A stretch of 57,988 nt of DNA from an uncultured Nitrospiraceae bacterium. GTDB lineage: Bacteria > Nitrospirota > Nitrospiria > Nitrospirales > UBA8639. The number at the start of each line of letters is the position of its first letter. Positions within the stretch are counted from its first letter, which is position 1. A program made the translations under genes and the position numbers. Below the pieces are notes generated by a model. It was given only the letters and a program-made list of their open reading frames with translations, made no database searches and was not told the origin of the DNA. The stretch spans positions 1 to 57,988 of the forward strand of contig CAZKRH010000172.1 in NCBI GenBank assembly GCA_964555115.1, in the 5' to 3' direction. This document shows, one piece after another, positions 1 through 57,988 of this stretch.

Positions 1-2
1 CG

Positions 3-164
3 TTGTTAGAGCAACACGGGGTGGTCGGTCTTGGTTTTGCTTTCACAGCATTCATCATCGGCTTTGGGCTCTTGCTGTTATCCGCGTTTTGGCACTCCTG
101 CCGAAAAGCTGTACTCCGATTCTATCCAAGCTTTATTCAAGAACGCCTTCCCGCGATGCTCTAG
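3..164 (+). CDS. 3' end of a membrane-protein gene truncated by the window edge
   Basis: Frame 3 is open from the window edge to TAG at 162-164. It encodes a hydrophobic helix (GVVGLGFAFTAFIIGFGLLLLSAFW) and looks more protein-like than track ORF 31..231. Confidence 0.3.
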   Translation: MLEQHGVVGLGFAFTAFIIGFGLLLLSAFWHSCRKAVLRFYPSFIQERLPAML

Positions 165-295
165 TTACTTTATTGTTTTCACTAAGGTCATTACCCCTGG
201 AGAAGTAAATAGGTCTATGCTTACATATTGAAACAAGAACACAGGATAGTCTTTCATGTCAATTTGCTCAGTGCCTTATCTTATAATGTTACTCC

Positions 296-775
296 ATGAT
301 CAAACCTTCCTTTAATTTTCTTCCTATCTTTATAGTTCTCTTAATAGATGCGGGCTGTGCTTCCATGTTATTGAACGCCGAGCCGCCGGAGGTGCTGGTC
401 ACGAATGTTACGCCCTTAGAAGCCACGTTGTTTGAACAACAGTTGAAGGTGGATCTGCGGGTTCGGAATCCGAATGATTTTGAATTGAATGTGACGGGAC
501 TGGATTTTACGCTGAATCTGAATGGGAAACGGTTGGCTCGTGGGTTATCGAATCACGCTGTTACTATTCCCCGACTGGGGGATGCCATACTTTCCGTCAA
601 CACCACCACATCCACTTTGGAGGTCATACGCCAACTGCTCTCCCTTCACAAACAGAAAGATATGACGTATCAAATCACTGGTGTTCTGCATCTCGATGGA
701 ATACGATTGCCTTTTGATTCTGAAGGGGTATTACTTGATGCCAGTCAGTTACCACAACCTGGATCAGATTCCTAA
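296..775 (+). CDS. LEA_2/WHy (LEA14-like) lipoprotein
   Basis: The N-terminus has a signal peptide with a lipobox-like DAGC. The pattern 'LKVDLRVRNPNDFELNVTGLDFTLNLNGKRLARG' is typical of water-stress/hypersensitive-response (LEA_2) domains. Confidence 0.6.
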   Translation: MIKPSFNFLPIFIVLLIDAGCASMLLNAEPPEVLVTNVTPLEATLFEQQLKVDLRVRNPNDFELNVTGLDFTLNLNGKRLARGLSNHAVTIPRLGDAILSVNTTTSTLEVIRQLLSLHKQKDMTYQITGVLHLDGIRLPFDSEGVLLDASQLPQPGSDS

Positions 776-832
776 GCATATCCTTCTGACATTCAGACGT
801 ATGGTACGCCCTGGACTCTACCTGTCTACAGT

Positions 833-1405
833 ATGAACGTTGCCCTCACTACCGATCCCAAGAAAAAACTTCTCTACATTCTCGGATTTTTTCTTGTCTT
901 GTTTCTCCTCGTAGAAATAACGGGGATTCGAGCACAGCTTTCTCCCGAGGCTGTGAAAGCCTTGTTCATAGAAAATACGTTTTGGGGTCTCCTTCTCTTC
1001 TGCATAGCTTATAGTCTCGGCAATCTCTTGTATGTGCCTGGATGGATCTTTTTGGTGGGAGCTGTGTTTGCTTTAGGTATTGAGTGGGGTGGGTTGGCTT
1101 CTTTTATCGGTGCGATCTGTTCTTCTATTATTAGCTTTTTTTTGATTCGAACGCTCGGTGGATCTCCCTTACGGAGTCTAAATTCCCAATGGGCTGATAA
1201 AGTATTTTCCCATTTAGATGAACGCCCCATTCTATCGGTAACCGTCCTCCGCTTAACTTTTCAAACGTTGCCCATCCTCAATTACGCCCTTGCGTTAGCG
1301 GACGTTCGGTTTCGGCATTATTTGGTTGGTACCGTTTTAGGGTTACCCCTCCCCATTTTTCTGTATTGCTATTTTTTCGATACGATTTTCCAACATCTTC
1401 TTTAG
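833..1405 (+). CDS. TVP38/TMEM64 (DedA-related, VTT domain) membrane protein
   Basis: The protein is polytopic and hydrophobic, and its size and motifs (YVPGWIF...G...G) fit SNARE-associated/VTT family proteins. Confidence 0.65.
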   Translation: MNVALTTDPKKKLLYILGFFLVLFLLVEITGIRAQLSPEAVKALFIENTFWGLLLFCIAYSLGNLLYVPGWIFLVGAVFALGIEWGGLASFIGAICSSIISFFLIRTLGGSPLRSLNSQWADKVFSHLDERPILSVTVLRLTFQTLPILNYALALADVRFRHYLVGTVLGLPLPIFLYCYFFDTIFQHLL

Positions 1406-1445
1406 GGCACAGAATAGTTTTTCTTTTTTGGCCACCCAGCCTCCC

Positions 1446-2744
1446 TCACTTAGGAGCCGTGATCTCGTCTTGTGCCACATGGCCTCTCATCGATTTATCC
1501 ACGATATTGTGTTGAATTTCTAACGCAATCACTCGAGCCAGTTGGTCCGCAGAGAGCGCCCCCATCAGCAATCCCTGCGTTTCAGGATAATACGGATCTT
1601 CGGGAACTGCCGTGCGATGATAATTCACTAAAATTATAGCGGGTTGGATCACTTTCCCTTCTGAGCCAATGGTCACAGCTTTATCCTTGGGCATTACCCT
1701 CGTGCGTGTCGCCCAATCCCGCTTTTCAATTTTGACAAACGCGACATTCCAAATCTTTCCATTGAGCAGGCTTCTGATGGCTTTGGGTGTGTGTTCGGAA
1801 AAATAAGAATCACGCATGATCAATTGGAGGGCCTCTCGTACCCGCATCTCGTAGAGGTGCGTGGTGGACTCTTCCTGGGCAGGTGGATGAGGAGATGTTG
1901 AACCAATCTCAAACCATGGTTGTCCCTTTAAGCTTTGAAAGGCATCTTCTGTCCTGAGATAAGGATGAAACAACTCTTTCAGAACTTGTACTCGTTGAGG
2001 CCCAGACATGTGTCTGATGTTTTGGTTTGATTGAATCGGAGCCTTCTTGAGATCTCGCTCTACATGAATGTTTTTAGGTTTGGGGGCCGTATCGGCTTTG
2101 CTGACGACCCATTGGAATTCTCTGGCCAGCACCGGGATGAGTTTATCCGGTTGATTGAGATACCCTTTCCTTTCGAGCTGTGAGGCACTGATGAGGAGTT
2201 TGACCTTCCCTTTTTCTTTTGTCCGCGCCACCAGAAACGTAAACTCTTTGTCATTTCGGTTGAACACTCGTGGCTCAATCACCACTTTCTTGAGGACCTC
2301 TTTGTTGAGAGCCTCATCATATCGATGATACTGGGTGCGGTTTTTCGTCATGAACGTGAAAGCCTCCACCACAGTGGAGAACGCCTCATCCATGTACGCA
2401 TGGTTTTCGGCATTATCATCTGCCGCGTTCTTCCCTTTGCCCACCACCACATGAAAGGGCACTCCTGGGATATCGTACCCTGTTTCACTTTCCGTTCCCG
2501 AATATTCGTGAACTTCATGACTACCGCCCCCGCCATGTCCGGCAAAAGCAACTGAAATTCCAATCACCAACCCAATGAGAGTGAGAATGGGAATGTGCAC
2601 AGTCGAGATACATCTCTGAAGCCAACGTTCCATATGGTGGCCATCATTTATAGATCGCCCGTTTGCACGACCACAGCGAGCATCTTCCTCTGCATTCCTA
2701 TGATTCTCTCTCCACTCTTTGCAATCTAGCATTTGCTCCTCCAT
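1446..2744 (-). CDS. hypothetical membrane-anchored protein with a His/Gly-rich juxtamembrane segment
   Basis: This is a long ORF with one TM helix (IPILTLIGLVIGISVAFAG) followed by HGGGGSHEVHEY. I recognise no family. The real start is probably an internal Met (MERWLQR...). Confidence 0.55.
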   Translation of the reverse strand: MEEQMLDCKEWRENHRNAEEDARCGRANGRSINDGHHMERWLQRCISTVHIPILTLIGLVIGISVAFAGHGGGGSHEVHEYSGTESETGYDIPGVPFHVVVGKGKNAADDNAENHAYMDEAFSTVVEAFTFMTKNRTQYHRYDEALNKEVLKKVVIEPRVFNRNDKEFTFLVARTKEKGKVKLLISASQLERKGYLNQPDKLIPVLAREFQWVVSKADTAPKPKNIHVERDLKKAPIQSNQNIRHMSGPQRVQVLKELFHPYLRTEDAFQSLKGQPWFEIGSTSPHPPAQEESTTHLYEMRVREALQLIMRDSYFSEHTPKAIRSLLNGKIWNVAFVKIEKRDWATRTRVMPKDKAVTIGSEGKVIQPAIILVNYHRTAVPEDPYYPETQGLLMGALSADQLARVIALEIQHNIVDKSMRGHVAQDEITAPK

Positions 2745-2837
2745 CTCCCTATCTTACACCTTCTTTCCACACCGTGCTTCTGTGAATGACGAAGGGTTGC
2801 AACCGCCTTTCTCCATTCTCTATGATTTCTCCAGTAT

Positions 2838-3746
2838 GTGGCAAATTCCTTTTTTGGCCTTGTATCCCTAAGTTATATTCCTTTTTTTATTCCCTTGAGA
2901 CCATTCCTTTTGGCCAATTCAGTTTACTCTTTCACTTTCCTGAAGGGAAAAATTTCATTGATATTTCCTTACCCTCCTTTTCGTCTCCTTATTTTGGTTT
3001 GTTTGATCGTTGGAGGACCACCTGGTTGGCTCAGCGGCATAAGTCACGCTTATGAAGTCATAACTGTCACCGACGGCGCCACGATCAGTGGGCATGTCAC
3101 TCTTTCTGGATCTGCACCGCCACCCCAGCTCTTCAATGTGAAAATGGGTTCGTACCCTGATCATTGTCGACCCATTGCCAATGCCGAGGGGAACGTCGTT
3201 CTTCCCCGTGCTCGAGTGTCGTCAACCAACCATATCGCGGATGTCGTGGTGTTTTTACAAGAGATCGAAAAAGGGAAGGCTGCAGCTTCTGATGGGCCTG
3301 TTCTGACGGTCAACCGTTGTCAATTTGATCATTTCGTGATGGCTGGTATGGATGGTGAATCCTTGCATATTCAAATGAATGATTCTGTACTCCACCCACT
3401 CCGAGGGTGGGAAATGCTCCATGAAGGACGCATCCCGCTTTTTCACTTTCCGGATCTGCCTGAGGGTACCGAGCAGGCGACCACCTTAACGACCCGACGG
3501 AGCGGCATTGTCAAAATCGAATGTGATCAACACCGCTTTATGCAAACCTGGATTTTGGTGCCCCTGAATCCTTATTTTTCTGTGACCGATCTTCAGGGAC
3601 ATTTTTTGATTGACCACATTCCTCCCGGCACCTATACCCTCAGTGCCTGGCATCCTATTCTGGGATATCTGGATACCTCCATAACGGTTAAACCTCAAGA
3701 ACACCTCACCGATCTTTCTTTTGCGTTTGAACCGCCCCCTTCCTAA
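2838..3746 (+). CDS. secreted cupredoxin-like protein flanked by carboxypeptidase-regulatory-like beta-sandwich segments (paralog of 50040..50996)
   Basis: The signal peptide ends ...SGISHA/YEV. A putative type-1 Cu ligand set is present: H in VLHPL, then C-D-Q-H-R-F-M at nt 3522-3542. The C-terminal 'TDLQGHFLIDHIPPGTYTLSAWHP' motif is also present. The likely real start is TTG 2958, preceded by GAAGGGA. Confidence 0.6.
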   Translation: MANSFFGLVSLSYIPFFIPLRPFLLANSVYSFTFLKGKISLIFPYPPFRLLILVCLIVGGPPGWLSGISHAYEVITVTDGATISGHVTLSGSAPPPQLFNVKMGSYPDHCRPIANAEGNVVLPRARVSSTNHIADVVVFLQEIEKGKAAASDGPVLTVNRCQFDHFVMAGMDGESLHIQMNDSVLHPLRGWEMLHEGRIPLFHFPDLPEGTEQATTLTTRRSGIVKIECDQHRFMQTWILVPLNPYFSVTDLQGHFLIDHIPPGTYTLSAWHPILGYLDTSITVKPQEHLTDLSFAFEPPPS

Positions 3747-3752
3747 CGTGAT

Positions 3753-4253
3753 TTGGTGACATCACCCACACTGCCTAGGATGATTGCTATGCCTGTTCTC
3801 ACATTTTTCACTTCCTTCACCAATTCCTTCAAGAAGTTCGGGATTCCCCTGCAGGTGTTTTCTACTATCCTTTTGTTCGTTTTTCTTGGATTGGTGCCCA
3901 CACATGCTGCTTCATCTCAAGCTCCTCATCGCATTACCTTTATTAATGAATCAGGGCAGAATGCTCTGGTGAAATTGATTGGCCCGACCAGGACAGCCGT
4001 GAAAATTATGCTTGACCAAAAACGCTTTGTTCGGGTGAGGGCCGGTGAGTATTATGTGTTGGCCCGTTTTGGTAATAGTCCCAAGGAATACACCTATATG
4101 AAGGGCAATCCTTTTACTGTCACCCAATCAGGCGATCAGTACTCTCGTATTTCCATTACGCTTCATCGTGTGATTAGCGGAAGCCATACGGCAGGATTGG
4201 TTTCTGGTGAGGAATTTGAGAACACCGTCATTTCTAAAAAGGACTCAGACTAA
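3753..4253 (+). CDS. hypothetical secreted protein
   Basis: The ORF starts 7 nt after the preceding gene and has a hydrophobic signal-like segment ending THAASSQ. No family recognised. Confidence 0.5.
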   Translation: MVTSPTLPRMIAMPVLTFFTSFTNSFKKFGIPLQVFSTILLFVFLGLVPTHAASSQAPHRITFINESGQNALVKLIGPTRTAVKIMLDQKRFVRVRAGEYYVLARFGNSPKEYTYMKGNPFTVTQSGDQYSRISITLHRVISGSHTAGLVSGEEFENTVISKKDSD

Positions 4254-4272
4254 ATTCCCTCCGTCCTTCCTA

Positions 4273-4668
4273 TCAAGACACATCCCACACTTCACGACTG
4301 ATAATGATCATTAATCGATCCTTCTCCAAGTCGCGCGCAATTTTGATGTCTTCAAGGGGAATGCTTAATTCTTTTCCAGGAAACACATTCAAGACTTTTT
4401 CTTCTTCTACTCCTGGCGCCCATTCTGTGTGAACGACTCTCGGTTGGGAATCAAGCGTTTTGAAGTTCACATAATTTTCTGTACATTCTTGAATGACCGC
4501 ATCCCGCTTGTGTAAATGTAACGGAAATTTATGAGCATTGCGCTTTTCATCAATTCGGAGCGTCAGGATTTGGTCGCCTATTTCCTGAATGGCTTGAGCT
4601 TTTTCTCGAATCCGTTTTGAGGATTCTTGAGTCATTGGGTTTTCCTTAACCCTAACATTCTCTTTCAA
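4273..4668 (-). CDS. hypothetical cytoplasmic protein
   Basis: The ORF has a balanced, charged composition. No family recognised. Confidence 0.45.
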   Translation of the reverse strand: MKENVRVKENPMTQESSKRIREKAQAIQEIGDQILTLRIDEKRNAHKFPLHLHKRDAVIQECTENYVNFKTLDSQPRVVHTEWAPGVEEEKVLNVFPGKELSIPLEDIKIARDLEKDRLMIIISREVWDVS

Positions 4669-4846
4669 TTATACCATGCTGTAGATATGTGATGGAGAAA
4701 TACCTTAGGTGAAGTTCTTGTCCCTCTTGTCCACCATGGGCACCATTCCTTCCATCTTTAGAATGTCGCCTCTTGTCTTTTGCGAATCTTCTTATTAGTT
4801 TTTCTTCACAGGTTTACAGATTCAACCTTCTTGCCAAGAAAGGAAA

Positions 4847-6511
4847 TCATTGTACGTTGGTAGACTTATCATCCGGATGATTAGACCCTGCGGCCTCTGC
4901 CGCGTGTTTGAGGGCGTCCAGTCGTTCAGCGTACCGATGGCCTGGGCGAATCAATGACAGCACTCCCAACCCTTCTAACGCTTCGGTCACATGCGGTTGC
5001 ATCCCGACAAAAAAGAGATGTTGTTTATGGGCCCGAATGATGCGCAACATATCTTCAATTGCTAACGCCGCCGTCCCATCAATGATGGGCACGTCTGATA
5101 AATCCAGCACACAACTCGTAAACTTCTTGAGTCCCGGTACCGTTTCGATCCGTCGCACCATATTTTTGGCAGACCCAAAACTCATAGGACCATCCACATG
5201 AATGAGCACAATTTTTCCGGTGTTCCGCTCCAGAACGGCCTTTTCCTGCACGGTCAGAGGGGATTCTCCATGAATCTCGGTGATGATTTTCATGTTGGCC
5301 AATTCCAGATCAGCCATTTCTTTCACGAACAATAAACTGGCTAAGACCACTCCCACACCCACCGCAGTAATAAGATCGACCACCACCGTGATAAAAAGCA
5401 CGAGGGCCATGATCATCACATCCGCCCTCGGGGCTTGCAGGACATGACGTAAAAACCGCCAGTCAATAATTTCAATTCCTACTTTTAATAAAATCCCAGC
5501 CAAGACGGCCAGGGGAATTTGTTCCGCTAGAGGTCCCGCCCACAGTAAGGTGGCTAACAACATGAGCCCCATTAACGATCCGGACAACGGGGTCCGGCCC
5601 CCTGAACGAATATTGGCAACCGACCGAACGGTGGCTCCCGCTCCCGGTAATCCACCAAAGAGTCCTGCCACCATATTGCCAATACCCTGCCCTATCAGTT
5701 CACGATCGGAATTATGTTGCGTGCGGGTCATGTTGTCGCACACTAAGGACGTCAGAAGGCTATCAATCGCGCATAATAATGCAATGACACAGGCTTCCTC
5801 GATGATCACTGTCATAACATCAAATCGAAGGGTGGGCACAATCACCGACGGAAACCCCTGTGGTACAGCTCCAATCACCGGGGCGTTGGGGAAAAAAAAG
5901 ATGGCAGTCAGCGTCCCAATGATCAACGCCAACAATGGTGGCGGAACAATTTTTCCAATAACATTTGGGGTTCCGTACACGATGGCGAGTGTCAACAGTC
6001 CTAACGCCGCTGCATGAGACATGGGATCGGCAAAGAATGTTGGCAGAGCCCACAGATTGGGCATGACTCCTCCCTCTGCGGGATGCCCCAAGAGTGGTCC
6101 GATTTGCAAAATAATAATGATCACGCCAATGCCACTCATAAACCCAGAAATTACCGGATAGGGAATGAGGCTGACATAGCGCCCGACCCCCAACCAGCCC
6201 AATATCATTAATAACCCCCCAGCCAACATCACCGTTGTAAATACCAAGGCGGGTTCATCAGAAAATTGGGCAAGCATTCCCGCAAAGACCACGGTCATCG
6301 GGCCGGTGGGGCCAGAGGCTTGTGCGGGAGTCCCTCCAAACAGGGCTGCAAAGAATCCGACAAAGATGGCACCATAGAGTCCCGCTACCGCACCTGCCCC
6401 GGATGCCACACCAAATGCAAGAGCTAAGGGGAGCGCAATCACGGCAGCCACCACTCCGCCAAAGATATCCCCCCGGATATTATTGAAATGCAGCCCGTGA
6501 ATGAGTGTCAT
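4847..6511 (-). CDS. SulP/SLC26 family anion transporter with C-terminal STAS domain
   Basis: The N-terminal region is polytopic and Gly/Ala-rich, with typical SulP motifs (GGLPGAGATVRSVANIRSGGRTPLSG). A C-terminal STAS-like domain follows (IVLIHVDGPMSFGSA...). Confidence 0.9.
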   Translation of the reverse strand: MTLIHGLHFNNIRGDIFGGVVAAVIALPLALAFGVASGAGAVAGLYGAIFVGFFAALFGGTPAQASGPTGPMTVVFAGMLAQFSDEPALVFTTVMLAGGLLMILGWLGVGRYVSLIPYPVISGFMSGIGVIIIILQIGPLLGHPAEGGVMPNLWALPTFFADPMSHAAALGLLTLAIVYGTPNVIGKIVPPPLLALIIGTLTAIFFFPNAPVIGAVPQGFPSVIVPTLRFDVMTVIIEEACVIALLCAIDSLLTSLVCDNMTRTQHNSDRELIGQGIGNMVAGLFGGLPGAGATVRSVANIRSGGRTPLSGSLMGLMLLATLLWAGPLAEQIPLAVLAGILLKVGIEIIDWRFLRHVLQAPRADVMIMALVLFITVVVDLITAVGVGVVLASLLFVKEMADLELANMKIITEIHGESPLTVQEKAVLERNTGKIVLIHVDGPMSFGSAKNMVRRIETVPGLKKFTSCVLDLSDVPIIDGTAALAIEDMLRIIRAHKQHLFFVGMQPHVTEALEGLGVLSLIRPGHRYAERLDALKHAAEAAGSNHPDDKSTNVQ

Positions 6512-6700
6512 ATTTGGTTGCTTCTCGGTGAGTTGTCGAAACAGGTTAGACTGACACGAAATGCTTTTGCCCGATTATCAGAATATTTCCATCTTTTGTC
6601 CATATTTGAAAATAATCTGGCTCAATTGAATGGTTACAGTCGATTCCCGGTCAAGCTTCTCAAAATAATCCTCTGGATAATTTCATATTTGAAGCCATTA

Positions 6701-6720
6701 GGCAATTTTCAAAAATTGCC
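6701..6720. promoter_or_regulatory. 20-bp palindrome GGCAATTTT-CA-AAAATTGCC (candidate operator)
   Basis: Two perfect 9-bp arms surround a 2-nt centre. The site lies in the AT-rich region between the SulP start (6511, minus) and ORF 6804 (+). Confidence 0.35.
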
Positions 6721-6803
6721 CTTACCCTCCTACCCCTCGTAGAATAGTTCTGTTCTTTTATAATGATTCACAATATTCACATCACGTGTGAGAGAACCTT
6801 TCC

Positions 6804-7118
6804 ATGACTGTACACATTCATGCCCAAGCTCTTTACGACAGCCTCAAATCTTTTCTCGGTTCTCATGAACCTCACCAAGTCCAAACTACATTGGAGCGTG
6901 AACTTCGGCATATCGTGCCCTCTTGGAGTGATATCAAACCAGATTGCCCTGGATGGTATTGGTATAAAGCTCCTGGCATTTCTGAACCACAGCTTATCCT
7001 GGTTGGTCACGGACGGATAGACACCAAACTGATGGCTGATTTGGGGCCGCCCAATAACCTTGTGGATGTGCAGCGTATCCCCGGCCAATGGGCTGGACCT
7101 CTTCTGCCTCCTTCATAA
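6804..7118 (+). CDS. hypothetical protein
   Basis: The plus-strand ORF reads more protein-like (GWYWYKAPGISEPQLILVGHG) than the overlapping minus ORF 6777..7088. The RBS is weak. Confidence 0.3.
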   Translation: MTVHIHAQALYDSLKSFLGSHEPHQVQTTLERELRHIVPSWSDIKPDCPGWYWYKAPGISEPQLILVGHGRIDTKLMADLGPPNNLVDVQRIPGQWAGPLLPPS

Positions 7119-7195
7119 ACCTAGAAACTATCTGCCAGACACTGTCTTGGAAAGCTCAAGTTCGGTGAACGTGGCTGTGGGCTGTACCTCCTCAT

Positions 7196-7293
7196 CCCGT
7201 CATTCCCGCCGTCAGTTAGCGGGAATCCATCCTGCATTAAATGCGAAGGATCGGAAAAGATGGATCCCCGCTTAAAACTCCGGGGATGACGGC
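7196..7293. repeat. REP-like compound palindromic element
   Basis: Hairpin 1 pairs ATTCCCGC (7202-7209) with GCGGGAAT (7219-7226). Hairpin 2 pairs ATCCCCG (7264-7270) with CGGGGAT (7281-7287). The outer arms are CGTCAT/ATGACG. Translation of this element gives the spurious 'SFKRGSI / WIPA' type ORFs. Confidence 0.6.
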
Positions 7294-7411
7294 GATTTTC
7301 ATTTGTCGGTGCCAACGCCCTTTACCATTTCACATGACAGTGTCTGAAAAATGAAATGGAAGTTTTTACAGTTTAAGATAAAGAGATAATCCCAGGTTTA
7401 GGTGTTTTACG

Positions 7412-7882
7412 TTGGAAAAGCTTATGGACCCACAACCCACCAGCGAAACAATCAAGTGGAAGGCCTATCCTTCCTGGGCACATTTCTCCTGGTTATACCT
7501 ATTTAGTTTTTGGGCCGGTCTCCGGGGTATTCTGTTAATTCGATTGGAAATTTCAGGTTGGGAATTCTGGATAGCAGGGGCCATGTCGTTGTTGCTGTGC
7601 GTGGTCATTCTTCGCCGATGGGGAGAGTACATGGTGACCCCTCACCGAGTCATTATCCGCAATGGATTCACTCATCGGGAGATTGAATCGTTAGCGATTG
7701 AGGATATCTCCGACATAAGCCTCAAACAGGGCCCTCTTGGTAGGTACTTCGAATTTGGGACCTTAATTGTTGAATCATCTAATACAGACCAAATCCTCTC
7801 CTTACGTGGAATTCGGCATCCCACCGTGCTTGGTACCCGCCTACAGGCAATGAGACCTCAGGGATGCACGGATGGGACGTAG
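7412..7882 (+). CDS. membrane protein with bacterial PH domain (bPH_2, YdbS/YdbT-like)
   Basis: Two TM helices are followed by 'MVTPHRVIIRNGFTHREIESLAIEDISDISLKQGPLGRYFEFGTLIV', a typical bPH_2 pattern. Confidence 0.6.
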   Translation: MEKLMDPQPTSETIKWKAYPSWAHFSWLYLFSFWAGLRGILLIRLEISGWEFWIAGAMSLLLCVVILRRWGEYMVTPHRVIIRNGFTHREIESLAIEDISDISLKQGPLGRYFEFGTLIVESSNTDQILSLRGIRHPTVLGTRLQAMRPQGCTDGT

Positions 7883-7898
7883 TGCGGGCTTCCTTCTC

Positions 7899-8006
7899 CA
7901 GGGTTTATCGCAAGTTCCTTCATGTGGGGTACATAGATTGAGAGAAAACACGAGCAACCAGCGTACTAACTTTGAGAACGCAGCTGGCGGCTTTTTTCAA
8001 CAATCC
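7899..8006 (+). mobile_element. MITE family 2, internally deleted copy
   Basis: The left end is CAGGGTTTATCGCAAG. The interior 'ATTGAGAGAAAACACGAGCAACCAGCG' and the right end 'GCAGCTGGCGGCTTTTTTCAACAATCC' match the other family-2 copies. Confidence 0.5.
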
Positions 8007-8065
8007 TATAGAAAAAAGGGGAGGATGGGACGGCACAGTTACGATGAGAGAGGTGAGTTCGCGAT

Positions 8066-8527
8066 TTATCGAATGAAGGGAGGATCGATTCTGGCCAATT
8101 CATCAATGGGGTAGCCTGGGAATCCCGAAGGCGGCAATGGCCGTGACCAAATGAACCATAACACTCCTCCAGCTATCAGGCCTAAGATTCCCTTCCATAG
8201 AAGACCTAGCCCCAACACAAACAAAGAAATGGGAAAAACCATCACCATAAAAACCGTCGCCATCACCTTGGCCTGTTTGCTTATACTCCCATATTGCTCC
8301 CAATTCTGAATCAAGGGCCCAAGCCTCGGTTGGTTCATGAGCCATTGATGTAATTTGGGGGAACTTTTGGAAAAACAATATGCTGCCAACAACACAAAGG
8401 GGGTCGTAGGCAATAAGGGGAGAAACACTCCAAGAAACCCTAAGGCAAGGCTGACCCACCCTATGAGGATCAGGGCTAATTTGAGGGGTGACCGAAATTC
8501 GATCATGTTGATACCCCCAAAGCCCAC
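8066..8527 (-). CDS. DUF454 / YbaN family inner-membrane protein
   Basis: 'LGFLGVFLPLLPTTPFVLLAAYCFSKSSPKLHQWL' is the characteristic YbaN N-terminus. The real start may be the internal Met (MIEF, near 8506). Confidence 0.7.
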   Translation of the reverse strand: MGFGGINMIEFRSPLKLALILIGWVSLALGFLGVFLPLLPTTPFVLLAAYCFSKSSPKLHQWLMNQPRLGPLIQNWEQYGSISKQAKVMATVFMVMVFPISLFVLGLGLLWKGILGLIAGGVLWFIWSRPLPPSGFPGYPIDELARIDPPFIR

Positions 8528-8700
8528 TTTTCTTCATCTTTGATGATTTTCATACACTTCCATATCGGTCAATTATTCAAAATGGTTAATTTTTGCTATA
8601 AAAGAAGCCGCACCTCCAACTTTCTCTTTGAAAAATAGGTCTGTGGTCATATACTATTTGGCCACAAGGGGGGAAACGAGAACTTCTCATCTTCCTATTA

Positions 8701-8837
8701 GGTGTCCTGCCAACGGATTTTGTGGTCCACGCATGTGGTTAACCGCAGGGCCATGGGATCTGATTTCCTTCCGGACCGATCTTGACCATGGGTCCGGCAT
8801 GAACAATCCCTGAACATGGATCAAGCTGACAACAGCG
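8701..8837 (-). ncRNA. ffs: probable signal recognition particle RNA (4.5S-type); boundaries approximate
   Basis: The minus strand carries GGUCCGGAAGGAA..CAG (apical GGAA loop at 8769-8772), matching the conserved SRP helix-8 motif. It is flanked by CCAUGG/CCAUGG and GAUC/GAUC pairings. A 5' CUGUUG and a 3' UGGCAGG mirror the E. coli 4.5S terminal helix. The site lies in a 520-bp gap with no credible CDS. Confidence 0.45.
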
Positions 8838-9064
8838 ATCCAACTATTGGATGCCCAACCACGAATTTTGTAACCAGAAAGATTTCTCTGGTTTTTGGTG
8901 AGCGCGGGACAAGAGGGAAGGGAGAGCCATGAAGGGGAAAATGAGACTTTCCCAACTATAGGTTCTTGGAGATGAAATCGCAGGCAAAATGGTGAAGGGA
9001 AAAAGATCGCATCAAATAATGATGTTCGCAATTATTCTTTTAATAGCCGGGAAAGGAACTACTC

Positions 9065-9436
9065 ATGAGCGATGAAAAAATCAGATATGCCCTTGGGGGA
9101 TCTGGGCAACTGTATAAATTTACCGGGAAAGACCTTCCAGCTGGAGCGGACCCCCTCATTGAGGAAGATGGCACGACGTTAACTGCTACCGGAAACCAAT
9201 ATTGTAAAACTCGTGGGATCGGTTTTCCCAATGCAGAAGTCCTTCGAGTGCTTTGCGACCAATATAGTTCGGCCACTCTCACCATGGCGGCTTCAGCCCA
9301 TGACCTCAATTTGGACTTAATGCCACAACGGCAAGACAAGACCAAAGAAATGTCAGAACGGTTGCGGTTGGATTGGGAAAAACAGGATAAGGCTTATAAA
9401 GAAAGCCAGGCCGCAAAAAAAATAAGTGCAGGTTGA
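9065..9436 (+). CDS. hypothetical protein
   Basis: The ORF is preceded by GGAAAGGAA and has a balanced composition with a charged C-terminal tail. Confidence 0.45.
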   Translation: MSDEKIRYALGGSGQLYKFTGKDLPAGADPLIEEDGTTLTATGNQYCKTRGIGFPNAEVLRVLCDQYSSATLTMAASAHDLNLDLMPQRQDKTKEMSERLRLDWEKQDKAYKESQAAKKISAG

Positions 9437-9619
9437 TCTCACACACTAATCACTGACGGTAGTTATTCGTGTATGGCTAGGCTGAGAGGGGTATGGCCTT
9501 TGAATACTAGAGAAGAGATTATGTAACATTGCCCTTCGGAAGGATTTCGCCTTGATCATCATGTATCTCTCTTTTTCCGGATACACTCCTATTCATCTTA
9601 TATGTAAAGGAAGCACTCC

Positions 9620-9718
9620 ATGAGTAAAGGTCTCAACCAAAAAAAAGACAGCAAGAAAAAACCTGCTAAAACGATGAAAGAGAAAAAGGCCGAGAAACGA
9701 TCTAAGAAAAATTCCTAA
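9620..9718 (+). CDS. unannotated 32-aa lysine-rich small ORF (MSKGLNQKKDSKKKPAKTMKEKKAEKRSKKNS)
   Basis: ATG at 9620 is preceded by AAGGAAG about 8 nt upstream, and TAA ends at 9718. The ORF is below the track's size cut-off. Confidence 0.3.
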   Translation: MSKGLNQKKDSKKKPAKTMKEKKAEKRSKKNS

Positions 9719-9765
9719 TCCTTTGGAGAGGAATATCCTCAAGTGATATCGTATGGCGGGACAGC

Positions 9766-10428
9766 CTATTCTGTTCCGACATTCGTCTCATCCCTTTCTT
9801 CATTTTTCCGTTCTGACACATCTACTACAAAACGATCTAGAATATGTGTTAAGGCTTGATTGAAGGCCATCACGGCTTCCGGGACTCCAGCGCCATTGGC
9901 CTGTTGCTCTTCGGTATACGTGTGCAACCAAAACGCTTCCCTCTCTCTCGTGTGAGTCAAGCCCAATTCCAGTTCTATCACGACTCGTGGTGACCCACCC
10001 AATACACGCTCCAGCTTCGCCATTCGGCAGGATAATACGTAGTCAGAATTCGTTCGGTGTTCGGGTATGACCACTTGCTCAGCAATGTTCGAAGCCCGAA
10101 GATACTTGGCGATTTCTTGTTGAAGGAGATTGGTTGGGGAATCAACCCATCGGTGATACGCATGACGATGGAGTTGGGCCGTTCCACTATCTTGGCGATA
10201 CACAATATGCCGTTCTCCTGTGAGCGCATCTGCCCAGGGTCGTAATATTTGCAAGGTTCCTTTTAAGGGTGGAACGTCTAATGAGGTGACTGGTGGCTGA
10301 AGCTCCAACCGGTAATAGTGATCTTGGGGTGCTGGCCCTCCACCCAAACACCCCTCTAACACCAGGAGGAGGATGGCCCCCACTAAAATTTTTCCATCCC
10401 ACCATCCCATCCACTTCACCCGACTCAT
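9766..10428 (-). CDS. ABC-transport auxiliary lipoprotein (PqiC/YmbA-like, DUF330)
   Basis: It has a lipobox (LLVLEGC) and a 'YYRLE' start to the mature domain. It overlaps the upstream MCE gene by 4 nt (ATGA). Confidence 0.7.
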   Translation of the reverse strand: MSRVKWMGWWDGKILVGAILLLVLEGCLGGGPAPQDHYYRLELQPPVTSLDVPPLKGTLQILRPWADALTGERHIVYRQDSGTAQLHRHAYHRWVDSPTNLLQQEIAKYLRASNIAEQVVIPEHRTNSDYVLSCRMAKLERVLGGSPRVVIELELGLTHTREREAFWLHTYTEEQQANGAGVPEAVMAFNQALTHILDRFVVDVSERKNEERDETNVGTE

Positions 10429-11369
10429 TTTGTGTCCGTCCCAATTTCTTCAGAAAATTGCCGGCCCCGAATAATCAGCCCAGGGTTCTGTCGAATTTCT
10501 GCGGTTAATTCATTCATGTTTCGCATCGTGGCTTCGAGGTTATAACTGATTTCTTGCACATGACTCGCGACAACTTCCAACGTGTGATGAAGATCTTTCA
10601 CCGAATGGTCAATATCTTTCCGATTCGTCTCCACCAGGGTATTCATGGATGCCAACAAGGAATCCAGACGTTGGCTCGTCTCACGAAATCCAACCGTGAG
10701 CGCTGAAATATTTTGTGAGGCGGTTTCCACATCACTCAGAATGTTATCGACACTTCCCTCAGTACGGTCTAACAGGCTATTCACTCGAACCGTCGTCTCA
10801 TTGAGTTGAACAGTGAAGGTTTTGAGATTGTCGAGTATAATTGGCGCATCCTCTCCTAAATCTTTCAGGGATCCTGTCCCCGCGGCCAAATTGTCTAATA
10901 ATGGTTTCAGACTGGTGTCACTCAACTCTCCTAATTTGTGTGCCAGCGCCGACATGGTCGTGAGAATGTTGGTTGTTACCAAACTTGGAATACGATCTCC
11001 AGGATTCAACATGTCTTTGGATTTCCCTTCACGAATATCGACCACCACGGCTGAAAGAAATCCTGCCTTGGTAATGATAGCGGTGGAGTCATCTGGGATA
11101 GGCCATCCTTCTTGAATCGAGACATTCACTCGATACACGGAAGATTCTGTCCCCCGCGCTAGCACAATACCTTCGATTTCTCCAACTGGAAACCCCTCAA
11201 AAAGAATTTGTCCTCCCTCCGTCAGGCCCATGACATTTTCAAATTCCAAATAATAGGCCTGCGTTCCTTGGGTTCCCCCCGACAACATGGTAAGCCAAAC
11301 CAGTAAAGCCCCCAAGAGACCCAATAAAAACGTCCCCACCACGATGTAATTTGTCCGAGAATCACGCAT
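10425..11369 (-). CDS. MCE-domain protein (MlaD-like) with long C-terminal helical extension
   Basis: An N-terminal TM anchor is followed by an MCE domain (YYLEFENVMGLTEGGQILFEGFPVGEIEGI) and about 180 aa of helical, coiled-coil-like sequence. Confidence 0.85.
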   Translation of the reverse strand: MRDSRTNYIVVGTFLLGLLGALLVWLTMLSGGTQGTQAYYLEFENVMGLTEGGQILFEGFPVGEIEGIVLARGTESSVYRVNVSIQEGWPIPDDSTAIITKAGFLSAVVVDIREGKSKDMLNPGDRIPSLVTTNILTTMSALAHKLGELSDTSLKPLLDNLAAGTGSLKDLGEDAPIILDNLKTFTVQLNETTVRVNSLLDRTEGSVDNILSDVETASQNISALTVGFRETSQRLDSLLASMNTLVETNRKDIDHSVKDLHHTLEVVASHVQEISYNLEATMRNMNELTAEIRQNPGLIIRGRQFSEEIGTDTK

Positions 11370-11397
11370 GGATATTTTCCCAGAATTGACCCGCTGT

Positions 11398-12222
11398 TTA
11401 TACGGCCTCTCCTGTTAATCGTGCAATATATTCATCGGGATCGAGTGTTTCTTCTTCAAATCGTCGGTTGAGTAAATCCTGGATCCGCTTATTATCCGAA
11501 GACCGAACTTCATCCACGGTCCCTATCGTCAGAATCTTCCCCTGATCCAATACGGTGATGCGGTCAGCAATTCTAAAGGCGCTCTCCAGTTCGTGGGTCA
11601 CTACCACAATAGTCATAGCTAACGCATCTCGTAATCGCAAAATGAGTTCATCCAATGATGACGAGACCACTGGATCCAACCCTGCAGACGGTTCATCACA
11701 AAATAGCAGCGCAGGATCCATAATGACCGCACGTGCAAAAGCTGCCCGCTTGAGCATGCCCCCGGATAATTCTGAAGGCATCAGGTTTTCAAATCCTGCA
11801 AGATTGACCACCTCCAATTTTAACCGGACCATGATCTCCATGGTTTTCTCATCGAGCTCGGTATGTTCCCGCAGAGGCAGCATGATATTTTCACCTACAG
11901 TCATGGAACTAAACAGGGCCCCACCTTGAAAGGCGACTCCCAATTTTCGGTAAAATTGATTGAGTGCCTGATCACTCATGCGGCCAATGTCTTGCCCCAA
12001 AAGAGAAATACACCCCGACGTGGCCCGCTCCAACCCAATGAGATGTCGTAAGAGGGTGCTCTTTCCAGATCCACTGCCCCCCATCACCACCATAATCTCA
12101 CCTTTTCGCACTGTGAGACTGATACCCTGGAGAATTTGTCGGGACCCATAATGCGTCACGAGATCTGTGACGGCTATCACCGAGTCCTGAGCGGTCATTG
12201 GGTCTATGATCTCTTCCTTCAT
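11398..12222 (-). CDS. ABC transporter ATP-binding protein (MlaF-like)
   Basis: Walker A GGSGSGKST, signature LSGGMLKR and Walker B LLFCDEPSAGLD are all present. Confidence 0.9.
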   Translation of the reverse strand: MKEEIIDPMTAQDSVIAVTDLVTHYGSRQILQGISLTVRKGEIMVVMGGSGSGKSTLLRHLIGLERATSGCISLLGQDIGRMSDQALNQFYRKLGVAFQGGALFSSMTVGENIMLPLREHTELDEKTMEIMVRLKLEVVNLAGFENLMPSELSGGMLKRAAFARAVIMDPALLFCDEPSAGLDPVVSSSLDELILRLRDALAMTIVVVTHELESAFRIADRITVLDQGKILTIGTVDEVRSSDNKRIQDLLNRRFEEETLDPDEYIARLTGEAV

Positions 12223-13061
12223 CTCGTCATCATAAATACCACCACTAAATCAGCCAAAATAATCGCCAAGATGGAATGGACGACCGCATTGGTCGTGACT
12301 CGCCCGACCCCCTCAGCCCCGCCGGTCACCGAAGCTCCATTGACCACACCCACAAGAGTAATGAGGGTTCCAAACACCACACTCTTTCCTAATCCATGCC
12401 ACACATCATGGGTATCCAAAATCTGGGTGGTTTGATTCACAAAGGTGCCAAAGGTCATACCGAGATCGGACGTGATATACATACCCGCCCCAAAGAGCGC
12501 GATAAAATCCGACCATAATGTCAGAGCCGGTAACATGACCATCATGGCCAACAAACTTGGCACGACTAAAAACCGAACAGGATTAATGCCCATGATTCGT
12601 AAGGCATCTACTTCATTGTTGATCGTCATCGTACTCAAGCGCGCGGCTAATGCCGATCCCGATCGACCTGCCACTAAAATTCCGGTGATGAGTGGAGCAA
12701 ATTCCCTCACCACCGACAGAGCCACTCCCAAGGTGACCTGGTGTTCGGCCCCAAAATCTTTCAGCGCATCAATCCCTTGGATGGCCAACATGAGGCCAAT
12801 GGTCAGTGACACAACAGAAATAATGGGAATCGCCCGAATCCCCACTTCCATCATTTGAGTAAAAACCGGAGCCAGCCGAACTGGTTGGTGCTGGCGCCGA
12901 CCCACTACGATCCAATATCCAGCTTGGTAGAACAGGATGGTGCCAAACCCTACGGACTCGATCCATCGAGTGGCCCCCCGACCAAGCGATTCAACTATTC
13001 CCAAGACCGAATGAGAAGACTGATCAGGATTCGGCATTAAAGACACTTTCCACGTTTTCAT
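12219..13061 (-). CDS. ABC transporter permease (MlaE family)
   Basis: This is a polytopic permease with MlaE-type motifs (REFAPLITGILVAGRSGSALAA...EVDALR). It overlaps mlaF by 4 nt. Confidence 0.9.
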   Translation of the reverse strand: MKTWKVSLMPNPDQSSHSVLGIVESLGRGATRWIESVGFGTILFYQAGYWIVVGRRQHQPVRLAPVFTQMMEVGIRAIPIISVVSLTIGLMLAIQGIDALKDFGAEHQVTLGVALSVVREFAPLITGILVAGRSGSALAARLSTMTINNEVDALRIMGINPVRFLVVPSLLAMMVMLPALTLWSDFIALFGAGMYITSDLGMTFGTFVNQTTQILDTHDVWHGLGKSVVFGTLITLVGVVNGASVTGGAEGVGRVTTNAVVHSILAIILADLVVVFMMTR

Positions 13062-13356
13062 AAAAGGTAAAGACTTTATCCAGTCTCGCCAAATTCAACA
13101 CGCGCAACACGGCGGGATTGACATTCACTAAGGCAAACTCCACTCCCTTTTTTTTGGCTTTTTGATACGCCTCCACGAGACTCGCAATACCAGAGCTATC
13201 CATATAGGGTACTGCCGAGAGCTCCACCAGTACAGGCTTTCCCCGATCAACCACCTCCAGCAACACCTTCCTGACTTTTGGTGAATTTTCTAAGTCAATT
13301 TCCCCACTCAACGCCACAATCTGCTTTCCACGATCTTCTGTAATTTGATGTTTCAT
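13024..13356 (-). CDS. STAS-domain protein (SpoIIAA/RsbV-type anti-sigma antagonist fold; possible MlaB equivalent)
   Basis: The conserved phospho-acceptor motif is present (VPYMDSSGIASL). ATG at 13356 is preceded by GGAGCCGGAAG; the track's TTG start at 13377 is less likely. The 3' end overlaps the MlaE ORF. Confidence 0.85.
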   Translation of the reverse strand: MKHQITEDRGKQIVALSGEIDLENSPKVRKVLLEVVDRGKPVLVELSAVPYMDSSGIASLVEAYQKAKKKGVEFALVNVNPAVLRVLNLARLDKVFTFYENVESVFNAES

Positions 13357-13389
13357 AAGATTGTCTTCCGGCTCCAAGAAATTAGGCTA

Positions 13390-13570
13390 AGGACCTGAGA
13401 GAAAATAACTTGGACATCTCGCATCCAATCTTCGGGCCATCTTTGAACGGGCCTCAATCGAAACACCCTCACCATAGTTGTGCTATGCCTCCGGTCTTTC
13501 TCAATCGTTCCGTCCAAATCCGACCCAAATCTTGGCGCAATATTGTCCAAGTTATTTTCTCTCAGGTCCT
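13390..13570 (+). mobile_element. MITE family 1, copy 1 (181 bp, perfect 26-bp TIR AGGACCTGAGAGAAAATAACTTGGAC)
   Basis: The terminal inverted repeats are read directly from the sequence. A second copy in inverted orientation lies at 35188..35368. Confidence 0.85.
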
Positions 13571-13992
13571 AAGTGCTTCACCATCTGTAACACGTTTCCG
13601 ATTCCCTCCGGGGGTGGGCCCATAGACACCTCATCCATGACCTGTTGAATGAAATGGCAACCCAACCCTCCAGGGCGCAGGTCTTCCAAATCTCGAGTCT
13701 TCATGCAATCCTTACCTACATTTGGGCCATAATCCCGCAACATAATCACCAACGTATTGTCCCTCTGATAGATGTGCAATACGATCAGGTCATCTGTTTC
13801 TCCTTGATAGGCATGTCGAATGATATTTTGACAAGCTTCATCAATGGCCAACACAATATCCTCAACCGAAATTGACGAACATATCCCTTGCCCTAAGGCT
13901 TTTCGAACGAGGGACCGTGTTTCACACAATTCCTTGGCGCGCGCCTGGAATTGATGATTAACCAATAGAGGGTGGTCTAAAGGGACATCCAT
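13552..13992 (-). CDS. RsbW/SpoIIAB-like serine protein kinase (HATPase_c_2)
   Basis: The N-box (EACQNIIRHAY), G1 (RDYGPN) and G2 (GGLGCHF) motifs are present. The real start is the ATG at 13992 (MDVPLDH); the upstream part of track ORF 13552..14136 is MITE sequence. The last codons and the stop lie inside MITE family 1. Confidence 0.8.
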   Translation of the reverse strand: MDVPLDHPLLVNHQFQARAKELCETRSLVRKALGQGICSSISVEDIVLAIDEACQNIIRHAYQGETDDLIVLHIYQRDNTLVIMLRDYGPNVGKDCMKTRDLEDLRPGGLGCHFIQQVMDEVSMGPPPEGIGNVLQMVKHLGPERK

Positions 13993-14014
13993 GTTTTTCT
14001 CAATGTTCTTTGTT

Positions 14015-14196
14015 GGGACTATTGAAAAAGACGGCCAGTATCGCTCCCATAAATTTGTCGCTCGTTTCTTGTTGTTCGTGTTTTGTGATTTTGCACCTCT
14101 TCTTTTATCTAGCAACGAGAGACGAGCAACGAGCAACCATTCTCATGTTTTCTCTCAATTTGGCTTTGCTGGACCAGCCTATTTGAACAGTCCCTG
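14015..14196 (-). mobile_element. MITE family 2, divergent copy
   Basis: The termini are GGGACTATTGAAAAAGACGGCC and TATTTGAACAGTCCCTG. The core 'CTAGCAACGAGAGACGAGCAACGAGCAAC' is shared with the copies at 15608 and 35429. Confidence 0.7.
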
Positions 14197-14244
14197 GTTC
14201 TGCCTGAGGACTACCGCAAGGCTTCCCCATCACTTTGAGCAGAC

Positions 14245-15504
14245 TTATTTGAACTCAACGGATAGAATCGACAGATCATCATGAATCTGATTTGTTTCTG
14301 TCCAATCCAGTACCGAGTTCACAATTGAATTGACACTGTCCTGTAATCCTTCAGGTTGATGATCCTGAATGGTGGAACGCAGCCGTGCTTCACTAAAGAT
14401 TTTGCGTTCTGGATTCATCGCTTCCAGCACCCCGTCTGAATACAAATACACTCGAGCTCCAGGCTCCAACACAATCGTATTTTCTGTATAAGTCTCATCT
14501 TCGAAGAGCCCAATGGGTAAACTTGGCGCGTCACACAATTGTGCCTGTTGGCCAGGGCTCAACAGAATGGGAGGAGGATGCCCGGCACAGACATAGGTAA
14601 ACCTTCGGTTTTCGGTATCAAGAATCCCATAAATCAAGGTGAAATATTGTTGAGTGTCTTCCGTCATTGGGAACATGTGGTTGAGTCTGGTGGCCACCTC
14701 GGCAGGAGGCACCAAGGTGCCTCCTGCTTCCGACGTAAACAAGCACGAAGGATCCCGTCTTGGTATCAATACACGACTGAGGGTCACAGATAATAACGAT
14801 GCGGGAACACCATGACCGGTTACATCTAACACATACATCCCGATATGGTGTTCATCGAGTTGAAAGACATTTAACGAATCTCCCCCGAGTTCGGCACACG
14901 GGCGATAAACCCATCCAAAAGTCACACCCGGACTGGCTGGAAGGGTGTCTGGTAAAAGAGCCTGCTGGACTCGGGCTGCCGCCGCTAAGTCCTTTCGCAT
15001 GTGCTCATTCGCAATTTCTGTTTGAACCATGGCTGCACACAACGCCTCTTCCGTCCGTTTGCGTTCCACCACTTCTAGTTGAAGGTCCGATATCGTTTCC
15101 TCTAATTGCACTTGAAGACTGCGTATTTTTAAATGCGTCGTCACACGAACCAACACCTCTTCAAGTTGAAGAGGTTTCGTCACATAATCCACTGCCCCAT
15201 ACGCAAACCCTTTCACTGTACTGACCGAATCTGTCAGGGCCGTCATAAAAATGACCGGGGTATCTTTGGTGTGCTCCATTTCCTTAAACCGGCGACAGGT
15301 TTCAAACCCATCCATACCTGGCATCATAATATCCAAGAGAATAATATCTGGTTGAACGAGTTGGCTTTGCTCTAAGGCCGTTTCCCCATCAGGAGCCACC
15401 ATGAGTTCAAACCCATAAGCTGAAAAACTTTCAACTAACACTTCCAGATTCGTCGGAGAATCGTCGACCAGGAGAATCACTCCCAGGTTTGTGGATGATG
15501 CCAT
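14245..15504 (-). CDS. response-regulator receiver fused to PP2C (SpoIIE/RsbU-type) phosphatase
   Basis: The receiver domain is clear (ILLVDDSPTNLEVL...DIILLDIMMPGMDGFE). A coiled linker leads to a PP2C domain (GGDSLNVF...YVLDVTGHGVPASL...LYSDGVLEA). Confidence 0.9.
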   Translation of the reverse strand: MASSTNLGVILLVDDSPTNLEVLVESFSAYGFELMVAPDGETALEQSQLVQPDIILLDIMMPGMDGFETCRRFKEMEHTKDTPVIFMTALTDSVSTVKGFAYGAVDYVTKPLQLEEVLVRVTTHLKIRSLQVQLEETISDLQLEVVERKRTEEALCAAMVQTEIANEHMRKDLAAAARVQQALLPDTLPASPGVTFGWVYRPCAELGGDSLNVFQLDEHHIGMYVLDVTGHGVPASLLSVTLSRVLIPRRDPSCLFTSEAGGTLVPPAEVATRLNHMFPMTEDTQQYFTLIYGILDTENRRFTYVCAGHPPPILLSPGQQAQLCDAPSLPIGLFEDETYTENTIVLEPGARVYLYSDGVLEAMNPERKIFSEARLRSTIQDHQPEGLQDSVNSIVNSVLDWTETNQIHDDLSILSVEFK

Positions 15505-15607
15505 GTTCTGCTCATTCTCTCCTACGGAAAATTTCTATTCAGGTTCTGTGGAAAAAATCTACAATAGTAGGTTAGTCCTGATCCACATCCTAAAACGACA
15601 GAATGTG

Positions 15608-15779
15608 CAGGGACTGTTCAAAAAGGCCGCACAAACAGAAAACATAGGATTTGTTGCTCGTTGCTCGTCTCTCGCTGCTGGAAAAATAAGAAGTGCAAGA
15701 TCCTAAAATACTAGCGACCAGGAACGAGCAACGAGCGACTAACCAAGAAACGCCGCTAGCGGCTTTTTTCAACAGTCCC
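15608..15779 (+). mobile_element. MITE family 2, reference copy
   Basis: The termini are CAGGGACTGTTCAAAAAGGCCGC and GCGGCTTTTTTCAACAGTCCC. The internal inverted repeat is GCTCGTTGCTCGT / ACGAGCAACGAGC. Confidence 0.8.
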
Positions 15780-16008
15780 ATTCAAATTATTACGTAAGCC
15801 TGTCCTTGTGGCAAATACTTCTAGAAGGGGAACTGGGCTCATCTTAGTGGTCTCAAGACCCCACACCTTATACCGACTGGTTGGATTTAAATCTCTCCCT
15901 GCTGGCACACGGCAAAACCTGCCCAATTGGACACATCCTATCGATGTCAGAAAGGGAAAATACCAAAAAGGAGTTGAACGGAGAAGAGGGAACAGGGATG
16001 GGTGAAAA

Positions 16009-16521
16009 TTAAAAACCGGTTCCGATTCCAATGCCCCCGCCAAGACCTAGGCCAATTCCAAACCCTTGTTCTTGCTGAGCGGATTGAGGTTCCCACACAT
16101 GGAGGTGTTTAATCACTAAGGAAGGATAGGCATATTCCACCTCATCGACATTGCCGAGAACAGTCCCCGTCACCTCACCGACAATCGTGACTCGTGGATT
16201 TCCTGAGAATGTGGCTGGATCAAGAAAGCTTTTTTCGAGTGCCAGAAAACGACCTTGAGAGGAGGTCCGTTGAACAGCCGGCATCCGGCTATCATCTAAA
16301 GGCAACTGTAACACCTGGAGTCGGGTCCCCTCTTGTTGTCTTTTGGCTGACAGAACTTCCCCACCCACGACCACCGTTTTCCCTATATAGGAATCGGGAT
16401 TTTGTAACAGTTCGGGAAAGGTCACCGTTTTATCAATTTGAGCATCTAATGTTTTTGGGATGTCCGCACCGGGGGACGCACATCCCGAAAGAAGGACCAA
16501 GCCCAACAATAACCACCTCAT
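16009..16521 (-). CDS. Slp/YeaY family outer-membrane lipoprotein
   Basis: It has a lipobox (LLSGC) and the family pattern 'YIGKTVVVGGEVLS...LQLPLDDSRMP...SQGRFLA...DPATFSGNPRVTIVGEV'. The tail is Gly-rich. Confidence 0.7.
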   Translation of the reverse strand: MRWLLLGLVLLSGCASPGADIPKTLDAQIDKTVTFPELLQNPDSYIGKTVVVGGEVLSAKRQQEGTRLQVLQLPLDDSRMPAVQRTSSQGRFLALEKSFLDPATFSGNPRVTIVGEVTGTVLGNVDEVEYAYPSLVIKHLHVWEPQSAQQEQGFGIGLGLGGGIGIGTGF

Positions 16522-16666
16522 GGTTCGGTGATATCACATATCTGTACTGTACCATAGAATGGTCAATCGACAAATTACGGAAATTTTCTTTCGTTCATTG
16601 ATCGTTGAGTCACCATGAACGTTTCCGAAATATCCCGGAACTCTGAAAAAGGAACAGGTGATCGGA

Positions 16667-17839
16667 CTAGGAGACCGTTTTGGCTTCCGAGGGAGGGGAA
16701 ATCGTGGAGACGGCTTCTTTCAGGGCCCGTTCCGATCCCAATAACAAGGCAATCCACCGCGTTTCTGTTTTACTTTCCAAGGCTATTTTCACCACCATCG
16801 TCAAGGGAACGGACAGGATCATCCCCACGGGTCCCCAGACCCAACCCCAAAACACGAGTGACAGAAATACTGTGAGGGTTGAAAGGCCCAATCGTTGGCC
16901 CATAATCTTGGGTTCAATCACATTTCCAAACACAATATTAATGACCACATACCCTGCGGCCACCATCAAGGCTCTGCCGAGGCCAAATTGAATAAAGGCT
17001 AATAGCACCGCTGGTGTCCCAGCAATAATTGATCCCAAGTTGGGAATGTAATTTAATAAAAACGCCAGGACTCCCCACAGCACAGGAAAATCAACACCCA
17101 GAACCGCTACCCATATCCCCACCGTAAGTCCAGTGCCGATACTGACCACTGTCTTAATGGCCAAAAAATGCTGAACGTCATGGGTAAAATTAGTGAAATT
17201 GGACAATGAATCTTTCCCCTCTCCCCAAACCACTTGTATCTTTTTTGTAAACGAACAGGCTTCCACCAACATAAAAATGACTGTGAGGAAGATCAAAAAC
17301 ATATTCGTAAAAATTTCCCCCAACCCTTTGAGCATATTGGCACCCAATGTCATGGCAGCCCCAGGATCCACAAATTCCGCCAATCTATCAGTTGAAACCT
17401 CAATTCCACTACTTTGGAGCCAAGTCAAGACTGAACCCATTTCCTCATGAAGCCGTGCCTGATACCGAGGAACGGCCTCAGAAAAATCATTGACCGACGT
17501 GCCAATCATGGCTCCAATCCCCACACCTATTCCGACAACCCCTAACATGACTATGAGAACCGCGACACCAGAGGGAATTCCTTTTCCTTCCAACCAAAAG
17601 ACAGGTGCCGCACAAATCACTGCTAAAAAAACCGATAACAGGAGCGGCACTAAAATAGAATCTGCGGCCCGCATTCCCGCTACGACCACCACCAGCCATC
17701 CCAACGTGGTTAGCACTGGCAACCCTGCACCTTTATTCAACATTTCTGCCATAGGCCTCCCGGCATTTACCTCTCTTATTGGCGCCGTTCCATACGATTT
17801 CTGATTTGAACCGCCCACCTTTTGAGATGGATCTTCCAT
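16667..17839 (-). CDS. AI-2E family transporter (PerM/YhhT, UPF0118)
   Basis: It has the polytopic architecture and the C-terminal motif 'LNYIPNLGSIIAGTPAVLLA...GNVIEPKIMGQRLGLSTLTVFLSLVFWGWVWGPVGMILSVPLT'. Confidence 0.85.
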   Translation of the reverse strand: MEDPSQKVGGSNQKSYGTAPIREVNAGRPMAEMLNKGAGLPVLTTLGWLVVVVAGMRAADSILVPLLLSVFLAVICAAPVFWLEGKGIPSGVAVLIVMLGVVGIGVGIGAMIGTSVNDFSEAVPRYQARLHEEMGSVLTWLQSSGIEVSTDRLAEFVDPGAAMTLGANMLKGLGEIFTNMFLIFLTVIFMLVEACSFTKKIQVVWGEGKDSLSNFTNFTHDVQHFLAIKTVVSIGTGLTVGIWVAVLGVDFPVLWGVLAFLLNYIPNLGSIIAGTPAVLLAFIQFGLGRALMVAAGYVVINIVFGNVIEPKIMGQRLGLSTLTVFLSLVFWGWVWGPVGMILSVPLTMVVKIALESKTETRWIALLLGSERALKEAVSTISPPSEAKTVS

Positions 17840-18052
17840 AAATCATGGCATACATTGGGAGTATCGTCTAGGAGGCTATTCTAGATGAGATTAATCTGCT
17901 GCGAATGCGCAGGATTGAATGAGAGAGATGATGTGGAAAATTTAAAAGGAAGAAAGGGGTGATTCAACAACAACAGGGGCCGACTCATAGCCAACCCTTT
18001 ATCGTGGGACCCAAGGTTGTGAAACCGGGACCCTGCGTGGGAAGGAGCTGGA

Positions 18053-18241
18053 TTAAAAGAGAGGGGCCTGGGGTCCCAATTTCAAACCTACCAGATCTGG
18101 ATCTTCACCTTCCACAAAAACCGGTCGATCCTCAGCTTCGGTTTTCCGTTGGACACGTTTCTCTTCCTTGTCCTGTCGTTTCATCTGGAGTTCTCGTTCA
18201 CGAATCCGTTTGGCTTGCGTCATTTTTGATACTCTCCCCAT
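18053..18241 (-). CDS. possible small charged protein (62 aa)
   Basis: The ORF is Lys/Arg/Glu-rich and preceded by AGGGAG. It reads more plausibly than the overlapping plus ORF 17959..18279. Confidence 0.3.
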   Translation of the reverse strand: MGRVSKMTQAKRIRERELQMKRQDKEEKRVQRKTEAEDRPVFVEGEDPDLVGLKLGPQAPLF

Positions 18242-18343
18242 CCTTGATTACTCCCTATTCTAATTACATAATCAAATAGCACGTATTCATACAAGACATT
18301 GTTTGTCTAGATATGAGCTATTTTATTAGGAATAAGCTACTAA

Positions 18344-18486
18344 AGGGCACCTCTAAAAACCGTCATTTTCCGTGATGGCGGCGTCAGCCTCGTGCTCAAA
18401 TCCTCATGTAATCGCCTATACACTTCGGTTTTCCGCGCACGACTTCCTTGCACTCACAAAAAAATCCTGGTTTTTAAAAGTGCCCT
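18344..18486. repeat. 143-bp inverted-repeat (MITE-like) element, distantly related to family 2
   Basis: The termini are AGGGCACCTCTAAAAACC (18344-18361) and GGTTTTTAAAAGTGCCCT (18469-18486). The interior is partly self-complementary. Confidence 0.5.
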
Positions 18487-18622
18487 ATATTTTGTGGAAA
18501 ATTTGTTACCACCACCCTATAGCTTGTTTGCCCATTTTAGCAAATTCAGGAGGCAAAGATCTAATAACTAGGTAATTATTTCTAGTTTTAGCCAAACAAG
18601 ATAAAAACTATTTTGTTGCGTC

Positions 18623-20428
18623 TTACCCACTGTGTTTGGCTTCTAATTCAGCCCAGCGAGCGTATAACTGCTCCACGTGTTGCTCTGCAACCTTAAGGGC
18701 TTCATAGGCTTCTTGGATCTGCGCATGATTCGAAACAATCGAAGGATCCTCCGTTTTCGCCCGACACCGATCCAGTAGAGCTTCTGCTTCCAATACTCGT
18801 TGTTCGATGGTGCCGTATTCTTGTTGATCCCGAAAGGAAAGTTTTTTGGATTTGGGTCGAGAAGGTTTTCTCTTTGAGGAAGATTCCGTCAACAGTTTTT
18901 CTCCTAAGGAGACCTCTTGACGAAGCCACGATTCCCATTGCCCATACTCGGCAAAGCCCCCATGACGGCCTTTTCCATCTAATCCGATAAAACTCGAACA
19001 GACCTCTTCGAGCATATACCGGTCATGGGTGACCAACACCAAAGCCCCAGAAAATTCCGCTAAGCTTTCTTCCAACACCTCCCGCGTAGGAATATCCAGG
19101 TCATTGGTCGGTTCATCCACAATCAACACATCCGCTGGTTGAAGCATGAACCTTGCGATCACCGCCCGAGCTTGTTCTCCGCCGGACAACAATTCTATGG
19201 GCAGGTCCAATTGTTCGGGTTGGAAGCGAAAACGCTTGATCCAACCAGCCAAATGAATGGTCTGCCCCCGGTAGGTAACGGTATGTCCTGTGTCAGATAA
19301 GGTTCGTCTTAGGGTTTCCTTGGGATTGAGCTGAGCTCGATGCTGATCAAAATAGACCACTTGAAGCTTTTCTGCATGAGTGACTGTACCCTGATCTGGA
19401 TCAATTTCTTTGGCTAACATTTTCAGAAGCGTGGATTTTCCTGATCCGTTCCTTCCCAGTACCCCTATAGCCATTCCAGGAGAAAGAACGACATCCACCT
19501 TCTGCATGACCGTGCGGGAGTCAAAGGATTTCTGGAGAGATTCCGCCACGACCAAACGCTTCGTCCTCCGACCTGTCCCGACAAAATCAATAGAGGTTTC
19601 TTCCTGACGCAACCTTGCGGTGGTGGAAGCTAACTCGGCTTGAAGAGCATGGGCTTGATCGATCCGAGCTTTCGCCTTGGTCGTTCTGGCCTTTGGGCCC
19701 CGCCGGAGCCATTCCTCCTCGCGCCGGACTTTTCCCTTTAACGCTTGCATCTGTTGCGCTTGAGCTGTTTCGAACTCCTCTCGCTTGGTAACAAAAGTGG
19801 TATACGTCCCTGGAGTGAGAAATATCCCCTCAGCATATCGAGAATTTAATTCTGCGATCTTATTGGTCGCATGCTCCAAGAACCATCGATCATGACTCAC
19901 CATGACCCAAGACCAAGGTGCCTGCGTCAAAATGTGCTTCAACCATCGGATGCCCTCTAAATCCAAATGATTGGTGGGTTCGTCCAGTAACATGACTTCA
20001 GGATCCTGGACAAAACCGCAGGCTATCCCTAATCGTTTTTTCCAGCCTCCTGATAGTGATCTGACTTGCTGATGCTCATCTTCAAAACCCATTCGTCCTA
20101 AAATTTCCTGGACTCGTCCTTGGCGCTCTTCCTGAGGAATTCTCGCATGCGCGGCAGCTTTTTCAATTTCCTCTCCTACCGTGCCCGTTTCCTCCAAATT
20201 CAATACTTGTGGAATATACGTGACTCGTAAATGCTGACGGCGGATCACTTGCCCCTCATCCACCTGTTCCAACCCGGCAAAGATTTTTAATAAGGTCGTT
20301 TTGCCAGAGCCATTCGGTCCAATTATTCCCAGCCTATCGTTTTCTTGCACCGTAAAATTCAGGTTATGGAATAACCGTTTGGTCCCAAACGATTTAGTCA
20401 CATTTTGACAATTTATTAATGCTGACAC
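18623..20428 (-). CDS. ABC-F family ATPase (Uup-like, tandem ABC cassettes with C-terminal coiled coil)
   Basis: Two Walker A motifs (GPNGSGKTT, GRNGSGKST) and two signature motifs (LSGGWKKR, LSGGEQAR) are present. There are no TM segments. Confidence 0.9.
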   Translation of the reverse strand: MSALINCQNVTKSFGTKRLFHNLNFTVQENDRLGIIGPNGSGKTTLLKIFAGLEQVDEGQVIRRQHLRVTYIPQVLNLEETGTVGEEIEKAAAHARIPQEERQGRVQEILGRMGFEDEHQQVRSLSGGWKKRLGIACGFVQDPEVMLLDEPTNHLDLEGIRWLKHILTQAPWSWVMVSHDRWFLEHATNKIAELNSRYAEGIFLTPGTYTTFVTKREEFETAQAQQMQALKGKVRREEEWLRRGPKARTTKAKARIDQAHALQAELASTTARLRQEETSIDFVGTGRRTKRLVVAESLQKSFDSRTVMQKVDVVLSPGMAIGVLGRNGSGKSTLLKMLAKEIDPDQGTVTHAEKLQVVYFDQHRAQLNPKETLRRTLSDTGHTVTYRGQTIHLAGWIKRFRFQPEQLDLPIELLSGGEQARAVIARFMLQPADVLIVDEPTNDLDIPTREVLEESLAEFSGALVLVTHDRYMLEEVCSSFIGLDGKGRHGGFAEYGQWESWLRQEVSLGEKLLTESSSKRKPSRPKSKKLSFRDQQEYGTIEQRVLEAEALLDRCRAKTEDPSIVSNHAQIQEAYEALKVAEQHVEQLYARWAELEAKHSG

Positions 20429-20592
20429 AGGTACCCTTTATGTTATGTGGTGGCAACCTCAAACGAATGGGAAGGCTCGAAAACGTGGACTGGTCATCTT
20501 ATCCAGTGTGGGAAGGGGAAATATGCCCTAAGGGGACACACAGGAATAACATGGCCTCCAAGTTGACAATGTTATTCCTGCGCGGCCCCTAA

Positions 20593-20647
20593 TAAAAAAG
20601 ATGGGGATCTTTCGCCGAAACAAGTTCCGACTAAAAAGACCCCCATC
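20593..20647 (-). terminator. intrinsic terminator downstream of the RRM-protein gene
   Basis: On the minus strand AGAUGGGGGUC pairs with GAUCCCCAUCU (11 bp, one G-U), followed by UUUUUU. Confidence 0.55.
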
Positions 20648-20779
20648 TGAGTTTAGCTTTCGGTTTTTTATGAGTCGATTACACCGTTAACTTATAAAAT
20701 CCTCAGCGTGAATTCATACCTTGGTTAGCTGGTAATCTCAGGTTTCACTCTGTGAGCGACCTGCCGATTCCGGGAAAGA

Positions 20780-21133
20780 TTACCAACGCCCGCCTTTGTT
20801 CCCGCCACCGCCACCGCCACCAAAGCCACCACCACGACCACCACCACCACCACCACGACCACCACCACCACCACCGGATCGAGCTTCCTGAGGTCTGGCT
20901 TCGTTCACGGTAAGGGTTCGACCTTCCAACTGGGTGCCGTTTAACGCGGTAATCGCCGCATTCGCTTCTTCTGCCGCTGACATTTCCACGAAACCAAATC
21001 CTCGGGATTGGCCTGTGAACTTATCAGTGATCACTTTAGCGGACTCCACGGCCCCGTGAGTTGCGAATAAATCTGATAAATCAGACTCAGTTGTGGCATA
21101 GGGCAAGCCGCCCACATAAATTTTGCTACCCAT
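20780..21133 (-). CDS. RRM-type RNA-binding protein with Gly/Arg-rich tail
   Basis: RNP-2 (IYVGGL) and RNP-1 (RGFGFVEM) motifs are present. The C-terminus is a GGGGGRGGGG low-complexity tail. Confidence 0.9.
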   Translation of the reverse strand: MGSKIYVGGLPYATTESDLSDLFATHGAVESAKVITDKFTGQSRGFGFVEMSAAEEANAAITALNGTQLEGRTLTVNEARPQEARSGGGGGGRGGGGGGRGGGFGGGGGGGNKGGRW

Positions 21134-21454
21134 ATGGGTTCTCCTTTTTGAAACGTGATATTGTCTTGAACTCGAGAAGCAGGAATGTAAAGGACGGGCC
21201 TGAGACGCAAACTCGTGAGGCGGCTAAGGTCTGGCTTTTTTCAGTCTCCCGGGGAAAACAACATCGATGAAAAGGCCTTGTTCGTTATTCCCTCAATGCA
21301 GGCCCTTAGCGTTGAAGTATTATCAGCCTAGCACACGCTATTCTTTAATACAACTTGGGTTTCCTCTGAAAAAACATAAGGTTTTCCGCTCAATTTTGGG
21401 TTTTTTCACAGTCTCTTCAAGACGCCATTCTTCCTCAACCTGTATAGTAGATCC

Positions 21455-22027
21455 ATGGGAATTCGTGTTACGGAACAACAAGAAATGTTTCACGTTCCGT
21501 TTGGAAATCCAAATAGTGAAGGAACCCCAGAGGCAACCTTTTGGGATTTGAAACATCACCCAGAATGGATTGCTGTACTTCCTTCGGGTATAGGCTGGCC
21601 GGAGATCCAAGCCCTGCTACAAATCATCAATTCACCGTCTTCCCCATTTATGTCACTTGCGGCCGACCAAGGATTTACGACCACGAATTCTCCTTCCACC
21701 CCTGTGTTAACCTCCTTTTTGACTCTCTGCTGGTTTCCTCTTTCTCACAATACCAAATCCCAAATTGATCAATTGGCTGAATTTCTTGGTGAGACTATTG
21801 ACGAGTTCCTTCAACAGACCAGTGACCAATTACAAGAACCCCTTCCTCTCGAGATCGTCCTGGAAAAACAGCCAACTCAGTTCCACCATCAAGATTTCTC
21901 CGGATGGAGCCTTTCGATCATGATAGCCGCTCAGGGAACGACCATCACTCATGCTCGTCGAATGTGGGGATTGGGCATTCAGGCCTTGCAGGATATATTG
22001 GATCAGTCTAACTTTGACACCTTTTAG
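21455..22027 (+). CDS. hypothetical protein
   Basis: The ORF ends 7 nt before the following methyltransferase gene. No family recognised. Confidence 0.4.
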   Translation: MGIRVTEQQEMFHVPFGNPNSEGTPEATFWDLKHHPEWIAVLPSGIGWPEIQALLQIINSPSSPFMSLAADQGFTTTNSPSTPVLTSFLTLCWFPLSHNTKSQIDQLAEFLGETIDEFLQQTSDQLQEPLPLEIVLEKQPTQFHHQDFSGWSLSIMIAAQGTTITHARRMWGLGIQALQDILDQSNFDTF

Positions 22028-22034
22028 GTAGAAC

Positions 22035-22841
22035 ATGGCTTATATTTTTCATAAATCCCCTGAAATTCGTGAACGGGAACGACTGAAACTGATCGAACGT
22101 TACCACGACCCTGCCACCAAAGAACGACTGTTGGGGACAGGACTCAAACCTGGATGGCGCTGTTTGGAAGTGGGACCGGGAGCAGGATCCATTCTCCGGT
22201 GGCTTTCCCGAACAGTAGGAAAAAACGGTAAAGTCATTGGGGTAGATATTAACCCCCAAGTCAAGATTTCCCGGAAATCAGAATCCCTCGAGATTATTCA
22301 GGTAGATATTGCTCACGCACCACTCCCTCAGGAATATTTTCATGTCGCCCACGCTCGTTTTACCCTTATTCATACTCCTCATGGGAAAAAAGCCTTGCGA
22401 CAGGTATTCCACGCTTTACGACCCGGAGGATGCCTGGTGCTAGAAGAGCCAGACTTTACCGCCGCCCAAGTCCTAGCTGGTCCCCCTTCATGGACACAAT
22501 CTGTTCATCGCGTCCAGCAAGCGATTCTGGAGATGTTTCGTGAATCTGGATTGAATCCTGCCTTTGGCCTATGCCTTCCAAAATTGATCCATCAACTAGG
22601 ATATACCCAACTCACTGTTCACCACCATGCTCCGATTACTCGAGGCAATTCCGCTATGGCGAACATTATGAGTCTTTCTGCTCAACAATTAACTCAAAAA
22701 TATTTAGCAACCGGACTGGTGACAAGGCGTGACATCAACAACTATTGTCGCTTTGCTCAGTCCCCTACCTCCTGGGCCATCCATTATGGGACGATTGCGG
22801 TGGTTGCCAGAAAGCCGAGGAAGCGACGAGCAAAAAGCTAA
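22035..22841 (+). CDS. class I SAM-dependent methyltransferase
   Basis: Motif I (CLEVGPGAGS) and the post-I/II spacing (VIGVDIN ... GGCLVLEEPD) are present. Confidence 0.75.
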   Translation: MAYIFHKSPEIRERERLKLIERYHDPATKERLLGTGLKPGWRCLEVGPGAGSILRWLSRTVGKNGKVIGVDINPQVKISRKSESLEIIQVDIAHAPLPQEYFHVAHARFTLIHTPHGKKALRQVFHALRPGGCLVLEEPDFTAAQVLAGPPSWTQSVHRVQQAILEMFRESGLNPAFGLCLPKLIHQLGYTQLTVHHHAPITRGNSAMANIMSLSAQQLTQKYLATGLVTRRDINNYCRFAQSPTSWAIHYGTIAVVARKPRKRRAKS

Positions 22842-22979
22842 ACCTGGATTTGGTGCGTGTTGGCTACACTTGTGAGGGGCAGACCTCTAGTCGAGACATG
22901 GTACTGGGTGGTATAAAGGATGGGTCGAATGAGAGAATTTTTGAACAATCCCGCGTTCATTTTCTAGAAGGAGTCCGGA

Positions 22980-23543
22980 ATGAATGATTCGTCTACGTCA
23001 TCGTCTGCCAGCCCTGAAATCGCCACATTGGGAGGCGGTTGTTTTTGGTGTTTAGAGGCGGTGTATGACCAACTGAAAGGCGTGAGCAGCGTGGAGTCGG
23101 GGTATATGGGAGGATCCGTTCTCAATCCCACCTATGAAGCAATCTGTACCGGGAGAACTGGACATGCCGAAGTCATCCAAATTACCTTTGATCCCGCTCT
23201 TATTTCATATCGTGAAATATTGGAAATATTTTTTGCGACTCACGACCCTACCACGCTGAATCAGCAAGGCAATGATATTGGCACCCAATATCGATCGTCC
23301 ATTTTTTTTCATTCTCCCGATCAACAACAGACAGCCAAAGAAGTTATTTCCACATTCACTGATGAACAAGTTTTTTCTTCTCCCATTGTCACAGAAGTGG
23401 TGCAAGTGGAAACATTTTATATGGCCGAAGATTATCACCAGGAATACTTTATTCAAAATCCCTCCCAACCCTACTGTGCCTACTTGATCAGTCCAAAGCT
23501 GGCAAAATTTCGAAAACAATTTGCAGAAAAACTGAAAGCCTAG
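22980..23543 (+). CDS. msrA: peptide-methionine (S)-S-oxide reductase
   Basis: It has the catalytic motif GGGCFWC, plus 'GHAEVIQITFDP', 'DPTTLNQQGNDIGTQYRS' and 'EDYHQEYF'. Confidence 0.9.
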   Translation: MNDSSTSSSASPEIATLGGGCFWCLEAVYDQLKGVSSVESGYMGGSVLNPTYEAICTGRTGHAEVIQITFDPALISYREILEIFFATHDPTTLNQQGNDIGTQYRSSIFFHSPDQQQTAKEVISTFTDEQVFSSPIVTEVVQVETFYMAEDYHQEYFIQNPSQPYCAYLISPKLAKFRKQFAEKLKA

Positions 23544-23726
23544 CTCTCCGGGTCTTCACAAGACAGGCCACCTTCAAGAAAATCCTGGGATTTTTGATTC
23601 CCTTTTTTCACAGTTTTGGCATGACAGCCAATTTTTCCACCAAACCAGCGTGAAATTTGGGGGAACCTAACTGATAAGATTTAGCCTGCCGTTTCCGCAT
23701 TTTCTACCAAAGAGGACCAGATCTCT

Positions 23727-24738
23727 ATGACACATCCGGCAACTCCAGAACGAATTATGGAATTGGGCATGGCCTTTTGGGGGTCGAAGACGCTACTCAG
23801 TGGAGTGGAATTAGGGATATTCACCGAGTTGGCCAAGGAGCCTTTAGATGCCACGACCCTCCAAACTCGTTTAGGACTTCATCCCCGGAGCGCACGAGAT
23901 TTTTTTGACGCTCTCGTGTCATTAGGCATGCTGGATCGACAAAATGGAAAGTATTGTAATTCCCCAGACACCGACCTCTATCTCGATCGGCGCCCAATCT
24001 TCCTATCTCGGCGGATGGCTGGAAATGATCAATGCCCGTGTTTACGGATTTTGGGGGTCCCTTACAGAAGGATTACGCACAGGGCTTCCCCAAAATGAGG
24101 TCAAGGAGGGGAAAAACTTTTTTGCTGAACTCTATGCCGACCCGACACGATTAAAACAATTTCTTCAATCGATGACGGGTTTAAGTTTGGGAGCCAGCAC
24201 ACACATTGCCGAACAGTTTCCATGGAAACAATATCACACCTTTTTCGATATTGGCTCGGCACAAGGAGGACTGGTCGTTCAAGTGGGCATGAAACATTCT
24301 CACCTTACAGGTGGGGGATTCAACCTTCCCATGACAGGCCCTATATTTGAGGAGTACCTCAGTTCTTTTGGATTAGGCCATCGATTCCGTTTTCAACCAG
24401 GTGATTTCTTTACCGATCCCCTTCCCCAAGCCGACGTCCTGTCCATGGGTCACATCCTTCACGATTGGAATCTGGAAGAGAAAAAATTGTTGATTACGAA
24501 AGCCTACGACGCCTTACCACCTAACGGAGCGTTGATCATTTTTGAATCACTCATTGACGATGACCGTCGCACCAATACCTTTGGATTACTGATGAGTCTC
24601 AATATGCTTATTGAGTTGCCAGGTGGATTTGATTATACCGGGGCAGATTGCCAAGGCTGGCTGGCGGAAGCAGGCTTTCGGGAAACTCGGGTGGAACATC
24701 TGGTTGGACCAGATTCCATGGTCATTGGGATTAAGTAA
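23727..24738 (+). pseudogene. family-2 O-methyltransferase (dimerisation + Methyltransf_2 domains) interrupted by a +1 frameshift near 23988-23995
   Basis: ORF 23727..24098 carries the N-terminal dimerisation domain up to '...DLYLDR'. ORF 23944..24738 continues in the +1 frame with '[35 protein letters not shown]' and the SAM-binding core ([10 protein letters not shown]). Joined, the length is about 337 aa, which is typical for the family. Confidence 0.75.
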
Positions 24739-24822
24739 CTGGCGATCTTATCCTTTCATTTTTTTTATTTTTCCTAGGTGTGATTAAGGCCTCTCCTCTT
24801 TCCTCACCCCTAATCATTGAAG

Positions 24823-25677
24823 CTACAATGAAAAGAACACGGGCTTTTTTTCGATCTGCACCCAAGAATCTGGGGAAACGGTCACTTTGGATGGAAGAGC
24901 CGTAAAGTCAAACACCTTACGGTCCATGAGGTGGGACAGTGATACATTGGTCAGTGCCGACAACATACTATCTTTGCAGCGGAGGAATTGGTGTTCCCAT
25001 TCTTCCAGAATGGCCTTGACTTTTTGCCGCTGTAAATTTTTCTGGGATCCACAGAGGTCACAAGGAATAAGTGGAAACTGTTTCAATTCGGCATATCGTT
25101 CCAGATCTGTTTCCTCCACATACACTAAGGGTCGAATGACGGTATGTACCCCATCTTCGGACACGAGCTTGGGAGCCATCGAAGCCAATTTCCCTCCCGT
25201 CAGTAAATTCATCAAGAGTGTTTCTAATAAATCTTCACGATGATGCCCTAACGCAATTTTGGTAGCTTTTAATTCGGTGGCTACACGATAGAGATGTCCC
25301 CGTCGAAGACGAGAACAGAGGGAACATGTCGTCTGCCCTTCCGGAATAATACGTTTCACCACGGAATAGGTATCTTGTTCCTCAATATGAAACGGCACAC
25401 CCAATTGGGTCAGATAGTCAGACAGCACATGTTCCGGAAACCCTGGTTGTTTTTGATCTAAATTAACCGCGACAAGCTCAAACTGGATCGGCGCACGTTG
25501 CTGCAGGGCCAGCAAGACATCCAGAAGGGCAAAACTATCTTTCCCTCCTGAAATACAGACCATAATCCGATCACCCTGTTGGATCATGTCATAATCCGCA
25601 AGAGCTTGCCCGACTCGGCGACTGAGGCGTGTCTGAAGTTTTTCTTCTTCCGGAGACAATTTTTTCTTTTTCAACAT
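24823..25677 (-). CDS. ttcA: tRNA 2-thiocytidine(32) synthetase
   Basis: It has the PP-loop CISGGKDS and the cysteine motifs [10 protein letters not shown] and CDLCGSQ. Confidence 0.9.
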
Positions 25678-25878
25678 TGGCTATTCCTCATGCTCACAAT
25701 CCAAGACCTTTTACCCAACCCTCTTTTTAAATTCCGGTTGATGGAGGGGGTGAATCCAACTCCGTTTCTTGGAGATCTTGTTTTTTTAATACTTCCGTTT
25801 GTTCAAAGGGGATTCATCTCACCTTCCCCTCGTAGTATAATAGGAATCCTTCCATTACCCTAAACAGAAAGGGATACC

Positions 25879-26070
25879 ATGCATACCAAACGACGCATTC
25901 ATGATGCCATCGTAGGAGGCGTGATCACCGCTGGGATAGCCCTAGGTTATTGGGTAGACCCCCTATGGTTATGGGTTCCCGGCGCAATTGGAGTGACCCT
26001 TTTCCAAAGTGGCGTTACCGGATTTTGTCCCGTCTATTATGTGTTGGATAAATCTTGTTCATCGGAGTGA
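25879..26070 (+). CDS. DUF2892 (YgaP-like) small membrane protein
   Basis: Two TM helices carry the family pattern 'R...G.....G......LW..GAIG..L..SG.TGFCP.Y'. Confidence 0.6.
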   Translation: MHTKRRIHDAIVGGVITAGIALGYWVDPLWLWVPGAIGVTLFQSGVTGFCPVYYVLDKSCSSE

Positions 26071-26147
26071 TCAGATAATATTCCAACGACCTTTTATGAA
26101 TCAGCCATGAACATTGGAGATTTTCAACACGTTCTTTTGATTTTTAC

Positions 26148-27509
26148 TTATATGATTTCTTCACCACTTTTGGAATTTTCATCAAGACGTCCTGCAAGTT
26201 TTTTTATTGCCGACGAGATTTCCACTTCTATAGTAGTATTTGGTTGAAGGTCTTGAATCATTGGGGGAAGAGTTGCTATTTGGTCGAAGACATATGAACG
26301 AATTTTCTGTAGAGGTAAACCTGGGAACATTCTCTTGCCTTTTCTCATTACTGGTTCTAATAATGCCTTCCCACCTTGATGGTCCTGTTCTAAAGTGAGG
26401 ATATCTTTGGTAATTCGTCCTTCATGGTCATAGTAACGATACACTTGTTTGGGACCTGGCCATGTGGCTTTTCCTTCCGATCGTTTTCGACAGGGACGTC
26501 CGGCATATTCCTGGAGCTTATAGACACAATCCAAGTAGGGAACGTCCGCTGAGGTCGTCATTTTTGTTCCAACCGCAAAGGCATTGATGGGTGCCTGTTG
26601 GGCCACTAATTGTTGTATCTCATATTCATCCAAATTCCCGCTGACGGTAATATCCACCGAGGTCAATCCACCTTCATCAAGAATCTGCCTGACTTTGGTC
26701 GCATGCATCGCCAGATCACCACTATCTAACCGGACACCTTGTATGGTAATTCCCTTTTCCTTGAGTTTTGAAGCTAGCCCCACCACATTTTGTGCTCCCT
26801 TTTCCGTATCATAGGTATCAATTAACAGGACCACATGCTGAGGATGCGACACAGAAAAATTCTCAAATGCGACTGATTCCTCTTCATGGGAAAGGATAAA
26901 GGAATGGGCCATCGTTCCCACTAACGGAATATCATACATTGCCCCTGCCAGCACGGTGGCGGTACTGGTACACCCGGCAAGATAACTGGCTCGAGCGGCC
27001 AGGACGGCAGCTTCAGCTCCATGAGCCCGACGGCATCCAAAATCCAAAACGGGTTTTCCGGAGGCGGCAAGAACCGTTCGGGCCGCTTTGGAAGCCACCA
27101 ATGTTTGATAATGCAACAGATTAATCAAACGCGTTTCGATTAATTGTGCTTGGGGAAGCGGAGCGGAAACTCTCACGAGAGGTTCGTTAGCAAACCCTAC
27201 CGTTCCCTCCGGCATAGCATGGACATCACCAGTAAATTTCAATTTTCCCAGGTACTCAACAAAAGACGAACTAAATCGTCCGGATTTTCCCAACCATTCC
27301 AATTCCCACGGCTCAAAGTGAAGGTCGGACAAATAGTCCATCAGGGGTGCAAGACCAGCAAATAGAAAAAACCCACGATTCGATGAGGTGCGTCGAATAA
27401 AAAATTCAAATATCGCCGTGTCTTCCATGCCCCGTTCCATATAACTTTGAAGCATGGTCAGTTGATAGAGATCTGTGAGCAGGGCCTTGTTGCTAATTTC
27501 CATGGTCAT
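26148..27509 (-). CDS. pncB: nicotinate phosphoribosyltransferase
   Basis: The N-terminal 'LLTDLYQLTM' is present, along with 'LDFGCRRAHG', 'GTMAHSF' and 'GVRLDSGD'. Confidence 0.9.
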   Translation of the reverse strand: MTMEISNKALLTDLYQLTMLQSYMERGMEDTAIFEFFIRRTSSNRGFFLFAGLAPLMDYLSDLHFEPWELEWLGKSGRFSSSFVEYLGKLKFTGDVHAMPEGTVGFANEPLVRVSAPLPQAQLIETRLINLLHYQTLVASKAARTVLAASGKPVLDFGCRRAHGAEAAVLAARASYLAGCTSTATVLAGAMYDIPLVGTMAHSFILSHEEESVAFENFSVSHPQHVVLLIDTYDTEKGAQNVVGLASKLKEKGITIQGVRLDSGDLAMHATKVRQILDEGGLTSVDITVSGNLDEYEIQQLVAQQAPINAFAVGTKMTTSADVPYLDCVYKLQEYAGRPCRKRSEGKATWPGPKQVYRYYDHEGRITKDILTLEQDHQGGKALLEPVMRKGKRMFPGLPLQKIRSYVFDQIATLPPMIQDLQPNTTIEVEISSAIKKLAGRLDENSKSGEEII

Positions 27510-27553
27510 GTCGTTAAAATCAGAAATTCCTTTTGCAATCGATTATTGTTTCC

Positions 27554-28567
27554 TTAAGGAGTTTTTGCACAACGAAATCCAATGGTAGGAGATCGTTTCG
27601 TTGGGAAAGCCCCATTTCTGGTCGCCGCACGCAACAAATGAGATTTACTTCGCCACGATCCTCCCCGAACACTTTTATACCTTCCTGACTCCGGCCCCTG
27701 GGGATTTCGTTTTGGCATGATGGAATAATAATCGGGGCCAAACCAATCTCTGACCCATTCTTTGACATTTCCGGACATGTGACGCAAGCCATAGGGGCTT
27801 TCCCCACTTTCCCAACTATCCACGGCCGCCACCAACGGAATTTGGTGCACATGGTACAACTTAAATACGGCCAAATCGGAATTTGGGTCTTCCCTTCCCC
27901 ATGGAAATAATTTGCCTTCTGTTCCCCGAGCTGCTTTTTCCCATTCTGCTTCTGTTGGCAGGCGTTTACCTTTGGCTTGACAAAAACTTTTGGCCTCCTC
28001 CCATGTCACAAACAACGCTGGCCACCGGGTCATGACATAATCTGGTAGAGAATGGACATCAATCAAATGCCAAATGAGATAGCGAAGAGGATCAGGCACA
28101 GAACGGTTTTGCGTCTGCAAAAATGTTAAATATTCCCCTAAACTTACTTCATCACGATCAATCTCAAAGAGATCTAACCAAATCGGTTGTTGTGGGAATT
28201 CCGTATCATCATATTGTCTTTCTAAACTAAATTGCTCATGGTCGCGACGAACCGTCCCCATCAGGAAATTTCCCTCGGGAATACGAATCATGGGAGAGGG
28301 TTGGGCCAAGCGAGCAATATCGGACAGATGAGGTTCTAATGCTGGAGGAGGCTCTTCCATTTCCATGGAAAACGCAGGTCCATTCCCTAGTCCAATTATT
28401 CCCCATAGCACCACGTTCATGGCACTGTTACCCATCAACCCACCAACCTTTCCCCAATATCCTGGCTGGGGATTATCTAATATTTTTCTAGTAAAAAATT
28501 TCTTCGTTACTTTCATCACATCCTTTACCTTCATGTTGAGAATCATGTTGCCATGAGGAGAGCACAA
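27554..28567 (-). CDS. formylglycine-generating-enzyme (SUMF1/FGE-sulfatase) domain protein, membrane anchored
   Basis: It contains 'RLPTEAEWEKAARG', 'GNVKEWVRDW', 'RGGSWRS' and 'IGFRCA'. The start is probably an internal Met. Confidence 0.8.
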   Translation of the reverse strand: MCSPHGNMILNMKVKDVMKVTKKFFTRKILDNPQPGYWGKVGGLMGNSAMNVVLWGIIGLGNGPAFSMEMEEPPPALEPHLSDIARLAQPSPMIRIPEGNFLMGTVRRDHEQFSLERQYDDTEFPQQPIWLDLFEIDRDEVSLGEYLTFLQTQNRSVPDPLRYLIWHLIDVHSLPDYVMTRWPALFVTWEEAKSFCQAKGKRLPTEAEWEKAARGTEGKLFPWGREDPNSDLAVFKLYHVHQIPLVAAVDSWESGESPYGLRHMSGNVKEWVRDWFGPDYYSIMPKRNPQGPESGRYKSVRGGSWRSKSHLLRAATRNGAFPTKRSPTIGFRCAKTP

Positions 28568-28577
28568 CCTAATCCCC

Positions 28578-29300
28578 TTACCTTTTCTTTCTTGCCGCTA
28601 ACCGTTTTAACAATATGGCCTTTTTCTTGAGAACATATTGGCTATTTTCATGTGGACGATAATGAAGGGGCCGAGGGATCACCGCAGCCAATCGAACTCC
28701 TTCTTCTCGTGAAAGTTGTTTCGTCGTCTTATGAAAATACTGTTGCGCTGCAGCCTCAATCCCAAATATTCCAGGACCCCATTCAATGATATTAAGATAC
28801 ACCTCCAAAATTCGTGGTTTATCGAGTTTCGCTTCCATCCAGAAGGCCATGAGCATTTCTCGAAATTTTCGCATGGGAGTTTTCGCCGTCGACAGGTATA
28901 AATTTTTGGCGACCTGTTGCGTAATGGTACTCCCACCTCTGGCAAATCCCCCCTTTTTGAGATTGGTCTGAGTGGACTCCCATACTTCATGCCAGTCTAC
29001 TCCATGGTGGGAAAAAAATGCCCCATCTTCTCCGACAATAACCGCTTGACGAACATGTTGAGGGATGTTGGACAAAGGCATCCATGTGTGACGAATCTTT
29101 AGCTTGTGGCCCTCACGGTTTGCAGCCTCTTCACGGTGAAGCATCAGTGCACTTTTTTGAGGATTCTCTACTCGTAATTGCGCAATCCTTCCATAAGGAA
29201 TCGTGAGAATTTCCGTAAGAATATAGGCCATCCCCAATAGGCACAATGCCTTGAATTTATGTTGTTTGGCCCATGTCACCATACGGTTTTTTCGTTTCAT
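28578..29300 (-). CDS. mtgA: monofunctional biosynthetic peptidoglycan transglycosylase
   Basis: GT51 motifs are present: 'EDGAFFSHHGVDW', 'GGSTITQQVAKNL', 'RKFREM' and 'KPRILEVYLNIIEWG'. Confidence 0.9.
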   Translation of the reverse strand: MKRKNRMVTWAKQHKFKALCLLGMAYILTEILTIPYGRIAQLRVENPQKSALMLHREEAANREGHKLKIRHTWMPLSNIPQHVRQAVIVGEDGAFFSHHGVDWHEVWESTQTNLKKGGFARGGSTITQQVAKNLYLSTAKTPMRKFREMLMAFWMEAKLDKPRILEVYLNIIEWGPGIFGIEAAAQQYFHKTTKQLSREEGVRLAAVIPRPLHYRPHENSQYVLKKKAILLKRLAARKKR

Positions 29301-29596
29301 GTTCTCTTCAACATCACACCCACAATCCGTGCCACCCCTAGCGTGTTCAACCTAACACCCAAATCACCCAATCGATTACCCTACACGGGGTAGAACCTCT
29401 TGCCAATATTCTCCTTGAGTCTCTCAACCATTCGACTTCCCTGCAAATCTTCGGTACTCCTGTTTGTTCTACTTCCTGCTTTCCTCTGTTTCGTGGGATA
29501 ATGACTCATCATGCTCAATACATTCACCAAAACTCGGGTCCCATTCACCCTCTATAAAACGATTCCCTTCCATCCTTATCCATTCGGAGTTTTCGC

Positions 29597-30601
29597 ATGA
29601 TGAAGGCTATGGTGCTAGACCACGAAGCCGATATCAGGACTTCCCCCCTCTCTCCTCGCGAAATTCCCCTTCCTAAACCTGGCCCAGGTCAGGTTCGGGT
29701 CAAAGTCAGTGTCTGTGGAGTGTGCCGAACAGACTTACATGTGGTGGAGGGAGAATTACCTGCGCTCACCCGCCCCATTATTCCTGGTCATGAGACCATT
29801 GGGTATGTCGACCAAATCGGGTCGGGAGTGACCCGAATACAAGAAGGTGATCGTGTTGGAATCGCTTGGCTTCAAGACACCTGTGGCTCTTGCGAATTCT
29901 GTCAGTCCAGCCGAGAAAATCTGTGTTCTCATGCCAAGTTTTCCGGTTACCACCTTCATGGCGGCTACGCAGAGTATGCTCTAGTGTCTGAATCATTTGC
30001 CTATCCCATCCCATCACTCTTTACAGACCAGGAAGCCGCTCCCCTTCTCTGTGCGGGAATTATTGGCTATCGAGCCTTAAAACGAAGTCAGATTAAACCA
30101 GGACAGCGGCTAGGACTGTATGGGTTTGGAGCTTCGGCGCATATTACTATTCAGATTGCTCGCCACTGGGGATGCTCGGTCTATGTCTCTTCTTTACACG
30201 AAAAGCATCGGACCCTTGCTCATGAGTTAGGAGCAGCATGGGTAGGAGGACCTGGGGAAATTCCCCCCGACAAATTGCAGGGGGCAATAATTTTTGCTCC
30301 GGCGGGTGAATTGGTTCCTCCCGCCCTAGAAGCCTTGGATAAAGGAGGGACCGTTGCGCTGGCGGGGATTTATATGACGGATATTCCTTCTTTACACTAC
30401 CATCGTCATCTTTTTCATGAGCATACCTTACAAAGTGTCACCGCTAACACGAAACAAGATGGACTGGACCTTTTCCAGGAGGCTTCGGACATTCCCATAC
30501 GGACCTCGACACAATGTTTTCCACTGGAAGGCGCCAACCTCGCCCTTCAACAATTAAAGGCTGGAACCATCAACGGCGCGGCTGTGCTGACAGTTTCCTG
30601 A
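29597..30601 (+). CDS. zinc-dependent alcohol dehydrogenase family protein
   Basis: It has 'CGVCRTDLH', 'GHETIG', the structural-Zn cysteines (CGSCEFC...C) and the NAD fold GFGASAH. Confidence 0.85.
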   Translation: MMKAMVLDHEADIRTSPLSPREIPLPKPGPGQVRVKVSVCGVCRTDLHVVEGELPALTRPIIPGHETIGYVDQIGSGVTRIQEGDRVGIAWLQDTCGSCEFCQSSRENLCSHAKFSGYHLHGGYAEYALVSESFAYPIPSLFTDQEAAPLLCAGIIGYRALKRSQIKPGQRLGLYGFGASAHITIQIARHWGCSVYVSSLHEKHRTLAHELGAAWVGGPGEIPPDKLQGAIIFAPAGELVPPALEALDKGGTVALAGIYMTDIPSLHYHRHLFHEHTLQSVTANTKQDGLDLFQEASDIPIRTSTQCFPLEGANLALQQLKAGTINGAAVLTVS

Positions 30602-30758
30602 AACCCTGGTCAGGGATTGAAGTTTCTGTTTGGGTGCACATTAATTCTCTACTCCCGGGACACCCACCCGACTCTTTCTCATTTTTATGGGGAATGGGGG
30701 TCTACTAGTAAACGAGGGGACAACATAACAGGAGGAATTGAAAACTTCAGGAAGCGAT

Positions 30759-31139
30759 TTAGTGGGCCAACGCCTGAGCGACGGCTGAAATAATTTCACC
30801 AAAGTTTGGGGGTTTTTCTAATACGGCACGTGCACCTGCCCGAAGCGCCCGGTCTCTTTCAGCCATGCTTAGGTCTCCTGTAAAGAAGATGACTGGGGGA
30901 TTCTTTCCACCTTTTTCTGCTAACTTTTCCAAGAATTCCACGCCATTGAGAACAGGCATTCGATTGTCAGTAATCACTAAATCAAAATGTTCATGCTCTA
31001 AATATTCCAAAGCCTCCGCACCGTTTTCGGCTTCTTTGCAATGATAGCCCTGCGATTCTAATACCGCACGAAGCGTGCTTCTTACAGCCACTTCATCATC
31101 AACCAGGAGCACCTCTCCTCTTGGTACGTTCTCTTCCAT
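30759..31139 (-). CDS. single-domain response regulator (CheY-like)
   Basis: The receiver motifs LLVDDE, DLVITDNRMP and the K in LEKP are present. There is no output domain. It is a paralog of 45610..46002. Confidence 0.85.
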   Translation of the reverse strand: MEENVPRGEVLLVDDEVAVRSTLRAVLESQGYHCKEAENGAEALEYLEHEHFDLVITDNRMPVLNGVEFLEKLAEKGGKNPPVIFFTGDLSMAERDRALRAGARAVLEKPPNFGEIISAVAQALAH

Positions 31140-31506
31140 GCTTTGGTTCCCCCCTAAAGAGGCCTTTGACGTGAATTAGGCTCATTCTCCTATTTGTTGC
31201 CCCATCAGCGTCAATAACCCAAAAGAGGGGGTACCCCCCCCTACATTCCGGAAGGCTTGTGGTTGGAATTTGGCCTTAATAGCCAACTATTTCAAAAAAA
31301 CCAGGGGAGGTGGTGGTCCTTGGATGCCTTTGTGAGGAAAATCTGAAGTTTCAAGGAAGGCGACACATTAAAAGGAACAAGGGTATGGAAGGGGTTCATC
31401 CTGAGAGCAGGAAAAGCAGACCGCTCTCATGCCGGTTTTTTTGCCAAAAGACCGAAATGACAACAGCAGACAGAAGCTCATACAGAGCAGGAAAATTTCT
31501 AGCCCC

Positions 31507-32391
31507 CTAAAGTTGTTCGTTGGAAGATCGGCGCAGGGAACTGGCTAACCCCATGAAGGAGAGGGTATAGATTAACCATTTGGACGGATCAAAATTGTAC
31601 CAGCGTGGGCCATTTCGGTAATCACTTTGATACATGTGATGGTAATTATGGTACCCCTCACCGAACGTAAGAAGAGAAACAAACCAACTATCTCTACTTG
31701 AATCTTGGGTACCATGGGGTTGGTTTCCCCAAATATGGCAGACTGAATTGATACAAAATGTAGAATTCAAGACGAAAAAGGTTCGGCCTAACCCGGCCAA
31801 CAGAAAACATCCCAGTCCGCCTATCCAGCCGTCGTACATAAACCCAATAAAAAATGGCAAAATGAGCCCGGATAGAATAATGGGCACGTAATATTTATCT
31901 TGCCACATCACAACGGGATCTTGTTTCAGACGGGACGCATACTTTTCATCCTTATGAGGATCCTTCCAAAATAGCCACCCACAATGGCTATACCAAAAGC
32001 CCAACTTGGCATTGTAGGGATCTTCTTCCTGATCACAGCGTGCATGATGTCGAATGTGATCAGCAGCCCACTTAAGGACTGAATTTTCCAAGGCTAGCCC
32101 ACCTGCAATCAGTAAGATTCGCTTGACCCAATCAGGACAATTAAAACTCCGATGGGCGCACAGCCTATGGTATCCCACGGTAATTCCTAAACCCGAACAG
32201 ATATAGAGAAAGACAAACAGGCTCCAATCGACCCATGAATAGTCATAGAAGTAGGCAAACATTGGTAATCCAATTATGGCCCCTACATTCACAAGAGAAA
32301 ATAAAATGGTTGTTAGATAAGCAAATGGTCTTTCCGGGACAGCTTCCCCAGACAACGAATCAGTGGTCATAATCTCAATTCCTCTTCCCAA
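31507..32391 (-). CDS. acyl-CoA/acyl-lipid delta-9-type fatty acid desaturase
   Basis: Three His boxes are present (HRLCAHR, HIRHHA, HNYHH), with TM pairs. Confidence 0.9.
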   Translation of the reverse strand: MGRGIEIMTTDSLSGEAVPERPFAYLTTILFSLVNVGAIIGLPMFAYFYDYSWVDWSLFVFLYICSGLGITVGYHRLCAHRSFNCPDWVKRILLIAGGLALENSVLKWAADHIRHHARCDQEEDPYNAKLGFWYSHCGWLFWKDPHKDEKYASRLKQDPVVMWQDKYYVPIILSGLILPFFIGFMYDGWIGGLGCFLLAGLGRTFFVLNSTFCINSVCHIWGNQPHGTQDSSRDSWFVSLLTFGEGYHNYHHMYQSDYRNGPRWYNFDPSKWLIYTLSFMGLASSLRRSSNEQL

Positions 32392-32949
32392 CTATACCGT
32401 TACAATTAAATAAATTTCTTGGTCAATGCCCATTATCCTCAGGGGTATTCCTATCCCCATTTTTTTCCCTTACCTTTGTGTTTCGGCATCTTCCCAAGAC
32501 TATTGATTCCAGGCCACATGACTGAGAACCTGAACCTGTCTCCCATAGCCTATCACCTGTCTATTTGGAATCCCTCGTTTTAGATTAGGTGAAGTTTTGG
32601 GAAGATATCACGATTTTTCTTAAGGTAAGTCCTTTTAGAATACCTTGGAGCATGTTGATTGTAAAGTCAAAAGATCTTTGGTGCTTTCTTTTTCTCCTTA
32701 ACTTTCCTAGGTTGAACTACTCTTTTCTTACACTCCATCCGGGTATATACAACACTATTTCCGACTAGACTGCCCGAGATATCTGTTCAATCACCTAAGG
32801 TATTTAACGAGGGTCCCTTGTTCAACATTAACATTTCCCCAAAATGGGTCTAAGGCAAGGGGGAGCTCGGGAAAAGCCAACGTGAAACTCTCCTCAGTCC
32901 AGTTGGCTCGGTTCAGCCATCCACCTGACACTTTCCACGAGATAATCAT

Positions 32950-35130
32950 TTAAGGAATTTCGCCGATTGGAATCGCATTGGGTAAAGAAGATGCCTCTTG
33001 GCTCGGCACATGGAACGATGTGGAAAAATTCACAAAAAATAGGGTTCCTTCCCCTACCACACTTTTCACTTCTATCGATCCACCATGAGCTTGCACGATC
33101 TGCCGAACGATGGTTAATCCTATCCCAGTCCCTTCCCGTTCCTGGTTTTCATGCTTCGTGGTAAAATAGGGTTCAAAAATAAACTCCAGTTCTTTTTCCG
33201 GAATCCCCTTTCCATTATCCTTCACCACCACTTGGACGAAATTTTTTCCAGATACTCTTTTTTGATGTTGCGTGGACAGGGAAATGACTCCCCCTTCCTC
33301 CCCCAGCGAATCGATCGCGTTGGAAATCAGGTTAAGGAACACCTGTTGGATTTGTTGTCGGTCAAGAGACAAAAGGGGAATGTCGAAGCCGTAATATTCT
33401 GCGATCTGAATGGCTTTCCCATTCACATTTAATTTACTCGCATTCACACATGCCTCGAGGATCTCATTGAGATTTTCAAGCTGGAGATGAAGGGACCTCT
33501 GTTCGGAATAATCTAAAATCTCTTGGGTAAGACGTTCAATTCTCGCGATATCGTCCGTAACAATTTTCCCAAACTTTCGAAGAAACTCATGATTTCCCAC
33601 ACGCTTGGGGGCCAATTGGACAAAGGTCTTTATGGACGTCAGAGGATTGCGGACTTCGTGAGCAAACCCACCAGCCATGATTTCCAAAGACTGTAAACGG
33701 TGCGTTCGTTCCATTAAAGATTGAGTCTGCTTGAGGTCCTGGTACATCATGGCATTATCCAACGCAATGGCCGCATTGTGCGATAAAGAAGTAAAGAGCT
33801 GGATCTCATCGGGGGAATACTGACGATGATCTTGCCGACTCCCTAGGGTGCAAAATCCAATGAGTCGATTCTTGTTATTGATGAATGGCACACACACTTC
33901 CGTATGTAACAATCGCACACTGTCAAGAACTGAAACCGACCCGTGACCTCTTCGAACATGTTCTACTTCTTCTCGAACTAAGGACTTGTGGAATTTTCTG
34001 AGCCACAGAGGCAAATCCTCACCAACAGAAATCCGTGCTGGTGCAGAAGGGGGCAGTTGTGACCCCGCAATCGAGACGGGGGAATACGCCGCTTTACTCT
34101 CATCTAATGTGTAGAGGATTGCATGTTGAACTCCCAACACTTTTACCAAGGTTTGGACGATTTCATCCGTCAAAATTTTAAAATCTAAAATTCCCACCAA
34201 CGCTTTTGAAAAATTCGAAATGGTTTGGACGGTATCATACCGCCTTTTAAACAAGGTTCGCTTGAGGGCTTCCTCAGTCCGAAGTTTGATGGAATAGGCC
34301 CCAAATACCACCAAAAGAAACGTCAGGAGGAGGATGGCGGAAAAGGGATAACTGATGGACCCGAAATAAGTTTGTTGTGCCCAAAGGAGAAATCCATAGG
34401 CCGGAACTGTCGCCATCAACACCAGGGCCAAATAGGCAATACTTTTTTCAAACGCCAAAGAAATATCCATGAACCGGTATCGGACAATCGCATAGGCCAT
34501 GACCACCGGATACACAGCAATAGCGAAATGTCCCCAGGGGTAGAGATCAAGGCCAAAAATTGGCAGGAACCCTAGTGAACCCCCGGAATACCCAATTGCT
34601 GTGGCCAGGAAAAAATACTGTACCTGACTACGCTTGATGTCCGTTGAATGACGATAGGCCTGGATGAGCAACGCATGGCTGTACAGGATGAGCCCCAGCC
34701 ATAGAATGGTGAAAAACGATACGAGTAGGAAACCGGGCTTTGGGTAATAAAAGGAAGAAAACGTCAACCGAACGCTGGAGAAAAACTGATCTGACAAAAG
34801 AATACAAGGGAAAAACCCAACCCCAGCTATGTAACAGGATTGCAACAAGCGAGGTTTATGGATTTGACAAAATACACAGACAAAATGAAAAAATAATATC
34901 GGAATCCACACCACACAGAAGGCAAAAGATAGACGCCACGCCCAAAGCGCCATGACCGGGTCAGATTCTAAGGCGATCCAGGTTGACCCAATTCCCCACC
35001 CACCGACCATGGTCATAAAAGCAAACCAAATCTGATTCATTCTCCGGTTGGGGTTGGCCCAACATACGAAAAAGCCGAATAAGAGTGAACTCACCCCTGT
35101 TAAGATTCCTGCGACTGCAAAAGCATTCAT
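32950..35130 (-). CDS. sensor histidine kinase: N-terminal 7TM domain, GAF, HisKA, HATPase_c
   Basis: About seven N-terminal TM helices are followed by a GAF-like region, an H-box (FAHEVRNPL), an N-box (NLISNAID) and G-boxes (DNGKGI, GTGIGL). The start is set at ATG 35130 (MNAFAVAG); the 32 upstream codons of the track ORF run into MITE family 1. Confidence 0.85.
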   Translation of the reverse strand: MNAFAVAGILTGVSSLLFGFFVCWANPNRRMNQIWFAFMTMVGGWGIGSTWIALESDPVMALWAWRLSFAFCVVWIPILFFHFVCVFCQIHKPRLLQSCYIAGVGFFPCILLSDQFFSSVRLTFSSFYYPKPGFLLVSFFTILWLGLILYSHALLIQAYRHSTDIKRSQVQYFFLATAIGYSGGSLGFLPIFGLDLYPWGHFAIAVYPVVMAYAIVRYRFMDISLAFEKSIAYLALVLMATVPAYGFLLWAQQTYFGSISYPFSAILLLTFLLVVFGAYSIKLRTEEALKRTLFKRRYDTVQTISNFSKALVGILDFKILTDEIVQTLVKVLGVQHAILYTLDESKAAYSPVSIAGSQLPPSAPARISVGEDLPLWLRKFHKSLVREEVEHVRRGHGSVSVLDSVRLLHTEVCVPFINNKNRLIGFCTLGSRQDHRQYSPDEIQLFTSLSHNAAIALDNAMMYQDLKQTQSLMERTHRLQSLEIMAGGFAHEVRNPLTSIKTFVQLAPKRVGNHEFLRKFGKIVTDDIARIERLTQEILDYSEQRSLHLQLENLNEILEACVNASKLNVNGKAIQIAEYYGFDIPLLSLDRQQIQQVFLNLISNAIDSLGEEGGVISLSTQHQKRVSGKNFVQVVVKDNGKGIPEKELEFIFEPYFTTKHENQEREGTGIGLTIVRQIVQAHGGSIEVKSVVGEGTLFFVNFSTSFHVPSQEASSLPNAIPIGEIP

Positions 35131-35187
35131 TTTTGAACCAACCTCATCACCGTGAACATGTGCGGATTCAAACCAATAGCCCGCCTT

Positions 35188-35368
35188 AGGACCTGAGAGA
35201 AAATAACTTGGACCATATCGCGCCAAGAATTGGGTCGGATTTGGACAGAACGATTGAGAAAAACCCGAGGCATAACACAGCTATGGTGAGGGTATTTCGA
35301 TTGAGGCCCGGTCAAAGATGGCCCGAAGATTGGATGCGAGATGTCCAAATTATTTTCTCTCAGGTCCT
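35188..35368 (-). mobile_element. MITE family 1, copy 2 (inverted relative to copy 1)
   Basis: It has the same 26-bp TIRs (one mismatch). By eye it shows roughly a dozen mismatches over 181 bp against the reverse complement of copy 1. Confidence 0.85.
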
Positions 35369-35428
35369 TAGGAGAGGATATTATGAGCTAATCTTAAAAA
35401 AGAGGCCACCAAAAATGATTCTCCTATT

Positions 35429-35599
35429 GGCCTGTTGAAAAAATCCACAATGGCGTGCTCTGAGTTAGTCGCTGGTTGCTCGTTGCTGGTCGCTAGTATT
35501 TTAGGATCTTGCACTTCCTATTTTTCTAGCAACGAGAGACGAGCAACAAGCTACAAATCCCATGTTTTCTGTTTATGTGGCCTTGTTGAACCGTCCCTG
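35429..35599 (-). mobile_element. MITE family 2 copy
   Basis: Its reverse complement aligns along its whole length with 15608..15779 (CAGGGACGGTTCAACAAGGCC ... GGATTTTTTCAACAGG). Confidence 0.75.
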
Positions 35600-35871
35600 T
35601 TCCTTCCGCATTTTTAAATCTTGTGTTAATCCAACCTGCTATCGAGGAAAATTTTTGTTATTCCGCAACTTCCCCTTTTAAAAAACAGGAGTCCCCAGAA
35701 TATCGCCACTGACATGGCAAATCTACCGCATTCGAACTTATATTTTCCGTGATAGATCGAGGAACTTTGAGGAGGAGAGAAAAACGAGAAAGGATTTATT
35801 AAAAAATCGGTGACCTGCCCTGCTTACACACATTACATGGGAGGCCACCGATTTATTCCCTTCTCAAAGAA

Positions 35872-36672
35872 TCAGGCTGCATATTCGTGGGGGCTCACAC
35901 TGACTCCCTTTGTTGGAGAAAAATGTTTGTAGCACGCTTCCAAGGCCATGAGAAAGTATTCCATACTTCGTTGAGCCACCTGGGTCACGTTGCGTTTCAT
36001 GTCTTCGTGTAATGTCGACCGCTTGATGATTTCTAAGGCTTCCAGTGGATGAGCTTCATCATATCGGGAATGATTGTTCATCCACGCACATGCACGTTTA
36101 GATAATCGAATGCCATATCGTCCGTCATATTTTGGAAACCCTTTCAATACCTCCCGAGCAATACCTTGAGTCGTTCCTTCAACCGCATAGGTCATGGCAC
36201 TCATACTTTCCGCTAAACTTCCACGGAGGTTGATAGACCACATAAAATGAGTCAGCGCTTCCACTTCGGGAATGACTTGGGTCGCATCCAGTTCTTCTCC
36301 ACTGATCCCAAAAGCTTCGGTCATCTGTCTCCATTGCTTGGCATGCCATTTTTCAATTCGAACATTATCAATCAAAATTTCCCGAGAGAGGGCATCGGGG
36401 GCTTTGGCGATATTGAGAGCGATCCACTGCGGGAATGTTTCAATGAAAGGATACAGTTGAATAAGCCACCCTCGCATTTGACAGAGAGATAACACCCCTC
36501 TTGAAGTTTCCTCTACCAGCCGACATTGCCAGACCCGCTTTTGGTACGGCTCCACATCCTTGATATAATCCTTTATCCAGTCTGGATGAGGAGAAAAGTG
36601 ATGTTTAGAACTTTTACTGAGCACTTGCCCAGTCGGAGCATAGGTAGGATGTAGATGCCCGACGGATGACAT
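35872..36672 (-). CDS. heme-oxygenase-like diiron enzyme family protein (TenA/PqqC/CADD-like)
   Basis: The protein is all-helical with the ligand pattern E (FIETF), ExxH (EKWH), E (AVEGT) and HxxxDxxH (HSRYDEAH). Confidence 0.6.
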   Translation of the reverse strand: MSSVGHLHPTYAPTGQVLSKSSKHHFSPHPDWIKDYIKDVEPYQKRVWQCRLVEETSRGVLSLCQMRGWLIQLYPFIETFPQWIALNIAKAPDALSREILIDNVRIEKWHAKQWRQMTEAFGISGEELDATQVIPEVEALTHFMWSINLRGSLAESMSAMTYAVEGTTQGIAREVLKGFPKYDGRYGIRLSKRACAWMNNHSRYDEAHPLEALEIIKRSTLHEDMKRNVTQVAQRSMEYFLMALEACYKHFSPTKGVSVSPHEYAA

Positions 36673-37143
36673 TGGAAACCTCCATAAAAATGCATGAATA
36701 ACAATGAATTAATCCTTGTCCCGATCTGTGTTCTTTCATGTCTTCTATGGCAAATCCTCTGCCAAGATTTGGCAAGACTTGGCCCAATTTCAATCTCACG
36801 GCCGATAGATTCAATTTCCGAATCTGAAAGAATTTCAATAACTTGGATGGAAACTGAGAGCTTCAGGACATTACTAGCTTCCTAAAGAATGGAGAAGAAA
36901 ATGTAAGGAAATTTGACGGACGTCAGGATTTTGACAGAGTGGGAGGGCAAAAAGTGTGAGATTTCCAACCAAGGCGTCAATTTTCCCAACAGGGAAGAGT
37001 GAACACCATGCATCAATTACAAAAAGTTTCTTTTTCCCCTTAATGAAATCTTCTGTTAGGGACAGACATATGTAGATAAAAAGTTTATCGTGACCATTCA
37101 GTCAAGTCAAAATAGGAAACCCCATCACCTCAAGCCATTTTGT

Positions 37144-37488
37144 TTACTCCATCTCAACGAGTTCAGGATCTTGGGGAGCATCGACATTCGTTAATTTTTC
37201 ACGAAATTTTTTGATTTCCGCTTCGACGGCTTGAAAAACCAATCGAATGGCTTCCTCAAAGGTCTCCGCCTCCTTTCTCGCCGTCAGGGTATGTCTTGGG
37301 GGAACGGTTAAGACAATGAGAGCTTCTGCGTTATCCTTTCCTTTTTTGTGATGGGCATTCTTCGTGAGGGTCACCCGTGCATGAGTAATATTATTGACTC
37401 CATTTTGCACCGTGACCATTCGTTCTTGAATCTGTTGAGTCCAACGGGGAGTCATGCCCACATTCCTGGAGTCGATTTTTAAATCCAT
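37144..37488 (-). CDS. hpf: ribosome hibernation-promoting factor / RaiA family (short form)
   Basis: The S30AE pattern is present ('MDLKIDSRNVGMTPRWTQQIQERM...ARVTLTK......AEALI......LTARKEAETFEEAIRLVFQAVEAEIKKFREK'). GGAGG lies 5 nt upstream of the ATG at 37488. Confidence 0.8.
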   Translation of the reverse strand: MDLKIDSRNVGMTPRWTQQIQERMVTVQNGVNNITHARVTLTKNAHHKKGKDNAEALIVLTVPPRHTLTARKEAETFEEAIRLVFQAVEAEIKKFREKLTNVDAPQDPELVEME

Positions 37489-37798
37489 GTCTCCTCCTTT
37501 CACTTAACCTTATACCCATATTGGTTTCCCTAGTAACATTGTACCCCAAAAAAGGTCCTTTCTTAAAGAATTCTGTTCATTTTACCAGGAGAAGCTTTTG
37601 ATTTTCCTCTTTCTCAATTACCATCACACTGAAAATGAACACCTTTGAGCAACGAAATGGAAATTTCCCTCAAAAATACCCAAGTTTTTGACGGAAATCC
37701 CACGGCTTCACTTATTTTCCTATTGCTACCCTGAACAACATTCAAGTACCATTGGCCCCATCATTTTCCAACCTTCTTTATCCGTTGAAGGAGTCCTT

Positions 37799-38566
37799 AT
37801 GTCAAGCTCTCCCAGCCCCTCCCAATCCAAAGAAACCACTCTCGACCATGACATTGATCGAGTCAGAACTCAATTAAGTAACCTCAGGGACTTTATTATG
37901 GGAAACCCCCATGATGGCTCTATTGAGGAATTTGACCTGACAACGGAGGAACTCATTTCCGAGGTGTTTGGAAGTGCTTCCCCAATGCTTGATGCCTATC
38001 ATTATGCTCAATTCGGAGAAGCTGGGGGATTGGTGAATTTAACGGAGGAAGCTCCAGAAAGTGCTAATCTTGATCACAACCGTCAAAGTCTCAGGCAACG
38101 CCAAAGAGTCCTTGAAAGTTGCGTGGGTGATTTGGAAGCCAGGCGGGCGGATGCCGCCAAAAAACATTCCCCCAAAGCCAAAGGTGGCCCGCGAGTAATA
38201 GAGTATATGTCCACGAAAATTCAGGCTATTTCGTTTGATGCCACACTCCAGGAAGCCGGCAAACGTCTCTACCAACAAAAAATTGGATCCCTATTGGTTA
38301 AAAATGGGGACGATTTTATTGGCAGTATCACGGAAACCGAATTGACCCGCGAAGTGATCGCACAGGGCCTTGATGCTCACACCACCACCGTGACCACTTG
38401 CATGCGCGAACCTCTTCTTACCATTGAATCGAGTGATCTCATTGTCGATGTGGTCCAAGTAATGAAAGAAAAGGCAACCAGGCACGTGGCGGTGACAGAA
38501 AGTGGTAAAATAATTGGGGTTATTTCAGTATCAGATGTTCTACGGTATTATTCCGGGATCAAATAA
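37799..38566 (+). CDS. CBS-pair domain protein with a unique N-terminal region
   Basis: ATG at 37799 is preceded by GAAGGAG. The C-terminus has tandem CBS motifs (VIEYMSTKIQAISFDATLQEAGKRL...GSLLV ... HVAVTESGKIIGVISVSDVL). Confidence 0.7.
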   Translation: MSSSPSPSQSKETTLDHDIDRVRTQLSNLRDFIMGNPHDGSIEEFDLTTEELISEVFGSASPMLDAYHYAQFGEAGGLVNLTEEAPESANLDHNRQSLRQRQRVLESCVGDLEARRADAAKKHSPKAKGGPRVIEYMSTKIQAISFDATLQEAGKRLYQQKIGSLLVKNGDDFIGSITETELTREVIAQGLDAHTTTVTTCMREPLLTIESSDLIVDVVQVMKEKATRHVAVTESGKIIGVISVSDVLRYYSGIK

Positions 38567-38930
38567 ATTGGTGAAATACTGGGGTATCCCTTTCCCAAAG
38601 CCATGACATCCTTTTCTTGTTCTTGATTCTCAAGGTTTTCCTCATTTTTCCTAGGTGAATTCCCTATTCCCTTTTAGGAGGTAGGATCCCCCAAATTGGC
38701 ATATTCCCCGCCCCCTCTTTGATTTCCCCGAAGGTGACGACTACCCTCAATTAAACATTTTTTTTATTTCTCAGGACAAATCCCTCAACGGATTATGGGA
38801 AATAAAAAAATTAGGCCTTCCCGGTAGAACTCACCCTTAAGATCTTCCATGAATACAACCGAAAGGACACTATACGGGCACAGTGTCATAAATTGTGCCA
38901 TTTTGACTCTATAAAATTTGGTGCGTAGTT

Positions 38931-39812
38931 ATGCGTAGTTATATGTCCACTGAAGCCATCGTAGATCAAGACCTTGAACCCAAAGAACAAATTCGAGGCG
39001 ATTTACAGGAACGCATTGAGTCAGATTCTCTTGATCTCCCTCTTCTTCCCCAAGTCGCCAATCAGGTTATGACCCTGAGCCAAGACCCAGATGCTGATGC
39101 GGCCAAATTATCTTCACTGATCCATCAAGACCAAGCACTTGCTGGACAAATTTTGCGAATCGCGAACTCTCCTGCTTATATGCCTCGTTCGACCATCGTG
39201 TCTCTTCAACAAGCGGTCTCCTGGCTAGGCATGAAAATGCTTGCGGATCTGGCATTAATGGTTTCCTTTCAAAATGGAGTGTTTCGCGTTGAAGGCTATG
39301 ATCCAGAGATTAAAGTCATGTGGAAGCATGCGTTAGCCACCGCCCTCTATGGAAAAGAAATTGCTCGAATGAAAAGACACAACGTTGAAAACGCGTTTTT
39401 ATGTGGGTTGCTTCATACCATGGGAAAACCTGTTGTTCTTCATACGGTCGTTGACATTCAGAAAAAATATGGCGTGACCCTTTCCTGGGACATCATGAAC
39501 ACCTTCCTGACTGACTTACATGTTCAAGTGGGAGTCAAACTCGCCACCTCGTGGGAATTACCCGCTCAAGTCATCGAATCCATTATGTACTATGCCAATT
39601 ATTCACAAGCTCCTTCCACGAACAAAACAGCCATGGCTACCTGTTTAGCCGATTATTTAGCTTCGTCCCTCCTTGGTCAAACTGCGCAAGACGAAGAAGT
39701 TCTTCGCTCCCTCCCAGTCATTCAGGACCTCAACCTGTATCCTGAGGATGTGACGGCCCTCCTAGAACAAGGCCCGACTATACTACAAACGGTTGACTCC
39801 ATGGCTGTATGA
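38931..39812 (+). CDS. HDOD-domain signalling protein
   Basis: It contains 'LPLLPQVANQVMTLSQDPDADAAKLSSLIHQDQALAGQILRIANSPAY' and 'CGLLHTMGKPVV'. Confidence 0.8.
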   Translation: MRSYMSTEAIVDQDLEPKEQIRGDLQERIESDSLDLPLLPQVANQVMTLSQDPDADAAKLSSLIHQDQALAGQILRIANSPAYMPRSTIVSLQQAVSWLGMKMLADLALMVSFQNGVFRVEGYDPEIKVMWKHALATALYGKEIARMKRHNVENAFLCGLLHTMGKPVVLHTVVDIQKKYGVTLSWDIMNTFLTDLHVQVGVKLATSWELPAQVIESIMYYANYSQAPSTNKTAMATCLADYLASSLLGQTAQDEEVLRSLPVIQDLNLYPEDVTALLEQGPTILQTVDSMAV

Positions 39813-41203
39813 ACACTACGCAACATTTCGACATCATTGTTATTGGCAGTGGTCCGGCTGGCCAAAAAGCCGCCATCCAAGGAGCCAAAGCCGGCAAACA
39901 CGTGGCCCTTATTGAACGGGAACGTGCCGTCGGAGGTGCCTGCGTCCATCAGGGAACCATCCCCAGTAAAACTCTTCGCGAAAGTGCTCTCAACATGATG
40001 CGATTTAAAAGCACCATGAATGTGATTGACTTCAAACTGCGGGATGACCTGAAAGTGGAAAGCCTGACCCAACGCTTAGACCAGGTTATTACAGCCCATT
40101 CCGCGTTTATAGAAGACCAATTAAACCGAAACGGCATTACTCGATTTTACGGCCGGGGAAAATTCCTTTCTGCTCTAGATCTTCAGGTGTCGTCTCCCCG
40201 TGGTGAGACCCACACACTCACTGGAGATCTGATCATCATTGCCACGGGGTCCCGCCCTCGGACTCCAGAAAATATTCCGGTGGATCATGAGCATATCCTC
40301 GATGCCGACTCGATTCTCTCTTTACTCTATTTACCCAAATCATTAACTGTATTGGGAGGAGGTGTGATCTCCTGTGAATACGCCTCCATTTTTGGGTTGT
40401 TGGGAGTGCAGGTTACCATCATTGATTCGGGAGATCGCCCCGTCCGTTTTTTGGATCCTGAAATAACTGAAGGATTTACTCAGGCTTTTTCGGACGATGG
40501 AGGACATTATCGCGGTAATGAAAAAATATCTGAAGTACGGTGGGACGGTCTTTCTAAAGTGTTGACCACCTTAGAGACTGGAGAAGTGCTTGAGAGCGAA
40601 AAACTCTTGGTGGCCCTAGGCCGAGTGGCGAATATCGAAGGGTTACAACTGGACGCCGTGGGGTTAGCGCCTACACCTAGAGGGCTCATCCCCGTCAACG
40701 AACATTGTCAAACTTCGGTCCCTCATATTTACGCAGTTGGGGATGTCATCGGTCCTCCGTCTCTGGCCTCTTGTTCCATGGAGCAAGGGCGCCGAGCTGT
40801 CTGTCATGCCTTAAGCCTCGATCCAGGTTGTTCTCCAGATTGTATTCCCATGGGCATTTACACCGTTCCGGAAATGGCGAGCGTGGGACTGACCGAAGAA
40901 GAAACGAGGGAGAAATTTGGAGGAGCCATGGTGGGGCGAGCACGATTTAGTGAAATTGCCCGTGGACAAATTTCCGGCATGACCAATGGTCTGCTTAAAA
41001 TGGTGGCTGACCCTCAGGGAGAAAAACTTCTGGGGATCCATATTGTTGGAGAGGGAGCTACTGAATTAATCCATATCGGACAAATGGGCCTCCTCAACCA
41101 CATTGACGTAAACCTCTTTGTCGAAAATATTTTTAACTTCCCCACCCTGGCCGAAGCTTACCGAGTCGCGGCTCTCGACATCGCCAAACAACGCCCTCAC
41201 TAA
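39809..41203 (+). CDS. sthA: soluble pyridine nucleotide transhydrogenase (Si-specific)
   Basis: The FAD fold GSGPAG is present. The site 'GGACVHQGTIPSK' has a single Cys instead of the CxxxxC disulfide of Lpd. A C-terminal dimerisation domain is present. The gene overlaps the HDOD gene by 4 nt. Confidence 0.8.
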   Translation: MNTTQHFDIIVIGSGPAGQKAAIQGAKAGKHVALIERERAVGGACVHQGTIPSKTLRESALNMMRFKSTMNVIDFKLRDDLKVESLTQRLDQVITAHSAFIEDQLNRNGITRFYGRGKFLSALDLQVSSPRGETHTLTGDLIIIATGSRPRTPENIPVDHEHILDADSILSLLYLPKSLTVLGGGVISCEYASIFGLLGVQVTIIDSGDRPVRFLDPEITEGFTQAFSDDGGHYRGNEKISEVRWDGLSKVLTTLETGEVLESEKLLVALGRVANIEGLQLDAVGLAPTPRGLIPVNEHCQTSVPHIYAVGDVIGPPSLASCSMEQGRRAVCHALSLDPGCSPDCIPMGIYTVPEMASVGLTEEETREKFGGAMVGRARFSEIARGQISGMTNGLLKMVADPQGEKLLGIHIVGEGATELIHIGQMGLLNHIDVNLFVENIFNFPTLAEAYRVAALDIAKQRPH

Positions 41204-42799
41204 TTACCCGTCACCCTTATTCCTCACGTAAGCTTCTTTCCCGATTCGACTGACAACCTTTTCCGCATAATCTTCTTCCATCGAATCCACCTCTATAGTA
41301 TGAGCTCGCTCTTCAGGACGTAACGCCTCAGCCATGACCAATTGTTCTTCCAGAACTTTAAGAGAAGCCTCCGAAACACTTACTGGCTTCTGGAGGCGTT
41401 GGCCAATCCGACGCCTCAATTCATCTGGGGGCGCCTGTATATCCAGAAGTACCATAGGGACCTGACACCAGTTAGCTAATTGGGAAAATGCCTGGCGGTC
41501 CTTATACCTCAGAAAGGTGGCATCCACCACAACGGAGTACCCACTCTTGAGTAAATCCTTTGTAAGTTCTTTCAATTTTTCATAGGTCCTGTCGGTCATT
41601 GCGGAACTATACACTGAAGACGATTGTTCCATTGGAGTCTTGGCCTCTGAATGAAATCCCAGCAATCGCTTCCGCTCCACATCTGAACGTACTCGAATGA
41701 CATCTATCTTTTTGAGTAAAAAATCAGAAACTGTCGATTTTCCAGACCCTGACAGGCCATGCATGATACACAAAAACGGTTTGGGTGGATGGGTGAGTTG
41801 AGTAGCGACACGAAGGTATCGAACACATTCCCTCTCAAATGACGCTTGGCCCGCCTCTTTTTCATGGGTTGCCTGACATGACAGCGCTGCCACTTTTGCT
41901 CTCACCAAGGCACGATACACCTTATAGAACCTCACGACCGTGAGTCCTGCATAATCACCCGTCTTTTCTAAATACCGATTTAAAAACGGTGATGCCAGAT
42001 CTGGATGATGGGCTACCTCTAAATCCATCACGAAGAAGGCAACTTCACTCAACACATCAATCCATCGCAACGTAGGATTAAATTCAAGACAATCAAACGC
42101 CATGACATGATCCTTCCACAGAATCACATTCGCCAAATGAAGATCCCCATGACACTCCCGAATGAACCCATCTTGTTTGCGGTGGATAAATGTTGATCGT
42201 CGAGCTTCCCATTCCGTCTGCATCCATTCTCCAAGATGGTTCAGGATTGTTTGGTCAATTGATTGAGGAAAAATACGCGCTACATCATCCAGACATTCTT
42301 GAACAGGATTCCTGAGTACCTCAGGAGTTCCATACAACGTTTCATGTCCCGCCACCTCACTGTCTGAGTGAAAGGAAGCAAGATCCTCAGCAAATTGTAA
42401 TATATGACGCTCCTGCACCCCTCCTTTAGTTAGAAGTTCATCCAATCTCTTTTCTTGGGTAAATTGTTGCATTTGAACAGCATATTCAATGGGCAATCCT
42501 TGTGATTCAAATGTTGGATTCAATGAAGATCCAAAGATCGGGAGGACCTTGTTGTATAATTGCGGAGCCAATCGCTTATTCAGTCGCATTTCCTCCTCAC
42601 AAAAGAATTTTCGCTTACCCAAGGTCGTAAAGTTGACAAATCCGAAATCGACAGACTTTTTTATTTTATAGGCGAAGGGGCCCGTTAAGAGAACCCAGGA
42701 AATATGGGTTTCGATAACCTGAAACTTGGTAATGGAGTGGGGATAGAGAGAAGGATCCTGAAGAGCTTGAATGAGGTGGGCTTGTTCGCTGTGTTCCAT
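41204..42799 (-). CDS. bifunctional aminoglycoside-phosphotransferase-like kinase / P-loop (AAA_33) ATP-binding protein
   Basis: The N-terminal APH-like domain has 'HGDLHLANV...DCLEF'. The C-terminal domain has the P-loop 'GLSGSGKST'. Confidence 0.75.
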   Translation of the reverse strand: MEHSEQAHLIQALQDPSLYPHSITKFQVIETHISWVLLTGPFAYKIKKSVDFGFVNFTTLGKRKFFCEEEMRLNKRLAPQLYNKVLPIFGSSLNPTFESQGLPIEYAVQMQQFTQEKRLDELLTKGGVQERHILQFAEDLASFHSDSEVAGHETLYGTPEVLRNPVQECLDDVARIFPQSIDQTILNHLGEWMQTEWEARRSTFIHRKQDGFIRECHGDLHLANVILWKDHVMAFDCLEFNPTLRWIDVLSEVAFFVMDLEVAHHPDLASPFLNRYLEKTGDYAGLTVVRFYKVYRALVRAKVAALSCQATHEKEAGQASFERECVRYLRVATQLTHPPKPFLCIMHGLSGSGKSTVSDFLLKKIDVIRVRSDVERKRLLGFHSEAKTPMEQSSSVYSSAMTDRTYEKLKELTKDLLKSGYSVVVDATFLRYKDRQAFSQLANWCQVPMVLLDIQAPPDELRRRIGQRLQKPVSVSEASLKVLEEQLVMAEALRPEERAHTIEVDSMEEDYAEKVVSRIGKEAYVRNKGDG

Positions 42800-43149
42800 A
42801 AATTATCATAAGGATTCTTTATTGATTTGTGAACTATTGGGTGACCGTCCCGATCAACCGTTTTTTAAGGGCCTTCCCATACGCCTTGATATTCCTTCAA
42901 CAGAACTCATGAGCAAAGATCGACCATGCTATTTTTCCATCCAACGGCTTAAGACACATTGTCTATAACAAAGACAACCTGCCAAAATTATTGACAACAA
43001 ATGGCCCTCTCCCCAAATTATCTTTCACATTTAATCTGTATTTTCCAAGCAGGCCAAAGCGTAAAAAGGTATTGTTTTAAAGGCTTTTGTTAGGGCGAAC
43101 CCTAAAGACTGGTCAAATATGTATAATATGAAAGAAATATTTAAAAACT

Positions 43150-43166
43150 TGGTATTGGGCTTGCAT
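43150..43166 (+). promoter_or_regulatory. candidate sigma-54 (-24/-12) promoter TGGTATTGGGCTTGCAT
   Basis: The GG (43151-52) and GC (43163-64) are 12 nt apart, and TGG.A......TTGCA matches the consensus. It lies 30 nt upstream of the ATG at 43196, with AGGTGA as the RBS. Confidence 0.35.
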
Positions 43167-43195
43167 CCTACATATTTAATGAAACAGCAGGTGAC

Positions 43196-43921
43196 ATGCC
43201 AGGAACTAAGAGAATGACCAATCTTTTTCCCCTTAGACTATTCCTTTCCCGCCCCTTTCGGATGTGCATATTCAGTGCAATCATTAGTGGAATGCTTTTC
43301 CCCAGTTTGTCGTTCGGCGCAGCGCCCGCCTACCCCCTGAAACGATTAAGTCAGCTTTCCGTTCCCATTCTCGGGCTCACATTGAACGAGGATAATCAGG
43401 TGAGTGGCATTGTCACGCATGTCATGATAATTTTTTATGAAAGGCAAGACCATTACGGATTGAATATTCGATTCGGCGCCTTACCAGGACGGTTCTCTCC
43501 TTTAGCGCAAGAAGCGGTTCATCAGGCCATTCTTCGTGCGGCAAAAGCGGCTCAGTTGGACTCAAAATCATGGACGGTCTTTCTGACTTTTCCCTATCGG
43601 GGATTGACGATGTATGGAGATAGTCTGTCCGCGATGATTGGGCTGAGCGTTTTGGCACTAGCCAAAGGAGAATCCATTATTTATGGACGTTCTCTCACAG
43701 GAACCATCACGGAAGAGGGGAACATTGGTCGGGTAGGGGGTATTCCCCAGAAAATATTAGCTGCTCATTCCAAACAATTGGAAAGGGTTCTTATTCCCGA
43801 AGAATATGATATCGGAGATGGAGACTGGGAAACCCCTTTCTTAATGCATATTTCTCCCGTGGGGACCGTGAGTCAAGCGTATTTTGCCCTCACAGGACAG
43901 GCCCTTTTTTCTTCAGGGTAA
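43196..43921 (+). CDS. secreted stand-alone Lon-protease-like (S16) proteolytic domain protein
   Basis: It has a signal peptide. The Lon_C pattern is present, with Ser in 'YGDSLSAMIGLSVLAL' and Lys in 'RVGGIPQKILAAH', followed by 'RVLIPEE'. Confidence 0.65.
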   Translation: MPGTKRMTNLFPLRLFLSRPFRMCIFSAIISGMLFPSLSFGAAPAYPLKRLSQLSVPILGLTLNEDNQVSGIVTHVMIIFYERQDHYGLNIRFGALPGRFSPLAQEAVHQAILRAAKAAQLDSKSWTVFLTFPYRGLTMYGDSLSAMIGLSVLALAKGESIIYGRSLTGTITEEGNIGRVGGIPQKILAAHSKQLERVLIPEEYDIGDGDWETPFLMHISPVGTVSQAYFALTGQALFSSG

Positions 43922-44271
43922 ATTCACACGCTTGAAGTCAGTATGATATTTTTGGAGTGTTCTTACCTTTCCTTTTTCTCTCTTTGCTTATCCACCACAC
44001 CTATTCCCTCATAATTAAAGAGTTTTCCACATACAGAATAGAGTAAAAGGTTCATAATATTGAAGGTCATTCAATACAGATAATTTAACCTAGAAACGGC
44101 AGTTGGGCGCAAAACAGTCATGTAAGATATTGGGGTGCATGATGAAATAAAAAATTCGTAGACACCTCGTTGGTGATGAGACATTTTTTAATTGTGCCAG
44201 GAGCTTGCGCGGACTTTTGTGATCCAACTGCTGTTACTAGGTTTATGGACCCATCATAAATTTTTCACCTC

Positions 44272-44958
44272 ATGCAAGATTCCAATCCCAAATTGACGAG
44301 GCCCTTGTTCCCGGAACATGAACAGCTTAGGGTGGCTCGTGCTCATATGGTCAACCAACAAATCGTGGCCAGGAGCATTACAGATTCTTTGGTCATCCGA
44401 GCCATGCAGGAAATCCCGCGTCATTATTTTGTCCAGGAAAGTGACATCCCTTCTGCCTACGAAGACCATCCACTCTCAATTGGTTTGAATCAAACCATCT
44501 CTCAGCCTTTTATTGTTGCCTTTATGACCGAATGCCTTCGCCTCCAAGGAACAGAAAAGGTTCTTGAAATCGGAACGGGTTCTGGATACCAAACGGCTAT
44601 TTTGTCCAGCATAGTCTCCACCGTGTTTTCAATAGAAATTCATGAACCCTTGCAGTCCCAAGCCAGGCAAACCCTGAACAGATTGGGTATCAATAATGTC
44701 TTCTTTCGGCAGGGAGATGGACATCACGGTTGGCCCGAAGAAGCACCCTTTGATTCCATCATCGTTACGGCTGCCCCTGAAGATATTCCTCAACCGCTTC
44801 TCCATCAGCTTGGTAAAGGAGGTCGCCTTATCACCCCGCTGGGGAAAGACACTCAACGTTTGGTATTGATAGAACATACCGCTCAAGGTTTTACCCACAA
44901 TGAACTGTTACCAGTTGCTTTCGTCCCAATGACCAAAGGAAAGGGGCTGTTTCCCTAA
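44272..44958 (+). CDS. pcm: protein-L-isoaspartate O-methyltransferase
   Basis: It contains 'ISQPFIVAFMTE', 'VLEIGTGSGYQTAIL' and 'PFDSIIVTAA'. Confidence 0.9.
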   Translation: MQDSNPKLTRPLFPEHEQLRVARAHMVNQQIVARSITDSLVIRAMQEIPRHYFVQESDIPSAYEDHPLSIGLNQTISQPFIVAFMTECLRLQGTEKVLEIGTGSGYQTAILSSIVSTVFSIEIHEPLQSQARQTLNRLGINNVFFRQGDGHHGWPEEAPFDSIIVTAAPEDIPQPLLHQLGKGGRLITPLGKDTQRLVLIEHTAQGFTHNELLPVAFVPMTKGKGLFP

Positions 44959-45029
44959 ATGTGTCGCTCCCCCCTTAACTCCAGACCTTTCTCTACATCT
45001 TAACGAACAGGCATTTCGAGGAGAAAACC

Positions 45030-45557
45030 ATGAGAACACCCCATCTCGTCCACCAACTGAAACTGCAGAAATTTGGATGGCTTCTAACAATTGGGATGCT
45101 CCTACATCCACCCAGTATGGTATTGGCCGTGGATCTCGTTTCTCAAACCTCTCTTCCACTCTCTCTGGCACAACAAGCTGCAACTGCAGCTCTGGACAAA
45201 TGCCAAGAAGGAAACTACTGGGTCAGTGTCGCCGTGGTTGACCAAAGTGGAAATCTCCAAGTTCTCCTTCGCATGAATAATGCGGGACCCCACACCATCG
45301 ACAGTAGTTCTCATAAGGCCTATACCGCTGCGAGCTTGCGACGCTCGACCAATCATTTGGCAGAACTCGTTTCCCAAAAACCTTCTCTGGCTGCCTTACG
45401 AGATATGAATGAAAAAATATTAATTCTTGGTGGGGGGCTCCCTATTAAGGTGAATGGGAAAATTGTGGGGGGAATTGGAGTGGGTGGTGCTCCCGGAGCT
45501 CACCTGGATGAAGCCTGCGCCCAGGCAGGGCTCACGGCAATTAACGCTGATAAGTAA
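45030..45557 (+). CDS. GlcG/HbpS-like heme-binding (DUF336) protein, secreted
   Basis: A signal peptide is followed by 'VAVVDQSGNL', 'SSHKAYTAAS' and 'GGLPIKVNGKIVGGIGVGGAPGAHLDEACAQAG'. Confidence 0.8.
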   Translation: MRTPHLVHQLKLQKFGWLLTIGMLLHPPSMVLAVDLVSQTSLPLSLAQQAATAALDKCQEGNYWVSVAVVDQSGNLQVLLRMNNAGPHTIDSSSHKAYTAASLRRSTNHLAELVSQKPSLAALRDMNEKILILGGGLPIKVNGKIVGGIGVGGAPGAHLDEACAQAGLTAINADK

Positions 45558-45609
45558 ATTGATTTTCTGTCATCAATAACAGGTAAATACCAATTGGCTC
45601 ACCACTTTT

Positions 45610-46002
45610 TTACGCAACACAAGATTGTGCCACTTTCTTTCGAACAAGAGCTTGAGGGATGACCGTCAAGAGTGTATCTAAATCATACGGTTTAGCTAAA
45701 ATGTCTACCGCACCTGATTGAAGAGCCTGGACTCGAACATGGTCTGTGGCATGACCCGTCATCATGATCACCGGAATGTTCATCGGACTTTTTAGAGAAG
45801 AAATTTTTTCCATAAATTGGAAACCATTGATAAGTGGCATTTCATAGTCCAAGAGGACAAGGTCATAGGGCATTTCCTGAACCTTGGACAAGGCCTGCAA
45901 CCCATTCTCTGCTTCTTCACAAATATACCCTTGCGATTCTAAAATAATCCGCAGAATTTCTCGGGTATCAGGGTAATCTTCAACAATCAAAACACGGGCC
46001 AT
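45610..46002 (-). CDS. single-domain response regulator (CheY-like)
   Basis: The receiver motifs VLIVEDY, DLVLLDYEMP and the K in LAKP are present. It shares 'LESQGY.C.EAENG..AL' with 30759..31139. Confidence 0.85.
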   Translation of the reverse strand: MARVLIVEDYPDTREILRIILESQGYICEEAENGLQALSKVQEMPYDLVLLDYEMPLINGFQFMEKISSLKSPMNIPVIMMTGHATDHVRVQALQSGAVDILAKPYDLDTLLTVIPQALVRKKVAQSCVA

Positions 46003-46224
46003 AAAGAGGCACTCCTTTTATTCATTCAGGGTTGGGGAAATTTTCTATGGAGCGGTTGGCTTTTTGTCAAAAAAGAGAAAGTCTAGTTCACCTGCAGTTC
46101 TTCTCCGGGCATTAATTTTCTATGAGCCCAACCCAGCCATACCATTTCTGGTGAAGGTGGGAAATGATTAAAGTTCTATCTGAAGCCGTAGCCTCTGATT
46201 AACACACAATGTTTTCTCCTAAGT

Positions 46225-46413
46225 TCATTGTTCGGAGGATATTGGAGTGCTGGTGGCACAATCCTTTTGTTTTTTTCTCCACCGAAAATAAGTATGTTCA
46301 CTGATACCCAATTTTTGACAGATTCTCGGGATTGTGAGGCCCCTTGCCCGCTCAAGATCTGCTCGATGTAATTTAATTGTGATCTCTCGAGGAGAGTGGC
46401 GTTTCTTGTTCAT
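46225..46413 (-). pseudogene. IS3-family transposase OrfA N-terminal remnant
   Basis: 'KRHSPREITIKLHRADLERARGLTIPRICQKLGISEHTYFRWRKK' matches the HTH of IS3-family OrfA proteins. There is no OrfB and no terminal repeats nearby. Confidence 0.6.
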
Positions 46414-46802
46414 TCTTCACGATTTGGCAATAGTTCATGTGTTCCTTTGGTCTTACTCCTTTGTCGGCATTTTCTTCTATTCCCTTGTCAGCATTCCTTG
46501 GTAGGGAAAAATTCTACAGAAACATCAATATTCTTAGACCATTCAATAAATCAAAAACACTCTGTGACGTGTTCATACATCTGAACTTTTTGCTCCTCAC
46601 CCGGCTAAGATAGTTCATCGGTCTCCTCCAAAGTGGATGGTTCCACTTTCCCACCCAATTACGATACTATGTGAGGAATACAGGAAAATAATGGTAGTGG
46701 GATTTACTTTGTGAGGTCCTGCAGGTAAAACATTTGATCCATTTCGACAGAAAATCATGGGTAGGAAACACCTATGTTCGTTTGAGGGGAAAGGGGTAAG
46801 GC

Positions 46803-47210
46803 ATGAGAGGGAATTTCTGGATTTTCCTGTCTTTGCTCATCCTTCTCGGCCTTGGCCAAGAAGGCTGTGACGGAACATCAACACCCACCACGAACGGGGA
46901 AAATCAGGTAGCCCTTGGGAGGGGAATAGTACTTGGAACCCTGGGAGCACAGCACAGTAATCTCGAACCTCCACCGGGAACATCTAAAATCATTGGGCAA
47001 GTTCAAGAGATTGAGGGTGGAGCCTACATTATAAAAAATCTACATGATTCCCCACAACGACTTCCAATTGATCAAAATACCTCCATTGATCGACCTGCTC
47101 ATATTGGAGATTGGTTGGAAGCCTATGTTGACAGCTCTGGAAGAGCCAAGAGAATTCGGAATATAGATGACGAGATTATAGAGGCTTCGACAGATAGCGA
47201 AGAGCCTTAG
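46803..47210 (+). CDS. hypothetical secreted protein / lipoprotein
   Basis: It has a signal peptide with Cys (LGLGQEGC), and GGGGAAAGGGG lies upstream. Confidence 0.5.
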   Translation: MRGNFWIFLSLLILLGLGQEGCDGTSTPTTNGENQVALGRGIVLGTLGAQHSNLEPPPGTSKIIGQVQEIEGGAYIIKNLHDSPQRLPIDQNTSIDRPAHIGDWLEAYVDSSGRAKRIRNIDDEIIEASTDSEEP

Positions 47211-47423
47211 GCTGTGGAAATTTTACCCTGACCCAAAAACCTTGATACTGATCAATGACCTCAGGACTGCAAAAGACGATATCAGTCCTTACTGATGATA
47301 TGATGTTTTTGACTACAGGACCTAGAACACAGATGTAAGGATCCTATTAGGACCCGTTGAATAATTAAAAATTCCCTCGGTAGCAGGTTGGTCCTGATAG
47401 ACACCCTCAAACACTAGAAGAAA

Positions 47424-47590
47424 CAGGGACTGTTCAAAAAGGCTGCTTTCTCACCCGCCCAACCCCGGTGTGCCAAAACACACCTTTCCACGGGCAAGGC
47501 CGCAAGCAGCAAGAAGGGCGGGGCGTACACAGGGATACGTTGAGCCCTTCGAGCAATGAGAACGCAGCTGTCGGCTTTTTTCAACAGTCC
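47424..47590 (+). mobile_element. MITE family 2 variant (same termini, different GC-rich interior)
   Basis: The termini are CAGGGACTGTTCAAAAAGGCTGC and GTCGGCTTTTTTCAACAGTCCCT. The interior (CACCCGCCC ... GGGCGGGGCG) is unrelated to the other copies. Confidence 0.7.
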
Positions 47591-47607
47591 CTTTGTTGGA
47601 GAGACCT

Positions 47608-48690
47608 ATGAGCGACAAACGGATTCAACTGCTTCGGCATCTTCAGGAAACGAAAGGCGAGGCATTAACGCCCGTAGCCAATGTCAATTCTTTTTGTGGC
47701 TATACCTTCCCTAAGGCGCAAGAAATTCTGGAGGTCGCTCCTGGAGAAGAAATCAGCACCCTCAATCGGTTAGCAGAATTGGGACTCATTGACCGTAAGC
47801 CCTCTCACAAAATCCACCTTTGCCCCTTCTGTCACAATTTTGCCTTGAACTTCCGGGAAGTTTGCCCACAATGCAAAAGTGAATTTATTACGCCGGTGGA
47901 ACTTATCCACCATTACGCCTGTGGTTTTATCGGGGACGTCGCTCTGTTCGAAAAGGAAGGCGGCCTGACCTGCCCTAAATGTCCAGCCTCTATTCGACAC
48001 ATGGGATTGGATTACGAACGACCCGGATCTAACCATCGATGTGACACCTGTACCCATTGTTTCTGGGAACCAGAGGTGTCTTGCGTCTCTTTGGTGTGTG
48101 GGCAGAGCTTTGAGGTAGACCGAGCCGTGGTCCATACCCTGTTTTCTTATCACATTACCGAACGTGGGACATCCGTAGCTTGGAAGGGGAGCATGGATTC
48201 CGTAGAAAGCCGTCCCACGTTTCATGACTCCGATTTCAATGTGTACTCTACTGAATTTTTTCTTGAAGCCGTGGCTCGGGAACTCGGACGGACCTCACGG
48301 TATCCTCGTCCATTCTCTGTCCTTCTCTTGAAACCCAAAACTCATGACTCCCACATCCCTCATCAAAAACACCAAGTTCCCCTTCATGTCTTTAAAGACA
48401 TTGCCAACGTGACACAACAATCCATTCGAAATTGCGATTTGATCTCCATTTTTCGTGAAGAATATTTAGCGCTTCTCCTCCCCGAAACTTCTCAAGAAGG
48501 AGCCTCTGTGGTATTCAATCGTTTACGAGAAAAAATAGGGGAGTTCATGACCCACACTCATGGGCTCAATCTTGATTTGGCCATTGGCATGGTTGAAGGA
48601 CCTGCAACGTTTGAATCCCAAGATCAACTTCTTACGGTCGCAGTGTCACAGGTACAGGATTCCTTCTACGATGGAAATGGATCGAGGTAG
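47608..48690 (+). CDS. Cys-rich (zinc-ribbon-like, TackOD1-like) domain protein with a degenerate GGDEF domain
   Basis: ATG at 47608 follows GGAGAGA. The cysteine motifs CPFC-x10-CPQC, CPKC and CDTCTHC lie at nt 47821-48099. The C-terminal region has a GGDEF-like fold in which GG(D/E)EF is replaced by FREEY ('IFREEYLALLLPET') and the DxD is lost. Confidence 0.6.
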   Translation: MSDKRIQLLRHLQETKGEALTPVANVNSFCGYTFPKAQEILEVAPGEEISTLNRLAELGLIDRKPSHKIHLCPFCHNFALNFREVCPQCKSEFITPVELIHHYACGFIGDVALFEKEGGLTCPKCPASIRHMGLDYERPGSNHRCDTCTHCFWEPEVSCVSLVCGQSFEVDRAVVHTLFSYHITERGTSVAWKGSMDSVESRPTFHDSDFNVYSTEFFLEAVARELGRTSRYPRPFSVLLLKPKTHDSHIPHQKHQVPLHVFKDIANVTQQSIRNCDLISIFREEYLALLLPETSQEGASVVFNRLREKIGEFMTHTHGLNLDLAIGMVEGPATFESQDQLLTVAVSQVQDSFYDGNGSR

Positions 48691-48810
48691 AATCACATAG
48701 TCCCACGTTTACAATATAGCACCATGTCACATTGACCATTATTTCTATACCCTCAACGATTCCTCGTTGACCCTTCCAAATTATTTATAGAAACCGTATC
48801 CCATATTCAC

Positions 48811-49533
48811 ATGATGAACACCAAACATTCCACCTATTCAGGAATTTCGGCAGTACCCGTTTTGATGATATGTATCGTGGGGACTCTATTCACCCCGGGT
48901 TGTACAGTGGTGGAAGCTATTGGCGATATCATTGGTGGAACAGTCAAAGGAACCGTGTGGGTCTTGAAGGGAACGTATGAACTGACCAAAGGAACAACCA
49001 AACTTGTCTATCACATTGGAAAGTTTACCTTTGAGGTGGTCAAGGCTCCGTTGGAATGGCCGATGACCAAGGATGATATTGAAACCATTGACGGATTACC
49101 GGTGAAAGAGGCCATCCGACAGGGACGAGTCAAAAATGCACCCTATACGGTGAAAGGCCGACGATATTACCCCATGACCGTGGCCAAAGCCCAACGTTAT
49201 GAAGAAACCGGGGTCGCGTCCTGGTATGGGGAAGAAACCAGACGGCAATCAGGAGGACACATGACCGCCAATGGCGAGGCCTTTAATCCAAGGGGGTTAT
49301 CCGCCGCCCACAAGCATTTGCCCCTTCCCACAAACGTGGAAGTCACCAATTTGGAAAACGGCAGGTCGATCATTGTTCGAGTGAACGACCGAGGCCCCTT
49401 TCCCAGTGTGAATAACCCGAAGTCAGGAAAAAGGATTATTGATGTCAGTTGGGGGGCAGCAAAGAAGTTAGGATTTGTTGGAAAAGGCCTGGCTCGGGTG
49501 CGGGTAAGGACGATTCAACTGAAAAAAGCTTGA
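48811..49533 (+). CDS. rlpA: septal ring lytic transglycosylase RlpA family protein (DPBB domain)
   Basis: It contains 'GVASWYGEE...GGHMTANGEAFNPRGLSAAHKHLPLPTNVEVTNLENGRSIIVRVNDRGPF'. Confidence 0.85.
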   Translation: MMNTKHSTYSGISAVPVLMICIVGTLFTPGCTVVEAIGDIIGGTVKGTVWVLKGTYELTKGTTKLVYHIGKFTFEVVKAPLEWPMTKDDIETIDGLPVKEAIRQGRVKNAPYTVKGRRYYPMTVAKAQRYEETGVASWYGEETRRQSGGHMTANGEAFNPRGLSAAHKHLPLPTNVEVTNLENGRSIIVRVNDRGPFPSVNNPKSGKRIIDVSWGAAKKLGFVGKGLARVRVRTIQLKKA

Positions 49534-49671
49534 GGGGGAGGATTTCCTTGACTCTGTAGACGTTATGGTTCTCTCTTCCTCACTTTTCCCATAATCGGTT
49601 TCTCGGTCATCCTCACAGTCAACGGCAAGGCTTGGCAATACAGAGAAATCACAGTCAGATTTGACAAAAGT

Positions 49672-49785
49672 TTAATGCTTCTTTAAATCTTTTTTAAGAG
49701 TCAGAGCCAACTGTAAGAGAGGAAAACCAAAGCCGATGAGGAAGAGAACAACGGTAGCAAGAAGGGTCCAGCTAATGAGACTCAT
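49672..49785 (-). CDS. unannotated 37-aa single-TM small protein (MSLISWTLLATVVLFLIGFGFPLLQLALTLKKDLKKH)
   Basis: ATG at 49785 is preceded by AAGGGGAGG with 4-nt spacing. The protein is a hydrophobic helix with a basic tail. It is below the track's size cut-off. Confidence 0.45.
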   Translation of the reverse strand: MSLISWTLLATVVLFLIGFGFPLLQLALTLKKDLKKH

Positions 49786-49897
49786 GAGGCACCTCCCCTT
49801 TTGAGAAAAGGTCAACCTGAATTATAACACATGACCACTCAAGAAAGCCCTAATTGAACCTGCGTTTCCTCTCTCTCGTAAATACCCCGTTTGAGGG

Positions 49898-50018
49898 ATA
49901 CGTAGGGAACAGCAGGAGGGCTTCCTATTTCTCACCACTATGGAATTCAATCAAATCATAGACTTCAACTGGAAATACGTAGGCAATACACTCATGATTT
50001 TCATGATGAATACGTAGG
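49898..50018. promoter_or_regulatory. three direct copies of ATACGTAGG plus TCATGA-TTT-TCATGA
   Basis: The exact 9-mers lie at 49898-49906, 49975-49983 and 50010-50018, each with a TACGTA palindromic core. TCATGATTTTCATGA lies at 49992-50006. Confidence 0.45.
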
Positions 50019-50039
50019 CCATTGTTACAGAACCCTTGG

Positions 50040-50996
50040 TTAATGATGTGCCATAGGCCCCTGAACCTCATGGTCAGTCACCACATCTGGAGTCTCCCCT
50101 TCCCTCCCAATGGCATCAATACTGAAATGAGGGTTGTCCACCATCGTCGTATGAGCATTACGCGTCTCAGGAGGAGCATCAAAAATAAAATGCGTTTTCA
50201 GAATGTCATTGGGCAACACGACCACTTGCATGTGTAAAATTCCCCCAACACCAGGATGCCAGGCGACCAAGGAATACACGCCTTTGGGAATATCGGAAAT
50301 CGTAAATCGTCCCTCCGAATCCGTCAGTGCATAATAGGGATTATTGACCGCTACACCCCATGTTTGCATATAGGCATGGAACCCACATTCAATCAGAAAA
50401 ATACGACGCCCCCGAGAAAACCGAAAGGTATCAATCATGGGTTCACCGGGAGAATGATCATGGTTTTGTGGTTCAATCATGGAGTGATGGGGATTCATGC
50501 GAAGCGGACGATGAAACATGATTCCGGATCCGAAGGGAGCAGTTTCATACACCTGGACATCGTGGATGATCGGATCCATATTCATCACTCGAACTTCCTG
50601 TTGATCTCGTACCACCATCACCTGTGGTGAAAAAATACAATCCTTCGCCTCCACAGTGGCAGGACCCATTTCAACAGGTTTTCCCTGTTCAATACCTTCC
50701 AACATGACCACGACATTTTGGAGCCCTCCTTCTGGAGATACGTCAAATTGATCAAGAAGACGCCACCCCGAACCAGTAGAAATCCGTCCGCAAAAAGCTG
50801 GATCCGAAGAAATCGCCAAGTTAAACGCCAGGGGAGGAGGCTCAAGCCCCTTCAACTTGACGGTTCCGGTAATTTGGCCCCCATTGGTGACCGAAACTTC
50901 GGTGTATCCCCAACTCCATGTCAAGGGGAACAGAAACACACACAACATGACTCCAAGAAACCAACCAAACCTATTCATGCGATTCAAACCTTTCAA
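50040..50996 (-). CDS. secreted cupredoxin-like protein (paralog of 2838..3746)
   Basis: It has a signal peptide. 'VTNGGQITGTVKLKGLEPPPLAFNL', H in 'IIHDV', C-G-F-H-A-Y-M and 'TDSEGRFTISDIPKGVYSLVAWHPG' are collinear with the 2838 protein. Confidence 0.65.
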   Translation of the reverse strand: MKGLNRMNRFGWFLGVMLCVFLFPLTWSWGYTEVSVTNGGQITGTVKLKGLEPPPLAFNLAISSDPAFCGRISTGSGWRLLDQFDVSPEGGLQNVVVMLEGIEQGKPVEMGPATVEAKDCIFSPQVMVVRDQQEVRVMNMDPIIHDVQVYETAPFGSGIMFHRPLRMNPHHSMIEPQNHDHSPGEPMIDTFRFSRGRRIFLIECGFHAYMQTWGVAVNNPYYALTDSEGRFTISDIPKGVYSLVAWHPGVGGILHMQVVVLPNDILKTHFIFDAPPETRNAHTTMVDNPHFSIDAIGREGETPDVVTDHEVQGPMAHH

Positions 50997-51399
50997 ACAA
51001 CAATATTTTGGGAAACTTGAGTGGCCTTAAATGTAGCGCATTTCACGCGGGACATACCATGCCTCTTAGAATAACAAATATTCTTGGCCAATTTGAATGC
51101 CATTGTGAAAACGAGGAAAAGACTCACAAATATATCATTGGTCCCTACCAATATAGGCTAATATTGCGGCATAATTCCCCAAAAGCGCAATTTTCTCTAG
51201 TCCCAGAAAACACCAATAATTAGATTGGCCAACCTAAGTGGTTTCATAAGAGTTCAATCTCCTACAGTTGGTAAGAGGCCCATGAAAATGAGGACTCGTG
51301 AGATTTTCCTATTACAAAGCCAAGGAAACTTTGAGTTCAACCCCTAGCTATGATAAGGAAAAATGACCACATGGTGGATTAGAGACTAAAGAACCAAGA

Positions 51400-51789
51400 A
51401 TGGAGGAAAGAATGGCAGAGGAAGCTGGAACCCCTTTACATATTCACACTACCGAAATCTATCTTCGGTTTTATGTGTTTTTAGGGAAATGTCTAGATCG
51501 GTGTCTTGATGAATCGGAAAAGGCTTCGATGCCTGAGCAGGAATTTCAGCAGCATTTCCAAGACACGCGAACCCAAGTTGGAGAAAGATTGTCATCCAAC
51601 CAACGGGTTAAAGACAAATTGGAACAGGAATACCAACGAGTTACAGAAATGGCCCTATCATTTGCTAACAATCTCAACAATGAAGCTCTTCGAAAGGAAT
51701 TAATTCAGGAACGAGAAACCCTGAAAATCAAAGCCTTAACACTCAGCGATTTATTGGCCATTTTTCGATCAACAGGAACGAAGGGTTAG
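51400..51789 (+). CDS. hypothetical helical protein
   Basis: The ORF has a charged, helical composition. No family recognised. Confidence 0.4.
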   Translation: MEERMAEEAGTPLHIHTTEIYLRFYVFLGKCLDRCLDESEKASMPEQEFQQHFQDTRTQVGERLSSNQRVKDKLEQEYQRVTEMALSFANNLNNEALRKELIQERETLKIKALTLSDLLAIFRSTGTKG

Positions 51790-51837
51790 GGAAAGCACAG
51801 TGAAAACACGTTGAAGGGAAAGAAGGCCGTCCACGTA

Positions 51838-53631
51838 TTAAAACGGTAGTTTAAACCCACCGGGAAGGGTTTTCTTGAGAATACCTTTTTGAGGGAGAGT
51901 TTTCTCTACCAATCCTTGTAATAAACCGTTTTCTTGTGTGAGCCGTTTGGTGAATTCTCCACCAATCCCATTCAGTCCCCCGAACTCCCCATTGAGACTC
52001 TTTAAAGGACCAGACACTTTGGCAGAAATGGCGGCTTGCAATTCTTTGCCAAAACGTGCCCCAAGATCTTTCACCATTTTCCCAGCCGCATCTTGAAGAA
52101 TGCGATCAAGGTCTGAACGAATCTTCACATCGTACTGTTCAAGAGTTCCAGAAACCTGAGCGTGAACCGAAAGATCTGAAATGCCTGAGACGGCCGAACT
52201 CAATGATTGAGTCAGGGGATTGCCATCTCCCTCACGACCAGCCACGAGTGTCAGAGAAGATAATGTGCTGGTTCCCGTCGCCTGTAAATCTTCGCCTTGG
52301 AGATTAGCCTCGACCTGAACATCCGCAAGTCCTTCTTGTAAGACGACCGGCCAATCCGGCTGTTCAGACAAGGTAATGGGTTGCACGCGATACTGGCGGG
52401 CGGAAAAGGAAGCCTGACTGGTTGGCCGGCTAGGTTGAATGTGATTAATGGTACCGTTCAGAGCCATGGATTCAAGATCTTTAAGTTGTTCTCCGGAAAA
52501 AGCAAACGTGAGTGGCGATCCTAGCGTCACTTGATCAGGGGTAATATTGTTGATCGTACCAGTGATTTCTCCAATATCTAAATTGAAAGAAACCTTAGCG
52601 ACTCGTATGAGAAAATCCGGAAGGGGTTGAAATTCAGTAAATCGAATATCAATACCTTTTCCTCGTTCTGGTGTTTGTTCATCCGGCTCTTGCGGTAACC
52701 CTCCCGTGCCCCCTTCTAAATAGGGTTTCACCATTTCATAATATCCAACCGCCTCCTTCAATTGAGCCCCAACCTGCTGGCCTAGTAATGTTTGGCCAAG
52801 ATTCGCTAATCCTTCGGGGGATAAACTATATTTTTCTTTCAGGCGCTGGATATCATTCTTCGGCGCGACCCTGGCTTGCGCGATCCGCTTTTTAACGAGA
52901 GCGATTTTCTCCTCAAATTCCGTTCGTGCTCCTTTAAGTTTTTCAAGGTCTCGCTCAATATCCTGTTTAATGGATTTGGCCTCCTCCACTCCCCTAAGGA
53001 TACCTCCAAGCCCGCCCTTGGTTGAAGATTTGAGACCCTTGATACGCGCTTGATACTTCGCGAATTGGGCTTTACCGGGCAAGTCCTTCAGGCGCGTTCG
53101 CCACAATTCCTTTTCCCGTTGAATATCGGTTTGAATGGCTTCAATAAGTTTGAGCGTTTCTAAATCTTCCTCTTGTAAAATCTTGTTCACATCAGGCACT
53201 TCAAAGGGAGGTAATTGGAACCCATCGCCTGAATCATCTGAATCTGGAGATGGCTGACGGGATCGATCATCGATCGCCCCAGAGGTGGTCCGGACCGTAC
53301 CAAACTTCACTCCCGTGATAATCATCTCATCAATAATGACTTTCCGACGCAAAAGCAGCAGTCCATCCAGGCCCATTGAAAGCTTGGCTATTTCCACCGC
53401 ATTCGTCATGGGCTCATTGGGATTGGTGACTTGAAGACGGGTCAAGGACAATCCGGTTGGGAACAAGGTTAAATCAGCATGATCCAGCTCCACTTTGGCG
53501 CCAACGGCAGCAGTCCCTTCCTCTTCAATTTTTTGTTTGACAATGCTATCCACCACTAAAACCCAAAGGGCCGTCATAGCAAGCGCCAAAAAGAGAAACA
53601 CACCAAGTCCCCACCACCGAATCCACTTCAC
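51838..53631 (-). CDS. TIGR03545-family (AsmA-like) protein
   Basis: An N-terminal anchor and 'VKQKIEEEGTAAVGAKVELDHADLTLFPTGLSLTRLQVTNPNEPMTN' match the family. It pairs with the TIGR03546-like gene 2 nt upstream. Confidence 0.65.
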   Translation of the reverse strand: MKWIRWWGLGVFLFLALAMTALWVLVVDSIVKQKIEEEGTAAVGAKVELDHADLTLFPTGLSLTRLQVTNPNEPMTNAVEIAKLSMGLDGLLLLRRKVIIDEMIITGVKFGTVRTTSGAIDDRSRQPSPDSDDSGDGFQLPPFEVPDVNKILQEEDLETLKLIEAIQTDIQREKELWRTRLKDLPGKAQFAKYQARIKGLKSSTKGGLGGILRGVEEAKSIKQDIERDLEKLKGARTEFEEKIALVKKRIAQARVAPKNDIQRLKEKYSLSPEGLANLGQTLLGQQVGAQLKEAVGYYEMVKPYLEGGTGGLPQEPDEQTPERGKGIDIRFTEFQPLPDFLIRVAKVSFNLDIGEITGTINNITPDQVTLGSPLTFAFSGEQLKDLESMALNGTINHIQPSRPTSQASFSARQYRVQPITLSEQPDWPVVLQEGLADVQVEANLQGEDLQATGTSTLSSLTLVAGREGDGNPLTQSLSSAVSGISDLSVHAQVSGTLEQYDVKIRSDLDRILQDAAGKMVKDLGARFGKELQAAISAKVSGPLKSLNGEFGGLNGIGGEFTKRLTQENGLLQGLVEKTLPQKGILKKTLPGGFKLPF

Positions 53632-53633
53632 GG

Positions 53634-54152
53634 CTATGCGCCTCCCAGGTGTGAGAGTGAGGCATAGACGTGATACAACTTACTGGCTTTAAACACTTGC
53701 ATCGGTCGAGTTTTTTCCACCCACGCCAATATATGAGTGCGGTACCGTCGAATGAGCATATTGAACAGAAGCCAAACAGGCACAAATATAATCAGGGAAA
53801 ACACCAGGCTCCCCATCACAATCGTGTTGTTGAATCGTTCAAGACGCCACAGGGTGGAGTTATAGAACGATGTCCACACTCCCTCTAAGGATGTGGTCCT
53901 AAGAATCTGTAATCCATTCCAATGAAAAAGGGGATCGAAAAGATACGCGAGCCCTGAGAATACCCCCAGGCCCAAAAGAAAGGCCAATAAATTGACTCGC
54001 ACCACCAACACCAGCAGAAGGATAAGAACATTGTGGAGGCTAAGGAGGGGTGTGAACCCAGCAACCATCGCCAAACAAAACCCCAAAGAAATTTGACTGG
54101 GATCCGTTTCAGAATTCAGCACGCGAAGAAGTTTGGCTATCAGGCGGAGCAT
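53634..54152 (-). CDS. TIGR03546-family (DUF2062-like) membrane protein
   Basis: It contains 'LLRVLNSETDPSQISLGFCLAMVAGFTPLLSLHNVLILLLVLVVRVNLLAFLLG...'. Confidence 0.65.
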   Translation of the reverse strand: MLRLIAKLLRVLNSETDPSQISLGFCLAMVAGFTPLLSLHNVLILLLVLVVRVNLLAFLLGLGVFSGLAYLFDPLFHWNGLQILRTTSLEGVWTSFYNSTLWRLERFNNTIVMGSLVFSLIIFVPVWLLFNMLIRRYRTHILAWVEKTRPMQVFKASKLYHVYASLSHLGGA

Positions 54153-54333
54153 TCATTCCCTTTTGGAACAGCGTAAAAAATCAAGGAAGCAGTTTTGGTG
54201 TAATGTAGGGGGTAAGAATTCAACCATACCCCAAGAAAGTCAAGCATAATTTTAGAACACGATCAGAGCCGATAGTCTGGAGGAAAGTCGGTAGTCATAG
54301 GGATTTCCCAATAAGAGAAAATCGAATGTGACG

Positions 54334-54615
54334 CTAAGCCCCTAAAAACTGGGAGAGAATTAAATACACCCAAGCTGCGCCGAAGATGAACGTGATTTCT
54401 TTTTCACCTATCCGTTTGTAGAGAAGGCGATAGCCAATGATGGGAACGACTGCCAACAATGAGGCGGAAAAAAAATGTCCTACGACATCACCCAACATTC
54501 CGCCGATGGTGGAGCTTCCCGGTGAAGCGAGTAAAATACTGCCTCCCAACATGGCCATCCACAACCATTTAATGTCAATATTCATGATTCCCCTGCTAGG
54601 TTCACGGATGATCAC
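54334..54615 (-). CDS. hypothetical small membrane protein
   Basis: Three predicted TM helices. No family recognised. Confidence 0.45.
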   Translation of the reverse strand: MIIREPSRGIMNIDIKWLWMAMLGGSILLASPGSSTIGGMLGDVVGHFFSASLLAVVPIIGYRLLYKRIGEKEITFIFGAAWVYLILSQFLGA

Positions 54616-54679
54616 TCCAAACTGTTTCCTTTCTGTTAATACGAAAGATACACCCTATTCAGCAACCCCACCTAGGAAT

Positions 54680-54858
54680 GGAAGCGTTCAACACAAAGGC
54701 CCTGCCCAGCTGGTCGCATTTTAGAAAACCCGGAACTTGTCGCTAGTCGCTTGTTGCTAAGAAAAAAGGAAGTCAAGATCCTAAAAAACTAGCGACAAGG
54801 ATCGAGCAACGAGCGACTATCCCAAGAAACACCTTTGGCGGCTTTTTTCAACAGTTTC
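54680..54858 (+). mobile_element. MITE family 2 copy
   Basis: The sequence GGAAGCGTTCAACACAAAGGCC ... CGAGCAACGAGCGACTATCCCAAGAAACACCTTTGGCGGCTTTTTTCAACAGTT aligns with 15608..15779. It abuts the stop codon of 54859..55251. Confidence 0.7.
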
Positions 54859-55251
54859 TTATTGTGATTTAGCCTCGCCTTGCCATAGCAAGTCATACCC
54901 CAATTCCTTTGTCTCCGAACACAGTGAGGTGAGAGCAGCTAATTTCTGCCTGAAAATATCATCGGCATGAGATCGTTCGTGATCTTCAAACGAATGCCAA
55001 TAGGTCACGATGACATAATGCTCATCAACGGCTTTGGAATCACTGAAGGAACCTTCCTCCGAGACAAAACCGGAGAACTTAAAGACCTGCCCCGCAATGA
55101 ACCCACCCTTCTCGCCACCATACGTTTCCTTGACGACCATACACATTTCTCCGACGGCCAGTTCAACCTCATCGAAATGGACCCCTGGTTTCAGCTTGAC
55201 AGTATTGAAAAGCATTTTTGCCCCAAAGGGAAGAGTAATCGGACCAAACAT
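54859..55251 (-). CDS. hypothetical protein (possibly ABM/Dabb-like fold)
   Basis: The ORF has a reasonable composition. 'YVIVTYWHSFEDHERSH' is reminiscent of ABM-type domains, but this is only a weak impression. Confidence 0.45.
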   Translation of the reverse strand: MFGPITLPFGAKMLFNTVKLKPGVHFDEVELAVGEMCMVVKETYGGEKGGFIAGQVFKFSGFVSEEGSFSDSKAVDEHYVIVTYWHSFEDHERSHADDIFRQKLAALTSLCSETKELGYDLLWQGEAKSQ

Positions 55252-55570
55252 AGCATCCTCCTAGCTGAACCACGCCACCAAGGCGAGTGGATGTAACTGA
55301 AATCGGAAACCCTATTCGAGATATTATAGCACTGAGTCTTAGCAGGAGGGAGACATCGACCCTGAATGATGCCAGTCTCTTTCTCGGTTGTGAAACCTCA
55401 TGATCGGATGTCTCAGACAATCCCCCCGCTTGCTTCTTCCTGTTGTCTCGACAGCCTTCCTATCTCTTCGCTATGGTATACTACATCTATATCAAGTGCA
55501 TGTGTTAGCAAAACGTACATTCCAGCCCACGTTTGTACCAATAAACCAAAATCAAGACTCAGGATTACAG

Positions 55571-57289
55571 ATGACACATTTTTTCGTCAGACAGATATGC
55601 CAATTGAACATCAACCTCATGCTTTCGTTCATGATCTTCTTGACCATGCCTAGCAGTAGCGTAGCCTTAGCACAAGAAACAATAGCCGATCTCGCAGAAG
55701 CCGAGTGGATGGAGGGGGCCCCCAACCGTGCACTGGATATTTTGGACCAAGGCCTTCAAGACAATCCTCAAGATCTTAGACTGCACAAATTACGAGGTGA
55801 TGTCCTTGCCACCTCCCGTCGAGACCAGGAAGCCCTGGAGGCTTATGAGACTGTTCTTCAGAGGAACCCAGAATCCTTGGATGTACGGTGGGCCAAATGG
55901 TCCGTGCTCCTTCGCTCCAGTCAGCGAGAGCAAGCCATCGCCGAATTTCAACGGATTGTCCAGCAAGATGCCAACAATCCATTGGCGTCTTTTCGGTTGG
56001 CGCAAGAATTCCGAAAACTAGACCGGTTGGAAGAATCACACGAGTGGTACAAGAAAGCGGTGGAATTGAGACCGGATTTACCCGGGTGGCGGTTGGCCAT
56101 GGCGCGCGCGCAGTTTGATATTTTGGATGGGCGTGGGGCGAGCGACGAAGTCAAACACGTGTTGACCATGGTATCACCCGGTTCCCAAGAAGAGGCCGCG
56201 GCCCGAAGTCTCTTGTCGATCGTCTATGGGGCAACCAAAGAACGCGGTCGACGATTTGAACCAATTTTTAGTCCTCAGGGGACCGCCGCACAGAAGAAGG
56301 AATGGTCTGAAGTTCGCACCGAGGCATGGAGACTCTACCAAGCAGGTCGCTTCAAGGAGGCTGAACCGGTCCTGCGAAAATCTCTGATCCTTAAACCCGA
56401 CGATTACGGCGCAACCTATGAACTCGGGAGAACCCTCATGGAGATGGGGCAGTGTGACGAGGCCGTGAAAGTGTTTCAAAAAATGACACTGATGAACCCC
56501 GCTGATCTCACCTTTGCCGATACGTTTTTTCGTATAGGCCTATGTAAGATGGAGTTGGGACAATGGTCAGAGGCCTTAGTCCATTTTGAAATACTCTATG
56601 AGGCCGCCCAAGAATTCGATGAGGCCATCGAGACTGTTCGGGTGGAGGTAGGAATTAAAGTGCTGGATACGGAGATGCTAGCCCAATGGATAGAGAAGGC
56701 TCGAGCACATATTCCGAATGCCAAGAGTTTAAGAGATGAGACGGCCAACCTCCAGGCTGACGATCCCTCGAACCCTCCCCCCCTGACCGAAGATGAACGG
56801 TATGCGCAAATTGCGAGAAAAAGACTGAAGGTTGACAACCCAATGTATACCCGGGCATCGCTGATGGGACGAGACGCAGATTTCAGCTTGTTTCGGTATA
56901 TGATCACGGCGAGGCAAGTCATGCGAGATGATTTGCCCAGTGGGGCCCATGATTTTATACCCGTCCATCCGGGGGATACCTTTTCCATGACTCAAGAAGA
57001 GATTTATTTGGTGTTTGGCGTCGTGACCGCTTCTTATGATGAGGTGCTACTCACGGCCCAATGTTTTTTGGAAACACCCAAGATTACCGAGGATCAACAA
57101 GCCTTAGCCCAGGACCGGGTCATCATGGCCATGAGTGAACAGTCGGGCTACTTTATCCTCTCCAGGCCTGAATCAGGGTGGACACCCGGTCTCTATGTGT
57201 GTGGGCTGTTTGAGGGCCATGTAATCTCCGCCTACACTCAAGCCGACGAAGTCAGGTTTCGAATTGTTGAGGCAACCCCACCGTTATAA
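55571..57289 (+). CDS. secreted TPR-repeat protein with a C-terminal domain of unknown function
   Basis: The start is set at ATG 55571, giving a signal peptide (...SSSVALAQE). Multiple TPR motifs are present (ALEAYETVLQRNPESLD, WYKKAVELRPDLPG, etc.). Confidence 0.7.
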   Translation: MTHFFVRQICQLNINLMLSFMIFLTMPSSSVALAQETIADLAEAEWMEGAPNRALDILDQGLQDNPQDLRLHKLRGDVLATSRRDQEALEAYETVLQRNPESLDVRWAKWSVLLRSSQREQAIAEFQRIVQQDANNPLASFRLAQEFRKLDRLEESHEWYKKAVELRPDLPGWRLAMARAQFDILDGRGASDEVKHVLTMVSPGSQEEAAARSLLSIVYGATKERGRRFEPIFSPQGTAAQKKEWSEVRTEAWRLYQAGRFKEAEPVLRKSLILKPDDYGATYELGRTLMEMGQCDEAVKVFQKMTLMNPADLTFADTFFRIGLCKMELGQWSEALVHFEILYEAAQEFDEAIETVRVEVGIKVLDTEMLAQWIEKARAHIPNAKSLRDETANLQADDPSNPPPLTEDERYAQIARKRLKVDNPMYTRASLMGRDADFSLFRYMITARQVMRDDLPSGAHDFIPVHPGDTFSMTQEEIYLVFGVVTASYDEVLLTAQCFLETPKITEDQQALAQDRVIMAMSEQSGYFILSRPESGWTPGLYVCGLFEGHVISAYTQADEVRFRIVEATPPL

Positions 57290-57570
57290 CTTCTATGGAT
57301 GGCCTGGACTCCAGTACATGGCCCAGCGCCCATTCGCCTGTTAATCAGATGTCTGCCCTACATTTTTCACAAACAAAAGTTACCGGAATGACCCTATGCA
57401 AATTGTCCAGGATCGGTTCCCTCAGTCCTCTGCTATTCAGATGGATAGCCTGAACAAGGGGACGGTCAAGCCAAGGAAAATTTATTGTAAAGCGGGGTAG
57501 GTCTTGCAGTAAGCTCCAGTGCCTCTGATCGTTTGGGTTCCAAGAAGATCCTAAACACATGTTTATTTTC

Positions 57571-57988
57571 TTACAGCGCGGCGTCGCGTTGCTTGACGGT
57601 GTCGATGAGGATATTGCGGAGTGGGGTCATGGATCGGGACAGTTGGGTGAAGACGTTGCGGCCCATCACGCAGACTTCCACAGGTGTGCGAGCCCGGACG
57701 CTGGCAACTCGGGGTTGGCTCTCGAGGAGGGCCATCTCTCCAAAGAATTCCCCTTCCTTCAACACGGCTAGGACTTCGGCTCCGGCTTGCTCATTTTTGG
57801 CTCGAAGCACTTCCACCTCGCCTTTCTCGATGATATAGAAATAGTTCCCTGGTTCTCCCTGCCGGAAGATGTAGTCTCCAGCATTGTAATGGGCCCGCGT
57901 GACACGCGTGGTTTGATCGGTTTTAAGGTGGGCCAGATCCCGCGAGAATATCAATTCCCAGATCCAGTCGAAGGCGACTTTGGTGCGC
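57571..57988 (-). CDS. cyclic-nucleotide-binding domain protein, 5'-truncated by the window edge
   Basis: The cNMP-binding motifs 'GDYIFRQGEPGNYFYIIEKGEVEV' and 'FFGEMALL...PRVASVRA' are present. The reading frame stays open upstream of the track's TTG start to the window end. Confidence 0.8.
   Translation of the reverse strand, partial: RTKVAFDWIWELIFSRDLAHLKTDQTTRVTRAHYNAGDYIFRQGEPGNYFYIIEKGEVEVLRAKNEQAGAEVLAVLKEGEFFGEMALLESQPRVASVRARTPVEVCVMGRNVFTQLSRSMTPLRNILIDTVKQRDAAL

Follow-up and report, generated by a model that had tools for sequence, protein, structure and literature searches.

The seven genes on the minus strand at positions 9766-15504 of the window (the whole 57,988-nt stretch analysed, a contig of an uncultured Nitrospiraceae bacterium) appear rather likely to form one unit, in which a trans-envelope Mla/Pqi-type MCE transporter would be combined with a detachable, MlaB-like STAS protein under a dedicated phospho-switch. 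MlaE would be the permease of the transporter and MlaF its ATPase, joined by a long-needle MCE protein and, at the outer membrane, a PqiC-like lipoprotein. The STAS subunit in the cytoplasm is proposed to correspond to E. coli MlaB and to the permease-fused STAS domain of Brucella MpcE (PMC12436622); here it would have been freed as a separate protein that can be phosphorylated and that has a kinase and a phosphatase of its own.

All seven open reading frames reported in an earlier sequence-only reading were recovered, and Pfam and NCBIfam matches agree with their labels. From the 5' end they encode a REC-PP2C/SpoIIE-family serine phosphatase (14245-15504, 419 aa; Pfam Response_reg 4.6e-27, SpoIIE 2.1e-45), an RsbW/SpoIIAB-like serine kinase (13552-13992, 146 aa; Pfam HATPase_c_2 6.8e-23), a single-domain STAS protein (13024-13356, 110 aa; Pfam STAS 2.1e-26, TIGR00377 91.6 bits), an MlaE-type ABC permease (12219-13037, 272 aa; Pfam MlaE 9.6e-70), an MlaF-type ABC ATPase (11398-12222, 274 aa; best NCBIfam match MlaF, 9.4e-59), an MCE protein with an MlaD domain (10425-11369, 314 aa; Pfam MlaD 7.5e-12, residues 36-115) and a PqiC-like transport-auxiliary lipoprotein (9766-10428, 220 aa; Pfam ABC_trans_aux PF03886 1e-10). 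The 4-nt overlaps of MlaE with MlaF (12219-12222) and of MlaD with the lipoprotein gene (10425-10428) stand as first described, and the STAS stop codon (13024-13026) does fall within mlaE. The 38-nt STAS/mlaE overlap that follows from the longest mlaE reading frame, which begins at 13061, probably does not: since the closest MlaE homologs are 272 aa long, translation probably begins with the ATG at 13037, giving an overlap of 14 nt, and this -14 junction was found again in relatives. A profile scan covering 47 of the 56 ORFs in the window that reach 100 aa found no sigma factor, MlaC or MlaA, in agreement with what had been claimed for the first two; the other nine ORFs are short or recognisably different. 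A terminator-like hairpin with a T-run (9649-9668, minus strand; consensus scan) lies about 100 nt past the lipoprotein gene, the last of the operon. It hints weakly at a possible operon end; terminator-like sites in the region are as numerous as in shuffled background.

Both large spacers of the operon, 252 nt between the PP2C and kinase genes and 195 nt between the kinase and STAS genes, are repeat insertions. A repeat search placed in the latter a MITE-like element of 187 nt with 29-nt terminal inverted repeats (13387-13573), from which the final codons and stop of the kinase gene are derived. An inverted copy, 94% identical, is located at 35185-35371, and the 25-nt core of the terminal repeat occurs four times, against zero occurrences expected by chance. 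As RNA, the element is predicted to form a hairpin with a folding energy of -111.9 kcal/mol (z = -10.2). Another repeat family was found by the same search between the PP2C and kinase genes (14104-14175), with a related copy in the operon leader (15591-15781) and further copies at 35521-35592 and 35426-35616 (families D2, I2 and I3). The MITE is missing in relatives, whose kinase-STAS spacers measure 20-30 nt. The seven genes of the present genome would be co-transcribed across the MITEs. The MITE hairpins separate the signalling genes from the STAS-mla genes in this genome and could uncouple their expression.

Conservation of the gene order outside this genome, on which the earlier proposal chiefly depended, was found in several phyla. 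At least 592 relatives were present in a collection holding one genome per species, and the best 80 loci, all from species-level genomes, were analysed. Kinase, STAS and MlaE genes are adjacent in all 80 of these best loci, with the kinase upstream of STAS and STAS directly 5' of MlaE each time; PP2C adjoins them in 77 of the 80. Among the same best 80 of at least 592, the STAS gene always abuts or overlaps mlaE, and in most loci the MCE gene is still followed by the lipoprotein gene. The hosts are Nitrospirales, Myxococcota, Rhodospirillales and Gammaproteobacteria, together with single bins from other phyla, and the order PP2C, kinase, STAS, MlaE, MlaF, MCE, lipoprotein is conserved across several phyla; in the relatives the genes overlap or lie close together (junctions from -4 to about +30 nt). 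The same unit appears in independent gene calls for Roseospirillum parvum and for a Nitrospirales genome of 4.36 Mb. Judged by gene order, the arrangement is far beyond chance, because it was found again in 80 of 80 related loci. The presence of DSSG in all 80 STAS proteins and the floor of STAS identity are partly circular figures, because the retrieval pattern itself included DSSG. In the best 80 of at least 592 loci, the 10 kb flanking the unit on each side contain no further conserved gene family, and hence none for a sigma factor, MlaC or MlaA; a sigma factor of any kind was found within that distance in none of the 80.

A gammaproteobacterial variant adds to this picture. Here the same module, with STAS and MlaF of the same subfamily, is attached to a shuttle-type, canonical MlaE/D/A/C system with a short MlaD; the MlaF gene is divergently placed, its product being 67% identical to the MlaF of the window, and the system has no second MlaB. 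By this comparison, the module goes with STAS, MlaE and MlaF rather than with the periplasmic parts.

By sequence and fold, the STAS protein is a classical RsbV/SpoIIAA-type protein and not an MlaB equivalog. Its score against TIGR00377, 'anti-sigma factor antagonist', exceeds the cutoff of 53 bits, whereas it reaches 23 bits with the NCBIfam model mlaB_1, whose cutoff is 90. The top Foldseek matches of its AF2 model (pLDDT 94.7) are TM1442, RsbV and SpoIIAA (TM 0.83-0.90), MlaB reaching 0.62-0.68. Fused STAS domains are no nearer to the protein than SpoIIAA is. The motif YMDSSG, noticed earlier, is read in the translation, the phospho-acceptor motif being D53-S54-S55-G56, and Thr52 of E. coli MlaB aligns with Ser54. 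Thr52 lies in the middle of the contact surface with MlaF, and the substitution T52E weakens MlaF binding (PMC7367683). Conservation, when mapped onto the structure, peaks at the loop of the phospho-site together with helix alpha2, and at the ARLDKVF element; these parts form the partner-binding face. The suggestion that this protein is the MlaB equivalent is supported by gene position, by the Thr52/Ser54 alignment and by the MlaF tail, and not by sequence and fold, which are closer to RsbV, SpoIIAA and TM1442. To our knowledge, control by phosphorylation has been proposed for E. coli MlaB and never shown.

The best solved relatives of MlaE and of MlaF alike are the proteins of P. aeruginosa, A. 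baumannii and E. coli. The next-nearest relatives of MlaE (37-45% identity) are STAS-MlaE fusions, a STAS domain being present in 9 of 10 tested, and the free STAS gene occupies the place of this permease-fused domain. The one fused operon examined in its context is without kinase and PP2C. MlaF retains the LSGGM signature and carries a conserved C-terminal extension (...LLNRRFEEETLDPDEYIARLTGEAV); this tail is conserved across phyla and absent from two fused-type MlaFs. Its Tyr and Leu align with Tyr261 and Leu265 of E. coli MlaF, which dock at the MlaF-MlaB groove; they are invariant in nine aligned MlaFs and kept in nearly all of the approximately 67 tails listed. In the MCE protein, an N-terminal membrane anchor precedes the MlaD domain, behind which lie some 180 aa of helical C-terminal tail; Brucella MpcD and P. 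aeruginosa PA3213 are built alike. Matches of the tail to coiled-coil models and to the PqiB C-terminus are weak, and one ortholog carries a Helical_needle annotation, marked faint. This protein is a probable periplasm-spanning needle, and the lipoprotein probably forms the outer-membrane end of the bridge.

On the signalling side, the REC-PP2C protein is proposed to be both the signal input and the phosphatase of phosphorylated STAS. Its receiver domain retains the DD...D...T...K residues, and the metal-binding motifs GGD, DVTGHG, SDG and HDD of the PP2C domain are read in the translation. Orthologs with 60-66% identity occupy the same position in Nitrospirales, whereas elsewhere the position is taken by a GAF-PP2C protein, often a single GAF-PP2C-kinase fusion. 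The receiver domain, named earlier as the input, can accordingly be so regarded for Nitrospirales only; in other phyla a GAF domain takes its place. The RsbW-like protein is the proposed STAS kinase. RsbW and SpoIIAB are its best solved relatives, and its N-box DEACQNIIRHAY and G2 box GGLG are conserved, the G1 box being partly degenerate. In many loci the kinase is fused to PP2C.

Fused REC-PP2C-kinase proteins can also serve as anti-sigma factors whose target sigma factor is encoded at another locus, such as Shewanella CrsR with RpoS, and regulation of sigma factors in trans is generally known. A classical anti-sigma switch, in which the kinase would sequester such a distant sigma factor, STAS would be only the antagonist and the mla genes would be co-transcribed as part of the same envelope-stress response, agrees with the RsbV- and RsbW-type matches of STAS and kinase. 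We nevertheless consider it unlikely: neither the window nor the 10-kb flanks of the best 80 of at least 592 loci contain a sigma factor, STAS invariably touches mlaE at the position of the permease-fused domain of sister clades, the module remains with STAS, MlaE and MlaF where the rest of the transporter differs, and MlaF keeps the E. coli-like tail that docks at the STAS groove.

Co-evolution was analysed by partial Mantel tests, in which STAS is coupled to PP2C (0.39), MlaF (0.31) and the kinase (0.22), each with p = 0.001, and not to MlaE, MlaD or the lipoprotein, and the kinase is coupled to MlaF (0.20, p = 0.002-0.004); such mirror-tree values are noisy, the known MlaE-MlaF contact having been missed (0.04) and a PP2C-MlaD value of 0.37 being without explanation. 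The kinase-MlaF coupling would suit a kinase that itself binds and inhibits MlaF until captured by unphosphorylated STAS, which would then be a regulator and not a subunit. This scheme keeps the canonical logic of the kinase as effector-binding protein, and the order kinase, STAS, transporter is equally compatible with it. It seems quite improbable, however, as STAS proteins are the MlaF binders in all characterised Mla systems, sister transporters have STAS and not the kinase fused to the permease, STAS-MlaF coupling exceeds that of kinase and MlaF, and a kinase that in many genomes is covalently part of a large GAF-PP2C protein does not readily suit the stoichiometric inhibition of a membrane ATPase. 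A constitutive MlaB-like STAS subunit, with kinase and phosphatase acting on an unlinked substrate or setting STAS stability and turnover, would fit E. coli MlaB, which works without any known kinase (PMC7367683), and the Ser/Thr common at this position in STAS domains, including kinase-less fused ones, but is very unlikely given the kinase beside STAS in 80 and PP2C in 77 of the best 80 of at least 592 loci, the DSSG that is strict here and degenerate in kinase-less fused forms, and the coupling of STAS to PP2C and kinase.

The phospho-switch on the transporter was favoured by all tests that were run and contradicted by none, the evidence being comparative. From it we infer Ser54 phosphorylation, STAS-MlaF binding, the active phospho-state, and the substrate and direction of transport. 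Unphosphorylated STAS would bind the helical subdomain and the C-terminal tail of MlaF and stabilise the MlaF dimer on MlaE, and transport would be on. Phosphorylation by the RsbW-like kinase of Ser54, within the STAS-MlaF interface, would release STAS, leaving the ATPase uncoupled or lost from the complex. Activation of the sensor domain, a receiver in Nitrospirales and GAF elsewhere, would cause PP2C to reverse this phosphorylation. The searchable literature contains no earlier description of a phospho-switch module joined to an Mla/MCE-type transporter, as had been supposed. Because the arrangement is conserved across several phyla without a sigma factor, the motor of this transporter is probably phospho-switched; if this is true, it would be turned on and off by phosphorylation.

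The seven-gene run that the sequence-only reading described on the minus strand was recovered with every open reading frame in place and every label backed by Pfam and NCBIfam. It is headed by a protein with Response_reg and SpoIIE/PP2C domains (14245-15504), followed by an RsbW/SpoIIAB-like kinase (13552-13992; Pfam HATPase_c_2, 6.8e-23), for which catalysis is predicted; its N-box and G2 box are conserved and its G1 box is partly degenerate. The third gene encodes the STAS protein (13024-13356; STAS, 2.1e-26), in which the phospho-acceptor motif YMDSSG is present as described; its sequence is 99% identical to a protein annotated 'Nitrospirae bacterium'. The transporter genes follow: an MlaE permease (longest ORF 12219-13061; PF02405, 9.6e-70), an ABC ATPase whose top family match is MlaF (11398-12222), an MlaD/MCE domain protein with a helical tail of about 180 aa (10425-11369), and a PqiC-like lipoprotein of the ABC_trans_aux family (PF03886; 9766-10428). 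MlaE scored 208.6 bits against TIGR00056, just below the cutoff of 212.2, and its top solved relatives are MlaE. The ATPase is MlaF-type rather than an MlaF equivalog, because it reached 198.9 bits against a cutoff of 441 in the NCBIfam equivalog model. Bridging by a hexameric MCE needle to a ring of outer-membrane lipoprotein is suggested here by two features, domain content and helical-tail length, and the assembly is putative.

The 4-nt overlaps of MlaE with MlaF and of the MCE protein with the lipoprotein are real. The STAS stop codon does lie inside mlaE; since the closest MlaE homologs are 272 aa long, the mlaE start is probably the ATG at 13037 and the overlap probably 14 nt, a junction that recurs in relatives. 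Junctions in the relatives range from -4 to about +30 nt. Both long spacers of the operon are repeat insertions. One is a 187-nt MITE with 29-nt terminal inverted repeats (13387-13573), which has an inverted, 94% identical copy at 35185-35371. This element provides the last kinase codons and the stop; the kinase is otherwise full length, and damage to it was ruled out, as it differs from its orthologs in the final few residues alone. The other insertion belongs to a second, looser family of intergenic repeats of about 70-190 nt (14104-14175, 15591-15781, 35426-35616, 47381-47446 and 54762-54822), with copies in the spacer between the PP2C and kinase genes and in the operon leader; at 35185-35616 a copy adjoins the other MITE copy. 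As RNA, the MITE is predicted to form a hairpin of -112 kcal/mol (z = -10), and an Rfam scan of the operon and leader gave a single sub-threshold match to a miRNA hairpin, located in the MITE. Relatives lack this MITE between the kinase and STAS genes, and a 4.36-Mb Nitrospirales relative has spacers of 22-33 nt and no MITEs. The hairpin may alter operon expression in the window genome. A promoter and terminator scan of 9000-16500 gave counts equal to the shuffled background, which says nothing on internal promoters.

Neither a sigma factor nor MlaC, both reported missing by the sequence-only reading, was found among the 47 of 56 window ORFs of at least 100 aa that were scanned, and the same set contained no MlaA. 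PADLOC assigned the component proteins to no known defence system, giving only generic ATPase, receiver and coiled-coil matches. Several other genes of the window were recorded. An AsmA/DUF748-like protein adjoins a DUF2062 protein on the minus strand (51838-54152); AsmA-like proteins are a further class implicated in inter-membrane lipid transport. A protein at 47593-48690 joins a TackOD1 'thaumarchaeal output domain' to GGDEF, an unusual pairing for a bacterial genome, and a 432-aa minus-strand ORF (1446-2744) had no Pfam match at E <= 1e-4.

Conservation of the gene order was examined in a one-genome-per-species collection, which was searched with an alignment of diverse STAS homologs and yielded at least 592 confirmed relatives. 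The best 80 were kept with 10-kb flanks, their ORFs were extracted, and tblastn was run with the seven window proteins. Gene order outside this genome had been named beforehand as one of the points on which the proposal could fall, and it was found conserved in these best 80 loci, across several phyla. Among them, the kinase gene lies directly upstream of the STAS gene in 80/80 and an MlaE-type permease directly downstream in 80/80, so that chance adjacency was ruled out. A PP2C gene precedes the kinase in 77 of the 80. Of the remaining three, L016 is cut by a contig edge, L002 has a run of N on the junction, and in L057 no PP2C could be detected. Wherever the contig extends, MlaF, the MCE protein and the lipoprotein come next, a gammaproteobacterial variant excepted. 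In L002, a Nitrospirota 'chromosome', the N run (9403-9600) falls exactly at the kinase 5' junction, with nusA and infB beyond and no PP2C found; similar runs occur at intervals of about 3 kb, a pattern that points to masking or scaffolding, not biology.

By label, Alphaproteobacteria, mostly Rhodospirillales, form the majority of the 80 loci, alongside Nitrospirales (8), Myxococcota/'Deltaproteobacteria' (9) and Gammaproteobacteria (8). Single bins labelled Opitutales, Spirochaetales and Marinimicrobia were given little weight because the labels of metagenome bins can be wrong. The unit is also present in cultured Roseospirillum parvum and in the 4.36-Mb Nitrospirales genome, as seen in independent gene calls with precomputed Pfam matches. 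All ORFs in the 10-kb flanks of the 80 loci were clustered, and no further conserved family emerged; the other clusters consisted of lineage-specific cytochrome-oxidase genes and spurious antisense ORFs. Thus, the conserved unit is exactly the seven genes, with no sigma factor. That these genes form one conserved functional unit without a sigma factor encoded alongside is a conclusion held with much greater confidence than the mechanism proposed below. Directly upstream of the operon in the window, on the same minus strand, are genes for a Slp-family outer-membrane lipoprotein and an AI-2E-family transporter (16009-17839), which are conserved with the operon in none of the best 80 of the at least 592 related loci. 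A hidden sigma factor in the neighbourhood was also considered and rejected: the sole Sigma70_r4 match seen was in R. parvum, where it stems from the HTH of an upstream LuxR/GerE-type response regulator.

We propose that the products form a trans-envelope MCE transporter of Mla-Pqi type, like Brucella Mpc and Pseudomonas aeruginosa PA3211-3214, with a detachable STAS subunit. Unphosphorylated STAS would bind MlaF at its helical subdomain, along with the tail of the adjacent MlaF, and would thereby stabilise the MlaF dimer on MlaE. Phosphorylation by the kinase of Ser54, the serine of the YMDSSG motif, would occur within the STAS-MlaF interface and release STAS; the PP2C phosphatase would restore binding once its sensor domain is activated. 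As in classical partner switches, the kinase is assumed to be active by default and the phosphatase to be the regulated input. The polarity of the switch rests on analogy with E. coli, namely its need for MlaB and the effect of T52E. There, MlaB is required for association of MlaF with MlaED, Thr52 is central in the MlaF interface, and T52E weakens MlaF binding; Kolich (2020) states that there is no evidence of MlaB phosphorylation, and leaves open whether, and by which enzymes, MlaB is phosphoregulated (PMC7367683). The idea of a partner switch with lipid transport as its output gained strong comparative support from the present analysis, and the full mechanism, in which STAS-MlaF binding would be switched by Ser54 phosphorylation, is judged somewhat more likely than not.

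The sequence-only reading took the STAS protein as the MlaB equivalent. Position and context bear this out, and sequence does not: against the MlaB equivalog model the protein scored 23.1 bits where the cutoff is 90, and against TIGR00377, a model of the anti-sigma-antagonist superfamily, it passed with 91.6 bits (cutoff 53). Among PDB sequences, the E-values were about 4e-3 for MlaB and 5e-15 for TM1442. The AF2 model (pLDDT 94.7) gave Foldseek TM scores of 0.83-0.90 to TM1442, RsbV and SpoIIAA, and 0.62-0.68 to MlaB. The protein is therefore a classical STAS, predicted to be phosphorylatable, in the MlaB position. A second, unrelated STAS domain occurs in the window at the C-terminus of a SulP-family anion transporter (4847-6511, minus strand).

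HMMER was run with MlaE against the full library. Past the close homologs, which are unfused, the relatives at 37-45% identity were mostly proteins of 355-418 aa, in which the MlaE match begins at about residue 100-165. Nine of the ten long relatives tested carry an N-terminal STAS domain. The free STAS gene, directly 5' of mlaE and overlapping it, occupies the same position as the fused domain. Among fused-type operons, the one whose context was read (STAS-MlaE, ABC, MlaD, ABC_trans_aux) has no kinase or phosphatase. Sequence similarity was rejected as a guide to the origin of the free STAS, which is no nearer to the fused domains (at most 37 bits) than to SpoIIAA (33 bits, with an approximate query); the score against E. 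coli MlaB was 21 bits.

The sensory input is exchangeable. The receiver on the phosphatase, which had been read as the input, is present in the Nitrospirales, and elsewhere a GAF domain stands in its place; in many genomes GAF, PP2C and kinase make up a single protein of 580-620 aa. Partner-switch phosphatases typically exchange their sensor domains in this way while the PP2C is conserved. A cluster at 30759-35226 on the minus strand of the window encodes a 7TM-GAF-HisKA-HATPase histidine kinase (32950-35226), a fatty-acid desaturase (31507-32391) and a stand-alone receiver (30759-31139); in theme it is similar to DesK/DesR-type sensing of the membrane state. This histidine kinase could be a candidate partner for the REC-PP2C protein; the cluster is not conserved beside the operon elsewhere.

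In seven gammaproteobacterial loci, a shuttle-type Mla system with MlaE, a 148-aa MlaD, MlaA and MlaC is directly preceded by genes for a fused GAF-PP2C-kinase and STAS. MlaC and MlaA are absent from most of the 80 loci and present in this variant only. Its MlaF gene is divergent, with a product 65-68% identical to the window MlaF and bearing the same C-terminal tail, and no second STAS or MlaB gene was found at the locus. The signalling module thus accompanies STAS and the cytoplasmic MlaE/MlaF core whatever the periplasmic machinery, as expected if the cytoplasmic part of the transporter is the target. In one locus of this variant (L047), a gene for Rsd/AlgQ, a sigma-70 regulator, lies about 1 kb past the divergent mlaF (15217-15672), which is probably lineage-specific synteny.

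A classical anti-sigma switch whose sigma factor is encoded elsewhere is possible in principle, and Shewanella CrsR with RpoS offers a precedent for a sigma factor in trans. Such a switch, however, leaves three observations unexplained, namely that the STAS gene always abuts mlaE, that sister clades have a permease-fused STAS, and that the module follows MlaE/MlaF into another transporter architecture; we regard it as improbable. A second alternative, in which the kinase rather than STAS binds MlaF, is somewhat less probable still, being contrary to every characterised Mla system and to the STAS-permease fusions.

The reading of STAS as the MlaB equivalent is also supported by the ATPase. The window MlaF carries the Mla-specific LSGGM signature, and its C-terminal tail, ...LLNRRxEExxLDPDEYLxRLTG, is kept across all phyla sampled. 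A Tyr and a Leu of this tail, invariant among the MlaFs aligned, coincide in position with E. coli MlaF Tyr261 and Leu265, which in the MlaF2B2 crystal structure insert in the groove between MlaF and MlaB (PMC7367683). The DPDEYLxRLTG tail is present in every MlaF of the free-STAS family and absent from two fused-type MlaFs (L085, 3731-4543; L087, 1475-2296), which hints, with two fused examples, that a predicted docking tail accompanies the detachable STAS. Co-evolution was analysed by mirror tree and partial Mantel test with 44 complete loci and the window. The strongest couplings were two known contacts, MlaE-MlaD (0.46) and MCE-lipoprotein (0.39). In the partial Mantel test, STAS was coupled to PP2C (0.39), MlaF (0.31) and the kinase (0.22), each with a permutation p of 0.001, and in the same 44 loci and window no coupling to MlaE, MlaD or the lipoprotein was found. 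The mirror tree was counted as suggestive only, because it missed the known MlaE-MlaF contact (0.04) and gave a PP2C-MlaD value for which there is no explanation.

The phospho-site was compared between the free and fused forms. Thr52 of E. coli MlaB aligns with Ser54 of the DSSG motif. DSSG is present in 80/80 loci, and STAS conservation peaks at the phospho-site loop with helix alpha2 and at the ARLDKVF element after alpha3; both results are partly circular because the retrieval patterns contained the motifs, and the statistics for DSSG and for STAS identity were discounted on that ground. The conserved face is the helical face that MlaB uses for MlaF and SpoIIAA for its kinase. In the fused, kinase-less STAS domains the site is degenerate (DSAG, DSVG, DTAG or none). 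The contrast between the strict DSSG and these degenerate sites is consistent with selection on the serine in systems that have the enzymes. A constitutive STAS, with kinase and phosphatase acting elsewhere, is the least probable alternative, being contrary to the retained enzymes and the strict motif.

For the family as a whole, we lean slightly towards the view that, in several phyla, Mla/MCE transporters would have their ATPase engaged and released by a detachable STAS under a dedicated kinase and phosphatase, with exchangeable REC or GAF sensors. E. coli MlaFEDB, which Thong is said to have described in 2016 with its STAS subunit MlaB, shares with the window system MlaE, an MlaF with LSGGM and the tail Tyr and Leu, an MCE subunit, and a small free STAS in the operon with Thr52 at the position of Ser54. 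In E. coli, however, there is no kinase or phosphatase for MlaB, whose site is a degenerate DTGG and whose gene is last in the operon. The periplasmic route differs as well: E. coli relies on soluble MlaC and outer-membrane MlaA, the window system on a PqiC-like lipoprotein and, probably, a long needle formed by the MCE protein. Closer in architecture are Brucella abortus Mpc (PMC12436622) and P. aeruginosa PA3211-PA3214 (PMC13631591), with the same order of permease, ATPase, MCE protein and PqiC-like lipoprotein; the MCE protein has a helical needle and a length of about 310-330 aa, and both MlaC and MlaA are missing. In Brucella MpcE the permease carries an N-terminal, fused STAS domain that is called homologous to MlaB (PMC12436622), whereas MlaE of the window type is 272-280 aa long without a STAS domain, and the STAS is separate, with a strict DSSG and two dedicated enzymes.

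With RsbU/RsbV/RsbW and SpoIIE/SpoIIAA/SpoIIAB of Bacillus, the module shares three protein families, the phospho-acceptor motif, a sensory domain on the PP2C, and the STAS fold (TM 0.83-0.87 to RsbV and SpoIIAA). Unlike in those switches, none of the 80 loci encodes a sigma factor in cis, and what is conserved downstream is an ABC transporter; thus, the proposed output would be post-translational control of transport, not of transcription. Among other partner switches, HsbR/HsbA of P. aeruginosa and CrsR/CrsA of Shewanella involve REC-PP2C-kinase fusions, and SypE/SypA of Vibrio is also partner-switch-like. Their targets are FlgM or a diguanylate cyclase, RpoS and a Syp target, respectively, and in Anabaena the target is a glycosyltransferase. 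We know of no involvement of an ABC transporter or of lipid trafficking in any of the HsbR, CrsR, SypE or HenR modules. Many members of the present family likewise have sensor, PP2C and kinase on one polypeptide, as in HsbR and CrsR, and the output of all these modules is the phospho-state of a STAS domain; the GAF or REC input sets the present family apart. A 2026 report on Anabaena HenR and its STAS-glycosyltransferase provides a precedent for a STAS phospho-switch acting directly on an enzyme (PMC13555669).

No description of this wiring was found in open-access full text and bioRxiv preprints; mention elsewhere is possible. In these sources, STAS phosphorylation was joined to MlaF by Kolich (2020) alone, who put the link forward hypothetically, for E. 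coli (PMC7367683). The system is not a new category, because partner-switch-like modules with outputs other than sigma factors, such as SypE/SypA and Anabaena HenR, and STAS subunits of Mla transporters were already known.

To our knowledge, post-translational regulation of phospholipid traffic between the two bacterial membranes is essentially unknown. The operon family places beside the transporter the enzymes that were missing for STAS phosphoregulation. If the proposal is true, this would be the first natural case of the MlaB phosphoregulation suggested in 2020, and also the first partner switch to act on an ABC transporter, and through it on lipid traffic in the envelope, rather than on transcription. 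The family is tractable, being present in hundreds of species (at least 592 relatives), including cultured Roseospirillum parvum. An evolutionary route is also suggested, in which the permease-fused STAS would be a constitutive form and the free STAS with its kinase and phosphatase a switchable one. The REC and GAF domains on the phosphatase suggest what kinds of signal tune lipid homeostasis of the outer membrane.
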